Position numbers and translations under genes: made by a program. Of a stretch of 41,575 nt of DNA, positions 1-41,575 are shown piece by piece. The notes beneath the pieces were generated by a model. The model did not search any database. It worked only from the letters and a program-made list of their open reading frames with translations, and was not told where the DNA came from. The DNA is taken from contig JALWJU010000424.1 of the NCBI GenBank assembly GCA_026997055.1, forward strand, positions 1 through 41,575. Reading direction: 5' to 3'. This DNA comes from Paracoccaceae bacterium. Its GTDB lineage: Bacteria; Pseudomonadota; Alphaproteobacteria; Rhodobacterales; Rhodobacteraceae. Positions within the stretch are counted from its first letter, which is position 1. Every line of letters starts with the position of its first letter.

Positions 1-77
1 ACAGTGTTGACATGGACACGAAACACTGCGGACATCCTGCACGGGTCGCTTTTAAACAATTGATTTCTCGGAAGAAT

Positions 78-124
<47 letters not shown>

Positions 125-371
125 CCGGTGGTCCAAGTGTTGCAACGCTGTTTTGTCGCGATATTTCAATAGGTTGTGGCGCGCGAATTCGAGCGCATGG
201 TATCGCCGCCAACGTAGCGCCATGCTCGGCCCGAAATCCGGATGTTCTCATGCCATTTACCGGCAATGTTGCGCCTGAGTTCCACGCGCAAGTTTTGTTG
301 CGCATAGCCTTGATTGTTGCGCGTAAGGCGGTTTAACTGCGCATACATTGCTGCACAATCAGGGAAGCCCA

Positions 372-1790
372 ATGGCACAGCACATCTCCGAGGCCGATCT
401 TCGCGCGATCGAGAGCGCCGTGCGCAAGCACCCCGATGGCGCTTCTGCAAGCGAGATCTCCGAAGCCCTGAGCGCGAACCTGCCCCGGCGCACGCTGCAA
501 TACCGACTGAAGCACCTTGTGGATGCCGGTCGCCTGATCAGGAAGGGCAGTGGGCGGTGGGCACGGTACCATTCGCCCGCCGAACCTGCCGTTGGGGAAG
601 TCGCCGTCGGCACCGGCCGGAACGGCGATGAGGAACAGGTTTCCATTCCGCTCTCTGCCCCCGGCATGGAGATCAGGGAGTACCTCGCCCAGCCTCCTGC
701 CGCACGAAAACCGGTCGGCTACAATCGTGATTTCCTGGAATCCTACCAGCCCAACGTCACGACATATCTCTCGGAAGACGAACGTGCGCATCTGCAGGAG
801 ATCGGCCGACCCAACTTCGCCGAGCAACCGGCGGGCACCTATGCCCGGCACATTCTCGACCGGCTTCTGATCGATCTGTCATGGAATTCCAGCCGGCTCG
901 AGGGCAACACCTACTCGCTGCTGGACACCAGACGGCTGATCGAGTTCGGGGAGGAAGCCGAAGGGCGCGCCCATCTGGAAGCCCAGATGATCCTGAACCA
1001 CAAGGACGCAATCGCCTTTCTCGTCGATGCTGCCGAGGATATCGGATTCAACCGCTACACGATCCTCAACCTTCATGGTTTTCTTGCCCAGAACCTGCTG
1101 CCCGATGAATCCGCGGCCGGGAGGCTGCGCCATATCCCGATCGGCATTGAGCAATCAGTGTTTCATCCGCTTGAGGTGCCGCAGTGGATCGAGGAGTGCT
1201 TCGATCTGATCCTGGCAAAGGCGGCGGCGATTCAGGACCCGTTCGAGCAGGCCTTTTTCGTCATGGTGCAGCTGCCGTATCTTCAACCTTTCGATGACGT
1301 GAACAAGCGCGTCTCGCGCCTTGCTGCCAACATCCCCTTCATCAGGGCCAATCTCTCGCCCCTGTCCTTCAGCGACGTGCCACGTTCGATCTACACCGAT
1401 GCCGTCCTGGGGGTGTATGAACTCAACCGGGTCGATCTGCTGAAGGATGTGTTCATCTGGTCCTATGAACGTTCGGCCGCTCGTTATGCCGCGGTCCGGC
1501 AATCGCTGGGCGAACCCGACCCGTTCCGCCTGAAACATCGTGAGGCACTGCGGCGGGTCATCAGCGAGGTCGTGCGAGAACGGATGAGCAGAAAGGCGGC
1601 CGTACGGCACATCGCATCCTGGACGGCGCAGAACATCGACCGCCCCGAACAGGAGAAATTCCGCGAGATTGCCGAGAGCGACCTCCTCGGCCTGCACGCG
1701 GGCAATTTCGCGCGTTACGGGATCAGGCCGGCCGAATTCGCGGCCTGGCAGGAGGTGTGGACGGCAGAGGAAGGGCGCCGTGAATCATAG
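372..1790 (+). CDS. Fic/DOC-fold protein with N-terminal winged-helix-like region and a degenerate Fic motif
   Basis: The ORF 348..1790 starts at TTG, but ATG 372 (MAQHISEADL) follows AGGGAAG and is the likelier start. The motif SSRLEG fits the (S/T)xxxE(G/N) inhibitory-helix pattern. The region LPYLQPFDDVNKRVSRLAAN aligns to HxFx(D/E)GNGRxxR, with His replaced by Gln and both Gly residues replaced. Confidence 0.65.
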   Translation: MAQHISEADLRAIESAVRKHPDGASASEISEALSANLPRRTLQYRLKHLVDAGRLIRKGSGRWARYHSPAEPAVGEVAVGTGRNGDEEQVSIPLSAPGMEIREYLAQPPAARKPVGYNRDFLESYQPNVTTYLSEDERAHLQEIGRPNFAEQPAGTYARHILDRLLIDLSWNSSRLEGNTYSLLDTRRLIEFGEEAEGRAHLEAQMILNHKDAIAFLVDAAEDIGFNRYTILNLHGFLAQNLLPDESAAGRLRHIPIGIEQSVFHPLEVPQWIEECFDLILAKAAAIQDPFEQAFFVMVQLPYLQPFDDVNKRVSRLAANIPFIRANLSPLSFSDVPRSIYTDAVLGVYELNRVDLLKDVFIWSYERSAARYAAVRQSLGEPDPFRLKHREALRRVISEVVRERMSRKAAVRHIASWTAQNIDRPEQEKFREIAESDLLGLHAGNFARYGIRPAEFAAWQEVWTAEEGRRES

Positions 1791-2125
1791 AGTGGCGCTT
1801 GAGGGATCTGCCTGTTGGCAAGGAAAGCTTTTCGGCAACCGGAAACCGCCCTACTCCTCGGCATATGCCTGATGCGGGTGCGGAGGCTGGGAACCTGCTG
1901 GACCGCAATCCATCAGGTTGGGAGGCCAGCACCTTCATCCCCAGAAAGCCTGCCTGGCACCTGGCTGAGATGGCGAGCCGTACGGCCAGCGCGACTCGCT
2001 CCTGGCGGGGCCGAGGCCGGTGATAACGGCTTATGATATTCTCCGCAGGGGCGCCCAAAACCCGAGTCGGGATATAGCTGGCCGAGCCAGTCCCAAGAAC
2101 TGCCGTACCGTTTGTTGACAAGGGG

Positions 2126-5100
2126 TTGCAGATTTTTCACGATCTAGTGGTGAATAATCATGCTCAAAAACTATCAGTCGCTGATTCGAATGAAGCAATT
2201 TGCAAAGTTTTGATGTCCGGCAAGTACGCTGGGCGGTCACTATACCTGACGTTTGATGCTCAAGAGACCAAGGAAATCGGGAAGTTGCTCGGTGTCGACG
2301 AAGTCCACGTCGAGGAACTGTGCGCGAGCCTTGTTGGAGAGGCTCTTGATAAGGGGAGAAATCCCTTCCTGACTGCGTGCCGCGAAGCCCGGCTATGGAC
2401 CTCGGAAGGAATGCTCGGCCCGCCTCCATTCGTCACGCTCTTGCATGTTATGTCTCACGCTGCCGAGCTCATGGCCAACGACGGCGAGTATGCGGCAAAC
2501 GCTTACTACCCGCGGCTAGCTAACTTAATCGGGATACCGGCAGGGAACCTTCGGTCACATGGCAAACAGACGGAGCTTTTCTGGCGGCTTCTAGAGACCT
2601 GGCTCGCCGAAAACGACTACGAGCTGGGTCGCCCGACTGCCTCGGCGAGGGGCACCTGGAAGTACGTTGGGTTGGCAATGTCGCAGGCGATCGTTCGCTC
2701 TGCGGATCGCGCAGCGATGCACGATCTATTCAACACCTATGGTTTCTCCAGCGGAGATCAACTTACGTCTGCCGACATTTTCCCCTACGTGGACGATTGG
2801 ATGCGATCGAGCGGGTCAACGCCACGCCTCCGCAAGGCATGGGAGCAGAAAGACTTGCGCGGTCGCATTTGCGAGATTGTGATCGACGAGCTTCAGGATT
2901 GGTCAACCAGCTCTCTCGGCTCCTCTAGTATCGGACATAAAGAAAGATCCCATCGGCTCTCTCTCATCGCGCAAGTGCTGCCATCCTTTCCCAAGCCACG
3001 GCTCTTGCTTCATCTCGGTCGGGGCATTGAATTGAGCCAACCGCTTACCGGCCTCGAAGACGATATTGGTAATTCGTTCAGCCTTTCGAATTCTGTCTTT
3101 GGTGCGTTTGCCACGGTTTCACCAAACCCCATGGGGCGCGCAAACAGCGGGTTGGCGAGGAGTTTCTCCGTCACCGGCGGAGACCATCGTCTGCAATGGA
3201 GTTCTGGCCCGGTAATTCCGCTCGTGAAGTCGACTGAAGGTCCATACTGGACACAGGTCGCGCGCATTAGGATTGCAACGGACGTCCTTGTCCTGGTGCG
3301 TGACAAGCAGTCCCTCGTGGAAGGGTTGGAACGCTTACTCGCAGAGACCTCGACGGGCGAGGCGACCTACCTTACCCCAGAAGATCTCGACGGAATTCCG
3401 CACGGGTGGAGGCTGTACAAGGACGTACGGATAATCCGGACAACCGATAGTGAAGTGAAAACCGATCTAAAGAACTTGGTTCCCCTGTCAGAAGAGTCGG
3501 GATTCGTCATCACAGGTGGATTGCAAGTTACGCGGGGTATTTGGCATTCGAAAGCGCCCCCAAACGTCAACTTTGTCGCGGATACCGGGCCAACTCGGCT
3601 TGAAGCTCACCGTCCGAGCGACGGGGGGCTCCGGTTGGTCCGCGAGGCCCAATCAGCTTCACGGACTTGCGGCCTGTCGATGCGAGATCTTAAGGATGCG
3701 AGCTACACGGTACGTGGGTTCAAGTCTGGCAAGCAAACCGGCGAAACCCTCGTGGTGCTGCGGTCAGCTGAACGGGCGCGGCCCCTTGATCGCCAGATGG
3801 TTGGGCAACTTGCCCATGGGGCGATATTCTCGGCGGCCGAGTTTCCTCAGGAGGGTTCCGCTTCAACGATCCGGGGCAACATTGTCTGCCCAAAACCGCC
3901 TGCAACGGAGCCAACTTCAGTTGTGGAACCACGGGAGGGGGCGCAGATTCCGTCTGGAGACGGCTCGACGGAAGACGGAGAAAGCGACTTCGTTAACGAG
4001 GATGGCTCGGTCGACGAACCTGAATCGTGTGCCGGCCGAGGCTACCATTACTGGAAATGTGAATCCCCTCCCCATCGGGTGCCGATGTCCACCCCGCTCA
4101 AGATGGAATGCAAGGACTGTCACCAGGTGGTCATCGCAAGAAAACGCGGGCGCAGGAAGCAAAATGTCGAGGCAGCCACTATTCCCATCGCGCGCAGAAT
4201 CGCCCGCGGAAAATGGGAAGGAAAATCGAGTAACGCGGACATCGACTTCGATTTGCTGTTCGATGCGCTTTGCTTCCTAGGCTCGGGATCTTGGGGAAGA
4301 ATTGACCGGCTACTCGTGGGGCACGATATCCCTCCGTGGGCAATTGGCGAGATGGCAGCTGCATGGTCATCCTTGGGCTTGATCGACGTAGCATATGCAC
4401 CGGGGACACATCGCCCAAGGAAATGGAGTGTTCCGCCTCCAACGATTTGCATAACCGGAGATGGTCGGGGCTACTTTTCAGGATTTCGATGCGACCCACT
4501 CATCGAGTTGACACTTGAAGAGGTCGCAAATCTTGGTGGCTCTTCATTGAAGACGGAGCAAGACGGGGCGCCATGCCATTGGGGCATTCGCAACGTCGAT
4601 TTTTCTGATTTGGCCGAACGCGTAAGGCCATTGGAAGATCCGCTCGGGAGGCCATTCTCGATGGTTGAGCGCCCCGAAATTGACTTGGTAAGAGCCGCGT
4701 TTTCGGTCGCTGGGCTCGAAGCGTCGCTGCTTCCCATCTCGACGGGTTCATCTCTCCGCAACCTCCAGCGTTTCGACATCGAGGGTGCGCGATGGCGCCT
4801 GGTCGATGCGGTGTCTGGCGAAGGTGCCTACCGTTTTGACCACGGCGGTAGGGTCTATGTTTACCGTAGCCCCAATGGGCGCGAATTCATGGGCCCCCAA
4901 CAGGTGATTAAGCTTTTGGCGGCTAGGCAAAGTGGTAGGCGTCTTCACCGTTACGACGAGCATTCCCGGCAATTTTCTTCCACGCGGGGAGCCGAGCCGG
5001 TTGGCCTGCTTGCCCGTGCATTGGTAGCCTGCAGCGGTCAGCTTCCGCGAAAAGGCGACGACGGCATCACCACTTATGAAAAAGTCGCGCCGGAAGTCGG

Positions 5101-5146
5101 CCGCGCAGTGCTTTATAACCTTTACTCGAGGAAGATGATCGAATGA
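2126..5146 (+). CDS. Large protein of unknown function (1006 aa), DruH-like by size and position; first gene of the helicase operon
   Basis: Long ORF in the lower-GC island. Its stop overlaps the next gene's start (ATGA at 5143-5146). It has a Cys4 ribbon (CAGRGYHYWKC...CKDC) preceded by an acidic linker, and I recognise no catalytic motif. The start is ambiguous: TTG 2126, GTG 2147 or 2150, or ATG 2213. Confidence 0.55.
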   Translation: MQIFHDLVVNNHAQKLSVADSNEAICKVLMSGKYAGRSLYLTFDAQETKEIGKLLGVDEVHVEELCASLVGEALDKGRNPFLTACREARLWTSEGMLGPPPFVTLLHVMSHAAELMANDGEYAANAYYPRLANLIGIPAGNLRSHGKQTELFWRLLETWLAENDYELGRPTASARGTWKYVGLAMSQAIVRSADRAAMHDLFNTYGFSSGDQLTSADIFPYVDDWMRSSGSTPRLRKAWEQKDLRGRICEIVIDELQDWSTSSLGSSSIGHKERSHRLSLIAQVLPSFPKPRLLLHLGRGIELSQPLTGLEDDIGNSFSLSNSVFGAFATVSPNPMGRANSGLARSFSVTGGDHRLQWSSGPVIPLVKSTEGPYWTQVARIRIATDVLVLVRDKQSLVEGLERLLAETSTGEATYLTPEDLDGIPHGWRLYKDVRIIRTTDSEVKTDLKNLVPLSEESGFVITGGLQVTRGIWHSKAPPNVNFVADTGPTRLEAHRPSDGGLRLVREAQSASRTCGLSMRDLKDASYTVRGFKSGKQTGETLVVLRSAERARPLDRQMVGQLAHGAIFSAAEFPQEGSASTIRGNIVCPKPPATEPTSVVEPREGAQIPSGDGSTEDGESDFVNEDGSVDEPESCAGRGYHYWKCESPPHRVPMSTPLKMECKDCHQVVIARKRGRRKQNVEAATIPIARRIARGKWEGKSSNADIDFDLLFDALCFLGSGSWGRIDRLLVGHDIPPWAIGEMAAAWSSLGLIDVAYAPGTHRPRKWSVPPPTICITGDGRGYFSGFRCDPLIELTLEEVANLGGSSLKTEQDGAPCHWGIRNVDFSDLAERVRPLEDPLGRPFSMVERPEIDLVRAAFSVAGLEASLLPISTGSSLRNLQRFDIEGARWRLVDAVSGEGAYRFDHGGRVYVYRSPNGREFMGPQQVIKLLAARQSGRRLHRYDEHSRQFSSTRGAEPVGLLARALVACSGQLPRKGDDGITTYEKVAPEVGRAVLYNLYSRKMIE

Positions 5147-8100
5147 GACAGGCCACCCCGACGCGTGTTCAGAACTACATTCGAGAGGCATACCTGAAGT
5201 ACTACGACTCCGCCTTTTGGATGCGCGATGATGGTATCATGGCGGAGCGCCGTAAACTACTCCAAGCGGACGGTGTAATGGCACAAGAACCCCTCCTGGA
5301 AGCCGTTCCCCAGTACCCTTCGGTTGAAGCCATCGAAGAGGCATGCAAACGCGCTGGGCTAAGCTCAGAAACCGCTTCAAGACTAGGTCCGCTGGTATTT
5401 GGCTCCGACAAATCTATCAAGCTTCGTCAGCACCAAGCGGAAGCGCTCGTCGCTGCAATGGTCGGAAATGAACTGGGCCAGAGAAATGTCGTAGTGACCT
5501 CCGGTACCGGATCGGGGAAGACGGAGAGCTTTCTTCTCCCCATCTTGGCGGGAATACTGGAAGAGCGTGTAAGAAAGGGCAAGCGCGGCCCGATAAAGCC
5601 TTGGTGGGAGAAAGATCTCGAGCGCCACGACACGTCCTGGAAACACAGCCGATCGCTCGCTAGCAACACCTCGGACGCGGCAATCCGTGCCCTTGTCCTA
5701 TACCCGACCAACGCTTTGGTTGAGGACCAGATCTCGCGCTTACGTGGCGCGGCCATGCGGGGAATCGAGGAAACCGGAGAACCTATTTTCTTCTTCGGAA
5801 GGTATACCGGGGCGACGCTTGGTACAACTTACTTTCCACCGGGAACCCTAAAGGCAAGTGACCGCGGAAAGATCAATAAAATCTCGAAAGAAATCCGGGA
5901 TATTGCCCGGGAGGCCACAGAGCTCAAACATTCCCTCGAAGCGGCCGGCAAGTCACCGACCGAGATCTTGGAGGCGGCCAGCCAGTTCCAAGACCCATAC
6001 TGCGGCGAGATGCTCACGCGGTGGGACATGATCTCGGCGCCGCCGGACATTCTCATCACGAACACGAGCATGCTGAACATCATGCTGCTTCGTGATGTCG
6101 AAGTCCCTATTTTCGAAAAGACGCGAAAATGGCTCGAGGCCGACGAGGCAAACCACTTCAGCTTGGTCGTCGACGAACTACACAGCTATCGCGGCACGCA
6201 GGGAACAGAGGTTGCCTTGGTGGTCCGGAACCTACTGGACCGGCTAGGACTGGGACCCGACTCGGCCCAGCTTCGTTGCATAGGAACAAGTGCATCCTTG
6301 GACCCGGAGAGCGGAAAAGAGTACTTGGAACAGTTCTTCGGCGTTGACCGAAAGACCTTTGTAATCCTGCCGGGCCAACCCGAGGATTTCAGCGCAAACC
6401 TTCCCGTGGAAACGGATGTTCTGGAACGCAATCTTGCCCTCCTAAATTCCGAAGACCCGGAGAAGGTAAAGGCCGCTTCGGAAGATATATGTAAGCATTT
6501 TTCACCACGGATTGCACTTGCCGCCGCATGTAATGAAGCTGGATCGCTCGTCTCGTCAGCAGGAGGTGCCGGAGACTCCGCAGTAATAGTCCGGCCAGCG
6601 AAGCTATCTAAAATTGGAAAATCCCTTTTCGGGGCGAGAAGCTCGCACGAGCTTCTTGATGCAATCATGATCGCGGCAGCGCATGAAGACCGAGGAACCT
6701 GGGAAAAACCCAAGCCGACTTTCAGGTCGCACATGTTCATGCGCCAAGTGCAAGGTATTTGGGCATGTTCGAACCCTGAATGCACCGAGGTAGAGAAGGA
6801 ATTCAGGTCGAGGGGGCGGAAGATTGGCCGCCTCTTCAAGTCACCCGCGTTGAAGTGCGAGTGTGGCGGTCAAGTCCTGGAGTTACTGTACTGCTACGAT
6901 TGTGGAGAAGCCTTCCTCGCGGGCTTCGTAGTCCCATCCAGTAGCGAAGCGCTGAAGGATCAGATCTTCCTGGAGGCAACGAAATCAGTGGAGGGCGGCG
7001 GATATCCCGGCATGGTCTACGAGCGACCACACTCCGAGTTTAGGTGGTACTGGCCGGGCGGCCAAATCCCTGCCGGGTCATCGCGTTGGACACACGGGTT
7101 TCCCGGGGAGGGTGGATCAGGAACCTTCCAGTTCCAGACTGCTCGGTTCGATCACCACCTAGGGCTGCTGGTACCCGGTGACCCCGAGCCCACGGGTGTC
7201 GTGTTAACCATCCCACCGGACCTTCCCGAGGGGCGCACCGTTGCTGGGCTCCCCGAGACCTGCCCCCATTGCCTGAGCTCCTACAGCTCACGAAACCAGC
7301 GAGACCTGAAGGCTTTCTACCGCGGCACGGTCCAAACTCCCATCCGCGGGTTGCGCACCGGCTTGAATGTGACAACCCAGCTGATTGCCGACCGCGCGAT
7401 GTTGTCGGCCGGTGACGGAGCAACTGCCGAGAAGATGATCGCATTCACGGATAGCCGTGACGATGCCGCCGACTTGGCCGCCGGACTAGAACTGCATCAT
7501 TTTCGAGACCTGGTGAGGCAGCTTGTCTTCAAGCAGTTCTCAGGCGCGGCCATCCTTACCTGCGCGGAACTCCAGAAGATCATCCAAGCAGTGAAAAATG
7601 GCGATCCAGATGCCGTCGCAAAACGAGACGCCGCGAACGAGAAGACCCCAGGAATCTATGAAGCCGCGGTAAAGATCGCGTTCGGAGTGGACGAGGAAGC
7701 AGATAGGGAGCTGGCCGCAAGGCACGATGCAGCCGTTGAGAGCGGATCCATCGCGTGGTCGGCCCTGATGATCGCGCTTCGGGAATCCCTGGTCGCTCTT
7801 GGTCAGAATCCAGCAGGGACGGACGCGAGTCGTGCCACTGACCGCCCCGACGGCGGTGGGACGCCCTGGTGGAAGTTCTTCGATCCCCCGGAAGGTGCAA
7901 CGTGGGCACCACTCGATGCAGCTGCCGCGAGTGATGGCCGCCGTGAATTCATGGCGCACCTATCTAGGACGGTAGCTTCTTCTCTCTTCGACCAAGCGGG
8001 CCGAGATCTTGAGTCGATGGGGACTGCAACCATCGAGCTTGACTCGGAATGCGGCGCAAAGCTCGGAATGGACGATGCATTGGCCAAGGGGATAGTCGGC

Positions 8101-10650
8101 AACATCATCCGGATCCTAGGGCAGGCACGGTTGCTCGAAGGCGAAAGGACGCGCGCTTCGACGAATCCTCCGAAACAAGTCACGGAGTATCTCGAAAAGC
8201 TCGCGCCCTTGGTAAACCGACAACCGGGCGAACTCGCGGAAACTATCAAGGAGCTTCTTCTCCAAAAGAACGCGTTGACCGATCAATGGCTCCTTGCAAT
8301 CGGTCGGTATGCTTCGTTCCCACTAAAGCTGGTTCCGAGAGGCGAACGGACCCTGAAAAGGTGCGTAAAATGTGCAAAGTCCACCATGGTAACCCCCTTG
8401 AACGTTTGCACGACACCCCACTGCGACTCGCGCGATTTCGTCGACGTTCCCAACCCAGATGAGGACTACTATGCCTGGGTTTCACGAGAACCCGTCCACC
8501 GAATGTCCGTCGCTGAGCTGACCGGCCAGACGAAACCCATGTCCGAACAGAGAAAAAGGCAGCGCCTGTTCAAGGGCCAAGCGTTCGTTGGCGAGGAACA
8601 CGAGGTCACGCATGGCCTCGATGCCCTGTCAGTCACGACAACAATGGAAGTCGGCGTCGACATCGGCTCCCTGAAACTTGTCATGATGGCGAACATGCCA
8701 CCCCAAAGGTTTAACTACCAACAACGGGTTGGTCGAGCTGGTCGAGCCGGACAGGCATTCTCTTACGCAATAACCATCTCTCGCGGTGCCGCTCACGACG
8801 ACTACTACTTCAACAAGCCAGAGCGCATGACCGGGGATGTCCCGCCTCAGCCCGAGCTAGACCTCTCCCGGCCAGAGATCATTCGACGCGTTTCGACAGC
8901 GGAAGCGTTGCGTCGTGCATTTGGCAGCCTTTCAAACCCGCCAGCGCGAAGCCCGGAGAGCGCGCATGGCGCTTTTGGCTCCGTCGACGAATGGTTTCCG
9001 ACTTACCGCGCGAGTATTTCGAACTGGCTGTCGACGTCGCCGGAAGTTAACGAAATCGTGGAAAGGCTTTGTGCTTATACGCCGCTTGAGCGCACGGCCC
9101 AGGCCGATGCGATCGTGTCTTATCTTCGGAACGAACTCATCACGAAGATCGGTGAGTGTGTTCAAAGCAGTCAGTTCATCCAAGCCGAACTTAGTCACCG
9201 GCTGGCAGTTGCAGGCCTACTCCCGATGTTTGGGTTCCCAACGCAGGTGAGAAGCCTATTTTGGGACAAGATGGCGAACCGGGCAGAAGACACCGTGATC
9301 AGCGACCGCCCCCTCGATCATGCAATTTGGGCCTTTGCACCAGGTTCGGAGATACCAAAAGACAAGCGGTTATACACGGCTTGCGGCTTCGTCCTACGCC
9401 GAGACGGCTTCCAAGGCGTCGTGAATGAAGCCGCTCCGCTCGGTGCCTCCTTACCCTACTGGAGGTGCACGGAAAAGGCGTGCGGGACAATAGCTCAAGG
9501 CAATGCCGAGACCTGCCACGTCTGCGGGAATCCTGCGCAGACATTCCCCCTATACCAGCCGAAAGGCTTCATGGCACACTGGAAGGCCAGGGACTACGAT
9601 GGCCAACGTCAGCGCGGCCCCGCGCTTCCTCCACCAGTTCGCGCATTCGATCAGGCCTACGATCCATCAAGCAGTTGTGGCCCAATGCTCCTAGCACTCG
9701 GACAAGGACAGGTCGCCCTGATCAACGATAACGGCGGCGATCTATACGAGTTCACCCAAGAACCGCATGACAAGGTCACGGTCCGTGACAGCTCGCTTTA
9801 TCGGGATGGCAACATGTTCACGGGCGTAGGGGGGGAAGTAATTGATCGCGGGGCCATCGGAGCGGTCTTCACGACCGACGTGTTGAGCTTCTACTTTGAC
9901 GGCGCACCCGGCGTGGGCAACGCGGGCGTTCTTGACGTTGTCGAACAAAGGTCCGCGCGCGCCGCCATCGCCTCCTTCGCCGAGTTCGTGAAGCTCGCGA
10001 TTTCCACCGAGCTGGATATTGACCCAGAGGAGTTTCGTTCCGGCCGCCAGCGCTTGAAGCTTGATGGGCGCGCCTGTGAAACGGAGCAGGTTTTCATCGC
10101 GGATAAGCTGGAGAACGGCGCGGGGTATTCCCGATGGGCCGCGAAACCCGAGAACATGCGGCGCTCACTCGAGCGGTTCTTGGATGGAGACGATGGCGTC
10201 GGGCGATCTTGGCAGGACGACGCCCATGCGCGAGACTGCGATTGTTCGTGCCCAGACTGCCTGAGAAGCTACGCCAATCGTTTCATACACGGCCTGTTGG
10301 ATTGGCGCCTCGCGCTCGACCTCGCAGACCTAGCGCTGGGACGTGGACTCGACACGGGAAGGTGGCTTGGAGGTCCAGAGGATCGAGCGGCACAATCGTT
10401 CAAGGCTTTTTGCGATAGCACGGGTCTTCCCGTCGAAATTGATTACGCGGAAGGTCTCACGGCAATCGTTTCTGGTGCCAATGCTCTAATTCTCGGCCAT
10501 CCACTTTGGCACACCCGGGAGGGCCTGTGGCAACCCCAGCAAGTTGATGCCCGAAATGAACTACGCGCGAGGGGCATCGAGGCCAAGTGCGTCGATGTGC
10601 GCGACTTCGCTGCCCGCCCTGCCGTCTACTACATGGAGCTTCGCACGTGA
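5143..10650 (+). CDS. druE: DEAD/DEAH-box superfamily-2 helicase with C-terminal DUF1998 (MrfA-type Zn) domain, 1835 aa; DruE-like (Druantia)
   Basis: Walker A VVTSGTGSGKTESFLLP, motif II VVDELHSYRG, motif VI QQRVGRAGRAGQ, and the C-terminal cluster CDCSCPDCLRSYANRF typical of DUF1998. Several additional CxxC pairs are present. The size and the fused helicase+DUF1998 architecture match DruE rather than the split DISARM DrmA/DrmB. Confidence 0.75.
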   Translation: MRQATPTRVQNYIREAYLKYYDSAFWMRDDGIMAERRKLLQADGVMAQEPLLEAVPQYPSVEAIEEACKRAGLSSETASRLGPLVFGSDKSIKLRQHQAEALVAAMVGNELGQRNVVVTSGTGSGKTESFLLPILAGILEERVRKGKRGPIKPWWEKDLERHDTSWKHSRSLASNTSDAAIRALVLYPTNALVEDQISRLRGAAMRGIEETGEPIFFFGRYTGATLGTTYFPPGTLKASDRGKINKISKEIRDIAREATELKHSLEAAGKSPTEILEAASQFQDPYCGEMLTRWDMISAPPDILITNTSMLNIMLLRDVEVPIFEKTRKWLEADEANHFSLVVDELHSYRGTQGTEVALVVRNLLDRLGLGPDSAQLRCIGTSASLDPESGKEYLEQFFGVDRKTFVILPGQPEDFSANLPVETDVLERNLALLNSEDPEKVKAASEDICKHFSPRIALAAACNEAGSLVSSAGGAGDSAVIVRPAKLSKIGKSLFGARSSHELLDAIMIAAAHEDRGTWEKPKPTFRSHMFMRQVQGIWACSNPECTEVEKEFRSRGRKIGRLFKSPALKCECGGQVLELLYCYDCGEAFLAGFVVPSSSEALKDQIFLEATKSVEGGGYPGMVYERPHSEFRWYWPGGQIPAGSSRWTHGFPGEGGSGTFQFQTARFDHHLGLLVPGDPEPTGVVLTIPPDLPEGRTVAGLPETCPHCLSSYSSRNQRDLKAFYRGTVQTPIRGLRTGLNVTTQLIADRAMLSAGDGATAEKMIAFTDSRDDAADLAAGLELHHFRDLVRQLVFKQFSGAAILTCAELQKIIQAVKNGDPDAVAKRDAANEKTPGIYEAAVKIAFGVDEEADRELAARHDAAVESGSIAWSALMIALRESLVALGQNPAGTDASRATDRPDGGGTPWWKFFDPPEGATWAPLDAAAASDGRREFMAHLSRTVASSLFDQAGRDLESMGTATIELDSECGAKLGMDDALAKGIVGNIIRILGQARLLEGERTRASTNPPKQVTEYLEKLAPLVNRQPGELAETIKELLLQKNALTDQWLLAIGRYASFPLKLVPRGERTLKRCVKCAKSTMVTPLNVCTTPHCDSRDFVDVPNPDEDYYAWVSREPVHRMSVAELTGQTKPMSEQRKRQRLFKGQAFVGEEHEVTHGLDALSVTTTMEVGVDIGSLKLVMMANMPPQRFNYQQRVGRAGRAGQAFSYAITISRGAAHDDYYFNKPERMTGDVPPQPELDLSRPEIIRRVSTAEALRRAFGSLSNPPARSPESAHGAFGSVDEWFPTYRASISNWLSTSPEVNEIVERLCAYTPLERTAQADAIVSYLRNELITKIGECVQSSQFIQAELSHRLAVAGLLPMFGFPTQVRSLFWDKMANRAEDTVISDRPLDHAIWAFAPGSEIPKDKRLYTACGFVLRRDGFQGVVNEAAPLGASLPYWRCTEKACGTIAQGNAETCHVCGNPAQTFPLYQPKGFMAHWKARDYDGQRQRGPALPPPVRAFDQAYDPSSSCGPMLLALGQGQVALINDNGGDLYEFTQEPHDKVTVRDSSLYRDGNMFTGVGGEVIDRGAIGAVFTTDVLSFYFDGAPGVGNAGVLDVVEQRSARAAIASFAEFVKLAISTELDIDPEEFRSGRQRLKLDGRACETEQVFIADKLENGAGYSRWAAKPENMRRSLERFLDGDDGVGRSWQDDAHARDCDCSCPDCLRSYANRFIHGLLDWRLALDLADLALGRGLDTGRWLGGPEDRAAQSFKAFCDSTGLPVEIDYAEGLTAIVSGANALILGHPLWHTREGLWQPQQVDARNELRARGIEAKCVDVRDFAARPAVYYMELRT

Positions 10651-12620
10651 TCGAGATCATCGGACAACACGGCACCCCCGAATACGACGCGGCCCTAAAG
10701 ATCCGTGCGGCTCTGAATTCCTATTGGCCGGGAATAGACAAGTCGCCAGCCGATCTAGACCACGTTAAGATCGCGGTGAATACCAAGTTGGCTGGGTACA
10801 AGGTAAGCGACATCGACATCGTAATTGCGGCCAAGTTTGCCCGAGGACGGTATTTTGTACCGAAATCAACCCTAAAAGACAAGGACGGGCGCAGGATCGT
10901 CGGGGCTAAGATTCGGGTCTTCTCTCTCGTGGCCGCCATAGAGGTCAAGGGACATGACGCGCGTGGATTGAACATTAGCAACGGTGGCATCAATGTAACT
11001 TACAAGGGCGGATCGAAGAGCGCGACAGATCAAAATGATGCTCAGGCACAGGCGCTAAAGAGTTACTTCAGTGATCTCACGCGTCAGAACCCGTGGGTGT
11101 ATCGTTCGGTACTCCTCACTGGCATCAACGAACTTCCAAGGGATCGAGGACGCCGGGTTCCGGATGCCGGTGCCGTGGCGGCGAACTTTGATTTCGCAAC
11201 CTTGCTTTGCGCGATGGTAGGGATCCATGGTGTCGGCAAGATCGGAAACGAGTACACGATTTCGTCCGCCAAGCCGAACACCATGGAAACCATACTGTCC
11301 GCCTCCATCTTTCGCCGGGTGGTACCATCGAACCTCGACCGAAAAAAGATGGATCGGATTGCTGCTAGACCACCGGAAGCGCTGGAACTTGCCGGCCGGA
11401 TCGGTGCGGAACGGGTTCACCTCCGCGGTGAAGGTGGAACTGGCAAAACCGTTCTGCTGGCACAGGCGGCGCACGAAGGCTTCAGGTCGCATGGAAAACG
11501 CTCGCTGTTTCTGACCTACAACCACGCCTTAACCGCCGACATTCAAAGGCTTCTAGCCCTACTCGGAGTTCCTAGCAGTGGCGAGTCCGGGGGCGTGGAT
11601 GTCCGAACCGTGATGTCTTTCATTTACTCCTGGTTACGAAGGCTTGGCGCAATTGGCGCTGATGAGGACTTGGACTTCGACCGGTACAGCGAACACTGCA
11701 CGAAGGCTCTGGAATTCTTAGAGGCCGGGCTCTTGACCGACGAAGACATTGCGCGGGCAAAATCCAGCAACTTCGAAGAATTCGATTACGATGCCATCCT
11801 CGTTGATGAAGCGCAGGATTGGCCGCAACCAGAAGCGGACCTACTTGTCAGGCTATACGGGGGCAACCGAATTTCCCTGGCAGACGGGATTTCCCAGCTC
11901 GTGAGGGGCACGGCCACGGACTGGCGGTCATCCGTTCGTGATCGTGAGGGTACAAAGAATCTCGCGCTCCATGAATGCTTGCGCATGAAGAACAATCTCG
12001 GGCAATTTTCGAATCTCGTTGCCGAACAAGCCGGCCTAAATTGGCAAATTACCCCGAACTCGCAGGCCGCGGGCGGAAGAGTCATCATTCGAGACGGATT
12101 CTTCCACGAGATGCCGGACTTGCATCGGGATCTCTTGACCAAGGCGGCGGATGATGGATGCGAGCCAATTGACTGCCTTTACTGCGTTCCTGCCTCGGGA
12201 GTTCAAACGCGCGGGAATGGCCGAGCTAGCATCCTTGGCATTGCAATGGAAGATCGGGGGCTTTCTGTTTGGGATGGTGTTGACCCTATCGCGCGTCGTG
12301 ACTACCCCAGATCCACCAAGGACAACCGGATCGTTCAATACGATTCCTGTCGAGGCCTCGAAGGTTGGGTGGTCGTTCTCGACTCCTTGGACGACTTTTG
12401 GGAAGCCAAGTACCGTGTTGCTCTTGCGGAACCACCTGTTTCGAGTATCCCAATGAGTCCAGAGGAGCGAGCGCGGCGGGTAGCATGGACGTGGTGCATG
12501 ATGGCATTCACTCGGCCCATCGACACACTCGTAATTACTCTCAAGAATCGCGGAAGCGAGGTCTCACAGGCATTGAGTCGCATCGCAGAAGCCAACCCGG
12601 ACCTCGTCGATGTACCATGA
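10647..12620 (+). CDS. NERD/PD-(D/E)xK nuclease domain fused to an SF1 (UvrD/AAA_19-like) helicase ATPase, about 657 aa
   Basis: GTG 10647 overlaps the druE-like stop (GTGA), so I prefer it to the GTG at 10587 given in the ORF track. The N-terminal SDIDIVIAAKF...VAAIEVKGHD (D..E-x-K) followed by Q-rich DQNDAQAQALKSYF resembles NERD. Walker A is GEGGTGKTVLLAQ, Walker B is AILVDEAQDW, and the C-terminal DSCRGLEGWVVVL resembles the UvrD_C KGLE motif. Confidence 0.75.
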   Translation: MIEIIGQHGTPEYDAALKIRAALNSYWPGIDKSPADLDHVKIAVNTKLAGYKVSDIDIVIAAKFARGRYFVPKSTLKDKDGRRIVGAKIRVFSLVAAIEVKGHDARGLNISNGGINVTYKGGSKSATDQNDAQAQALKSYFSDLTRQNPWVYRSVLLTGINELPRDRGRRVPDAGAVAANFDFATLLCAMVGIHGVGKIGNEYTISSAKPNTMETILSASIFRRVVPSNLDRKKMDRIAARPPEALELAGRIGAERVHLRGEGGTGKTVLLAQAAHEGFRSHGKRSLFLTYNHALTADIQRLLALLGVPSSGESGGVDVRTVMSFIYSWLRRLGAIGADEDLDFDRYSEHCTKALEFLEAGLLTDEDIARAKSSNFEEFDYDAILVDEAQDWPQPEADLLVRLYGGNRISLADGISQLVRGTATDWRSSVRDREGTKNLALHECLRMKNNLGQFSNLVAEQAGLNWQITPNSQAAGGRVIIRDGFFHEMPDLHRDLLTKAADDGCEPIDCLYCVPASGVQTRGNGRASILGIAMEDRGLSVWDGVDPIARRDYPRSTKDNRIVQYDSCRGLEGWVVVLDSLDDFWEAKYRVALAEPPVSSIPMSPEERARRVAWTWCMMAFTRPIDTLVITLKNRGSEVSQALSRIAEANPDLVDVP

Positions 12621-12648
12621 TCCACTTGCTGGATGAAAGTTCAGATGG

Positions 12649-12885
12649 GTGAACGATTTCGTAACATTTTCTCTAGAAAATCGTTTCATGCGTGTTTGGA
12701 AACTCGAAGCCTGCTGGGATGAAGAGCGGATCGCGTGCCGCTGGGGATATGCACTCGCCGTTTCGGCCGAGGAAGCACTTGCCCTGTGCAAGGCCACGAG
12801 CGGACTTCCCCTGAATTTCGTACACGAGAAACATCCTGCCATGCTTTGGCCGGGGGAACCCGGGAAACGGGTCAGTTGGAGCTAA
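12649..12885 (+). CDS. Possible small Trp-rich protein (65-78 aa), hypothetical
   Basis: Open frame from GTG 12649, or ATG 12691 (MRVWKLEACWDEERIACRWGY...). It lies directly downstream of the helicase operon and its last 14 nt overlap the convergent glycosylase gene. No recognisable motif. Confidence 0.25.
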   Translation: MNDFVTFSLENRFMRVWKLEACWDEERIACRWGYALAVSAEEALALCKATSGLPLNFVHEKHPAMLWPGEPGKRVSWS

Positions 12886-13585
12886 GCGCTCCCTTCGACC
12901 TACAACGGGAGAAAACAAGGCAAGCCGAGCATCCCGGCCTCCGTGCCGTGCAGACCAGACTTCCGAAATCTAACACTGACCAGTTTATCTCGATAGGCTG
13001 TTGTCCCTTCACGAGCCAATGAGCAGCCTCCTGTAGCCAAGGGTCGTGGCGAATATCGGCGAGTCGACGGGGGCGGATGTATCTCTCGAGCAGCCTTGCC
13101 ATGTTGACATCGAGCAAGGGCCGCGGCTGGCCATGCTGGAACAAGAGAATTGCGTTTTGGACATACTGGCCCACGGCCGGCACCGAGGAAAGCTCGGCGG
13201 GGTCATCCGGGAAAACCCCGCCCCTGCCGCTAGCGTAGGAAGCAAGCCCTTTAAGCGAAAGCGCCCTGCGTTTCCAAAGTCCGATCGGCCGGAGCAGTTC
13301 CTCAAGGTCCTCGGTTCGTGTTTCCGCGATATCCGCCCAACTTCGAAATCGCGAGAAGAACCCCTCGTAAATACCGGCCACGGTTTCCGCGCGTGTTCGC
13401 TGGAGGAGAACCTCCACACAGATCCTCTCGAAAGTACCGGTCCCCGGTGTGCGCCATGGCAAGCTGCGGCCGTGTTGCGCGTACCACTGCAAGAGATGAC
13501 GCCGCAGGCGGGTAATCCGTTGTTTTTCCCCGCGCGTCAGGGGATCAGGCGAAGACATGGACTTCCGGTGGCGGAAAGAGGGCAT
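12872..13585 (-). CDS. HhH-GPD superfamily DNA glycosylase (EndoIII/MutY/Mig-like) with a [4Fe-4S] cluster; likely monofunctional mismatch glycosylase
   Basis: LPWRTPGTGTFERICVEVLLQRTRAETV matches the MutY/Nth N-terminal signature. The HhH is VPAVGQYVQNAILLF, with Tyr where EndoIII has the lyase Lys. The catalytic-Asp region is LLDVNMARLLERY. The cluster CTARRPGCSACLVFSRC fits C-x6-C-x2-C-x5-C. The gene overlaps the upstream endonuclease gene. Confidence 0.75.
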   Translation of the reverse strand: MPSFRHRKSMSSPDPLTRGEKQRITRLRRHLLQWYAQHGRSLPWRTPGTGTFERICVEVLLQRTRAETVAGIYEGFFSRFRSWADIAETRTEDLEELLRPIGLWKRRALSLKGLASYASGRGGVFPDDPAELSSVPAVGQYVQNAILLFQHGQPRPLLDVNMARLLERYIRPRRLADIRHDPWLQEAAHWLVKGQQPIEINWSVLDFGSLVCTARRPGCSACLVFSRCRSKGALSSN

Positions 13586-14747
13586 CGAAATCCGAGGGAT
13601 GGATCTTGAACAGGTACCCGTGATCGCGCACGCGCCGCGGCCCCTTCTGTGACATCAAGTAGTCCACGGAAACAACCCCACCCTCGAGAAGGGCGTCGAG
13701 GTTCCTTGCCCTTGGCTCCTTCGTGTGGACCACCCGGACATAGTGAAATTCCTCGCTAGAGCCTCTCCCCCGCGTTTTAGCCTCGACCCAGAAGGTCTGG
13801 GGATGTTTGTCTTGTAGACGGGTGCGGAGCTTGTCCATTTCCCAAGTCGTAACATGGGTCTTGGTCAAGGTATCCGTGTCGACATGGTTCTGTTTCAACC
13901 AGTCTTTCACGGAATCTACCTCTAGAATAAATCCAGTGGAGTTTGGTTTTAACGCGTTTATCTCGCAGTTTAGCCGCAGCTTTCCATCGCGAAAGTAGCC
14001 GTATGTCGATAGCAGGTTCCACGCGTTTTCTATTGGGCTTATCTTCCAATTTGGAGCCTGGGAAAAAAGGGTCACGCGGTTCGGATTTTTCGTCTTCAGG
14101 CGTTTTGCCTTGATCTCGATGCCCTTGAAGTCTGGCTCCTTGCTCGAGTTTGCGGCAATGCCTAGCAGGGTTTCAAGCGTCATCCCCACGCCAGTGTCGC
14201 CCGGTCGCAAGGTTGGAACAAACCCTCGCCCGGAAATCTCCCGGATCCGTTCAAGGAGCTCGACGACAGCGGGTTCCGGCGCGATCTTGCCCACCCGTGC
14301 CGCGATCTCGAAAAGAGGCGTGCCCGGCTTGTTGATCGAGTTCAAGATTTCAGCGCGGCTACAGTTTACCACGTAAAGCGTGTCGTCCTGAACGATCAGG
14401 GCGAGAAGATTGTACGGCTCCGCGTACTTCCCAAGCCGACTGAACCAAATGCGCGGGTCTCCCTTCTTCGTCATCGGTCGGTAAAGCGAAACCGTTGTCT
14501 TCTCGAGGCCCCTAGGTCCAACGAAGAAAACCCTCCTCGTCACCTTTGCATCGGGACCCTGCTCCTGGGAGTCGTAGTCATGAAATCCCGCATCGACGAG
14601 GTATCGGCGGACGTTGCCGGTCGCATCGATAATCGATTTTTTCATGCCGGTGGGCGTGGGAACGAGCAGGCCGACATCCAAGTCGTACTTGTTGAAGGTC
14701 TTCAGGACCTCGCTGATACTCGTGTCGCTCTTCTCAAGCATCGTCAC
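13545..14747 (-). CDS. Type II restriction endonuclease, MutH/Sau3AI/MvaI-BcnI-like catalytic domain with an extra N-terminal domain
   Basis: GDTGVGMTLETLLGIAANSSKEPDFKGIEIKAKR closely parallels the MutH segment [33 protein letters not shown], which carries the E-x-K active site. The gene overlaps the upstream C5-methyltransferase gene by 14 nt. Confidence 0.6.
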   Translation of the reverse strand: MTMLEKSDTSISEVLKTFNKYDLDVGLLVPTPTGMKKSIIDATGNVRRYLVDAGFHDYDSQEQGPDAKVTRRVFFVGPRGLEKTTVSLYRPMTKKGDPRIWFSRLGKYAEPYNLLALIVQDDTLYVVNCSRAEILNSINKPGTPLFEIAARVGKIAPEPAVVELLERIREISGRGFVPTLRPGDTGVGMTLETLLGIAANSSKEPDFKGIEIKAKRLKTKNPNRVTLFSQAPNWKISPIENAWNLLSTYGYFRDGKLRLNCEINALKPNSTGFILEVDSVKDWLKQNHVDTDTLTKTHVTTWEMDKLRTRLQDKHPQTFWVEAKTRGRGSSEEFHYVRVVHTKEPRARNLDALLEGGVVSVDYLMSQKGPRRVRDHGYLFKIHPSDFDALFPPPEVHVFA

Positions 14748-16158
14748 CTAGGGCCGCATCGAGGATTCTCTTGAAATGTTTCCCGACCTTCTCCGCGAGG
14801 CCAACCGGAACAGCATTGCCAATTTGCGTGTATTTCGGGACCTCGCGATCGAATATGCCTTCCAGAGGGTTCCCGGCCCGGCGCAGGCCACCCGTCGTGC
14901 GTTTCCCGGCAAAACGATACCAGTCGGGAAAAAGTTGCAAGCGCGCCCATTCCCGCACGGTCAGGATTCGCGGCTGGAGGTAGTGCACGTAGTCGTCTGG
15001 CAACGAGGTCGCGGTAATGTTGGGTTCGCCGTTGCCCCACCTAGGCTTCAGGACACGTTGCGAGAACTTCCGCGTCTTGTACTCGTCCGGGATTTCGCCA
15101 TTGTTCTGCAGCATGTGGTCAAACTTCGCGACAACGGTTGCCTTGTGCTTGCTGTATTCCTGCTCAGTCAGCACTACCCGGCGCTTCGAATACCATGGCG
15201 GTGCACTGCGGAGGCGTTTTTGAATAGGCGTGCGCGCTGGCCGAGGGTAGGCAGTGGTTTCGAACTTTCCACGTGGAAAACTGCCCGATCGCAGGACATC
15301 GGCGACAGAGGGGTCAACGAGATCGCCAAGAAGGTCCACGAGGTCCGGGTAAGTCCCCGGGTTGCCTCTGGGCAAAAAGCCGCATTTCACCGCATCCTCG
15401 GGATCAGCTCCCGGGTCGAGGAAGGGACATGCCTCCAGAATGTCCTTGCGGATACCGACGAGAAGAACGCGCGGGCGGTTCTGTGGAACGCCGTAATCCT
15501 TCGCGTACACTAGGGACCACCTGACCTCGTATCCGGGAATCCTCCGGAACTCGGCTTTCACGTCGGGAAAAATCAATTCACAGCCGCTTTTCGTCCACTT
15601 GGCATTCAGCAATCCCCGCACGTTTTCAAACAGGAAGATACGCGGGCGCAGCCGGCGAATGACCTGCGCCATGCGCCCATACAGGTGGTTCGACGGAATC
15701 TCCTTGCGGTCAACAGCGTAGGAACGACGGATCCCGATTCCAGAGTAGCCCTGGCAAGGCGGCCCACCCGCCAGAACGTCCAGTGTGCTACCCCCACCGG
15801 TGGCCGGGTTAGCCCTGTCTAAAGGAACAAAGTTTATTTCGGGAATACTGGCCAAGTCCGAAACCAAGGCATCAAGACGCTTCCCCTTGAGGCTCTGTGC
15901 GTCTCGGCAATGAAGCGCCTCGTTCTCTGAGAATTTCATGCCTCCCAGCTCGTGATGCCTATTTTGTAGGTACGTAGCCAGGGCATCCTTGTCTAGCTCG
16001 TTCACGAATACAGGGGTAAAGGATGCGTTTTCGAAGCCGAGAGAAAGGCCGCCACAGCCTGCAAACAAGTCAACCATCGTGTAAAATCGCGACCCATGGG
16101 ATCGCCGCGTCTCCGGTCCAACTCTTTCAATCGTTCCAGCTATATCACCCTGTAACAT
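14734..16158 (-). CDS. DNA (cytosine-5)-methyltransferase
   Basis: All canonical C5-MTase motifs are present: I DLFAGCGGLSLGF, IV GGPPCQGYS, VI FLFENVRGL, VIII QNRPRVLLVG, X GNAVPV. Confidence 0.95.
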   Translation of the reverse strand: MLQGDIAGTIERVGPETRRSHGSRFYTMVDLFAGCGGLSLGFENASFTPVFVNELDKDALATYLQNRHHELGGMKFSENEALHCRDAQSLKGKRLDALVSDLASIPEINFVPLDRANPATGGGSTLDVLAGGPPCQGYSGIGIRRSYAVDRKEIPSNHLYGRMAQVIRRLRPRIFLFENVRGLLNAKWTKSGCELIFPDVKAEFRRIPGYEVRWSLVYAKDYGVPQNRPRVLLVGIRKDILEACPFLDPGADPEDAVKCGFLPRGNPGTYPDLVDLLGDLVDPSVADVLRSGSFPRGKFETTAYPRPARTPIQKRLRSAPPWYSKRRVVLTEQEYSKHKATVVAKFDHMLQNNGEIPDEYKTRKFSQRVLKPRWGNGEPNITATSLPDDYVHYLQPRILTVREWARLQLFPDWYRFAGKRTTGGLRRAGNPLEGIFDREVPKYTQIGNAVPVGLAEKVGKHFKRILDAALGDDA

Positions 16159-16255
16159 CGTGCCGCTCCCGTGATTCTTTACACCCGTTGACTAACACAT
16201 GTAGTATGCAAGGTCCAGGTGGAAACCACATCTGGGAATACTCTACCGGGATCAC

Positions 16256-16828
16256 CTAGTTGCCGCGACTTTTCCAATCCAGCACCGCACGGTTCTCCCC
16301 CGGCCCGGTCACGCCCAGCGCCAACTCGGCCTCAGTCCCCACATCTGCCACCCCGGGGCTACCTGCACGCAGCCCCCGCAATGCCTCGATGTTCCGAACC
16401 ACCTGCGGCGTCCTTGCCAGCGTTTCGGCAAGCGACGCCTGAAACGCCTGCGCCTTCACCTGGTGGCGGGCGCCGAAATAGAAGCTGACGATGGCGCCGA
16501 GCAGCCACCACAGCGGCTCGGGGACAAGGGCAAGGCCCTGCATGCGCGACGAAAACCAGACCGGGTTGACCATCGCGGAGCCGATCAGGAACAGCACGCC
16601 CAGCGCCATGGCGGGCCGCGGCAGGCGGTTGAGGCCATCGATCATGCGGTCGAACAGGCCGCGCTGCTGGCTGAACTCGGCGCCGAACTGATCAAGCGCC
16701 GCGGCCCGGTACTCGGCCGTGCGCCGGGCCTCCGCCTCGGCGTTCGGACGGAAGGTCTCGACCGTCTGACGCACATCCTTCAGCCCGCCGCCGAACAGCC
16801 AGCCGAACAATCCCTCGATCAACCCCAT
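16256..16828 (-). CDS. Holin, 3-TM gene-transfer-release type (RcGTA holin family)
   Basis: I prefer the internal start ATG 16828 (MGLIEGLFGWLFGGGLKDV...), which lies 4 nt after the endolysin stop. Hydrophobic segments are AMALGVLFLIGSAMVNPVWF and LWWLLGAIVSFYFGA. The ORF-track N-terminal extension to 16906 overlaps the endolysin gene. Confidence 0.7.
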   Translation of the reverse strand: MGLIEGLFGWLFGGGLKDVRQTVETFRPNAEAEARRTAEYRAAALDQFGAEFSQQRGLFDRMIDGLNRLPRPAMALGVLFLIGSAMVNPVWFSSRMQGLALVPEPLWWLLGAIVSFYFGARHQVKAQAFQASLAETLARTPQVVRNIEALRGLRAGSPGVADVGTEAELALGVTGPGENRAVLDWKSRGN

Positions 16829-17433
16829 GCCTTCACCCTTTCCGCAAACTCGGCCTCGGTCATCCGGTACCGGGGCCGCATGAATTCCTCCGCCCGCCGG
16901 ATCCACCCTCCCTTGGTGCCGGCCCGGGTACGGGCGAACTTGCGCAAGCGCGGCTTGCGGTCGGCCAGGCGGAAGTAGTAGTTGCGCCGGGCAATGGCAT
17001 AAGCATCGACCAGGTACTGCCCAGCCTTATCATGGGCACGCTTAGCTGCCTCGGCGGTGACCGGCCCGATCAGCCCGTCCACCGTCACCGGCTCATCGAA
17101 CTCGGCGAGCAGGCGCTGCAGGATGCGCACGGCGTTGCTGCCGGCATTGACCTGCATGTCGAAGACGGAAGCGTGCAGCGGCTCGGGCAGCAGGTCGATG
17201 CGAGGCCCGTGGAAATACCGCTCCCTGAAGATCCGCACGGCATCCGCTCGGGTGAGCGCCTTCATGTCTTCGACCGTCACCCGCCCGTCACCGGTCTTGT
17301 CCAGCCCCAGTGCGCGCATGGTGCCGATGGTCACACCGTATTTCGTGGCGCCGCCCGGGTCTGCAGGATCGTTCACGAAGCCACCCTCGCGCGCAACGAT
17401 CTCGCGGGCAATCTCGTCCACGTTCATGTTCAT
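16819..17433 (-). CDS. Endolysin, glycoside hydrolase family 108 plus peptidoglycan-binding domain
   Basis: MNMNVDEIAREIVAREGGFVNDPADPGGATKYGVT is the GH108 signature (EGG..ND..DPGG.T.YG). GGAG lies 5 nt upstream of ATG 17433. The long Arg/Pro-rich extension to 17961 in the ORF track is non-coding shadow. Confidence 0.85.
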   Translation of the reverse strand: MNMNVDEIAREIVAREGGFVNDPADPGGATKYGVTIGTMRALGLDKTGDGRVTVEDMKALTRADAVRIFRERYFHGPRIDLLPEPLHASVFDMQVNAGSNAVRILQRLLAEFDEPVTVDGLIGPVTAEAAKRAHDKAGQYLVDAYAIARRNYYFRLADRKPRLRKFARTRAGTKGGWIRRAEEFMRPRYRMTEAEFAERVKAWG

Positions 17434-17720
17434 TCTCCAATTCCGAAGATCTTCAGCTTCACCGCCACGCCTGCGATCAGCGCGAGCAGCAGGCCGGTGG
17501 TGACGAGCCGCACGGCGGTCTGCCAGGCGGTGCGCCGCGCCATGCGCAGGCTCGCGAGCAGCGTGCGCAGGTCGCGGATGTCGACGGCGGCTTCGGGCCC
17601 CTCGAGGCCGACATCGGCGAGCGCCTTGCGCGCCCCCTTCTCGGCGGCACGTGCCAGGATGGCTTCGAAATCCTCCTCGGGCATGCGGACGAATCCCGCG
17701 TCTTTCGACGGTGGGGTCAT
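17430..17720 (-). CDS. Small phage protein with a C-terminal transmembrane helix (hypothetical; possibly lysis-associated)
   Basis: Starts at ATG 17720 (MTPPSKDAGFVRMPEEDFEAIL...) and ends with the hydrophobic segment VTTGLLLALIAGVAVKLKIFGI. Its stop overlaps the endolysin start (ATGA). Confidence 0.45.
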   Translation of the reverse strand: MTPPSKDAGFVRMPEEDFEAILARAAEKGARKALADVGLEGPEAAVDIRDLRTLLASLRMARRTAWQTAVRLVTTGLLLALIAGVAVKLKIFGIGE

Positions 17721-17746
17721 GGTCGTTTCCTTCTGGTGATTGGAGA

Positions 17747-18487
17747 TCAGGCGACCGGCGCGGTCGGCAGCAGGTACTGGATCGCGATGCGCACATCCCC
17801 GCCGGTGAAGTTGCCGCCATTGGCGGTGAGGACAATCGGCGTAGGCGCATAGAAGGCCTGCGGGCCGATGACGCCGACATTGGTGCTGCCGGCCTCCACG
17901 CCAAGCGAGCCGCCGAACTTGGCCGGCTCGCCAGCGATGCCGCAATCCCAGAAGGTGGCACCGGAAATTGCCGTCACCGTGCGGGTCGAGACCGCCAGCA
18001 CGATGGCCCGGTCGGGAATGGCGATGGTGGAGGTGACCGAGGCGCCGGAGAGCCCCGAGAGCAACTCTTCGTCCACGTGCAGCCCGATGGACGATCCGCT
18101 CGGTCCCCGGGCCACCTCGACGGCCGGGCCGCGCACCAGCAGACCCAGGGCCACATCGAGCTTGAGCCACGCCCCGCCCATGCGCACCAGCAGTGCCCCC
18201 TCATCCTCCACCCACACGCGCCATCCCTCCTGCGGAGAAAGTCGAAACCATGCACCACCCGTAAACAGCGCCACTTCGCCGTCCCACCCGGCCCATGCGC
18301 CGGTGGCGCCAGCCGCCACGATGTAACGCTCCCCCTCGGCCGGGCTGGCCGGAGGTACGGTCAGGTCTCGGTTTTTCACCGTGAGCTGCACCAGCCCATC
18401 GAGCCGGGCCAGCGCCTCGTTGACGGTGACATGCTTCTGGGCCTGGGCGGCGGCGAGAAATGGCAGGGCAAGGTTGGGGGTGGTCAT
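17747..18487 (-). CDS. DUF2793-like phage tail/fibre protein
   Basis: The N-terminus MTTPNLALPFLAAAQAQKHVTVNEALARLD is as I recall for DUF2793 proteins that follow GTA g15-like genes. The start overlaps the g15-like stop (ATGA). Confidence 0.55.
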   Translation of the reverse strand: MTTPNLALPFLAAAQAQKHVTVNEALARLDGLVQLTVKNRDLTVPPASPAEGERYIVAAGATGAWAGWDGEVALFTGGAWFRLSPQEGWRVWVEDEGALLVRMGGAWLKLDVALGLLVRGPAVEVARGPSGSSIGLHVDEELLSGLSGASVTSTIAIPDRAIVLAVSTRTVTAISGATFWDCGIAGEPAKFGGSLGVEAGSTNVGVIGPQAFYAPTPIVLTANGGNFTGGDVRIAIQYLLPTAPVA

Positions 18488-21400
18488 GAGGCGGCCTCCG
18501 TGACGGTGAGGGTGGTGACAAGCGGTACGCCGCGGCCCAGCGCGCCGATCTGGGTGATGCGGACATCAAGGCTGGCGACAGGGCCACTGAAATCGGTGGT
18601 CTGCATGCTGGCGGTGTACGTGAAGGCCGGCGTGGTCAGCCCGGTGACGGTTCGCACCACGGCGCCACCGTTCAGGATTTCCAGATCATAGGCCTCGCTG
18701 GCCTCCGACATCGGCACCTCGGTCAGTACCCAGCTGTCGGCGGCGAGCGCCCGGTCGCGGCGCAGCCAGCGGATGGCGAGATCGCCGTTCGCCTCGCGCC
18801 GCATGCGGGGCTGGGCCGGGGCAAAGGGCATCAGGCCCCGGCCGTTCGGTGTAAACGCAAGCGCCTGCATGATGGGATCGGAGGGCGCGGCAGTACCCGG
18901 CCCGATGCGCCAGTTCCAGGGGATGCCGAGATCGGCCTCGGCGATCGACAACTGCTGGACGGCGGTGTCGAGGATGACCACCCTCGCGCCAGTGGGCGCC
19001 GGATCGCCCATGGCATCTTCCGTGCCCCGCTGGCCGCGCAGCAGGCGGGTGAGGCGGTAGCGCCCGGTCGAGACCAGTTCCGCGTTCCCGAACTGGACGA
19101 TCTCCCAGACATCGCTCGCACTCTCGACCGCCAGCACGTTTGCGCCGTTCAGAAGCTCGGTATCGGTGACCGAAGCCAGCGTGCCTGACGACAGGTCCAC
19201 CAGCAGCTCGCTGCCCATGTCGAAGCGGTCCACGGGGCCGACAGGAAGATCAGCCGCTAATGCGCCCATGCGCGCCGGTGCGCCGATGGTGTTGAGCAGT
19301 TGGAAGCCCGAAGTGTCCGCACTGCGCCAGACTGCGCCGGTGCCGTACCAGGGCCTCGCAAACACCGCCGCATTCAGGCGATGCGCTGGCACGCCGTCGG
19401 CCAGTTGCGGCAGGTCCATGAGCGCGACCTCGGCCGGGCCGAAGACGTTGGGGGTGGAAAGCTGTGGCGCGCGACCCTTGCCCGGCGGAAGATCGTAGAG
19501 GGCGGCATCGGTGCGGATCGCCTCGATGGCACGCGCACCTGCATCGGCGATGCGGGTAAGGCGGTAATCCACTTTCCGCCCGTCATGCTCCAGCGCAATC
19601 ACGTCGCCCGCGTCGAGCGCCAGCATTGACGGGGGCAGCCGGGCGGTCAGAGTCTCGCGCCCCACCCAGGCCTCCATCAGCGCGCGGCGACAGCGTCGGC
19701 CGGCTTCTTCGAGGGAGACTGCCAGCGGGAAGGTCTCGGAGGACACCCGCGCCACCTGCACGGTGCTGCGGCGCGCCTCCACCGTCGCCGCGTCATACTC
19801 CTCGTCGGCCCGCACCAGCTGCCACTTGAGCGCCTGGGACAGCTCGGTCTCCTGCCCGCGGGTCAGCTCCATGACTTCCGCCTGGCCATTGCCGACCAAC
19901 TGGTCCGGCGTAATGGTCATGGCTGCCGCCCGGCCACGGGTGCGGAACACGATCTTCCCACCGCTTTCCACTGCATCGAAGCCGAAGTGCCGGGCCAGCA
20001 CCGAGATCGAGGCGCGGGGGCTTTCGAGCGCGGCCACGGTGAAGCCCGGCACGATGGCGGAAAGCTCGGAGACATCCACCAGGCTCGCGTCCAGCCCAGC
20101 CGCGCGGCACAGATCGCGCACCAGCGCGCCCAATGACACCTGCCCGAGACGTCCGCCCATCCAGTGCCCCAGTCGCCAGTTGGCGGCGTCCGACCAGACA
20201 TCCGCACGGGCCGGGAAATCCGGATATGGCCGGGCGTCCCAGGTCCAGAGCGCCGCTTCGGCGATGTCGATCATCGGTTGGCCGGTGACAGTGGAGACCG
20301 GGTTCTTCGTGGCATCACCCCAGTAGGAGAGCGTCGCCTCGATGTAGGCCCGCTGCACCGCCTCGTCCGGCCAGCCGCGCGAGAAATACGACACGGCACT
20401 CTCGGACGACTTCGGGTCGTAGAACACGTTCGGCTGGTTGGTGCCGCGATCGACGGCGGGGCAGCCGAACTCGGTGAAGCGGATGGGCTTCATCTCGGGA
20501 ACCCAACCGGTCGTTGACTGGCCGTATGGCAATACCTCCACCCCGTAGACCACGATGTCCTCGCCCACGGTGGCCGCGCGCGGCCCGATGCGGAAACCCG
20601 CCGAGCCCGACAGGCCGGCCGTCACATCCATGGTGATCTTCCACAGGCCCGGCGAAACCTCGGTCTGGCTGGTGGCGTTGATCATGTGCGCGCCAGCCGC
20701 GGTGCTTTCCCAGCCGCCGATGGCGCCGAAATAGGAAGCATGATCTGCGCCCGCGCCCAGCGCGAGGTAAAGCGCGAAGTCGCCGGAGGTGCCCGGGGCC
20801 ACGTAAGCCGTGATCACCACCCGTTCACCCGCCGACAGCATCCGATAGCCCGGCGTCGCCCCGTGCCATGTCGCGCCATCGGAGGCCACGAGCGCTGGCG
20901 AGGTGAACGGGCCGAAGGTTCCGCTGGTGGCGGTGATCGCCACCGTAGAGGGGTTTGGATCGTAGCTTGCCGGATCGGCGGCATTCTCGAAGAAGCCGAA
21001 CCGCACGCCGCCCAGGCGGTCATGGTGGGGGTTCTGCCACCAGCTGCGCATGCCCTTGGGGCGGAACAGCCAGGGCTCGTTGTAGAACCCGTCCGTGATC
21101 GGCGTCCTGATCTGCGCATCGCGGTCAGCGCTTGAGGCGTAGTACCAGTCGTAGGCTTCCCCGCCCTCGATGTTGGCCTTGAGGTAGTCCAGATCCCGGA
21201 CCGAGACCCAGCCGGCCTGGGCGTCGAGATGATTCACACAATCACGCCAGTCGGAAAGCGGCAGGTAATTGTCGATGCCGATGAAGTCGATCGCCGGGTC
21301 GGCCCACAGCGGATCGAGGTGGAACAGCGCGTCCCCCGACCCGTCCGCCGGCTGATGCCCGAAATACTCGGACCAGTCGGCGGCATAGCTGATCTTCGTG

Positions 21401-22917
21401 CCGGTCCCGAGGATCGCGCGCACGTCCGCCGCCAGCTGGCGGAGTGCCGCCACGGCCGGAAACCCGGTGGCGCTGTCGCGGATCGTGGTCAGACCGACAA
21501 GCTCCGAGCCGATCAGGAATGCGTCGACGCCGCCGGCGGCCTTGCACAGATGGGCATAGTGCAGGATCATCCGTCGGAAGCCCCAGTCATTGCCGCCGGT
21601 CCAGCTGACACTCTCGCCCGAAACCGCAAAGTCCGACACCTGGGCATTGCCGAAGAAGGCCGCCACCTGGCCGGCCGCCTCAGACGTCTTGTCGACCGTG
21701 CCGGCAAAGCCCGCCGCCGGCGAGCAAGTGATGCGCCCGCGCCAAGGATGCGCCGGCTGGCCCAGCGTCGCGGCGTTGTCGGAATAGGGATCGGGCAGGC
21801 TGTTCCCCTCGGGAATGTCCATCAGCAGGAAGGGGTAGAAGGTGACCCTGAGCCCGCGCGCCTTCATCTCCCTGATCGCCTGCGCCACCGAGAAGTCGGC
21901 TGGTGTGCCGCCGTAATTCACCCGGCCTTGCGCATCGGTGCTGATCAGGTGGGCATTGGCACGGTCCACGCCGTTCACGGACCAGGTCTTCGGCGCGGTG
22001 GTCTTGCTCGCTGTCTCGACTCCGGGCCTGATCTGGCAGTTGCCCGCGCGCAGATCGAGGCCGAACCAGCTGACCACCAGCGAGACGTTCTCGATGTTCG
22101 GGGCCGCAGCCTGCAGGTTGTCGAGCGCGGCCAGGATGTCCGGCCTGCCGGTCTGGTTGTTCACATTCTCCGAGGCCGTCGAACCTCCGGTACCCCGGGT
22201 GATCGGCTCTGTGGCGTAGACGAACTCGCCGGAGCCCGGGATCATGGTGACGGACCGCACCATGCCCTCGGCGGTGTCCGCTTCTACCAGCGGCCGGAAC
22301 ACCTCGAAGGAGAGCTGCGGGATGCGGTTGCCGAAGGGGGTGAGGTCAAGCTCTTCGAACATCACGTAAGCCGTACCCCGATAGGCGGGCGCGTTGCCGG
22401 TGCCCATCCTGGCCTCGATGAACGGGTCTGGAACCTGCGCCTCGTCGCCCGGATACAGCCGCCAGGTCGCATCCTTGAGATCGAGCGGCTTGCCGTCGGC
22501 CCAGATCCGACCGATGCCCGAGATCGGTCCCTCGCACAACGCCACGGCGAAGGACGCGGTGTAGCTGTAGCTGGTGGTGGTGACCTTCGGCCCGCCGCCC
22601 TTGCCGCCGCCCGAGGTGCTGGTGCTGACATGCTCGGTGAAGTCGGTGGCCCAGATGATGTTGCCACCAAGGCGCATCCGGCCCCAGATGCGGGGAATCA
22701 CCGCGCCCTCGGTCGAGGTGGTGACGGCGAGGTTCTCCAGCCGCGCTCCCTCGATCCGCTGGCCGGGGGTGAATTGCGAGACGATCCAGCTGTCAATGAG
22801 CGAGCCGGCAAACGAGCCCACGGCTCCACCAATCGTAGCGGCGGACACGCCGAGTATCGACCCGCCGATCGAGGCGCCCAGCGCTGAGCCGGCGGAAGCA
22901 AGAAGGATCGATGCCAT
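18484..22917 (-). CDS. Large distal-tail / host-specificity protein, RcGTA g15 homologue (1477 aa)
   Basis: The Gly/Ala/Ser-rich hydrophobic N-terminus MASILLASAGSALGASIGGSILG, the size, and the position after an NlpC/P60 gene are all typical of alphaproteobacterial GTA/prophage g15 proteins. Confidence 0.8.
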   Translation of the reverse strand: MASILLASAGSALGASIGGSILGVSAATIGGAVGSFAGSLIDSWIVSQFTPGQRIEGARLENLAVTTSTEGAVIPRIWGRMRLGGNIIWATDFTEHVSTSTSGGGKGGGPKVTTTSYSYTASFAVALCEGPISGIGRIWADGKPLDLKDATWRLYPGDEAQVPDPFIEARMGTGNAPAYRGTAYVMFEELDLTPFGNRIPQLSFEVFRPLVEADTAEGMVRSVTMIPGSGEFVYATEPITRGTGGSTASENVNNQTGRPDILAALDNLQAAAPNIENVSLVVSWFGLDLRAGNCQIRPGVETASKTTAPKTWSVNGVDRANAHLISTDAQGRVNYGGTPADFSVAQAIREMKARGLRVTFYPFLLMDIPEGNSLPDPYSDNAATLGQPAHPWRGRITCSPAAGFAGTVDKTSEAAGQVAAFFGNAQVSDFAVSGESVSWTGGNDWGFRRMILHYAHLCKAAGGVDAFLIGSELVGLTTIRDSATGFPAVAALRQLAADVRAILGTGTKISYAADWSEYFGHQPADGSGDALFHLDPLWADPAIDFIGIDNYLPLSDWRDCVNHLDAQAGWVSVRDLDYLKANIEGGEAYDWYYASSADRDAQIRTPITDGFYNEPWLFRPKGMRSWWQNPHHDRLGGVRFGFFENAADPASYDPNPSTVAITATSGTFGPFTSPALVASDGATWHGATPGYRMLSAGERVVITAYVAPGTSGDFALYLALGAGADHASYFGAIGGWESTAAGAHMINATSQTEVSPGLWKITMDVTAGLSGSAGFRIGPRAATVGEDIVVYGVEVLPYGQSTTGWVPEMKPIRFTEFGCPAVDRGTNQPNVFYDPKSSESAVSYFSRGWPDEAVQRAYIEATLSYWGDATKNPVSTVTGQPMIDIAEAALWTWDARPYPDFPARADVWSDAANWRLGHWMGGRLGQVSLGALVRDLCRAAGLDASLVDVSELSAIVPGFTVAALESPRASISVLARHFGFDAVESGGKIVFRTRGRAAAMTITPDQLVGNGQAEVMELTRGQETELSQALKWQLVRADEEYDAATVEARRSTVQVARVSSETFPLAVSLEEAGRRCRRALMEAWVGRETLTARLPPSMLALDAGDVIALEHDGRKVDYRLTRIADAGARAIEAIRTDAALYDLPPGKGRAPQLSTPNVFGPAEVALMDLPQLADGVPAHRLNAAVFARPWYGTGAVWRSADTSGFQLLNTIGAPARMGALAADLPVGPVDRFDMGSELLVDLSSGTLASVTDTELLNGANVLAVESASDVWEIVQFGNAELVSTGRYRLTRLLRGQRGTEDAMGDPAPTGARVVILDTAVQQLSIAEADLGIPWNWRIGPGTAAPSDPIMQALAFTPNGRGLMPFAPAQPRMRREANGDLAIRWLRRDRALAADSWVLTEVPMSEASEAYDLEILNGGAVVRTVTGLTTPAFTYTASMQTTDFSGPVASLDVRITQIGALGRGVPLVTTLTVTEAAS

Positions 22918-22920
22918 GGG

Positions 22921-23400
22921 TCAGGTCGTGTCGTTGTCGGGGACGGGAAAGCGGAAGGCGAAGGCGATGCGCCGGCGCCAGGGGTCGGTCAGGGGTTCTT
23001 CGATGACCCCGGTGCGTTCGTAGGCGTGAATGAAGCGGGAATGCGGCGTCAGGATGCCGGCGTGCTTGGCAATCGCTCCCTGCCGCATGCGAAACAGCAC
23101 CACGTCGCCCGTGCGGGCTTCGGCAACGTCGATCTCCACCATCGCCACCCGCGCGGCCTCGGCCAGCACTTCATGCGGCCCGGCCTCGCCCCAGTCGCGG
23201 GAATAGGGCGGCACCGGCATCGGCTCCGGGCCGACGACTTCGCGCCACACGCCCCGGATCAGGCCGAGGCAGTCGCAGCCCACGCCCTTCACCGAGGCCT
23301 GGTCGTGGTAGGGCGTGCCGAGCCAGCCCCGCGCGGCCCGGACGATCCGCGCGGGCATGATCTTCGCTGCCCTGTCGCCGTGGGCGTTCCCACCGGTCAC
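22921..23400 (-). CDS. NlpC/P60 family cell-wall peptidase (RcGTA g14 homologue)
   Basis: ARGWLGTPYHDQASVKGVGCDCLGLIRGVW carries the catalytic Cys, and a downstream HAGIL carries the His. The start may instead be ATG 23358 (MPARIV). Confidence 0.8.
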   Translation of the reverse strand: MTGGNAHGDRAAKIMPARIVRAARGWLGTPYHDQASVKGVGCDCLGLIRGVWREVVGPEPMPVPPYSRDWGEAGPHEVLAEAARVAMVEIDVAEARTGDVVLFRMRQGAIAKHAGILTPHSRFIHAYERTGVIEEPLTDPWRRRIAFAFRFPVPDNDTT

Positions 23401-23512
23401 AGCACCGCCCCCGCGTTTTCCTCGCCTCTCGCGGCATAGCGGATCCCGTTCGGCGGGCAGACGGTCCCCCGGACCGTCTGCTTATCCGCCTCACCCTGCC
23501 CGGGAATGTGCT

Positions 23513-24397
23513 TCACAGAACAGCTCCGTCATGACCGCCATCTCGTGTCGCGTAACGAACAACTGTGTCTTGCCCTGGGATTCCAGGAAAGCCCCGGAAG
23601 TTGACCGCGTTGGCAAACTTCGTTGTGCAGGTTTCGAAGGTCTTGTCGCAGCCGGCGGTGATGTTGAAGGTATCGCCCGCGGCGATGGCCAGAACCGGGG
23701 CTTCGAGGAGCGTGACGGTCACGTCGGTCGATCCGACCTCGTGCATCATCACTTCGGCGTCGCGCCCGGCATTGGCGCCGCCGGTCCAGGTCAGCGTGCC
23801 CAGCGCGAACCAGCCGTCGGCGTAAGCCGACAGGCCCGAGACGGTGAACGCACGGTCGCCATCGACCGTCACCACCGCGCCGCTGCCCTTCCAGGCCGGG
23901 TCCGTCAGGTCGACCCCGCAGCGCACATCACCCAGCGCCGCATCGCAACTCGCCTGAAACGTCCGCCCGACGGTCTGGTTGAGGACGTGGGCCAGCGAGC
24001 GCATCTCGGCCACGAACTGCACCCGGCCGCGCCGCACCTGCCCGATGGCGCCACGGCGCATCAGCACTCGCTGGCTGGTGTCCTGCCAGTTCACCCGCCA
24101 GATCTCGACCAGTGCATTGTCCCAGCGCCCGTCGAGAATATCGGTCTCGGTGATGGTGGCCGACGTCAGCACGCCTTCTGCGTCCTGGGCATCGACCGAT
24201 AGGTCCAAGCCCGTGCGAATCTCCGAGGCCGTGAAGCCCGACTCGGGCTCGAACGTGGTGCCATCGAACGTCAGCGGCAGGTCGTGGTCGGTAAAGCCGA
24301 ACACCTGCCCGTCGTTGCGGGTCAGGCGCCAGCACCAGGCCAGCGTCGTGGTGCCAGTGTTGAGATGCACCTGCATGCCGGTGGGGAGGGTTTTCAT
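23513..24397 (-). CDS. Distal tail protein, DUF2163/BR0599 family (RcGTA g13 homologue)
   Basis: The N-terminus MKTLPTGMQVHLNTGTTTLAWCWRLTRNDGQVFGFTDHD is characteristic of this family. Synteny is g12-g13-g14-g15. Confidence 0.75.
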   Translation of the reverse strand: MKTLPTGMQVHLNTGTTTLAWCWRLTRNDGQVFGFTDHDLPLTFDGTTFEPESGFTASEIRTGLDLSVDAQDAEGVLTSATITETDILDGRWDNALVEIWRVNWQDTSQRVLMRRGAIGQVRRGRVQFVAEMRSLAHVLNQTVGRTFQASCDAALGDVRCGVDLTDPAWKGSGAVVTVDGDRAFTVSGLSAYADGWFALGTLTWTGGANAGRDAEVMMHEVGSTDVTVTLLEAPVLAIAAGDTFNITAGCDKTFETCTTKFANAVNFRGFPGIPGQDTVVRYATRDGGHDGAVL

Positions 24398-25020
24398 CGC
24401 CGCACCTCGATCAAGGGAATGGAGGTGATGGAGCCAAGCCGCTCGATATCGAGGGTGACGTCGAGGGTGTCGGTGTCGAAGCGCGCCGGCACATCGAACT
24501 CGAACCCGGCGGTGATCGCAGCACCTGCGGCCGGAGCCGTGGTGAAGCTGACGATGCCTGTGGTGGTGTCGACCGACCAGCCGGAGGTCTGCTCGGTGCC
24601 GTCGATCGCCACCAGAACCGTGCCCGCGACGGGCTTCGTGATCGTGCGGGTCCAGCTTTGCGAGCCGGAACTGTAGACCTTCACCAGCTGGAAGTCGGTC
24701 GTTGCGCCGTCCCCTGTGCCGATGGCCTGATCGATTGCCGCGGGCGTCCCGGACGGCAGGCAGGACTTGTAATCGGCCCAGTCCTTGAACCGGAAGCCGT
24801 GGAGCCGCCCGTTGCGCGCCTCGAAGAAGGCCACGACCGCCGCCAGGTCATCGGCTCGCCGGATGCCGTAGGCGGCATCGTAGCGCCGCCGGCTGTTCGC
24901 CCAGCTGGCGTTGCGCTCCTCGTCGCCCGAGGCGAGCTCGACGATCTGCGTCCGCCGCTCGGGGCCGCCGCGTGCGCCCCGGCTGATATTGTCGGGAAAC
25001 CGCACCTCGTGGAATGCCAT
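24394..25020 (-). CDS. Distal tail protein, DUF2460 family (RcGTA g12 homologue)
   Basis: MAFHEVRFPDNISRGARGGPERRTQIVELASG is the conserved family N-terminus. The gene overlaps the next gene by 4 nt. Confidence 0.75.
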   Translation of the reverse strand: MAFHEVRFPDNISRGARGGPERRTQIVELASGDEERNASWANSRRRYDAAYGIRRADDLAAVVAFFEARNGRLHGFRFKDWADYKSCLPSGTPAAIDQAIGTGDGATTDFQLVKVYSSGSQSWTRTITKPVAGTVLVAIDGTEQTSGWSVDTTTGIVSFTTAPAAGAAITAGFEFDVPARFDTDTLDVTLDIERLGSITSIPLIEVRR

Positions 25021-25023
25021 GGC

Positions 25024-27153
25024 TCAGAGCCCCCTGCGGCCCAGCGACACGGCGCGGGCAATGTCCGCCGCGACCTGGGCGCGGGACTGCTGGAAACTGT
25101 CGGCGGCGCGGGTGTTGATGTTGACGGTGATGTTCGGAGTGCCGCCAACACCTGCGGCTACCTCGCGGCGGCTCAGCACCCGTTCACCCCGCTGGAGGAT
25201 TGCAGGCACCTCGTCAGGGCGCAGGCCGGCCCACCCACCTGCATGCATCCGCGGTGCTCCGGCAAAGGCCGCAGCGGGAACCATTCGGGTGGGCGCCGCG
25301 CCTCCGGCAATGCCACCGGAATGCAGCACCGGCGCGAAGATGCCCCCCAAAGAGCCCAACGCGCCTGACAGGGCATTTGCCAGCGGCCCGAGGATGAACC
25401 GCCGGGCCGAAAGCTTCGCCATGTCGGCCAGCATCGAAGTCACCAACGACCGGAAGTCCAGCTTGCCCGTGCGTACGAACTCCCCGATGGCCTGTTCGGC
25501 GCTGCGGAAGGCTCCGACAAGGCTGTCGCCCAGCCCCTTGCCGAGATCCATCGCTTTTGCCGCGTAGTCCTTGAGCGAACTCGCAGCCATCTCCCAGGCG
25601 GACTTCGCCACCTCGGCCGCCTTGTTGGCGGCGCTGCCTGCCCGGGCGACACTTGTGGCCAACCGGGAGGCCGCGCCGCTGGTGCGCTCCAATGCCTCGG
25701 TGCCATCCTCCCCCGCTCGCTTCATAGCTTCGCGCAGGGCGGCCATGGAGTCGAGCGGCCGGGAGATGCTGCCCGCAAGGATATCCGCCTGGTCGCCCAG
25801 GTTGCCGGCGTAGAAGCGGAACTCGTCCGCCGTCTTGCGCAGCTGGTCCACGGCCTGGCCGGCAAACGCGGCGTCCAGCCCGATCGCCATGGCGACATCC
25901 TTCATGCCGGGCACCTTGAAGAGCCCGTTGGAGATCACCTTGAGAAACCGCGCCCACTTGTCCTGCATCGCCGCGAGCGCGTCGAACCAGGCGGCCTTGA
26001 GACGGTTGCCAACCGCCCGCATGCGCAGAACGATGCTCCAGGCGCCATCGCCGATGCGGGTCCAGACCTCGACCGCCACGTCCTTGAGCAACCCGAGTGC
26101 GGCGCCGAACCCGCCTGCGCCCTTCACGAGGCGCCCGAACCAGTAGATCAGTTCTCCCGCGCCGACGATCAGCGCGCCGATGCCGGTGCGGATGATGGCC
26201 GCACGCAGGACCTTCATCGACAGCGCCAGTCTGCCGACGCCCAGCGCGGCGGCGGTGAGCGAGGCGACGAGGCGCACGACCAGGACACCGGCAAAGGTTG
26301 CGGCGATGGTCGTCAGTTCTCCGATATGGTTGAATAGCCCCCTGATCGCGCGCCCAAGCGGACCGATCGTCTTGCCAATGGCGGCAAAGGCATCCGCCAT
26401 CGCCTCGAGCGCCGGGGCGGCCGTCACGGCCAGCTGGTTGGCAATGCCGCGCCACAACAGACCGATGCGCGAGAGCGCATCGTTGGTGCGCTGGATCTGC
26501 GCCGCGTCCTGTTCGGAGACTGCCACCCCGAAATCCGTCACGTCCTTCGTGGCCTGCCGCAAGGTGGCGCTGTCGATGCGCGAGAAGATCAGCCCGGCCC
26601 GTGCCCCGAAGATCTGCGAGGCGACCGCGGCGCGTTCGGCAGCGGGGATGTATAGCTGGATGGCGTCCTGAATGGTGGCGAGCTTCTCGTCGATCGGTAG
26701 CCTGGCGAGATCGGCAGCCGACAGGTGCAACTGCTCGAGCGCCTTCACCGCCGGCCCTGTCCCCTGCGCCGCCTGGGACAGGCTCTTGGTCATCATGATG
26801 GTGGCCTGCTCGACCTCGCCCTGCGAGACGCCGGCCAGCTCCGCCGCGCGCGCCAGCACCTGCAGGCTTGCGGTCGTGGTTCCCAGCGAGGCGGCGAGTT
26901 TGGCCTGCTCGTCGAGCACCTCCAGCCCGGAGCGGACCATGGCAACACCGGCTGAGACGGCCGCCGCAGCCATGATCCCGGCGGCGATCTTCGCGCGCCG
27001 GGCGAACCTGGCCAACTTCGCATTGGCGATCTCCATTTCGCGCGCGGCCCTGCCGAAGCCGCGCTTGCCCGCCTCACCGATGCCCTCGAGCTCGGCCCGC
27101 ACCTGCTTGCCGCCCACCGCGGCGAGGCGGACGCTAACCCTCTTCTCAACCAT
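25024..27153 (-). CDS. Tail tape measure protein (709 aa)
   Basis: Long Ala/Gly-rich, helical, low-complexity protein with internal hydrophobic segments, positioned between the chaperones and the distal tail genes. Confidence 0.8.
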   Translation of the reverse strand: MVEKRVSVRLAAVGGKQVRAELEGIGEAGKRGFGRAAREMEIANAKLARFARRAKIAAGIMAAAAVSAGVAMVRSGLEVLDEQAKLAASLGTTTASLQVLARAAELAGVSQGEVEQATIMMTKSLSQAAQGTGPAVKALEQLHLSAADLARLPIDEKLATIQDAIQLYIPAAERAAVASQIFGARAGLIFSRIDSATLRQATKDVTDFGVAVSEQDAAQIQRTNDALSRIGLLWRGIANQLAVTAAPALEAMADAFAAIGKTIGPLGRAIRGLFNHIGELTTIAATFAGVLVVRLVASLTAAALGVGRLALSMKVLRAAIIRTGIGALIVGAGELIYWFGRLVKGAGGFGAALGLLKDVAVEVWTRIGDGAWSIVLRMRAVGNRLKAAWFDALAAMQDKWARFLKVISNGLFKVPGMKDVAMAIGLDAAFAGQAVDQLRKTADEFRFYAGNLGDQADILAGSISRPLDSMAALREAMKRAGEDGTEALERTSGAASRLATSVARAGSAANKAAEVAKSAWEMAASSLKDYAAKAMDLGKGLGDSLVGAFRSAEQAIGEFVRTGKLDFRSLVTSMLADMAKLSARRFILGPLANALSGALGSLGGIFAPVLHSGGIAGGAAPTRMVPAAAFAGAPRMHAGGWAGLRPDEVPAILQRGERVLSRREVAAGVGGTPNITVNINTRAADSFQQSRAQVAADIARAVSLGRRGL

Positions 27154-27367
27154 GGTCCTGTTCCAATCGTTCGTTGAGCTTGGCGACCATCACCGCCTCG
27201 ATCGCTGGCAAAAGTTCGGCCACCGCCACCCCTGGCACGCCCAGCGCCCGCGCCAATGCCTGCGCCGAACCCATGTCCCAGCCGACGATCCCGCCCGACG
27301 GGGCCACGCGCAACTGGCCGCCGAGCCGCCCCACAAGATCCCAGACCTGCACGCCCTCCAAGGTCAA
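27146..27367 (-). CDS. Tail assembly chaperone, T-like segment; probably expressed as the -1 frameshift extension of the upstream G-like gene
   Basis: Only a TTG start is available. Its reading frame is open upstream all the way to the slippery site at 27469-27475, and it is the -1 frame relative to 27376..27813. Confidence 0.6.
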   Translation of the reverse strand: MTLEGVQVWDLVGRLGGQLRVAPSGGIVGWDMGSAQALARALGVPGVAVAELLPAIEAVMVAKLNERLEQDHG

Positions 27368-27375
27368 CGGTGCAT

Positions 27376-27813
27376 TCAGCCTTTGCGGGCAGTCCGGGCA
27401 GGTTTGCGGGCAGGCTTCGCAGTATCTGTCGCCCCCACCGAAGACCCATTCGGCAAGGGCGATGAGGCGTTTTTTTCCTGTTCCAGCAGGAGGCCCTTTG
27501 CAACATAGCCGGTCTGGAATGCCTCGAAGAGCGGCCAGAGGTCCAGAAGTGCGTCGATGGCTTCCCGGCTGACGGGGATGGAGTTGCCCTCGGCATCCCC
27601 CACGCCCTCCCAGTCAAGGATCGCGACCCGGGCCAGCGCCTTTGCGAACGCCAGTGCGCTTTCCTCGTCGCCGGCCTCCTCGCCCAGCGCCTGCACCGCC
27701 GGGTCGCCCCGAGCCGCCACCATCAGCGCGGTGGTCAGGGGGCGCAGGTGCACCCGCACCCTATGGCCTAGGTCCATCCACGCGGGTTCATTGGAGAGAT
27801 CGAGTTTCAGCAT
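27376..27813 (-). CDS. Tail assembly chaperone, G-like
   Basis: Starts at ATG 27813 (MLKLDLSNEPAWMDL...), directly after the tail tube gene and before the tape measure. It contains the A_AAA_AAC slippery heptamer. The ORF-track extension to 27957 overlaps the tube gene. Confidence 0.6.
   Translation of the reverse strand: MLKLDLSNEPAWMDLGHRVRVHLRPLTTALMVAARGDPAVQALGEEAGDEESALAFAKALARVAILDWEGVGDAEGNSIPVSREAIDALLDLWPLFEAFQTGYVAKGLLLEQEKNASSPLPNGSSVGATDTAKPARKPARTARKG
27430..27475 (-). promoter_or_regulatory. Programmed -1 ribosomal frameshift signal: slippery heptamer plus downstream hairpin
   Basis: The mRNA reads GAA AAA AAC, giving the heptamer A_AAA_AAC at 27475-27469. After a 7-nt spacer comes the stem-loop CGCCC-UU-GCCGAA-UGGGUC-UUCGGU-GG-GGGCG (27461-27430). 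Confidence 0.55.
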
Positions 27814-27814
27814 G

Positions 27815-28753
27815 TCAGTAGCTCGCCACCTGGTTCTTGAGGACGATTGTGCACATCTGCCCGGCCACGGAGTCATAGGCCGCCTGCCAGTCGAAACTGG
27901 CCTGGATGCCCTGCGGTCCCTGGATTTCCACCCGGGGTCGCGGGAGATAGACCGCATGCGCAGTGATGGTCAGGCTCACATTGGCCGAGATCACCCATGA
28001 GAATTCCAGCTCGGCCGACGTCCCGTTCAGCGCCTGGGTCATCAGGGTATTGTCGGCAAAGCGCACATCGATCTTGCCGGTGAGCGCGGCAATGGAAGGG
28101 TCAGCCCCGTCGATCCGGCCATCGTTGCGGATGGTCTCGATGCGCTCGACATTGTTGGCATAGGTCAGATCGGCCGAGACGATATTTCCCAGCGCCGTGC
28201 CGTTCCGCTTGATCGCCCCGTTGAAGTGGCCGAACCGCTGCAGGGCATAACCCGTGGGCGTTCCGGCTGCCGTGGACGTGGCGACATTCTCGCCTTGCGC
28301 CACCAGCTTGACGTCCGCCGTCAGCAGGCCGGAGCGCTGCATCTGCAGGCTCAGCTGATCGAGCACGCAGCCCGTGTACATGGCGAAGCGCGGGATCTCC
28401 GGCATCGCCACCTCGATGGCCATGCTCGGGAGCGACCAAGACCCCGACTTGAACGTATGCGTCTTGTTGGTGGTCCCCGTGGTGGTGGGATTGCCGAACG
28501 CGGCCTTCAGCCAGAAGCCGAAGGCCTCGGCGTCGAGCGGCACGGTGATGTCGCCGTCCGCCGTCACCGCGTCCTTGATCGGCGCCAGCGGATCGCGGCC
28601 ATAACCCAGCAGTTCCGAGGCCAGCAGCGGCTGCTCGGCCCCCAGCGAGGCGCTGGCGAAAGGCATCTGCATGAAGCCGCTGGTGGGTGCGGTGCCGTAA
28701 GTCGTCTCGAACGCGGCCGCGAGTTGCGACCGCGCGCCTTGAGCGCGGGGCAT
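27815..28753 (-). CDS. Major tail (tube) protein, putative
   Basis: 312-aa protein immediately upstream of the G/GT chaperones, the canonical position of the tube gene. No motif-level support. Confidence 0.5.
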   Translation of the reverse strand: MPRAQGARSQLAAAFETTYGTAPTSGFMQMPFASASLGAEQPLLASELLGYGRDPLAPIKDAVTADGDITVPLDAEAFGFWLKAAFGNPTTTGTTNKTHTFKSGSWSLPSMAIEVAMPEIPRFAMYTGCVLDQLSLQMQRSGLLTADVKLVAQGENVATSTAAGTPTGYALQRFGHFNGAIKRNGTALGNIVSADLTYANNVERIETIRNDGRIDGADPSIAALTGKIDVRFADNTLMTQALNGTSAELEFSWVISANVSLTITAHAVYLPRPRVEIQGPQGIQASFDWQAAYDSVAGQMCTIVLKNQVASY

Positions 28754-28780
28754 GGATCTGTCCTTTCGGTTATGGAGTAA

Positions 28781-29215
28781 TCAGGCCAGGGGATCGGCCG
28801 TGGTGTAGTGCAGGATCACCGGGATGACGGCGGCCTTCAGCGTCGGCCCGCCCTCGACGGGAAGATCGACCGGCCGCGGCGCTTCCGCCTCGACCCAGTC
28901 GCACACGCCCCCCAGCGTGCGGTTGGCAGCGAGGGCCGCGCCGATGCCGGCGGTCAGCGTATCGAAGGCACCGTCACGGTCGGCGCCCTGCACTACCGCC
29001 TCGATCTCGGCGCGGTGCTGGTAATGGTACGCGAGCGGCGACAGCGTCACTTCGGGTTCGCCCGGCTCGCCATCGCGCAGGATCAAGAGGCCGCCGCTCG
29101 GCACGCGTTCCGGCAGCACCTCGCCGCGCAGGACGGTGGCGGGCACGGTTTGCAGGGCCGCCAGCAGCGCCTGCAGGATGGACTCGCGAGGGGTGGGCAT
29201 GGATGGTTGCCACAA
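28781..29215 (-). CDS. Tail terminator / tail completion protein (gpU/DUF3168-like), putative
   Basis: 144-aa protein upstream of the tube gene, assigned by position and size. An alternative start exists at ATG 29200. Confidence 0.4.
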   Translation of the reverse strand: MWQPSMPTPRESILQALLAALQTVPATVLRGEVLPERVPSGGLLILRDGEPGEPEVTLSPLAYHYQHRAEIEAVVQGADRDGAFDTLTAGIGAALAANRTLGGVCDWVEAEAPRPVDLPVEGGPTLKAAVIPVILHYTTADPLA

Positions 29216-29224
29216 GCGTGGTTA

Positions 29225-29265
29225 TTGAATTGATAGTGCCTTGAGGCTATATAGCTTTCAAGGCA
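29225..29265 (+). promoter_or_regulatory. Promoter with overlapping palindromic operator for the toxin-antitoxin pair
   Basis: TTGAAT (29225-29230), a 17-nt spacer, then TATATA (29248-29253). The near-perfect dyad TGCCTTGA-GGCTAT|ATAGCT-T-TCAAGGCA (29237-29265) is centred on the -10 element. GAGG lies 6 nt before ATG 29276. Confidence 0.5.
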
Positions 29266-29275
29266 TGAGGACCGA

Positions 29276-29629
29276 ATGCCCTGGACCGTTTTCTTCGCCG
29301 ACGAGTTCGAACCCGAATTCGACGCGCTCGACGAGGCGGTGCAGGACGCGATCCTTGCCCGGGTGCTGCTTCTCGAACGCGAGGGGCCATCGCTCGGGCG
29401 GCCGCATGCCGACGCCCTGACCGGGTCTCGCCATGCAAACATGAAGGAACTGCGCTGCAATGCCGCCGGTGGCGTGTGGCGCATCGCCTTCGCGTTCGAC
29501 CCCGACCGGCAGGCGATCCTGCTTGTGGGCGGGGACAAGTCGGGTGGCAGCGAGAAGCGCTTCTACAAGCGGCTGATCGCCCGTGCCGACGAACGGTTCG
29601 ACCGCCATCTGGCGAAGAGGAAAGGATGA
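29276..29629 (+). CDS. Type II toxin, RelE/ParE superfamily (HigB / Gp49-like)
   Basis: 117-aa protein with the toxin-first arrangement. The motif-like region ELRCNAAGGVWRIAFAFDPDRQAILLVGGDKSG is typical of Gp49/HigB-type toxins. The stop overlaps the antitoxin start (ATGA at 29626-29629). Confidence 0.7.
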   Translation: MPWTVFFADEFEPEFDALDEAVQDAILARVLLLEREGPSLGRPHADALTGSRHANMKELRCNAAGGVWRIAFAFDPDRQAILLVGGDKSGGSEKRFYKRLIARADERFDRHLAKRKG

Positions 29630-30009
29630 CGACCATGGCAAGGAGCCTTCAGGAAAAGCTGGCGACTCTTCCCCCCGAGCGCCGCGGACGCATCGAAGCC
29701 GAGGCAGATCGCCTGCACGGCGAGTATCTGACGCTCAGGGAACTGCGCAAGGCCAGGGAACTGACCCAGGTGCAGCTTGCCAGAACGCTCGGCGTCCAGC
29801 AGGCGACCGTGGCGAAATACGAGCGCCAGAGCGATCTTCTGCTTTCGACGCTCCGCAGCTACGTGCGCGCCATGGGTGGCAATCTGAAGCTGATGGTCGA
29901 GTTTCCCGGCAAGGAACCGGTGAGCCTGGAAGGGCTTGGCGAGACCGAGGAACCGCGACGCAAGGGACGGAGCAACACGAAACCGGCCGGGAACGAAGCG
30001 AGCGCCTGA
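29626..30009 (+). CDS. Antitoxin, XRE-family helix-turn-helix (HigA-like)
   Basis: LRELRKARELTQVQLARTLGVQQATVAKYERQSD is a classic HTH_3 motif. The gene is translationally coupled to the toxin gene. Confidence 0.8.
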   Translation: MTTMARSLQEKLATLPPERRGRIEAEADRLHGEYLTLRELRKARELTQVQLARTLGVQQATVAKYERQSDLLLSTLRSYVRAMGGNLKLMVEFPGKEPVSLEGLGETEEPRRKGRSNTKPAGNEASA

Positions 30010-30020
30010 AGGCCGGGGTT

Positions 30021-30641
30021 TCAGTTCCCCCACCTCTCCACCACCAGCCGCGGCACCTTGCCGGCCACCCGCTCCGCGTCCCGCGCCAGATCCAGCCGCT
30101 TGCGCAGCCTGACCTGCGGGACCAGCAGGAAGATCGGCACCGTGGCGCGTCCGCGGCCGGTTTTCGAGCGCGACGCCACCCCAAGTCCCCGGCTGTTCAG
30201 CCGCCCATCGGCCACCAGCATGGATGGCCCGCGCCGGCGGTAGACGAAGCGCAGGCGCATGCCGCGCCGCTTTTCCCATTCGCCGGGCGTCAACCGCGCC
30301 CCTCCACGCCCCTTTCCGGCGGCGGGCAGCGGGATTGCCAGCCAGAAGCCCACCTCCGAGCGGATCAGCACGCCACGAGCATGGGCCGAGACGATCTCGG
30401 GGGCGTTCGACCAGACGAAGGCCGCCGCATCGAGACTGTCGGTGTGCTGCGGATAGGTGCGGTTGCGGATGGTGCGCGGCAGGCGGTGGCCGAGCCCTGC
30501 GCCGGTGATCTGCCGGCGCCAGGCCTGCTTCAGTTCACCCCCGGCCTCGGCCATCGCCGCCTTCACGGCCCGCTCGCCGGCCCTGACCTCTTCCTGCAGC
30601 ATGGCGACCAGATCAGGCTCGAAGTCGATCTTCAGCTTCAT
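30021..30641 (-). CDS. Phage head-tail connector / neck protein, hypothetical
   Basis: 206-aa ORF between the head-tail adaptor and the tail genes, overlapping the upstream gene by 4 nt. Assigned by position only. Confidence 0.4.
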   Translation of the reverse strand: MKLKIDFEPDLVAMLQEEVRAGERAVKAAMAEAGGELKQAWRRQITGAGLGHRLPRTIRNRTYPQHTDSLDAAAFVWSNAPEIVSAHARGVLIRSEVGFWLAIPLPAAGKGRGGARLTPGEWEKRRGMRLRFVYRRRGPSMLVADGRLNSRGLGVASRSKTGRGRATVPIFLLVPQVRLRKRLDLARDAERVAGKVPRLVVERWGN

Positions 30642-30949
30642 GCCGGCACCAGTTCCAGGGTCCAGATCAGCCGATCCCGGTCCCGCTTCGGCTCGCCCTG
30701 GATCACGAAGTTCTCGACATCAATGCTGATGCCGTCACCCGGTTTCGGGTTCGGCATCTCGGATGTCCGCACATCGACCAGCGTGGTTTCCGACAGGATC
30801 TGCGCCGACCCGAAGCTTGTGACCTCGTCCGGCGCCTTGCGGATCACGCGGACAGGCTGCGGCGCCCCGCCCACCGGATACCAGGTGGCATCCACCGCCA
30901 TGTTGATATCCGCGAAGATCGCATCCATAGCGGCGGCAAAGGCGTTCAT
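30638..30949 (-). CDS. Head-tail joining/adaptor protein, putative
   Basis: 103-aa ORF immediately after the major capsid gene, with its start abutting the capsid stop. Assigned by position only. Confidence 0.45.
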   Translation of the reverse strand: MNAFAAAMDAIFADINMAVDATWYPVGGAPQPVRVIRKAPDEVTSFGSAQILSETTLVDVRTSEMPNPKPGDGISIDVENFVIQGEPKRDRDRLIWTLELVPA

Positions 30950-31968
30950 CAGTTCGAGGAGAACAGCCGCACGGCGAGTGCCGGGCGCTTGTTGACCGGC
31001 AGGATCGAGGCCTCGGTGAGAAGGTCGATCCCGTCGCCGCGCTCGCGCGTCATCTGGCGGGCGTAAAGCGGCAGCCCCACCGTGTTGGCGGTCTCGATCA
31101 GGTTGGCCGGCGCGCCGTAGGTGGTGAAGGTGTCGATCGTGCCCATCGGGAAGGCAATGCCCTCGCCGGCCGGGATCAGCCGCTCGGTCGTGCCGTTCGA
31201 GAGCGTGACGGAGGCGTTGTATTCCTCGAACAGGATGCCGGCGAAGGGGAAGGCCCGGCGCATGTCTTCGCGGAGCGGCTGGGCACCGGAAGCGTAATAC
31301 TGATACGCCGTCTCCACGGTGGCATGCCCGATCAGCTTGTCGAAGAACTCAGGGGATACCAGGGCGCGCACCCCGGTCATGGTCTCGCCCTTGAGTTCCG
31401 TCTCGATCTGGCGCAGCACCGCGCGGACCTTCTGTTGCACCTTGGTGCCGGCGGTGCCGAGGACGAAGTCGGTTTCCTGCCGGGTGATGCCGAACTCGGT
31501 GAAATAGTCGTAGAGCGTGGTGCCAGCGCCGTCCTTGACGATGCCCCTGAGCGCATTGATCTCCATGTATTCCCGGGTCTGGGCGTGCTTGTTGCGCATC
31601 AAGGTCAGCTTGCGGGTCATGACCGCAACCAATGGGTCGGCATCGTTGCCGGACCCGATCGCCCGCACGCCCTGGATGTCGGCGGGCAGGATCACGTCGT
31701 TGTGCGGGATCCACGGCACCGCGAAGGAGCGCATGGTGCGCCCCTCGCGGGTGCCGACGGTGGCGGGGGCGCCAAGGGGAACGGACGGCAGGAGCGACAG
31801 CACCCCCTCGCGGGCCTCGATCACGACGGTCCTTTGCGTGATCCCTTCGAAGCGGAACAGGCCGAGTTGCCCCAGGCGGGTGTAGATGTTGGGCAGGATG
31901 TTGATGGCGCGGGTCATCTCGGCAAGCGAGTAACCGCCCGCGTCGAACGGGTTGATGATGGCAGGCAT
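30949..31968 (-). CDS. Major capsid protein, lambda gpE family
   Basis: 339 aa. The N-terminus MPAIINPFDAGGYSLAEMTRAINILPNIYTRLGQLGLF resembles Phage_cap_E proteins. It follows a gpD-like decoration gene. Confidence 0.85.
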   Translation of the reverse strand: MPAIINPFDAGGYSLAEMTRAINILPNIYTRLGQLGLFRFEGITQRTVVIEAREGVLSLLPSVPLGAPATVGTREGRTMRSFAVPWIPHNDVILPADIQGVRAIGSGNDADPLVAVMTRKLTLMRNKHAQTREYMEINALRGIVKDGAGTTLYDYFTEFGITRQETDFVLGTAGTKVQQKVRAVLRQIETELKGETMTGVRALVSPEFFDKLIGHATVETAYQYYASGAQPLREDMRRAFPFAGILFEEYNASVTLSNGTTERLIPAGEGIAFPMGTIDTFTTYGAPANLIETANTVGLPLYARQMTRERGDGIDLLTEASILPVNKRPALAVRLFSSN

Positions 31969-32007
31969 CAGAATGTCTCCGGGTGGGGGGATCAGTTGGG
32001 CGAGGGA

Positions 32008-32388
32008 TCAGGCCGCATCGCGCGGCACGATCCCGGCAGCGGCCAGCTGGCCTTCCTTGGCGGCGATCTTGGCGGCGGTGCCGACGGTGGCGTCATAGTT
32101 GAGCTGCGCCTTCGAGACGATCGCGGGGCCGCGCGCGACGATCAGGCCGACGGCATCGGCGGCGGTGGCATCGACGGCCTCGATCAGCACCGCGACGGCG
32201 ACCTCGGACCCGTCGGTGCCGGTATCGGGCGAGAGCTTGTACTTGCCGGAGGCGGTGATCTTTCCGAGCACGGCGCCGAGGGGATAGTCGGTGCCGGCCA
32301 GCAGGGTGACGGTCTCGCGGCAGTAATCGGGATTGGCCTCGTACTTGAGAAGATCGCCCATGGAGGGCGGCTGGGTTAGAACGGGCAT
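32008..32388 (-). CDS. Head decoration protein, lambda gpD-like
   Basis: 126 aa, located between the protease/scaffold and the gpE-like capsid gene. The sequence LLKYEANPDYCRETVTLLAGTDYPLGAVLGKIT is typical of decoration-protein-D family members. Confidence 0.75.
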   Translation of the reverse strand: MPVLTQPPSMGDLLKYEANPDYCRETVTLLAGTDYPLGAVLGKITASGKYKLSPDTGTDGSEVAVAVLIEAVDATAADAVGLIVARGPAIVSKAQLNYDATVGTAAKIAAKEGQLAAAGIVPRDAA

Positions 32389-32403
32389 GGTGAAGGTCCT
32401 TCA

Positions 32404-33717
32404 TCAGGTGGTGGCGTTTGCGGCGACCGCCCTTGCGGCCGCGATCAGGGGGCTTTCGGTCGGGGCGGGTTCGGCCGTGGGCGGGGCGATGGAGGCAACG
32501 ATGGCGGCATCGGTGGTCTTCGCCAGCTGTTCCAGCACCGCCCGGCGCAGGGCATCGGGGGAGGTCCCCGCCCTGACGGCCTCCGCGGCATCGACGGTGA
32601 GGCCGAGACGGGAGGCCTGGGCCGCAATCTCGGCAATCTCGGCGGCCTGTTCACGGATCTGTGCAGCCGGGTCGGGTTTCGCGGGGGCCGGCACGGGCGC
32701 GGGCGTCAAGGCCTGAGCGGGGGCCATTTCTTCGGCCGGGGCTGTTGCCTCGGGCGTTGCCCCCATCTCGGGCGCAGGCGTCCCGGCCTCCGTCGTTTCC
32801 TCCGATGCCTGCGCCGCAGGTTTCGCATTGCTGTTGCCTTTCACTGCCATGGTGTCGGTCCTTTCCGTTTCAAGGAGTTTGCGTGTGGTGAGTGGTGGGG
32901 TGTCGATCGCGGCCAGCAGGGCGGCATGGGCGCTGTCCAGCGTGGCGATGCCGTCGGCCAGCCCCGCACTCAGCGCGTGCTGCCCGCGGTAGATGGCGGC
33001 CTCGGTGGCAATGATGGCCTCGGGCGGCAGGCCCCGGGCCCGGGCCACCCGGGCCACGAGCCGAGCGTAAAGGTCGTCCACGTCGGCCTGGATGTCGGCG
33101 AGGGCCTCGGGCGAGAGGGGAATGTGCGGGTTGCCGTCGACCTTCTTCGCGCCGGCATGGATCAACGTGTACTTGCGGCCCTCAGCCTGGTCCTGGGCGC
33201 TCTGGTCCACGTGCACGGCAATGACGCCGACCGAGCCGACCTCGCCGGTTTGCGTGACGAACAACCGGTCGGCGACAGCCCCAACCAGATACGCCGCTGA
33301 CAGTGCCTGCTCGCGGGCGATGGCCCAAAGCGGCTTGCCGGTCTCGACCTTCAGAGCCTCCAGGCGATCGACCAGGTCGAATAGCCCCGCGACCTCTCCG
33401 CCGGGGCTGTCGATCTCCATCAGCACCGCGCGGGTGCCGGGGTCGGTGAAGGTCGCCTCGGCCGCGTTGGCGATGTCGTCGTAGCTCATGATCCCGAACA
33501 TCCCCGTAAGCCAGTCACCGCGCTGCACCAGCGGGCCGAGGATGGGCAGATGCCCGATGCCGCCTTCGGTCATCTGCCAGCCGGGACCACTGGCTTGCGG
33601 GCTTGTGGCCTCTCCGAGAAAGGCCCGAGGTGCGGCCACCAGCGCCTCGACGGCGCGCGGGGCCAGCGCCAGCGGGCGCGCGGCCAACCGGCGGGCAAGC
33701 ATGTCGGTTCGGGTCAT
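32404..33717 (-). CDS. Head maturation protease (S49/ClpP-related, lambda gpC-like) with a C-terminal Ala/Pro-rich scaffold-like region
   Basis: Starts at ATG 33717 (MTRTDMLARRL...), overlapping the portal stop (ATGA). IDSPGGEVAGLFD and the downstream SAAYLVG are S49-type motifs. The ORF-track extension to 34092 lies inside the portal gene. Confidence 0.85.
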   Translation of the reverse strand: MTRTDMLARRLAARPLALAPRAVEALVAAPRAFLGEATSPQASGPGWQMTEGGIGHLPILGPLVQRGDWLTGMFGIMSYDDIANAAEATFTDPGTRAVLMEIDSPGGEVAGLFDLVDRLEALKVETGKPLWAIAREQALSAAYLVGAVADRLFVTQTGEVGSVGVIAVHVDQSAQDQAEGRKYTLIHAGAKKVDGNPHIPLSPEALADIQADVDDLYARLVARVARARGLPPEAIIATEAAIYRGQHALSAGLADGIATLDSAHAALLAAIDTPPLTTRKLLETERTDTMAVKGNSNAKPAAQASEETTEAGTPAPEMGATPEATAPAEEMAPAQALTPAPVPAPAKPDPAAQIREQAAEIAEIAAQASRLGLTVDAAEAVRAGTSPDALRRAVLEQLAKTTDAAIVASIAPPTAEPAPTESPLIAAARAVAANATT

Positions 33718-35204
33718 GGGTTTGTGGTTTCCGTGGTGTCGGCCGTCGTATCGCTCGGCCCATCGACCAGCTGCGCCGCCCCCTGCGCCGGCGAGCCCGG
33801 GCGGCGGAAGTCGAGGCCGTATTTCGCCTCGCGTGCCCGGTCGGCGGCGATCTCGGCATCCACCCGGTCGGCGTCGTAGCCGCGCTGGGCCATCGCCATG
33901 GAGCGGCTCTTGAGGCCGGCCTCGATCTCGGCCACCTCGGCAGAGATGTCCTTCAAGGGATCGACCCAGTCCCACTTGGGTGGCAGCCAGTCGGCCTTCA
34001 GCCAGGCACGGCGGTTGGCGGCGTAGTCCGGCAGGTCCAGCGCGCCTGCCATCACGGCCGTATCCATCCAGCGCGCCCAGACCGGCTTGCACAGCTGGTG
34101 GATCAGCACCCGGTGCTGCCAGGCGCTGAGGCGCCGGCGGAACTCGATGATCGACAGGCGCGAGTTGGCGAAGTTGGCCTTGGCGAGATCGTTGCTGACA
34201 TAGGAATAGGGCACGCCCAGCGCGGCCGAGACCTGCAGCAGCGTTCGGTACTGGAACGGCTCGTAGGTCGGCCCGGAATCCGGTGGCGAGGGCGTGTCGA
34301 TCTCCTCGCCCGGATCGAGCCGCACGACCTGGCCGGGCTCCACCGCCAAGGGCTCGTCAGGCGAGTCCAGCGGTGCATCGACCTGCGGCGAGGTCACGAA
34401 CAGGGCGAACATCGAGCTGACCTTCTTCCGCTCGAGCTCGGCGTCGTCATACTGATCCAGAAAGAACAGCTTGACGATGGCCGGAGCAAAGCGCGACACG
34501 CCCCGCACCTGGCCGGCCTCGACCGGGTCGATGACGTGGATCACCTCGGACGCGGGCACGCGGACCTTCTCGCCGGCCTGGCCGGTTTCCGTCACGTCTC
34601 CCGGATGGCGCCTCAGGAAGTGATAGGCCACGCGGCGGCCGATGGGGTCGAACTCCACGCCCTGCCGGATCATGCCGCCGCCGGGCAGGTCGCGGTTGTC
34701 GTCAAGCGGCAGCATTTCGGCGGGGATCATCTGCAGCTGCAGGGGCACCGACAGGCCGTCCTCGGGCCTGCGCGGACGAAAGCGGAAGAACACCTCGCCC
34801 GCCAGGAACAGCTCGCGCGCGGCCCGCCGCTGCAGCCCGTAGAAGTCGGTCAGTCCCTCGGCGTCCGCCTCCGCCACCCATTCCTGCCACAGCGCCTGGA
34901 TCGCGGCCTTGCCTGCCTCATCCTCGACCTTCGAGGTCGGCTTGACCCCGTCGCCCACCGCATTGCCGGTCCAGCTTTCGAGGGCATTGAGCGCATAGCC
35001 GTTGTTCCTCACCAGCCACCGGGCCCGCGCTGTGATCGTCGGTCCGGCCTGCGCGATCAGCGTGTTCACATGCGCGCGGCTGGCCTGGAAGCGCAGGAGG
35101 CGCCGGCCCTGCAGCCCGGCCTCGAAACCCCCGATGAAGGCCCCGATCCGGCGGCGCAGGCCTGTCATGACGCCCATGTCAGAGACCCTTCGAGGCGGTG
35201 ACAC
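33714..35204 (-). CDS. Portal protein, lambda gpB family
   Basis: About 490 aa, between gpW and the protease. The N-terminal RRLLRFQASRAHVNTLIAQAGPTITARARWLVRNNGYA is typical of lambda-family portals. The start may be ATG 35177 or 35168 rather than 35204. Confidence 0.85.
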   Translation of the reverse strand: MSPPRRVSDMGVMTGLRRRIGAFIGGFEAGLQGRRLLRFQASRAHVNTLIAQAGPTITARARWLVRNNGYALNALESWTGNAVGDGVKPTSKVEDEAGKAAIQALWQEWVAEADAEGLTDFYGLQRRAARELFLAGEVFFRFRPRRPEDGLSVPLQLQMIPAEMLPLDDNRDLPGGGMIRQGVEFDPIGRRVAYHFLRRHPGDVTETGQAGEKVRVPASEVIHVIDPVEAGQVRGVSRFAPAIVKLFFLDQYDDAELERKKVSSMFALFVTSPQVDAPLDSPDEPLAVEPGQVVRLDPGEEIDTPSPPDSGPTYEPFQYRTLLQVSAALGVPYSYVSNDLAKANFANSRLSIIEFRRRLSAWQHRVLIHQLCKPVWARWMDTAVMAGALDLPDYAANRRAWLKADWLPPKWDWVDPLKDISAEVAEIEAGLKSRSMAMAQRGYDADRVDAEIAADRAREAKYGLDFRRPGSPAQGAAQLVDGPSDTTADTTETTNP

Positions 35205-35394
35205 GGGTCACGCGGCGGTTGGCGACCTTTCCGCTTTCGGCCGCGATCCGGGCCTCCAGATCCGAGATCGCCTTGGCCATTTCGGCATCGGAACCATAGG
35301 TCACCGTCTTCCCCTCGTAGCTCACCGACCGGATGCCCCGGAACCGGGCGGCCAGGAGCGCGTCGAGCTGCGCCTGCATCTCTGCAAGGGTCAT
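35179..35394 (-). CDS. Head-tail joining protein gpW-like
   Basis: 71 aa (MTLAEMQAQLDALLAARFRGIRSVSYEGKTVTYGS...), sitting between the large terminase and the portal as in lambda. Confidence 0.7.
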   Translation of the reverse strand: MTLAEMQAQLDALLAARFRGIRSVSYEGKTVTYGSDAEMAKAISDLEARIAAESGKVANRRVTRVTASKGL

Positions 35395-35397
35395 CTG

Positions 35398-37410
35398 CTA
35401 CCTCATCATGTTCGGCGTATAGACCCGCCGCTTGCGCCGCGGGGTGCGGGGCTGGCCGGCGGTGGGCTCGGGTGGCGGTTCGGTCTCGAGGGCATCGCCA
35501 ACCACCTCCTCCTCCCGCGCAATCCCCACCTGCGCCTCCAGCGACTGCCAGGTGCTTTCCGCCCAGCGCTCGGCGCCGAACAGCCAGGCGGCGGCGCGGG
35601 CATAGACCCGGCAATCCAGCGCCTCGTTGCGCTCGCGCATCTTCTGCCATTCCATCTTCGCGAACCCGCGCCGGTCTCGCCGGGTCACCAGCTGCTCGGC
35701 GGTCAGCTGCTTCAACCACTCGCTGTCGATCCAGTCCGGCAGGTGGATGGAGCCGGGCGGAAAGCCCTGGCCGAAGTCGATTTCCTCATCGGTCGGTCGC
35801 GGCAGGCGCAGGAAGCGATAGGTCTCGGACTTGAACACCGCCGTTGCGACGGTCCAGAGTTTCGCTCCCCGCCGGATGCGTTTGCCGCCCTCGGTGGCAT
35901 CGACAAGGGTCGGGCCGGTCACCGGGCTTGCCCGGTTGAACCCCTCGACGCCCTTGACCGGCGCCACCTGCGCGCCTGTCTGTTGCCGCGCCCAGCTGTA
36001 GACGGCGGCGGATTCATACCCCGTGTCGATCGCCAGCTTGCCGATCTGCATCTGCGCACCGTTCGCGTGTTGCCAGGTTCGGGTGAGAAGCGCGCTCAAC
36101 TCCTGCCAGCACTCCGGATCGGCCGGCCCGCCGTCGATCACCACGTGATCCACCAGCCAGCTTTCGAGGCCCCGTCCCCAGGCCCAGACATCGACCTCGA
36201 TCCGGTCCTTCTGCACATCGGCCCCGGCGGTGAGGAACAGCCCCCTCTCCGGTACCTTGCCCGCCGCCCAGCGCTCGCGGCGCTCGTAAAGCCGCTGCCA
36301 GTCCGGCGCCTCGCCGCTTTCGGCCCAGGTCTCGCCGAGGATGGTGTTCTTCAGTGTCTTCAAGGCGGAATCGTTCCCCTTTGCCTCTTCCCACTTGCGG
36401 GCAATGGCGGCCCAGCTCAGCCAGCCCAGCGGCGAGTAGAGGCCGTTGATGTGGAAGCCGACGATGCCGGCGGCTTCGGCTTTCTTGCGCGTTTCCTCGT
36501 CGGCCGTGGGCTTCCAGCAGGCGCCATTCTCCCCGGCCATCATCTGCGTCTTGAACCGTTCCTCGATCGGTTCCTCGCAGTGTTCGCAGACATAGCGGGC
36601 GGTTTCCGGCCTGCCCTTCTCCCAGCGCAGGCGCTCGAACTTCAGCCATTGCAGGCCGCCGCAGTGCGGGCAGGGCACGAAGTACCGGCGCTGGTCGGAA
36701 AGTTCGAACTCCCGCTCGATCCGGCTCAGCCCCGTGACCGTCGGGGTGGAGGCCAGGAAGATCTTCGCGCGATGCCCGAAGCTGTTGGTCCGGGCTTCCG
36801 CCAGTTGCACCGGGTCGCCCTCGCCATCGACATCGCCCGGGTAGGCATCGACTTCGTCCATGAACACCCAGCGCGCCGGCATCGAGCGCAGCCCCACCGC
36901 CGAGTTGGCACCCGTCAGGATCAGCTGCCCGCCGGGGAAGCGCTTGGCCAGGACCGTGTTGCCGCTGTCGCGCGAGCGAGACGGGCTGACCAGGTCCCTG
37001 AGCGCCGGGCTGTCCTCGATCAGCGGATCGATGCGTTGTTGTGACAGGCGCTTCGCGAGATCCACCGTCGGCTGCACCGCCAGCATCGGCCCCGGTGCGC
37101 GGTGGATGCAGAAGCCGATCCAGTTGTTGCCGGCCTCGGTGGCGCCCACCTGGGCGGGTTTCATGAACACCACGCGCCGGGCCGGATCGCTCGGGCTCAG
37201 CGCATCCATGATGCCCCGCATGTAGGGCGTGCGGGACGTGCGATAGGGCCCCGCTTCCGATGCCGCGCGGGATGACAGGATCCGGTGACGGTCGGCCCAT
37301 TGCGACACCGTCGCCGCGGGGTCGGGCGCGAGCCCCTTCAGCCAGGCGGCCCTGATCTCCTTCGTCCCGTCCTCATCCGAGCTCAATCTCGATCTCCGCC
37401 AGCTCCGCAA
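35398..37410 (-). CDS. Terminase large subunit, lambda gpA family
   Basis: 670 aa. WADRHRILSSRAASEAGPYRTSRTPYMRGIMDALSP and FMKPAQVGATEAGNNW resemble the gpA N-terminal ATPase motifs. A CPHCGG...CEHC zinc motif is present. Confidence 0.9.
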   Translation of the reverse strand: MRSWRRSRLSSDEDGTKEIRAAWLKGLAPDPAATVSQWADRHRILSSRAASEAGPYRTSRTPYMRGIMDALSPSDPARRVVFMKPAQVGATEAGNNWIGFCIHRAPGPMLAVQPTVDLAKRLSQQRIDPLIEDSPALRDLVSPSRSRDSGNTVLAKRFPGGQLILTGANSAVGLRSMPARWVFMDEVDAYPGDVDGEGDPVQLAEARTNSFGHRAKIFLASTPTVTGLSRIEREFELSDQRRYFVPCPHCGGLQWLKFERLRWEKGRPETARYVCEHCEEPIEERFKTQMMAGENGACWKPTADEETRKKAEAAGIVGFHINGLYSPLGWLSWAAIARKWEEAKGNDSALKTLKNTILGETWAESGEAPDWQRLYERRERWAAGKVPERGLFLTAGADVQKDRIEVDVWAWGRGLESWLVDHVVIDGGPADPECWQELSALLTRTWQHANGAQMQIGKLAIDTGYESAAVYSWARQQTGAQVAPVKGVEGFNRASPVTGPTLVDATEGGKRIRRGAKLWTVATAVFKSETYRFLRLPRPTDEEIDFGQGFPPGSIHLPDWIDSEWLKQLTAEQLVTRRDRRGFAKMEWQKMRERNEALDCRVYARAAAWLFGAERWAESTWQSLEAQVGIAREEEVVGDALETEPPPEPTAGQPRTPRRKRRVYTPNMMR

Positions 37411-37897
37411 GGTGCCGGCGGAGGTGGTGCTCCAGCACCTGCTCCATCAGATGGGGGTCCACGCCCAGTTCCGCCGCCATGTCGGCGGCAACCCTGGGCG
37501 GCCAGTTCATCCAGGCGTCGCGCTCGCGCCGGGCAAGATCGAACACAAGCGCCGTGGCCTTGGCCCGATCGACCAGCTCGCCCTTCAGCTTCGCGAGCTT
37601 CACCTTCGCGGTCTGGGCGCCGATCATCTCGCGTGCCGCCCGCGCGCGCATGAAGGCGGCGGGGCCCACGGGGCCGGCCTCGGCGAGGGTGTCGTCGACG
37701 GCCTTTCGGGCTGCGCGGGGGACGGGACTGCTGCGCCGCTTTACCGGGTCGGTCTGCAGGTCCCACTCCCGGTCGGCCTTCACCGGGTCGATGGTGCCGT
37801 CGGGCTCCAGCGTGATCCGGCCCGCGGCGATGGCCTTGCGGACGGCGCTTTCGGCAACGCCGCGGTGGCGGGCATAGGCGCGGCGGGACAGGCCCAT
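37373..37897 (-). CDS. Terminase small subunit (HTH-containing), putative
   Basis: 174 aa. It has an N-terminal HTH-like segment LSRRAYARHRGVAESAVRKAIAAGRI and overlaps the large terminase start. Confidence 0.6.
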   Translation of the reverse strand: MGLSRRAYARHRGVAESAVRKAIAAGRITLEPDGTIDPVKADREWDLQTDPVKRRSSPVPRAARKAVDDTLAEAGPVGPAAFMRARAAREMIGAQTAKVKLAKLKGELVDRAKATALVFDLARRERDAWMNWPPRVAADMAAELGVDPHLMEQVLEHHLRRHLAELAEIEIELG

Positions 37898-37940
37898 GGG
37901 ACTCCTCCGATCAGATCGCTATCAGGCGGTGGCCTACAAC

Positions 37941-38034
37941 GCCATGATATTGCGGCGATTATACTGGATAACGGCGGCCGGTTACGCGAATCTGTCTGCA
38001 CGAAAACGACACAAGAAACGGAGACGCGCCCATG
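37941..38034 (+). repeat. Copy A of a duplicated promoter/5'-leader module
   Basis: The 30-bp core GCCATGATATTGCGGCGATTATACTGGATA is 28/30 identical to 39071-39100. It is followed by a conserved CACGAAAACGAC box and CGGAGAC-N5-ATG. Confidence 0.6.
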
Positions 38035-38412
38035 ACCGCCACCATCCTGCCCACCGAGAACGAAACCTGGGGCTTCTGGGGAACCATGTCGCACCTGGAA
38101 ACCCCCACGCCAGTGGATACGGGCACGGCATGGGACCTTGCCTTCGCGGCCATCGGCGAGGCGACCGGGCTCGGCGCCGCTGCTGTCAGGGCCTTCCTCG
38201 ATTCCCGGCACGGACGCCACTTCGCCGACGATGTCGCGAACGAGATGGCGGCCGGGCGGGCACTTGCAGAGGCAATCACGGCCGCGACCGCGCGATGGAT
38301 GAAATGGAGCATCAGTCGCCGCACCAGCCGGCGAACCGGCATTCCTGCCGGTCTTCCCTGTCTGACCGGCCTTGCGATGCACGCCGAGATCGAGTCCGAA
38401 GCCTGCAACTGA
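38032..38412 (+). CDS. Hypothetical phage protein (126 aa)
   Basis: ATG preceded by GGAG. It lies on the opposite strand to the late operon. No recognisable motif. Confidence 0.5.
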   Translation: MTATILPTENETWGFWGTMSHLETPTPVDTGTAWDLAFAAIGEATGLGAAAVRAFLDSRHGRHFADDVANEMAAGRALAEAITAATARWMKWSISRRTSRRTGIPAGLPCLTGLAMHAEIESEACN

Positions 38413-38431
38413 ACCCGGCGACCCTGACCTC

Positions 38432-38455
38432 GCCCCGCCACGTGCGGGGCTTCAG
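38432..38455 (+). terminator. Possible weak stem-loop terminator/attenuator
   Basis: GCCCCGC-cacgt-GCGGGGC, a 7-bp GC stem, followed only by TTCAGG (a poor U-tract). Confidence 0.25.
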
Positions 38456-38502
38456 GCGGTGGAAGGGCCCGCATTCCGCGCGCCCGAAACCCGGAGGTCG
38501 AA

Positions 38503-39021
38503 ATGCCTGAACTCACCGAAACCCAGATACTGATCCTCTCGCGCGCCTCCCAGCGCGACGACCGCATTGCCCTGCCTCTGCCGGGCCGCCTGCGTGGGGC
38601 AGCGGCGAAAAAGGTGGTTGCGCCACTGATCGAACGCCGCCTGCTGGCAGAGGTCGATGCCAACCCGCGCAAGCGCGGTGCGCTCTGGCGCCAGCGGCAG
38701 GACGGGAGCTTTGCCACGCTCGCCGTCACCGATGCCGGGCTCGAGGCAATCGGCGTCGAGATCGACCCGCCCCGGCCTGAGCCTGCTTCCGAACCGGCGC
38801 CGGAACGCCCGGCCCGGCGCAAGGGTACCAAGCAGGCGCTGCTGATCGAGATGCTGAGGGCCAGGGATGGAGCGACCCTCGACGAGATCGTCGCCGCGAC
38901 CGGCTGGAAGAAACACACCGCGCGTGGCGTCATCTCTGGCCAGCTCCGCAAGCGGCTGCGGCTGAACGTGGTGACCGAGGCCGATGCCGAAAGGGGCCGG
39001 GTCTATCGGATTGCGGGCTGA
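38503..39021 (+). CDS. DUF3489-like protein (172 aa)
   Basis: The C-terminal KQALLIEMLRARDGATLDEIVAATGWKKHTARGVISG matches my recollection of the DUF3489 signature. The N-terminal half repeats a similar winged-helix-like unit (TQILILSRASQRDD). Confidence 0.6.
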   Translation: MPELTETQILILSRASQRDDRIALPLPGRLRGAAAKKVVAPLIERRLLAEVDANPRKRGALWRQRQDGSFATLAVTDAGLEAIGVEIDPPRPEPASEPAPERPARRKGTKQALLIEMLRARDGATLDEIVAATGWKKHTARGVISGQLRKRLRLNVVTEADAERGRVYRIAG

Positions 39022-39070
39022 CTGCCCGGTGCAGGATCAGGTCGATTGTAATCGAAAGCCCTTTGATAAA

Positions 39071-39162
39071 GCCATGATATTGCTGCGATTATAGTGGATA
39101 GGCGCGCGCGGTCGATCAATCCTGTGGACACGAAACGACGCACCACGGAGACCGCCCCCATG
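39071..39162 (+). repeat. Copy B of the duplicated promoter/5'-leader module
   Basis: GCCATGATATTGCTGCGATTATAGTGGATA ... CACGAAACGAC ... CGGAGACC-N5-ATG, parallel to 37941-38034. Confidence 0.6.
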
Positions 39163-39357
39163 CACGCCCAGATCCACACCGTCACCGACCTGATGACCGC
39201 CGCCGCCGAGGCATTGCGTGAGGGCGATCAGGCCGCCCTCATGGACCTCATCGAGATCAGCGCGGGCTGGCTGCAGACCGAGAACGAGGCCACCGCCCAG
39301 CGCGCCATGCTGGAAGCGATGATCGAGGCCATCGATAGCATCCCCGACAGGGGGTGA
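39160..39357 (+). CDS. Hypothetical small acidic protein (65 aa)
   Basis: I prefer ATG 39160 (MHAQIHTVTDLMTAAAEALREGD...) over the ORF-track start at 39094, because it sits in the same position relative to the conserved leader and GGAG as the 38032 gene. Confidence 0.45.
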   Translation: MHAQIHTVTDLMTAAAEALREGDQAALMDLIEISAGWLQTENEATAQRAMLEAMIEAIDSIPDRG

Positions 39358-39409
39358 GGCAGGGGCCGCCACAGGCGCCCACACGAGGCCCGCATCCTTG
39401 CGCTGCACC

Positions 39410-39658
39410 TCATGGGGCGGCGTTGTTCGTTGTGGCGCCTGTCGCGCGCACACGTGCCGCCTCGAAGGCCCTCCGTAGAACAAACGAGCGAAACACCGAG
39501 ATGATCGAGAACAATGCGGCCAATTGCAGGTTCTGGCTCAGCGTGGCGCGCAGGCCAAAGGCCGGGAAGGCCAGAACCTGTGTCAAGACCGCCAGGCCAT
39601 AGCCAACCACGACGTTCGTGATCGCTTCTATCAGCGACATGGTCCGGCTTTGCTTCAT
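39410..39658 (-). CDS. Small membrane protein (2 predicted TM helices), hypothetical
   Basis: The hydrophobic segments are VVVGYGLAVLTQVLAFPAF and LAALFSIISVFRSFV. The start overlaps the methylase stop (ATGA). Confidence 0.5.
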   Translation of the reverse strand: MKQSRTMSLIEAITNVVVGYGLAVLTQVLAFPAFGLRATLSQNLQLAALFSIISVFRSFVLRRAFEAARVRATGATTNNAAP

Positions 39659-40917
39659 GTAGCTTTCCGTTCGACCGAGATCTCATCGAATGTTCGACCG
39701 GTCTCCTCCAGCACCGCCTGGCGGCCCGTGGCCTCCTGCCAGCGCCTGATCGCCACATCCACGAAGGCCGGCTGCAGCTCCATGGCGAAGACCTTCCGGC
39801 CCAGCGCCTCGCCGGCGACGATCTGCGAGCCCGAGCCCGAGAACGGCTCGAAGCAGATCTCGCCCTTCTTCGTGTGCCGGCGCATCGGGATGGCAAACAC
39901 CTCGAGCGGCTTCTGCGTGGGGTGCTCAGCCCCGGCGGGGCGGGCCGCGCCCTCCCAGTCCAGTTCCCACACGCTGGTGACATTGTGATCGTTCCCGCCC
40001 AGATGCGGCGGCTTGTTCCCCTGCTGCCAGCCCATCAGGCAGGGCTCGTGCCGCCAGGGGTAGTAGCTGTGGGTGGGGATGGCCGCGGGCTTCACCCAGA
40101 CGATCTGCTGGTGGTTGAGAATGCCAAGCTCGGTCCAGATCGCCTCGATCAGCGCGGCGCGCTTGTGGGCGTGCCAGCAATACCAGGCGGTGTCCTTGCG
40201 GGTGACCTTGATCGCGTTGCGGAAGACGGCGCGCAGGAAGCCCTCGGCATCCTTGATGTCGACCTCGCGATAGAGGTCGGACCAGTCATGCCCGGCACCG
40301 CCCGGTCGCCCGGCGCCGGTGTAATCCACGAGGTAGGGCGGGTCGGTGGAGAACAACGCGGCGGTCTGGCCGTTCATCAGCCGCTCGACGTCCTTGAGGT
40401 TGGTGCTGTCGCCGCAGAGCAGGCGGTGGTTGCCCAAGAGCCAGAGGTCGCCAACCCGGGTGACCGGGTCTTCGGGTGGCTCCGGAACCGGGGCGGGGGC
40501 AAGGTCGCCCGAGGGTTCTTCGTCATCCCCCAGCCCGCCGAGCAACTCATCCAGTTCCTCGTCCGAAAACCCCACCAGGTCAAGATCGAACTCCATCTCC
40601 TGCAAGGCCGCCAGTTCCGCACGCAGCAGGTCCTCATCCCAGCCAGCATTCTCGGCGATCTTGTTGTCGGCGATTACCAGGGCACGGCGCTGGGCATCAT
40701 CGAGGTGGGCCAGCGTGATGACCGGGACCTTGTCGAGCCCCAGCCTCTCGGCGGCCAGCAGGCGACCGTGGCCCGCGATGATCACCCCGTCGCTGCCCGC
40801 GAGGATCGGGTTGGTGAAACCGAACTCCTCGATCGAGGCCGCGATCTGGGCGATCTGGGCATCCGTGTGGGTGCGGGCGTTCCCGGCATAGGGGGTGAGG
40901 TCGCCCAGGGGCGTCAT
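39655..40917 (-). CDS. ParB-like nuclease domain fused to an N4/N6 DNA methyltransferase
   Basis: The N-terminus is LTPYAGNARTHTDAQIAQIAASIEEFGFTNPILAGSDGVIIAGHGRLLAAERLG (ParB/Srx-like, GHGR-type). The methylase carries FSTDPPY and a C-terminal EPFSGSGS AdoMet motif. The start is ATG 40917 or GTG 40929. The ORF-track extension to 41175 reads through the repeat array. Confidence 0.85.
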   Translation of the reverse strand: MTPLGDLTPYAGNARTHTDAQIAQIAASIEEFGFTNPILAGSDGVIIAGHGRLLAAERLGLDKVPVITLAHLDDAQRRALVIADNKIAENAGWDEDLLRAELAALQEMEFDLDLVGFSDEELDELLGGLGDDEEPSGDLAPAPVPEPPEDPVTRVGDLWLLGNHRLLCGDSTNLKDVERLMNGQTAALFSTDPPYLVDYTGAGRPGGAGHDWSDLYREVDIKDAEGFLRAVFRNAIKVTRKDTAWYCWHAHKRAALIEAIWTELGILNHQQIVWVKPAAIPTHSYYPWRHEPCLMGWQQGNKPPHLGGNDHNVTSVWELDWEGAARPAGAEHPTQKPLEVFAIPMRRHTKKGEICFEPFSGSGSQIVAGEALGRKVFAMELQPAFVDVAIRRWQEATGRQAVLEETGRTFDEISVERKAT

Positions 40918-40954
40918 CCTGATCTTCACGGTCTTTCCTTGCGTTTGCCCGGAG

Positions 40955-40988
40955 CCAAAAGAAACGGCCCCGCGCGATGGCGGGGCCG
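40955..40988 (-). terminator. Rho-independent terminator immediately upstream of the late operon
   Basis: On the minus strand: CGGCCCCGC-CATCGC-GCGGGGCCG, a perfect 9-bp GC stem with a 6-nt loop, followed by TTTCTTTTGG. It lies 38 nt upstream of the ParB-methylase start. Confidence 0.65.
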
Positions 40989-41020
40989 GAGTTGCCAACA
41001 GGGAGGCGGTATCTGCTGGG

Positions 41021-41171
41021 GTGCGCACCCGGATCTGCTTGAGGTGCGCACCTGCGAACCATGGGTGCGCACCCGGGTGCGCAGGTGCGCACTTGGGTGA
41101 ATTCGCACAACCCTTGGTAAATACGTTGTTTTCTCGCGCCGGAGCGGCAGGTGCGCACCCAAACTGCGCAC
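41021..41171. repeat. Array of the 8-bp palindrome GTGCGCAC (5 perfect and 2 seven-of-eight copies); operator/iteron-like
   Basis: Perfect copies are at 41021, 41044, 41065, 41085 and 41151. The 7/8 copies are at 41077 (GTGCGCAG) and 41164 (CTGCGCAC). Most share the context GGTGCGCACC. Spacings of 23, 21 and 20 bp correspond to about two helical turns. Confidence 0.7.
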
Positions 41172-41421
41172 CCAAAACAACACCCTGTCGCTATAGAGGC
41201 GCCGCGCCAAGCCCCCCCGTATACGTATCCCGCCAGGGAGGACCCAGGATGGGGGGTATGACGCGGCTTGAGGAGAACAGGCTTCTTCGAGCCTATCTGT
41301 TTTTTGCCACGAAATGCCCGAAAATGTCGCGCCCAAAGTTCGACGTGTTTTGCCAGGCAATCCACACCCAGCGCAGGGTGGATGGGAATAGCCCGGTACG
41401 GCACGGGATTGCACGGCGTGG

Positions 41422-41575
41422 TCATTTGCCAGAACGTGAATTGCCGGCATTGGTTTTTCCACCATTCACCCGCTTTGCGATCGTCGCCAGCGCGGCCACC
41501 CAGCGCCGCCAGGCGGTCTGGCGCACGCAGCCAGCCTCGATGCAGACCTCGCGCCAGCGGCGGCCCTCGGCCCGC
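41422..41575 (-). CDS. 3' end of a gene running in from beyond the window; HTH-like C-terminus (hypothetical regulator)
   Basis: The frame reads ...RAEGRRWREVCIEAGCVRQTAWRRWVAALATIAKRVNGGK... with the stop at 41422-41424 and high GC3 in the first 36 codons. It is not in the ORF track because no start lies in the window. An open plus-strand frame competes with it. Confidence 0.3.
   Translation of the reverse strand, partial: RAEGRRWREVCIEAGCVRQTAWRRWVAALATIAKRVNGGKTNAGNSRSGK

Follow-up and report, generated by a model that had tools for sequence, protein, structure and literature searches.

Does a nuclease-helicase gene that directly follows druE belong to a Druantia system and, if so, to which subtype? 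The question is raised by three co-directional genes on the forward strand of a 41,575-nt stretch of DNA from a Paracoccaceae bacterium (contig JALWJU010000424.1), the whole of which is called the window here. The genes are best explained, with moderate confidence, as a new Druantia variant of three coupled genes with a dedicated nuclease-helicase, which is probably the effector. The composition of the system matches no Druantia subtype definition checked.

Operon layout and gene starts

The three open reading frames proposed in a previous sequence-only reading were all found as described: 2126..5146 (+, 1006 aa), 5143..10650 (+, 1835 aa) and 10587..12620 (+, longest form 677 aa). The genes overlap by 4 nt at both junctions, with ATGA (5143..5146, +) joining the stop of gene 1 to the start of gene 2 and GTGA (10647..10650, +) the stop of gene 2 to the start of gene 3, and all three are translationally coupled. 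The start of gene 3 is placed at GTG 10647 (657 aa) because more than 100 homologues of 650-661 aa align from residue 1. For gene 1, the 1006-aa frame is real, but its TTG start at 2126 is disfavoured by homologue alignment, as is the ATG at 2213 selected by the gene caller; judged from sequence, GTG 2147 or 2150 (999 or 998 aa) is the most likely start. The system sits within a low-GC defence island.

DruF and DruE

Gene 1 (2147..5146, +; ~999 aa from GTG 2147) matches the PADLOC profile DruF2 PDLC00023 over profile positions 12-979 of 1011 (E = 4.6e-106). It matched no family in Pfam or NCBIfam, in agreement with its first description as a protein without known domains, though the PADLOC match now places it. 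Its C-terminus shows a weak match to DruL4, and the separate DruL proteins of two other loci (L082 and L084) align to positions 744-1007 of the long DruF profile; by these alignments, gene 1 is a short DruF and a DruL-like protein joined in a single chain. The canonical DruF2 (PDLC00019, 837 aa) forms a sub-family distinct from this long DruF. The AlphaFold2 model of gene 1 (pLDDT 73.7) consists of a helical domain (18-261), a beta-rich Ig-like region (274-590) and an alpha/beta module (708-1000), and no significant match to it was found in the PDB. A Cys/His cluster (C635, H641, C662, C665) is invariant.

Gene 2 (5143..10650, +; 1835 aa) is matched best by the PADLOC profile DruE2 (1441 bits), followed by DruE4 (1290), DruE1 (608) and, weakest, DruE3 (347), and it aligns to the canonical type II DruE of PDB entry 9wae_A with E = 3.7e-132. 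Pfam reports DEAD and Helicase_C, with MZB/DUF1998 sub-threshold (21.7 bits vs a cutoff of 24.2), which bears out the original description of a DEAH helicase with DUF1998. By these profiles, the protein is a YprA/MrfA-like SF2 DEAH helicase with a DUF1998/MZB zinc module, belonging to the type II/IV clade. The motifs GSGKT123-127, DELH344-347 and C1703xxC1706 are invariant across 31 orthologues. Pfam detected no nuclease domain in gene 2, nor was a conserved PLD-type HxKx4D motif found in its orthologues; judged by motifs, DruE of this clade appears to have no detectable active nuclease. The Vsr domain of type I and II DruE is predicted to be inactivated (preprint 10.1101/2025.09.15.676423).

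The predicted nuclease-helicase encoded by gene 3

Gene 3 (10647..12620, +; 657 aa) is predicted from AlphaFold2, Foldseek and motifs to encode a PD-(D/E)xK (NERD-like) nuclease domain (residues ~1-225) followed by an SF1 helicase core (~250-657). Foldseek matches the AlphaFold2 model (pLDDT 85.1) to UvrD, Rep, Upf1 and GajB at probability 1.0 and further to PcrA, SLFN14, Dna2 and AdnAB, confirming an SF1 fold for the modelled helicase part. The N-terminal nuclease call rests on motifs (D55/D57...E99-V-K101), predicted secondary structure and sub-threshold NERD matches: PF08378 (NERD) is the top or only Pfam match for 6 of 10 isolated N-terminal domains, in constant register, but all matches (12.9-17.5 bits) lie below the gathering score of 22.1. 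Of the initial annotation as a NERD nuclease fused to an SF1 helicase, the second half stands, while the NERD label is weakly supported by sequence. The nuclease residues D55, D57, E99 and K101 are kept in 47/47 aligned sequences and the helicase motifs GKT (within the Walker A GEGGTGKT), DExQD (Walker B, ILVDEAQD), R569GLEG and T622R623 in 46/46, and catalytic motifs are retained across family members at 31-82% identity; we infer both nuclease and helicase activity from these motifs.

In PADLOC, gene 3 has weak matches only, to 'NERD+UvrD' C3a187, GajB, AbiO and Nhi (E = 1e-5 to 3e-3). Like Nhi and 'NERD+UvrD', it places a PD-(D/E)xK or NERD nuclease before an SF1 helicase, and the helicase cores are homologous (hhalign 96.7% to a Deinococcus C3a187-type protein). 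However, the similarity is confined to the helicase core, as the N-terminal domains do not align, and the known proteins are described as stand-alone or CRISPR-associated, whereas the gene 3 subfamily is translationally coupled to druE. Searches of 23 gene 3 family members, together with the homologues in L048 and L079, against the PADLOC Druantia models gave zero matches, none of the Druantia subtype definitions checked includes a nuclease-helicase of this kind, and the literature search found no paper tying one to Druantia. The claim that the described Druantia types lack such a component has therefore held up, including with respect to DruG, discussed below.

Assignment to a Druantia subtype

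Genes 1 and 2 are assigned to the type II/IV clade, and not to type III, because of the DruF2 match of gene 1 and the large difference between the DruE2 and DruE3 scores of gene 2. The sequence-only reading had taken them for the DruH-DruE pair of type III, to which a nuclease-helicase had been added as the missing effector. There are real likenesses: in both cases a large domain-less accessory gene precedes and overlaps druE, gene 1 is near DruH in size, and its predicted helical, Ig-like and C-terminal layout resembles the published DruH architecture. The PADLOC models nevertheless uphold Druantia and not type III, since gene 1 is a DruF with no match to the DruH profile and DruE3 is the weakest DruE profile for gene 2; type III membership is refuted at the family level. 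Moreover, 2026 preprints, which describe type III DruE itself as a helicase-nuclease and DruH as an exonuclease, supersede the view that the type III effector is unresolved, so that no effector is missing there. Type III also has no third gene, and the PLD motif of its active nuclease is not conserved in the window's DruE, which belongs to another clade. A type III origin is consequently very improbable. Still less credible is an ordinary type II system, DruM-DruF-DruG-DruE (Doron 2018, PADLOC; 'Type IV CoCoNuT' in Bell et al. 2025), with gene 3 as a relocated DruG. The best DruE and DruF profiles are indeed labelled type II, the neighbouring C5 methylase matches DruM2 at 174 bits, and gene 3, at 657 aa, comes close in size to DruG with its 698 aa. 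However, DruG2 (PDLC00025), which is identified separately in the canonical locus L086 (E = 1.7e-124), was undetected anywhere in the window and shows no relationship to the gene 3 family in hhalign (probability 0.09%), refuting the identification of gene 3 as DruG; the long DruF falls outside the canonical sub-family, and the methylase, which comes with an endonuclease partner, is matched more strongly by the profile for type II R-M methylases than by DruM2.

The closest known systems share parts of this architecture. Type II has the same DruE clade, a DruF-family gene that lies directly upstream of druE and overlaps it, and a C5 methylase with a deamination-repair enzyme nearby, but the window has no DruG, its DruF is longer through a DruL-like C-terminal module, its methylase is part of a complete type II R-M, and it carries the additional nuclease-SF1 helicase gene. 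Type IV, defined as DruF-DruL-DruE without DruM (Payne et al. 2021, PMC8565338), likewise has DruF-like and DruL-like sequence before DruE and no DruG. In the window, DruF and DruL are fused, gene 3 is added, and a methylase is usually linked to systems of this kind. The split F/L/E loci examined lack gene 3, except for a small class in which it lies upstream (class C, below).

Distribution of gene 3

The census covered the best 80 of 206 confirmed reference-genome matches to gene 3; the wider family comprises 564 clusters at E <= 1e-30. Among these best 80, DruE adjoins the gene 3 relative in 68 loci, that is, in 68 of the 72 with adequate flanks, so the linkage to druE that the sequence-only reading proposed to look for in other genomes is strong. 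Three arrangements were distinguished in the same set: long-DruF-DruE-gene3 as in the window (class A, 29 loci), the type I-derived DruD1-DruE1-gene3 (class B, 27 loci) and gene 3 upstream of F/L/E (class C, 5 loci). The DruE/gene 3 junction is a 4-nt overlap (-4 nt) in 24/29 class A loci. Gene 3 divergence follows that of DruE (r = 0.986, 29 loci) and of DruF (r = 0.954, 29 loci), although the loci are phylogenetically related, so that such counts and correlations suggest more independent events than there were. The gene 3 subfamily shows tight, co-diverging synteny with DruE in two Druantia architectures. DruE-adjacent gene 3 loci span dozens of bacterial species.

Four canonical type II loci (L085, L086, L092 and L094) have no gene 3, nor do five split F/L/E loci of cyanobacteria, three loci that are probably type I (P. 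putida, Meiothermus and Hymenobacter) or a distant long-DruF-DruE clade. The DruF/DruE core evidently persists without gene 3, which is lineage-specific: even close relatives of genes 1 and 2 do not all have it alongside. Distant relatives of gene 3 also occur near DruE-like or split DEAD+MZB helicases (L105, L106 and L107).

The linked methylation module

Three genes downstream of the operon lie on the opposite strand. They encode an HhH-GPD glycosylase (Mig-like; 12872..13585, -; Pfam HhH-GPD, E = 2.3e-13), an MvaI/BcnI-family type II restriction endonuclease (13545..14747, -; Pfam MvaI_BcnI, E = 3.7e-60) and a C5 cytosine DNA methyltransferase (14734..16158, -; Pfam DNA_methylase, E = 1.4e-53). 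The methylase scores 227 bits with PADLOC MTase_II vs 174 bits with DruM2; it belongs to the adjacent type II R-M and is probably also a linked self-marking component with a DruM-like role. The endonuclease is its partner, and at least 14 loci have a homologue next to Dru genes, with order and orientation differing between loci; although the linkage recurs, its membership in the Druantia system is uncertain. The glycosylase, which also matches the PADLOC REase_II 'nicking endonuclease' (E = 1.2e-24), presumably repairs T:G mismatches arising from 5mC deamination and would be the counterpart of the Vsr that adjoins canonical type II systems (L086 and L094). It co-occurs in nine loci (L001, L010, L015, L016, L017, L019, L020, L021 and L024). 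Of the 29 class A loci, 22 have a C5 methylase no more than 10 kb away, and in 14 of these it is 69-79% identical to that of the window, whereas none was detected in the class B loci (0/27). The long-DruF clade that lacks gene 3 also has a C5 methylase and Vsr.

The functional unit

The extent of the system could be drawn more widely or more narrowly than three genes. A six-gene, methylation-dependent system, in which Druantia reads 5mC and the methylase, endonuclease and glycosylase are constituents alongside DruF-L, DruE and gene 3, is possible but doubtful. It would explain why closely similar methylases stand beside Dru genes in several families in varied order and orientation, often co-directionally and ~130-340 bp past gene 3, and it agrees with the requirement for DruM in the definition of type II and with the Vsr found beside canonical type II and in the gene 3-less clade. 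Yet the R-M-Mig trio needs no other genes to work as a normal type II R-M, is on the opposite strand in the window, and is absent or of another type in 15/29 class A loci; class B does without a detected C5 methylase, and defence genes cluster anyway. At the other extreme, gene 3 could be an autonomous nuclease-helicase of the Nhi or 'NERD+UvrD' kind that lodges by large translocase systems and acts independently of DruE and DruF. Such a module would fit the relatives that have no DruE despite adequate flanks (L037, L040, L071 and L075), the distant relatives without any DruE (L100) or immediately behind the operon of a type I R-M (L101), the weak PADLOC matches, the DruF/DruE cores without gene 3 and the fact that E. 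coli type I Druantia functions as five genes. This reading is considered unlikely: the overlap with the druE stop is kept in most class A loci, DruE adjoins in nearly all assessable loci of the best 80 and in two architectures, similarity to a true NERD+UvrD protein is limited to the helicase core, and the co-divergence with DruE is the pattern that genes inherited as a unit should show and a solitary mobile gene should not.

Proposed mechanism and related machines

In the preferred reading, a three-gene Druantia variant, gene 3 is a plausible nuclease effector in this lineage, judged by its motifs, and may supply the DNA cutting that the window's DruE appears to lack. DruE would act as a 3'-5' SF2 translocase that detects foreign DNA together with the DruF-L protein and loads onto it. 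The analogy with type III DruE suggests, as its probable target, DNA carrying replication intermediates that are single-stranded or forked; DNA without the 5mC mark of the linked methylase is a further possible target, which would provide discrimination between self and foreign DNA. Gene 3 would then be recruited to, or activated on, DruE-bound foreign DNA, perhaps through a physical complex with DruE/DruF, and would degrade it by means of its own ATP-driven SF1 motor and nuclease.

Together, DruE and gene 3 would make up a helicase-nuclease machine with two motors, in the manner of ArmC-ArmD (ARMADA type II), AddAB, AdnAB and RecBCD. ARMADA type II offers a precedent, as the YprA-like ArmC nearly always precedes ArmD, in which a nuclease-type domain stands N-terminal to an SF1 helicase, and deletion of ArmD abolishes defence (10.1101/2025.09.15.676423). 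The window shows the same strict order of a YprA/DruE-like helicase and a GajB/UvrD-like SF1 helicase. [quoted passage not shown] AddAB, AdnAB and RecBCD likewise combine two helicase motors with a PD-(D/E)xK nuclease, as a putative complex of DruE and gene 3 would, but they are housekeeping repair machines with SF1 motors, whereas one motor in the window is an SF2 YprA-like helicase.

Organization of the locus

The locus belongs to the II/IV clade of Druantia systems and has a dedicated third component, a predicted nuclease-SF1 helicase; the same putative partner also occurs with a type I-derived system. Open reading frames on the + strand extend over 2126..5146 (gene 1, longest ORF), 5143..10650 (gene 2) and 10587..12620 (gene 3, longest ORF, start taken as GTG 10647). 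Both overlaps described in the sequence-only reading are present: an ATGA at 5143-5146 is common to the gene 1 stop and the gene 2 start, and a GTGA at 10647-10650 to the gene 2 stop and the GTG start of gene 3. GTG 10647 is regarded as the real start because more than 100 gene 3 homologues, of 650-661 aa, align from residue 1 of the 657-aa form. For gene 1, alignment of homologues points to GTG 2147 or 2150 (999 or 998 aa; the closest homologue has 998 aa). These codons are favoured over the ATG 2213 chosen by a public gene caller (977 aa), since conserved sequence starts ~20 codons upstream of that ATG, which would cut off a conserved N-terminal segment. Promoter and terminator scans at the operon ends gave nothing above chance.

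The operon lies within an island, as the G+C content is 55-61% in the first 16 kb of the window and 64-70% in the remainder. The right border is a sharp G+C step at about 16000-16300, and the left border lies beyond the window; no tRNA was found in the window, nor an integrase among the few window ORFs scanned. Upstream of the operon, an HTH_20 + Fic/DOC gene (348-1790, + strand) with weak PADLOC matches to PDC-S04 and SoFic could represent a defence or toxin gene in its own right. It was rejected as a member of the system, a homologue being present in none of 80 related loci.

Identity of genes 1 and 2

Gene 2 carries the Druantia signature, druE, a helicase of ~1800-2100 aa with DUF1998/MZB. 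It is matched by all DruE profiles of PADLOC, best by DruE2 (PDLC00014, 1441 bits, full length), followed by DruE4 (1290), DruE1 (608) and DruE3 (347); Pfam identifies DEAD, Helicase_C and MZB domains, and the PDB type II DruE 9wae_A matches at E = 3.7e-132. Gene 1 matches the DruF2 profiles PDLC00023 (E = 4.6e-106) and PDLC00016 (E = 1.6e-104) of PADLOC-DB over the whole profile length, with a weak DruL4 match at its C-terminus, whereas no DruH profile matches at E <= 0.01. The pair had been read from the sequence as the DruH-DruE of Druantia type III; because gene 1 is a DruF2, with DruH rejected, and the best match of gene 2 is DruE2, it is not type III, whose DruE3 clade, with its active PLD, gives the lowest score for gene 2.

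The AlphaFold2 model of gene 1 (pLDDT 73.7) comprises a helical N-terminal domain, an Ig-like beta-rich middle and a confidently modelled C-terminal alpha/beta module, and the protein contains an invariant Cys/His cluster. This predicted layout loosely resembles the published architecture of the type III protein DruH, which may account for the earlier type III assignment. Against the PDB the fold has no significant match, only the Ig-like beta-sandwich being hit (TM about 0.08), and a profile search returned nothing. In three loci of other genomes (L079, L082 and L084), a DruF of 554-664 aa and a separate DruL-like protein of 302-423 aa replace the single gene 1. Since the separate DruL proteins match the long 'DruF2' profile at positions 744-1007, gene 1 is the fused equivalent of DruF and DruL.

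Seven PDB entries (9wae, 9waf, 9wds, 9wdu, 9wdv, 9wdw and 9wdy) are structures of a 1970-aa 'Helicase' that is a canonical type II DruE (2388 bits against the Agrobacterium DruE2); no associated paper was found. By sequence, no PDB chain matches gene 1, gene 3, or canonical DruF2 or DruG2.

Gene 3 encodes a predicted nuclease-SF1 helicase

The AlphaFold2 model of gene 3 (pLDDT 85.1) matches UvrD, Rep, PcrA, Upf1, SLFN14, Dna2, AdnAB and GajB with a Foldseek probability of 1.0, and residues about 250-657 are assigned on this basis to an SF1 helicase core. The protein is a predicted SF1 helicase of the UvrD/Rep, Upf1-like kind, with a pair of RecA-like domains and the Walker A, Walker B and arginine-finger motifs. 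Residues 1-225 are predicted to fold as alpha-beta-beta-beta-alpha-beta, with D55/D57 opening strand 2 and E99-V-K101 closing strand 3, an arrangement that corresponds to a putative canonical PD-(D/E)xK domain. Conservation was assessed in 49 near-full-length relatives of 31-82% identity, which represent all architecture classes. All 47 aligned sequences retain D55, D57, E99 and K101, and GxGKT, DExQD, R569GLEG and T622R623 are present in 46 of 46.

The N-terminal domain may be a NERD nuclease, as proposed in the sequence-only reading. Its D...ExK is invariant, and PF08378 (NERD) ranks first, or stands alone, among the Pfam matches of six of ten isolated N-terminal domains, always in the same register, but scores 12.9-17.5 bits, below the cutoff of 22.1, and in hhalign a true NERD+UvrD protein aligns with gene 3 through the helicase alone, its N-terminus remaining unaligned. 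Pfam and NCBIfam return sub-threshold P-loop matches and assign gene 3 to no family, and searches of the PDB by sequence, single or profile, gave nothing. The recurrent weak PADLOC matches of the family are to 'NERD+UvrD' (C3a187), GajB, AbiO and Nhi; no Druantia model of PADLOC matches any of 23 diverse homologues or the distant ones of loci L048 and L079. The family is large: a library of 50%-identity representatives contains 564 clusters that match at E <= 1e-30, nearly all with a length of ~650 aa.

Relation to described systems

With Druantia type II the locus shares the DruE2-type helicase and a DruF, but the latter belongs to the PDLC00023/PDLC00016 sub-family, distinct from the canonical DruF2 (PDLC00019). 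A canonical type II locus (L086, Agrobacterium pusense plasmid pR76) has the order methylase - DruF2 - DruG2 - DruE2 - Vsr, with a DruF2 of 837 aa (PDLC00019) and a DruG2 of 698 aa (PDLC00025, E = 1.7e-124). No protein of the present locus matches DruG2; gene 3 was rejected as a DruG, its hhalign probability against the DruG2 of the canonical locus being 0.09%. The C5 methylase of the window matches DruM2 with 174 bits and type II R-M methylases with 227 bits. A type II call is unlikely, since no Druantia model of PADLOC v2 recognises gene 3 and DruG is lacking, and automated typing would probably leave the locus incomplete or mis-typed. Druantia type IV has a separate DruL gene and neither DruM nor DruG, whereas here the DruL-like sequence forms the C-terminus of gene 1, a methylase adjoins and a third gene is added. 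Another canonical type II locus, on a plasmid of Rhizobium sp. WSM4643 (L094), encodes an additional 'ATP-binding protein' of 646 aa between its DruM and DruF (2256-4196), which is unrelated to gene 3 (best BLASTP E = 0.01), and an McrBC pair follows just downstream.

The locus was also compared with other defence systems. Bell et al. (2025) treat Druantia I and II as type IV CoCoNuT, with an inactivated McrB-like CnuB NTPase and an extended coiled coil in the operon; no P-loop NTPase fold was seen in the moderate-confidence AlphaFold2 model of gene 1. The matches of gene 3 to Nhi (E = 0.003) and GajB (E = 6e-5) are of partial coverage and below family membership, and the locus contains no GajA partner. 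ARMADA type II, as described by Bell et al., comprises a BrxHII-like helicase, a PglX-like methylase, ArmC, and ArmD with a RelE-like N-terminus; the likeness is architectural and drawn from that description, and no BrxHII- or PglX-type genes were seen among the window ORFs scanned.

In the literature searched, no connection between Druantia and a NERD or SF1 nuclease-helicase was found. The text and supplements of the PADLOC paper and of a survey of the YprA family, as far as available, mention no such third gene, and the survey's figures of representative type I and II operons might depict it. The earlier statement that described Druantia systems lack this component thus holds for the PADLOC models and the papers found, while an earlier depiction in figures is possible.

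Genomic context of gene 3 homologues

A scan of one genome per GTDB species yielded 206 confirmed gene 3 relatives, of which the best 80 were fetched with 10-kb flanks and typed by tblastn with the window proteins and reference Dru proteins. Among these best 80 of 206, the order long-DruF - DruE - gene 3 of the window (class A) is found in 29 loci and DruD1 - DruE1 - gene 3 (class B) in 27. Gene 3 lies upstream of a short DruF - DruL - DruE in five (class C), and in seven follows DruE with the upstream partner cut off or not detected, one of these (L076) being a canonical type I DruB-C-D-E locus. DruE was not detected in the remaining 12 (class D), eight of which run into a contig end. DruE therefore adjoins gene 3 in 68 of 72 assessable loci of the best 80, and over 29 loci the percent identities to the window's proteins correlate between gene 3 and DruE (r = 0.986) and between gene 3 and DruF (r = 0.954), although such counts and correlations overstate the number of independent observations, the loci being related by descent. 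The linkage to druE noted in the window thus extends to other genomes. In 24 of the 29 class A loci the overlap between the DruE stop and the start of gene 3 is exactly 4 nt long, and the three genes form one inherited unit across Alpha-, Beta- and Gammaproteobacteria.

The class B layout is type I-derived. A DruA homologue, 60-72% identical to that of P. putida, lies at the far upstream edge in 16 of these loci. Class B loci (L033-L072) differ from the canonical A-B-C-D-E order; at L048 (1378-11992), for example, the order is DruA, a ~900-bp gap, a 651-aa protein without a PADLOC match, DruD1, DruE1 and the gene 3 homologue. In sphingomonad and Azospirillum-group loci of this class (L044, L048, L051, L052, L054-L057, L061, L062 and L068), a DruA-like gene (29-33% identity) is encoded on the opposite strand and lies downstream, not upstream, of the gene 3 homologue.

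DruE systems with and without gene 3

Fifteen DruE-containing plasmid loci were picked independently of gene 3. Of these, only two contain it, and they are the only ones with a long DruF (Shinella pZ25 and an Aliisedimentitalea plasmid); it is absent from five cyanobacterial loci with split F/L/E genes, four loci of canonical type II and three of probable type I (P. putida, Meiothermus and Hymenobacter). Deinococcus aquaticus pDATS03 (L084, 6072-23121) has a different protein, a genuine NERD+UvrD (C3a187, E = 4.5e-73), 640 bp downstream of its split DruF-DruL-DruE. With the Druantia genes on one side and a type III-A CRISPR csm cluster on the other, this protein could be part of either system. 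Long-DruF - DruE with a nearby C5 methylase but without gene 3 also occurs in a distant clade of 25-27% identity (L096-L098), represented by Ornithinimicrobium and metagenomes. Because other lineages lack it, gene 3 is an addition to the DruF-L/DruE core in one, mainly proteobacterial, lineage, and a parallel addition took place in the type I-derived lineage. Sister systems with and without gene 3 thus provide a natural comparison.

In the distant long-DruF clade, L096 has a Vsr nearby, and in L097 and L098 an MTaX1-domain gene (PF20296) directly follows DruE, the place of gene 3 in the window. A UvrD helicase recognised by Pfam is fused to a DruF-like region in a 1530-aa ORF (P0160; L095 10001-14593; cluster of 14 sequences) that lies just upstream of a DruE. 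It was dropped as Rosetta-stone evidence: frameshifts disrupt DruE on its only contig, and an assembly artefact may therefore have produced the fusion. It counts as another SF1 helicase beside DruF and DruE, nothing more.

Proposed role of gene 3

Pfam detects no nuclease domain in gene 2, and a PLD nuclease of its own was rejected, as neither of its two HxKx4D strings is conserved among 31 orthologues, in which the ATPase motifs and zinc cysteines are invariant. Bell et al. (10.1101/2025.09.15.676423) predict that DruE of types I and II carries a C-terminal Vsr domain in inactivated form and that an active PLD domain is confined to type III DruE. Two 2026 preprints show type III DruE to be a helicase-nuclease and DruH an exonuclease, so that type III no longer lacks an effector, as the sequence-only reading had supposed. 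The DruE of types I, II and IV is predicted to have only a dead nuclease domain. Gene 3 is a concrete, testable candidate effector because it is conserved, translationally coupled and co-diverging with DruE, in dozens of species and two architectures.

The closest functional precedent is the ArmC-ArmD pair of ARMADA type II. According to Bell et al. (10.1101/2025.09.15.676423), the YprA-like ArmC almost always precedes ArmD, an SF1 helicase with an N-terminal nuclease-type domain whose deletion abolishes defence. From this precedent, gene 3 is proposed to act as a nuclease-bearing second motor alongside DruE. The parallel suggests a general rule, in which a YprA-family defence helicase is paired with an SF1 helicase bearing a nuclease-type domain. 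Extended further from sequence, fold and gene context, on which all these mechanistic statements are built, the proposal becomes tentative and somewhat doubtful: the gene 3 family may be the effector nuclease of Druantia lineages with a nuclease-less DruE, forming a docked two-motor (SF2 + SF1) helicase-nuclease that degrades phage DNA. Type I-derived and type II/IV-derived systems would each have acquired it on their own, giving at least two new subtypes, and docking would be a principle general to YprA-centred immunity.

Gene 3 might instead be an autonomous module that docks beside translocase-based systems, and some relatives are placed accordingly: directly after a complete type I R-M system (hsdM, hsdS, hsdR) in a metagenomic locus (L101, 3812-12088), without DruE nearby in L100 and, within the 80 closest loci, directly after TIR-domain and HNH genes in Pseudohongiella (L075, 4793-8513) and among metal-resistance genes in L037. 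Six more distant family members were looked up (L100-L107), including the first two of these; the contigs of two others (L102; L103/L104) are too short for a judgement. Elsewhere in this set, a 2000-aa DruE-like helicase precedes the gene 3 relative, with PDDEXK_1 and Mrr-family nuclease genes between the two (L105), or a split DEAD + MZB helicase is clustered with it (L106, L107). The family is predominantly, not exclusively, a partner of YprA/DruE-type helicases, and full autonomy is considered unlikely.

Association with a restriction-modification system

Convergent with the Dru operon, Pfam and PADLOC identify three genes on the - strand: an HhH-GPD Mig-like glycosylase (12872-13585), an MvaI/BcnI-family endonuclease (13545-14747) and, overlapping the endonuclease gene, the C5 methylase (14734-16158). 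Together (12872-16158) they form a complete type II R-M system with a repair accessory. A C5 methylase is located within 10 kb in 22 of the 29 class A loci and was detected in none of the 27 class B loci. In 14 of the 22 it is 69-79% identical to that of the window, far above the means for DruF (33%) and DruE (54%), and the endonuclease and glycosylase often accompany it, in many genera and in varying order and orientation. Druantia type II by definition includes a methylase (PADLOC paper), and Vsr adjoins canonical type II loci. For these reasons it is plausible that 5mC marking of self DNA would couple the R-M methylase functionally to the Dru operon.

Follow-up and report, generated by a model that had tools for sequence, protein, structure and literature searches.

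A gene at positions 10647-12620 of the 41,575-nucleotide stretch of Paracoccaceae bacterium DNA analysed here (hereafter the window) probably encodes, in our assessment, the third subunit of an anti-phage operon of the Druantia kind, with translational coupling to the gene upstream of it. The gene order is DruF(long)-DruE-NH; the operon is related to Druantia type II and has no DruG. The gene product, which we refer to as NH, combines a nuclease-like domain with a complete SF1 helicase in a single polypeptide, and is the putative nuclease/translocase effector of the system. A preliminary description of this DNA had proposed that NH might instead act on its own, in the manner of the single-gene nuclease-helicase Nhi; we find it almost certain that NH is no solitary defence gene. 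The features of the window that bear on this question are as follows.

2126..5146, forward strand: DruF, long form, 1006 aa (PADLOC DruF2, PDLC00023, E = 4.6e-106 over the full length)
5143..10650, forward strand: DruE, 1835 aa, a YprA-family SF2 helicase with an MrfA Zn-binding (DUF1998) module (PADLOC DruE2, E = 0, 1441 bits)
10635..10650, forward strand: coupling junction, with GGAG at 10635-10638 and GTG at 10647-10649 overlapping the DruE TGA at 10648-10650
10647..12620, forward strand: NH gene, third of the operon, 657 aa, GTG start and TGA stop (from the translation, homologues of ~657 aa and the AF2 model)
10647..11321, forward strand: NERD-like PD-(D/E)xK domain, aa 1-225 (from invariant residues, family NERD matches and AF2 fold order)
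10680-10682, 10809-10817, 10941-10949 and 11043-11045, forward strand: putative catalytic residues E12, D55/D57, E99-V-K101 and Q133, respectively
11394..12617, forward strand: SF1 helicase core, aa about 250-657 (from conserved motifs and Foldseek)
12872..13585, reverse strand: HhH-GPD (MutY/Nth-like) DNA glycosylase, beside the C5 methyltransferase (mutY, HhH-GPD and PDLC03398 matches)
13545..14747, reverse strand: MvaI/BcnI-family restriction endonuclease, paired with the C5 methyltransferase (Pfam MvaI_BcnI, E = 3.7e-60)
14734..16158, reverse strand: C5 cytosine methyltransferase (Pfam DNA_methylase E-53; PADLOC MTase_II E = 9e-68, DruM2 E = 1.3e-51)

The reading frame and all of the motifs quoted for it in the preliminary description were recovered at the same positions. 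An automatic listing of open reading frames prolongs the frame to a GTG at 10587, but all 24 aligned NH homologues open with MIE(V/I)xG at the position equivalent to 10647, and we therefore take 10647 to be the true start. The GTG lies 8 nt downstream of a GGAG, and the overlap between the NH start and the DruE stop that had been reported is confirmed as GTGA at 10647-10650; the DruF stop overlaps the DruE start in a similar way, as ATGA at 5143-5146. It had also been argued that there is no intergenic space for a promoter, and this is borne out by the overlap. A scan of the window gives two promoter-like sites, neither of them ahead of NH; this is below the 5.9 expected by chance and carries no weight either way, and the consensus used may not suit an alphaproteobacterium. 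No terminator-like site was found between 12620 and 12872. The window also yielded no tRNA gene by which an attachment site could be identified. The G+C content of NH (0.558) resembles that of the first two genes (0.568 for DruF and 0.582 for DruE), as had been noted, and differs from that of the flanking host genes (GTA genes, 0.67-0.68).

The C-terminal portion of NH contains a full set of SF1 helicase motifs: a Walker A motif GEGGTGKT (aa 261-268, nt 11427-11450), motif Ia LTYNHALTADIQ, a Walker B motif VDEAQDW with DEAQ at nt 11805-11816, motif III DGISQLVRG (11883-11909), motif IV LRMK (11979-11990), motif V QYDSCRGLEGW (12336-12368) and motif VI TRPID (12510-12524). In an alignment of 25 NH sequences the elements GGTGKT, LTYNxALAADI, DEAQD, DGxxQLxRG, LRMK, SxRGLEGW and TRPID are invariant or nearly so. 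The AF2 model (pLDDT 87) has the two-RecA-lobe SF1 fold, with Foldseek matches to the SLFN11 helicase (1.4e-13), UvrD (1e-12), PcrA, Rep and Upf1 in a range of E from 1e-13 to 1e-10. Sequence and profile searches of the full-length protein against the PDB reveal no solved relative, no NCBIfam model matches it, and none of the Dru models of PADLOC v2 recognises it. On the window NH every Pfam domain stays below its gathering score (SLFN-g3_helicase scores 19.4 bits against a cut-off of 24, UvrD-helicase 14.3 against 23, AAA_30 14.1 against 27 and AAA_19 14.3 against 25.1), and the domain calls therefore rest on the motifs, on family-wide profile matches and on the predicted fold. NH genes currently carry only the labels 'DNA/RNA helicase' or 'AAA family ATPase'.

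Some repair enzymes, AddAB, RecB and Dna2 among them, likewise join an SF1 helicase to a nuclease, and the fold matches of NH include Dna2 and AdnAB. One may ask whether NH itself is a housekeeping helicase-nuclease of repair or recombination, placed in the island by chance. We regard this as extremely unlikely: the family is patchy and rare, with 397 clusters at E <= 1e-30 in a set of 1.84 billion representatives, its members lie on plasmids and on islands of low GC, their link to defence operons extends over at least eight phyla, and no NCBIfam model matches the protein. The family is uniform in length, and membership in it puts the NH reading frame far beyond what chance would yield.

In the N-terminal domain, the segments SDIDIVIAAKF (aa 54-64, with DID at nt 10809-10817) and AAIEVKGH (aa 96-103, with EVK at nt 10941-10949) contain the acidic and ExK residues of a putative active site, and none of E12, D57, E99, K101 and Q133 varies in a set of 72 diverse relatives, down to ~22% identity. 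The Pfam NERD model (PF08378) matches 39 of these 72 at E <= 1 (best E = 3.1e-5) and no other Pfam family recurs among them besides ALOG (7), although NERD scores only 14.5-14.7 bits on the window NH itself (E about 0.05; gathering cut-off 22.1). In the comparison with the NERD, AAA_19, AAA_30 and UvrD_C_2 families that had been suggested, the window protein stays below every cut-off. The N-terminal AF2 model (pLDDT 92.4) has elements H11-26, E39-47, E55-63, E93-101, H126-145 and E152-157 in the order alpha-beta-beta-beta-alpha-beta, with D57 on strand 2 and ExK on strand 3. The pattern E12/D57/E99/K101 corresponds to residues E535/D567/E580/K582 of ZwsA, whose NERD domain has been shown experimentally to be an endonuclease using the same E/D/ExK residues, all four having been validated by mutation (bioRxiv 10.64898/2026.04.06.716636). 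Of the domain order proposed in the preliminary description, the Nhi-type design, in which an SF1 helicase comes after a nuclease-like domain, stands; Pfam gives no UvrD_C match in NH.

It is conceivable that the NERD-like domain binds DNA or a partner and does not cut, and that NH is a sensor, loader or regulator within the operon, such as a further motor that runs with another polarity and detects DNA ends or strips phage proteins, but we consider this unlikely. In its favour, a Foldseek search of the N-terminal model against the PDB gives no nuclease neighbour, with nothing at E <= 0.001, a best E of 0.05, and NucC, MspJI and PaqCI appearing only at E 0.2-0.8. The SF1/SF2 helicase partners of Gabija and Hachiman are moreover described as sensors (10.1101/2023.05.02.539174, PMC12278908). 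Nor is the nuclease fold borne out by a profile search of the domain against PDB sequences, which gives no match, or by hhalign with a genuine NERD protein, which aligns the EVK...QN segment at E = 0.21 only. Against this, the invariance of E-D-ExK(+Q) across such distant relatives is typical of an active site and not of a degenerate domain.

Evidence on whether NH acts alone comes from its genomic neighbours. We found 80 genome loci with an NH protein, 71 of them informative and 9 uninformative, and in 63 of the 71 a YprA-family helicase system adjoins NH. These systems are of four kinds: the DruF-DruE-NH operon of the window (20 of the 80 loci), a type I-like X933-DruD-DruE1-NH arrangement (31), a type IV-like NH-DruF-DruL-DruE arrangement (10), and DISARM class 1 operons with NH (two, L025 and L068). 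In L025 the flanking genes match DrmA (7S9V_A, E = 0) and DrmB (7S9V_B, E = 6e-176), and L068 is assigned to the same class since its large flanking gene clusters with the L025 DrmA. L068 contains a 351-aa gene between DrmB and NH, at the DrmC position, and NH may therefore be an addition to that system and not a replacement for its nuclease, which is a further point for the sensor or regulator interpretation.

An independent Nhi-like gene, sensing and degrading phage replication intermediates and sharing the locus only through island clustering, is hard to reconcile with these arrangements, and we consider it improbable. The neighbour profile advised in the preliminary description shows conserved YprA-helicase partners on the same strand and at a fixed position, contrary to what is expected of an independent gene. 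Measured from the DruE stop to where NH begins, the spacing amounts to -4 bp in 16 loci and to -1 bp in another 3, and it is no greater than 83 bp in 48 of 49. The other neighbours on the islands change from locus to locus (Fic, WYL, Vsr, PtuA and others) while NH is constant. The converse also holds: NH directly follows DruE in all seven long-DruF-anchored loci with enough downstream sequence, six metagenomic and one on a plasmid. The metagenome scan was seeded by a narrow DruF alignment, which reaches the long-DruF clade only (a broader DruF alignment is too divergent to serve as a seed). Pairwise distances of NH and DruE are closely correlated (Mantel r = 0.946, reached by none of 2000 permutations; the two main architectures taken singly give 0.976 and 0.974), although part of this co-divergence is what any pair of genes sharing an island would show.

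There are nonetheless observations that would fit an autonomous gene. The combination of a nuclease with an SF1 helicase is that of the single-protein systems Nhi and Hna (PMC10732053), and NH has weak PADLOC matches to C3a187 'NERD+UvrD' (1.8e-5), GajB (5.8e-5), AbiO (0.0012) and Nhi (0.003). Association with four different partner systems is as expected of a mobile autonomous module. Eight of the 71 informative loci have no YprA-type helicase within 5-10 kb, among them L071, where NH is flanked by a TIR-STAND gene on one side and a gene for a DisA-type cyclase on the other; these solo homologues are distant (30-36% identity), several are cyanobacterial, and they have no partner for at least 5 kb on either side, so that the NH fold may be capable of autonomous activity. 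The match to Nhi itself is partial and marginal, however: the Nhi model (PDLC02372) gives 14.3 bits, no stretch passes alone, and the aligned profile positions (251-340 of 470) cover just the Walker B region of NH (aa 368-457, the same interval as for AbiO). NH resembles Nhi of Staphylococcus, AbiO and Hna in having both activities predicted on one polypeptide and in a likely role in DNA-targeting immunity, and it differs from the single-gene actor Nhi in being bound to an operon in most loci.

The reading of NH as a subunit of a Druantia-type operon is supported by its two partners. DruE contains the Pfam domains DEAD, Helicase_C and MZB, and matches 9wae_A (E-132), 9tu7_Y (E-44) and YprA 6znp in the PDB; DruF has no solved relative in sequence and profile searches of the PDB. 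The DruF C-terminus (aa 869-1000) has a PADLOC DruL4 match (E = 0.0023), and the separate DruL of a related locus (L082) matches positions 744-1005 of the same long-DruF model (PDLC00023) that recognises the window DruF; the C-terminus of long DruF corresponds to the separate DruL of type IV systems.

Druantia type II is reportedly due to Doron (2018). It is defined in PADLOC as DruM-DruF-DruG-DruE (PMC8565338), and the window shares with it the adjacent DruE2-type and DruF2-type proteins (at the E values listed above), a C5 cytosine methyltransferase nearby and an occurrence mostly in Proteobacteria. It differs in having no DruG, the DruF-DruE overlap leaving no gene between them, in the long DruF that has absorbed a DruL-like module, and in the NERD-SF1 protein that follows DruE. 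From gene count alone NH could be taken for DruG, and this was rejected: in the canonical DruM-DruF-DruG-DruE locus of Agrobacterium pusense pR76 (L103) a 698-aa DruG matches the DruG2 model (PDLC00025) at E = 1.7e-124, that model gives no match on NH, and the two proteins are unrelated (BLASTP E = 5.9). Canonical loci of type I (L101) and type II (L103-L107) have no NH, and NH is thus no universal requirement of DruE. Type IV (DruE4, DruF4, DruL4) has a separate DruL gene, whereas the window has DruL-like sequence only within DruF.

Several other systems have a similar composition. The BrxHII/PglX-pair system also has a giant YprA-family helicase followed by an SF1 helicase with an N-terminal nuclease-type domain, but that domain is RelE-like where that of NH is NERD/PD-(D/E)xK-like, the partners of NH are DruF or DruD-type proteins, and no significant sequence relationship is apparent. 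C3a187, the best PADLOC match of NH, has the same two-domain order, although the match is limited to the helicase N-lobe of NH (aa 253-413). On a Deinococcus plasmid (L102) a DruF-DruL-DruE operon is followed, 640 bp downstream, by a gene for a true C3a187 protein (E = 4.5e-73), whose BLASTP match to NH has E = 7e-4 over 124 residues; the two are separate families. The CnuH proteins of type II/III CoCoNuTs are Upf1-like SF1 helicases, fused to a Vsr-like nuclease in III-B (PMC11090510), and like NH they are SF1 helicases with or without a nuclease, encoded with McrB/McrC-like coiled-coil proteins; by description they are set apart by OB/stalk, SmpB-like and RelE-like domains and a predicted RNA target, features that NH does not have. 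The YprA/ARMADA preprint recasts Druantia I/II as 'type IV CoCoNuT' with inactivated CnuB homologues; its text does not describe the NH gene, though its figures may depict it.

The C5 methyltransferase lies 2.1 kb downstream of NH on the opposite strand. Almost every related locus whose flanks are long enough has such an enzyme beside the operon, and a subset of the related loci has an MvaI/BcnI endonuclease. The window enzyme is likely to be a DruM-equivalent self-marking enzyme that is also the M subunit of the adjacent restriction-modification system; its MTase_II score exceeds that for DruM2, and it may simply be part of the MvaI/BcnI system. The glycosylase next to it is matched by NCBIfam mutY (E-35, below the cut-off), Pfam HhH-GPD (E-13) and PADLOC PDLC03398 (E-24).

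How might the components act together? Type III DruE has been shown biochemically to be an ssDNA-triggered 3'-5' helicase (bioRxiv 10.64898/2026.05.13.724758, PMC13192584), and by analogy DruE would load on phage DNA exposed in single-stranded or 3'-tailed form, unwinding it 3'-to-5'. DruE of Druantia I/II carries a C-terminal Vsr-like nuclease that is predicted to be inactive (bioRxiv 10.1101/2025.09.15.676423), and because of this the complex that we infer DruE and NH to form would need a nuclease from elsewhere. NH could supply it through its NERD-type PD-(D/E)xK domain, with its UvrD/Upf1-like SF1 motor feeding DNA to the nuclease or clearing proteins off the DNA. DruF, which published work regards as a McrB/CnuB-like coiled-coil protein in inactivated form, would serve with its fused DruL-like end as a scaffold or sensor. 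The methyltransferase probably marks host DNA. Of this scheme, the domains with their conserved catalytic motifs, the operon layout, the synteny with four kinds of YprA-helicase system and the co-divergence with DruE are observed here, and the physical complex, the nuclease activity of NH with its substrate, the order of events and a dependence on methylation are inferred.

A broader interpretation, which we put forward tentatively and would not favor outright, is that at least four YprA-helicase lineages (Druantia I-, II- and IV-like, and DISARM class 1) have each recruited NH on their own as a portable 'nuclease + motor' cartridge, which would provide the DNA-degrading effector missing from Druantia DruE helicases whose Vsr domain is dead. 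If so, DruF-DruE-NH and X933-DruD-DruE-NH would count as Druantia types not classified before, with NH in the functional place of DruG or DruB/C.

To our knowledge, no mechanism has been described for Druantia types I and II, and with the nuclease domain of their DruE predicted to be dead, the component that destroys the phage is in question. The loci that carry NH probably fulfil no complete PADLOC Druantia type definition, DruF(long)-DruE-NH being most likely an unclassified type II-related variant, and a profile for NH would let such systems be typed as a distinct Druantia subtype. Conserved, predicted to be catalytically intact and co-evolving with DruE in three Druantia architectures, and present in DISARM as well, NH is a testable candidate for the missing effector.

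The nuclease-helicase gene (NH) is real and has the architecture given in the preliminary description: it is an intact reading frame, and the motifs quoted for it are at their expected places, DID at 10809-10817, EVK at 10941-10949, GEGGTGKT at 11427-11450 and DEAQ at 11805-11816. The reported overlap of its start with the upstream stop is also correct, the GTG at 10647 lying within GTGA, whose TGA ends gene 2; a GGAG sits 8 nt ahead of it, and the gene 1-gene 2 junction is an overlap of the same type (ATGA at 5143-5146). A GTG at 10587 gives a mechanically longer frame, and we place the start at 10647 because all 24 aligned homologues begin with MIE(V/I)xG at that position. The composition is akin to that of genes 1 and 2, as had been noted (GC 0.558 for NH, 0.568 and 0.582 for genes 1 and 2), and since this is below the 0.67-0.68 of the GTA-type genes that begin beyond ~16.2 kb, NH lies inside a low-GC island.

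Genes of the window around NH
348-1790 (+): HTH_20 and Fic protein, upstream of DruF; PADLOC PDC-S04/SoFic, E 1.5e-13 and 3.6e-8
2126-5146: long DruF (gene 1), 1006 aa; DruF2 E = 4.6e-106, full length
5143-10650: DruE (gene 2), 1835 aa; PADLOC DruE2 E = 0; Pfam DEAD, Helicase_C and MZB/DUF1998; PDB relatives include YprA
10647-12620 (+): NH, 657 codons
12872-13585 (-): HhH-GPD MutY/Nth-like glycosylase, downstream of NH and convergent
13545-14747 (-): MvaI/BcnI-family endonuclease, downstream of NH and convergent
14734-16158 (-): C5 cytosine methyltransferase, downstream of NH and convergent
16256-16906 (-): GTA-type 3-TM holin
16819-17961 (-): holin-associated N-acetylmuramidase
18484-22917 (-): GTA TIM-barrel/tail protein

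To place NH in context, 80 genome loci were fetched with the NH alignment, at identities from 82% down to 30%, and all neighbouring ORFs were clustered. The loci cover Alpha-, Beta- and Gammaproteobacteria, Acidobacteriota, Chloroflexota, Planctomycetota, Chlorobiota, Cyanobacteriota, Bacteroidota and others. Nine were too short to judge; a YprA-type helicase system lies beside NH in 63 of the 71 informative loci, and such a helicase is absent from the other eight, which have 5 kb or more of sequence on each side.

Contexts of NH in the comparison loci
A: DruF(long)-DruE-NH, 20 loci, the clade of the window
B: X933-DruD1-DruE1-NH, 31 loci (L018-L059 range), type I-like
C: NH-DruF(short)-DruL-DruE4, 10 loci
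D: DISARM class 1, 2 loci (L025, L068)

Where DruE precedes NH, the two are separated by -4 bp in 16 loci, by -1 bp in three, and by no more than 83 bp in 48 of 49, and the remaining neighbours, among them Fic, WYL, Vsr and PtuA, vary between loci. Pairwise distances for NH and DruE are strongly correlated (r = 0.946; Mantel, 0/2000 permutations), as they are within contexts A (0.976) and B (0.974); genes that travel together should show some of this correlation in any case, and that they do travel together is itself the point. The converse comparison, anchored on long DruF, finds NH directly after DruE in all seven loci with enough sequence downstream of DruE (metagenome loci L083, L085, L087, L088, L091 and L095, and plasmid L081). 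The preliminary description had raised the alternative that NH acts as a stand-alone, Nhi-like defence gene; given the frequency of adjacent YprA-type systems and the short gaps, this is unsupported for the window gene, although a few distant relatives do occur alone. We consider it highly probable that NH is a subunit of the operon. A solo homologue is seen in Synechococcus sp. BA-132 (L071, 1158-8824), in a defence-island-like context lacking a YprA helicase, where it is flanked by a TIR-nSTAND1-FGE-sulfatase-domain protein and a DACNG-DACNH-DisA-type diadenylate cyclase protein.

At the protein level, none of the Pfam, NCBIfam or PADLOC models matches NH at trusted level. The Pfam matches all fall below cut-off (SLFN-g3_helicase 19.4 bits, UvrD-helicase 14.3, AAA_30 14.1, AAA_19 14.3, and NERD 14.7 with the N-terminus alone), and NCBIfam models give no match. 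Likeness to Nhi survives in the PADLOC comparison as a match at E = 0.003, behind C3a187 'NERD+UvrD' (1.8e-5, the best), GajB (5.8e-5) and AbiO (0.0012), all of which cover only part of the protein, within the N-lobe of the helicase. The family is nonetheless sharply bounded, with 350 word-index matches, almost all of them full-length at 650-660 aa; in an exhaustive HMMER search of 1.84 billion representatives, 397 clusters (50% identity) reach E <= 1e-30 and 898 reach E <= 1e-3. The SF1 motifs show little or no variation across the family alignment: I, Ia (LTYNxALAADI), II (DEAQD), III (DGxxQLxRG), IV (LRMK), V (SxRGLEGW) and VI (TRPID). The AlphaFold2 model (pLDDT 87, pTM 0.85) resembles SF1 helicases with E values of 1e-13 to 1e-10, among them SLFN11 (helicase domain), UvrD, PcrA, Rep, Upf1, Sen1, Dna2 and AdnAB.

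The evidence that the N-terminal domain (~aa 1-225) is a nuclease is mixed. Among 72 relatives, down to ~22% identity, residues E12, A16, D57, E99, K101, Y119 and Q133 are invariant, and the set E...D...ExK(+Q) resembles that of PD-(D/E)xK/NERD nucleases; the NERD endonuclease ZwsA has been shown by mutagenesis to need residues like these (bioRxiv 10.64898/2026.04.06.716636). Pfam NERD is the only recurrent match (39 of 72 members, best E 3.1e-5), and in the domain model (pLDDT 92.4) the elements follow the order alpha-beta-beta-beta-alpha-beta, with D57 on strand 2 and ExK on strand 3. Foldseek against the PDB returned no significant neighbour (best E 0.05; restriction-type nucleases at 0.2-0.8 only), nor did profile searches give a significant match, either to PDB sequences or to one true NERD protein. 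On the sequence evidence we take it to be a NERD-like nuclease domain that has diverged but whose active site looks intact, a reading that the fold search did not confirm.

PADLOC defines Druantia type II by DruM, DruF, DruG and DruE and type IV by DruE, DruF and DruL (PMC8565338), and as the cassette in the window comprises four conserved genes (methyltransferase, DruF, DruE and NH) we tested NH as DruG. Plasmid pR76 of Agrobacterium pusense (L103) has the canonical order DruM2 (E = 5e-176), DruF2 (1e-251), DruG2 (PDLC00025, E = 1.7e-124, 698 aa), DruE2 (2340 bits) and Vsr, and its DruG has no similarity to NH (BLASTP E = 5.9). Four further loci encode a DruE 43-45% identical to that of L103, each with a DruF-like gene; the two that are annotated (L105, L107) have an extra gene between DruF and DruE, L106 and L107 show weak DruG-like matches, and NH is absent within 9 kb in all four. 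It is also absent from the canonical type I locus of P. putida pKF715A (DruA-B-C-D-E). Because the L103 DruG is unrelated and the canonical loci lack NH, we conclude that NH is not DruG. Operons that carry NH are variants left untyped by the present PADLOC scheme, and the window NH is best seen as belonging to a type II-related Druantia variant. In the literature, the one link found between NERD and the YprA helicase clade is TALON, which is a rare system and distinct from this one. The YprA/ARMADA preprint speaks of 'unappreciated diversity' in Druantia I/II, its 'type IV CoCoNuT', and its text, as distinct from its figures, contains no description of an NH gene.

Relatives of NH occur in further arrangements. 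The DISARM class 1 locus L025 (2619-17384) comprises an SNF2 helicase, an MmeI/Eco57I-type methylase, a 192-aa ORF, NH, DrmA and DrmB, the last two matching the solved DrmAB complex (E = 0 and 6e-176); L068, with the order DrmA, DrmB, 351-aa ORF, NH, was assigned to context D because its large flanking gene clusters with L025 DrmA. In context B, X933, a protein of ~950 aa that no PADLOC or Pfam model matches, takes the place of DruB/DruC before DruD-DruE-NH (for example L018 439-3333 and L029 12007-15714); DruA is upstream or convergent downstream (PDLC00001, E = 0), and 11 of these loci have a long DruA (675 aa) and an MzaB-like gene convergent downstream of NH. Five loci (L053 3548-9656, L054, L064, L073, L076) share a conserved three-gene set (~437, 272 and 1245 aa) directly upstream of NH-DruF-DruL-DruE, with weak DpdA-like (437 aa, E = 2e-5) and SspC-like (1245 aa, E = 7.5e-4) matches, which may be a DNA-modification module. 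On the Deinococcus aquaticus plasmid pDATS03 (L102, 15128-16849), a NERD+UvrD protein (PADLOC C3a187, E = 4.5e-73) of marginal similarity to NH lies 640 bp downstream of DruF-DruL-DruE; this is a second, seemingly independent case in which DruE is paired with a NERD-SF1 protein.

The C5 methyltransferase family flanks DruF-DruE-NH in most related loci, in either orientation, and remains 64-78% identical even where DruE is 49-68% and NH 41-59%; its companions are the MvaI/BcnI endonuclease and glycosylase, or Vsr in their place (L004, L005, L017). The window genes at 12872-16158 (-) look like a restriction-modification system with its own T:G mismatch repair enzyme. The HTH-Fic gene, whose adjacency to the operon is not kept in other loci, is probably a defence or toxin gene in its own right. 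GC steps from ~57% to ~68% at ~16200, and since GTA-type genes lie directly to the right, the defence island abuts an RcGTA-like gene cluster; its left end is beyond the window, in which no tRNA was found.

In published work, type III DruE acts as a 3'-5' helicase triggered by ssDNA and carries an active PLD nuclease (bioRxiv 10.64898/2026.05.13.724758, PMC13192584), and the Vsr-like nuclease of types I/II DruE is predicted to be inactive (bioRxiv 10.1101/2025.09.15.676423). DruF-type partners are described as inactivated McrB/CnuB homologues, and in the window DruF the last 130-260 residues are the counterpart of DruL, a free-standing protein in type IV systems. Motifs of nuclease and ATPase type are conserved in NH, which is operon-locked to DruE. 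DruE would engage exposed ssDNA on phage DNA, and NH, tethered to the complex, would bring a cutting activity and a second motor; DruF may be the scaffold or sensor, and the C5 methyltransferase could provide self-marking. We regard the case for NH as the nuclease effector as evenly balanced. NH is best seen as a conserved accessory or effector subunit, unclassified so far, that is common to several YprA-helicase defence systems.
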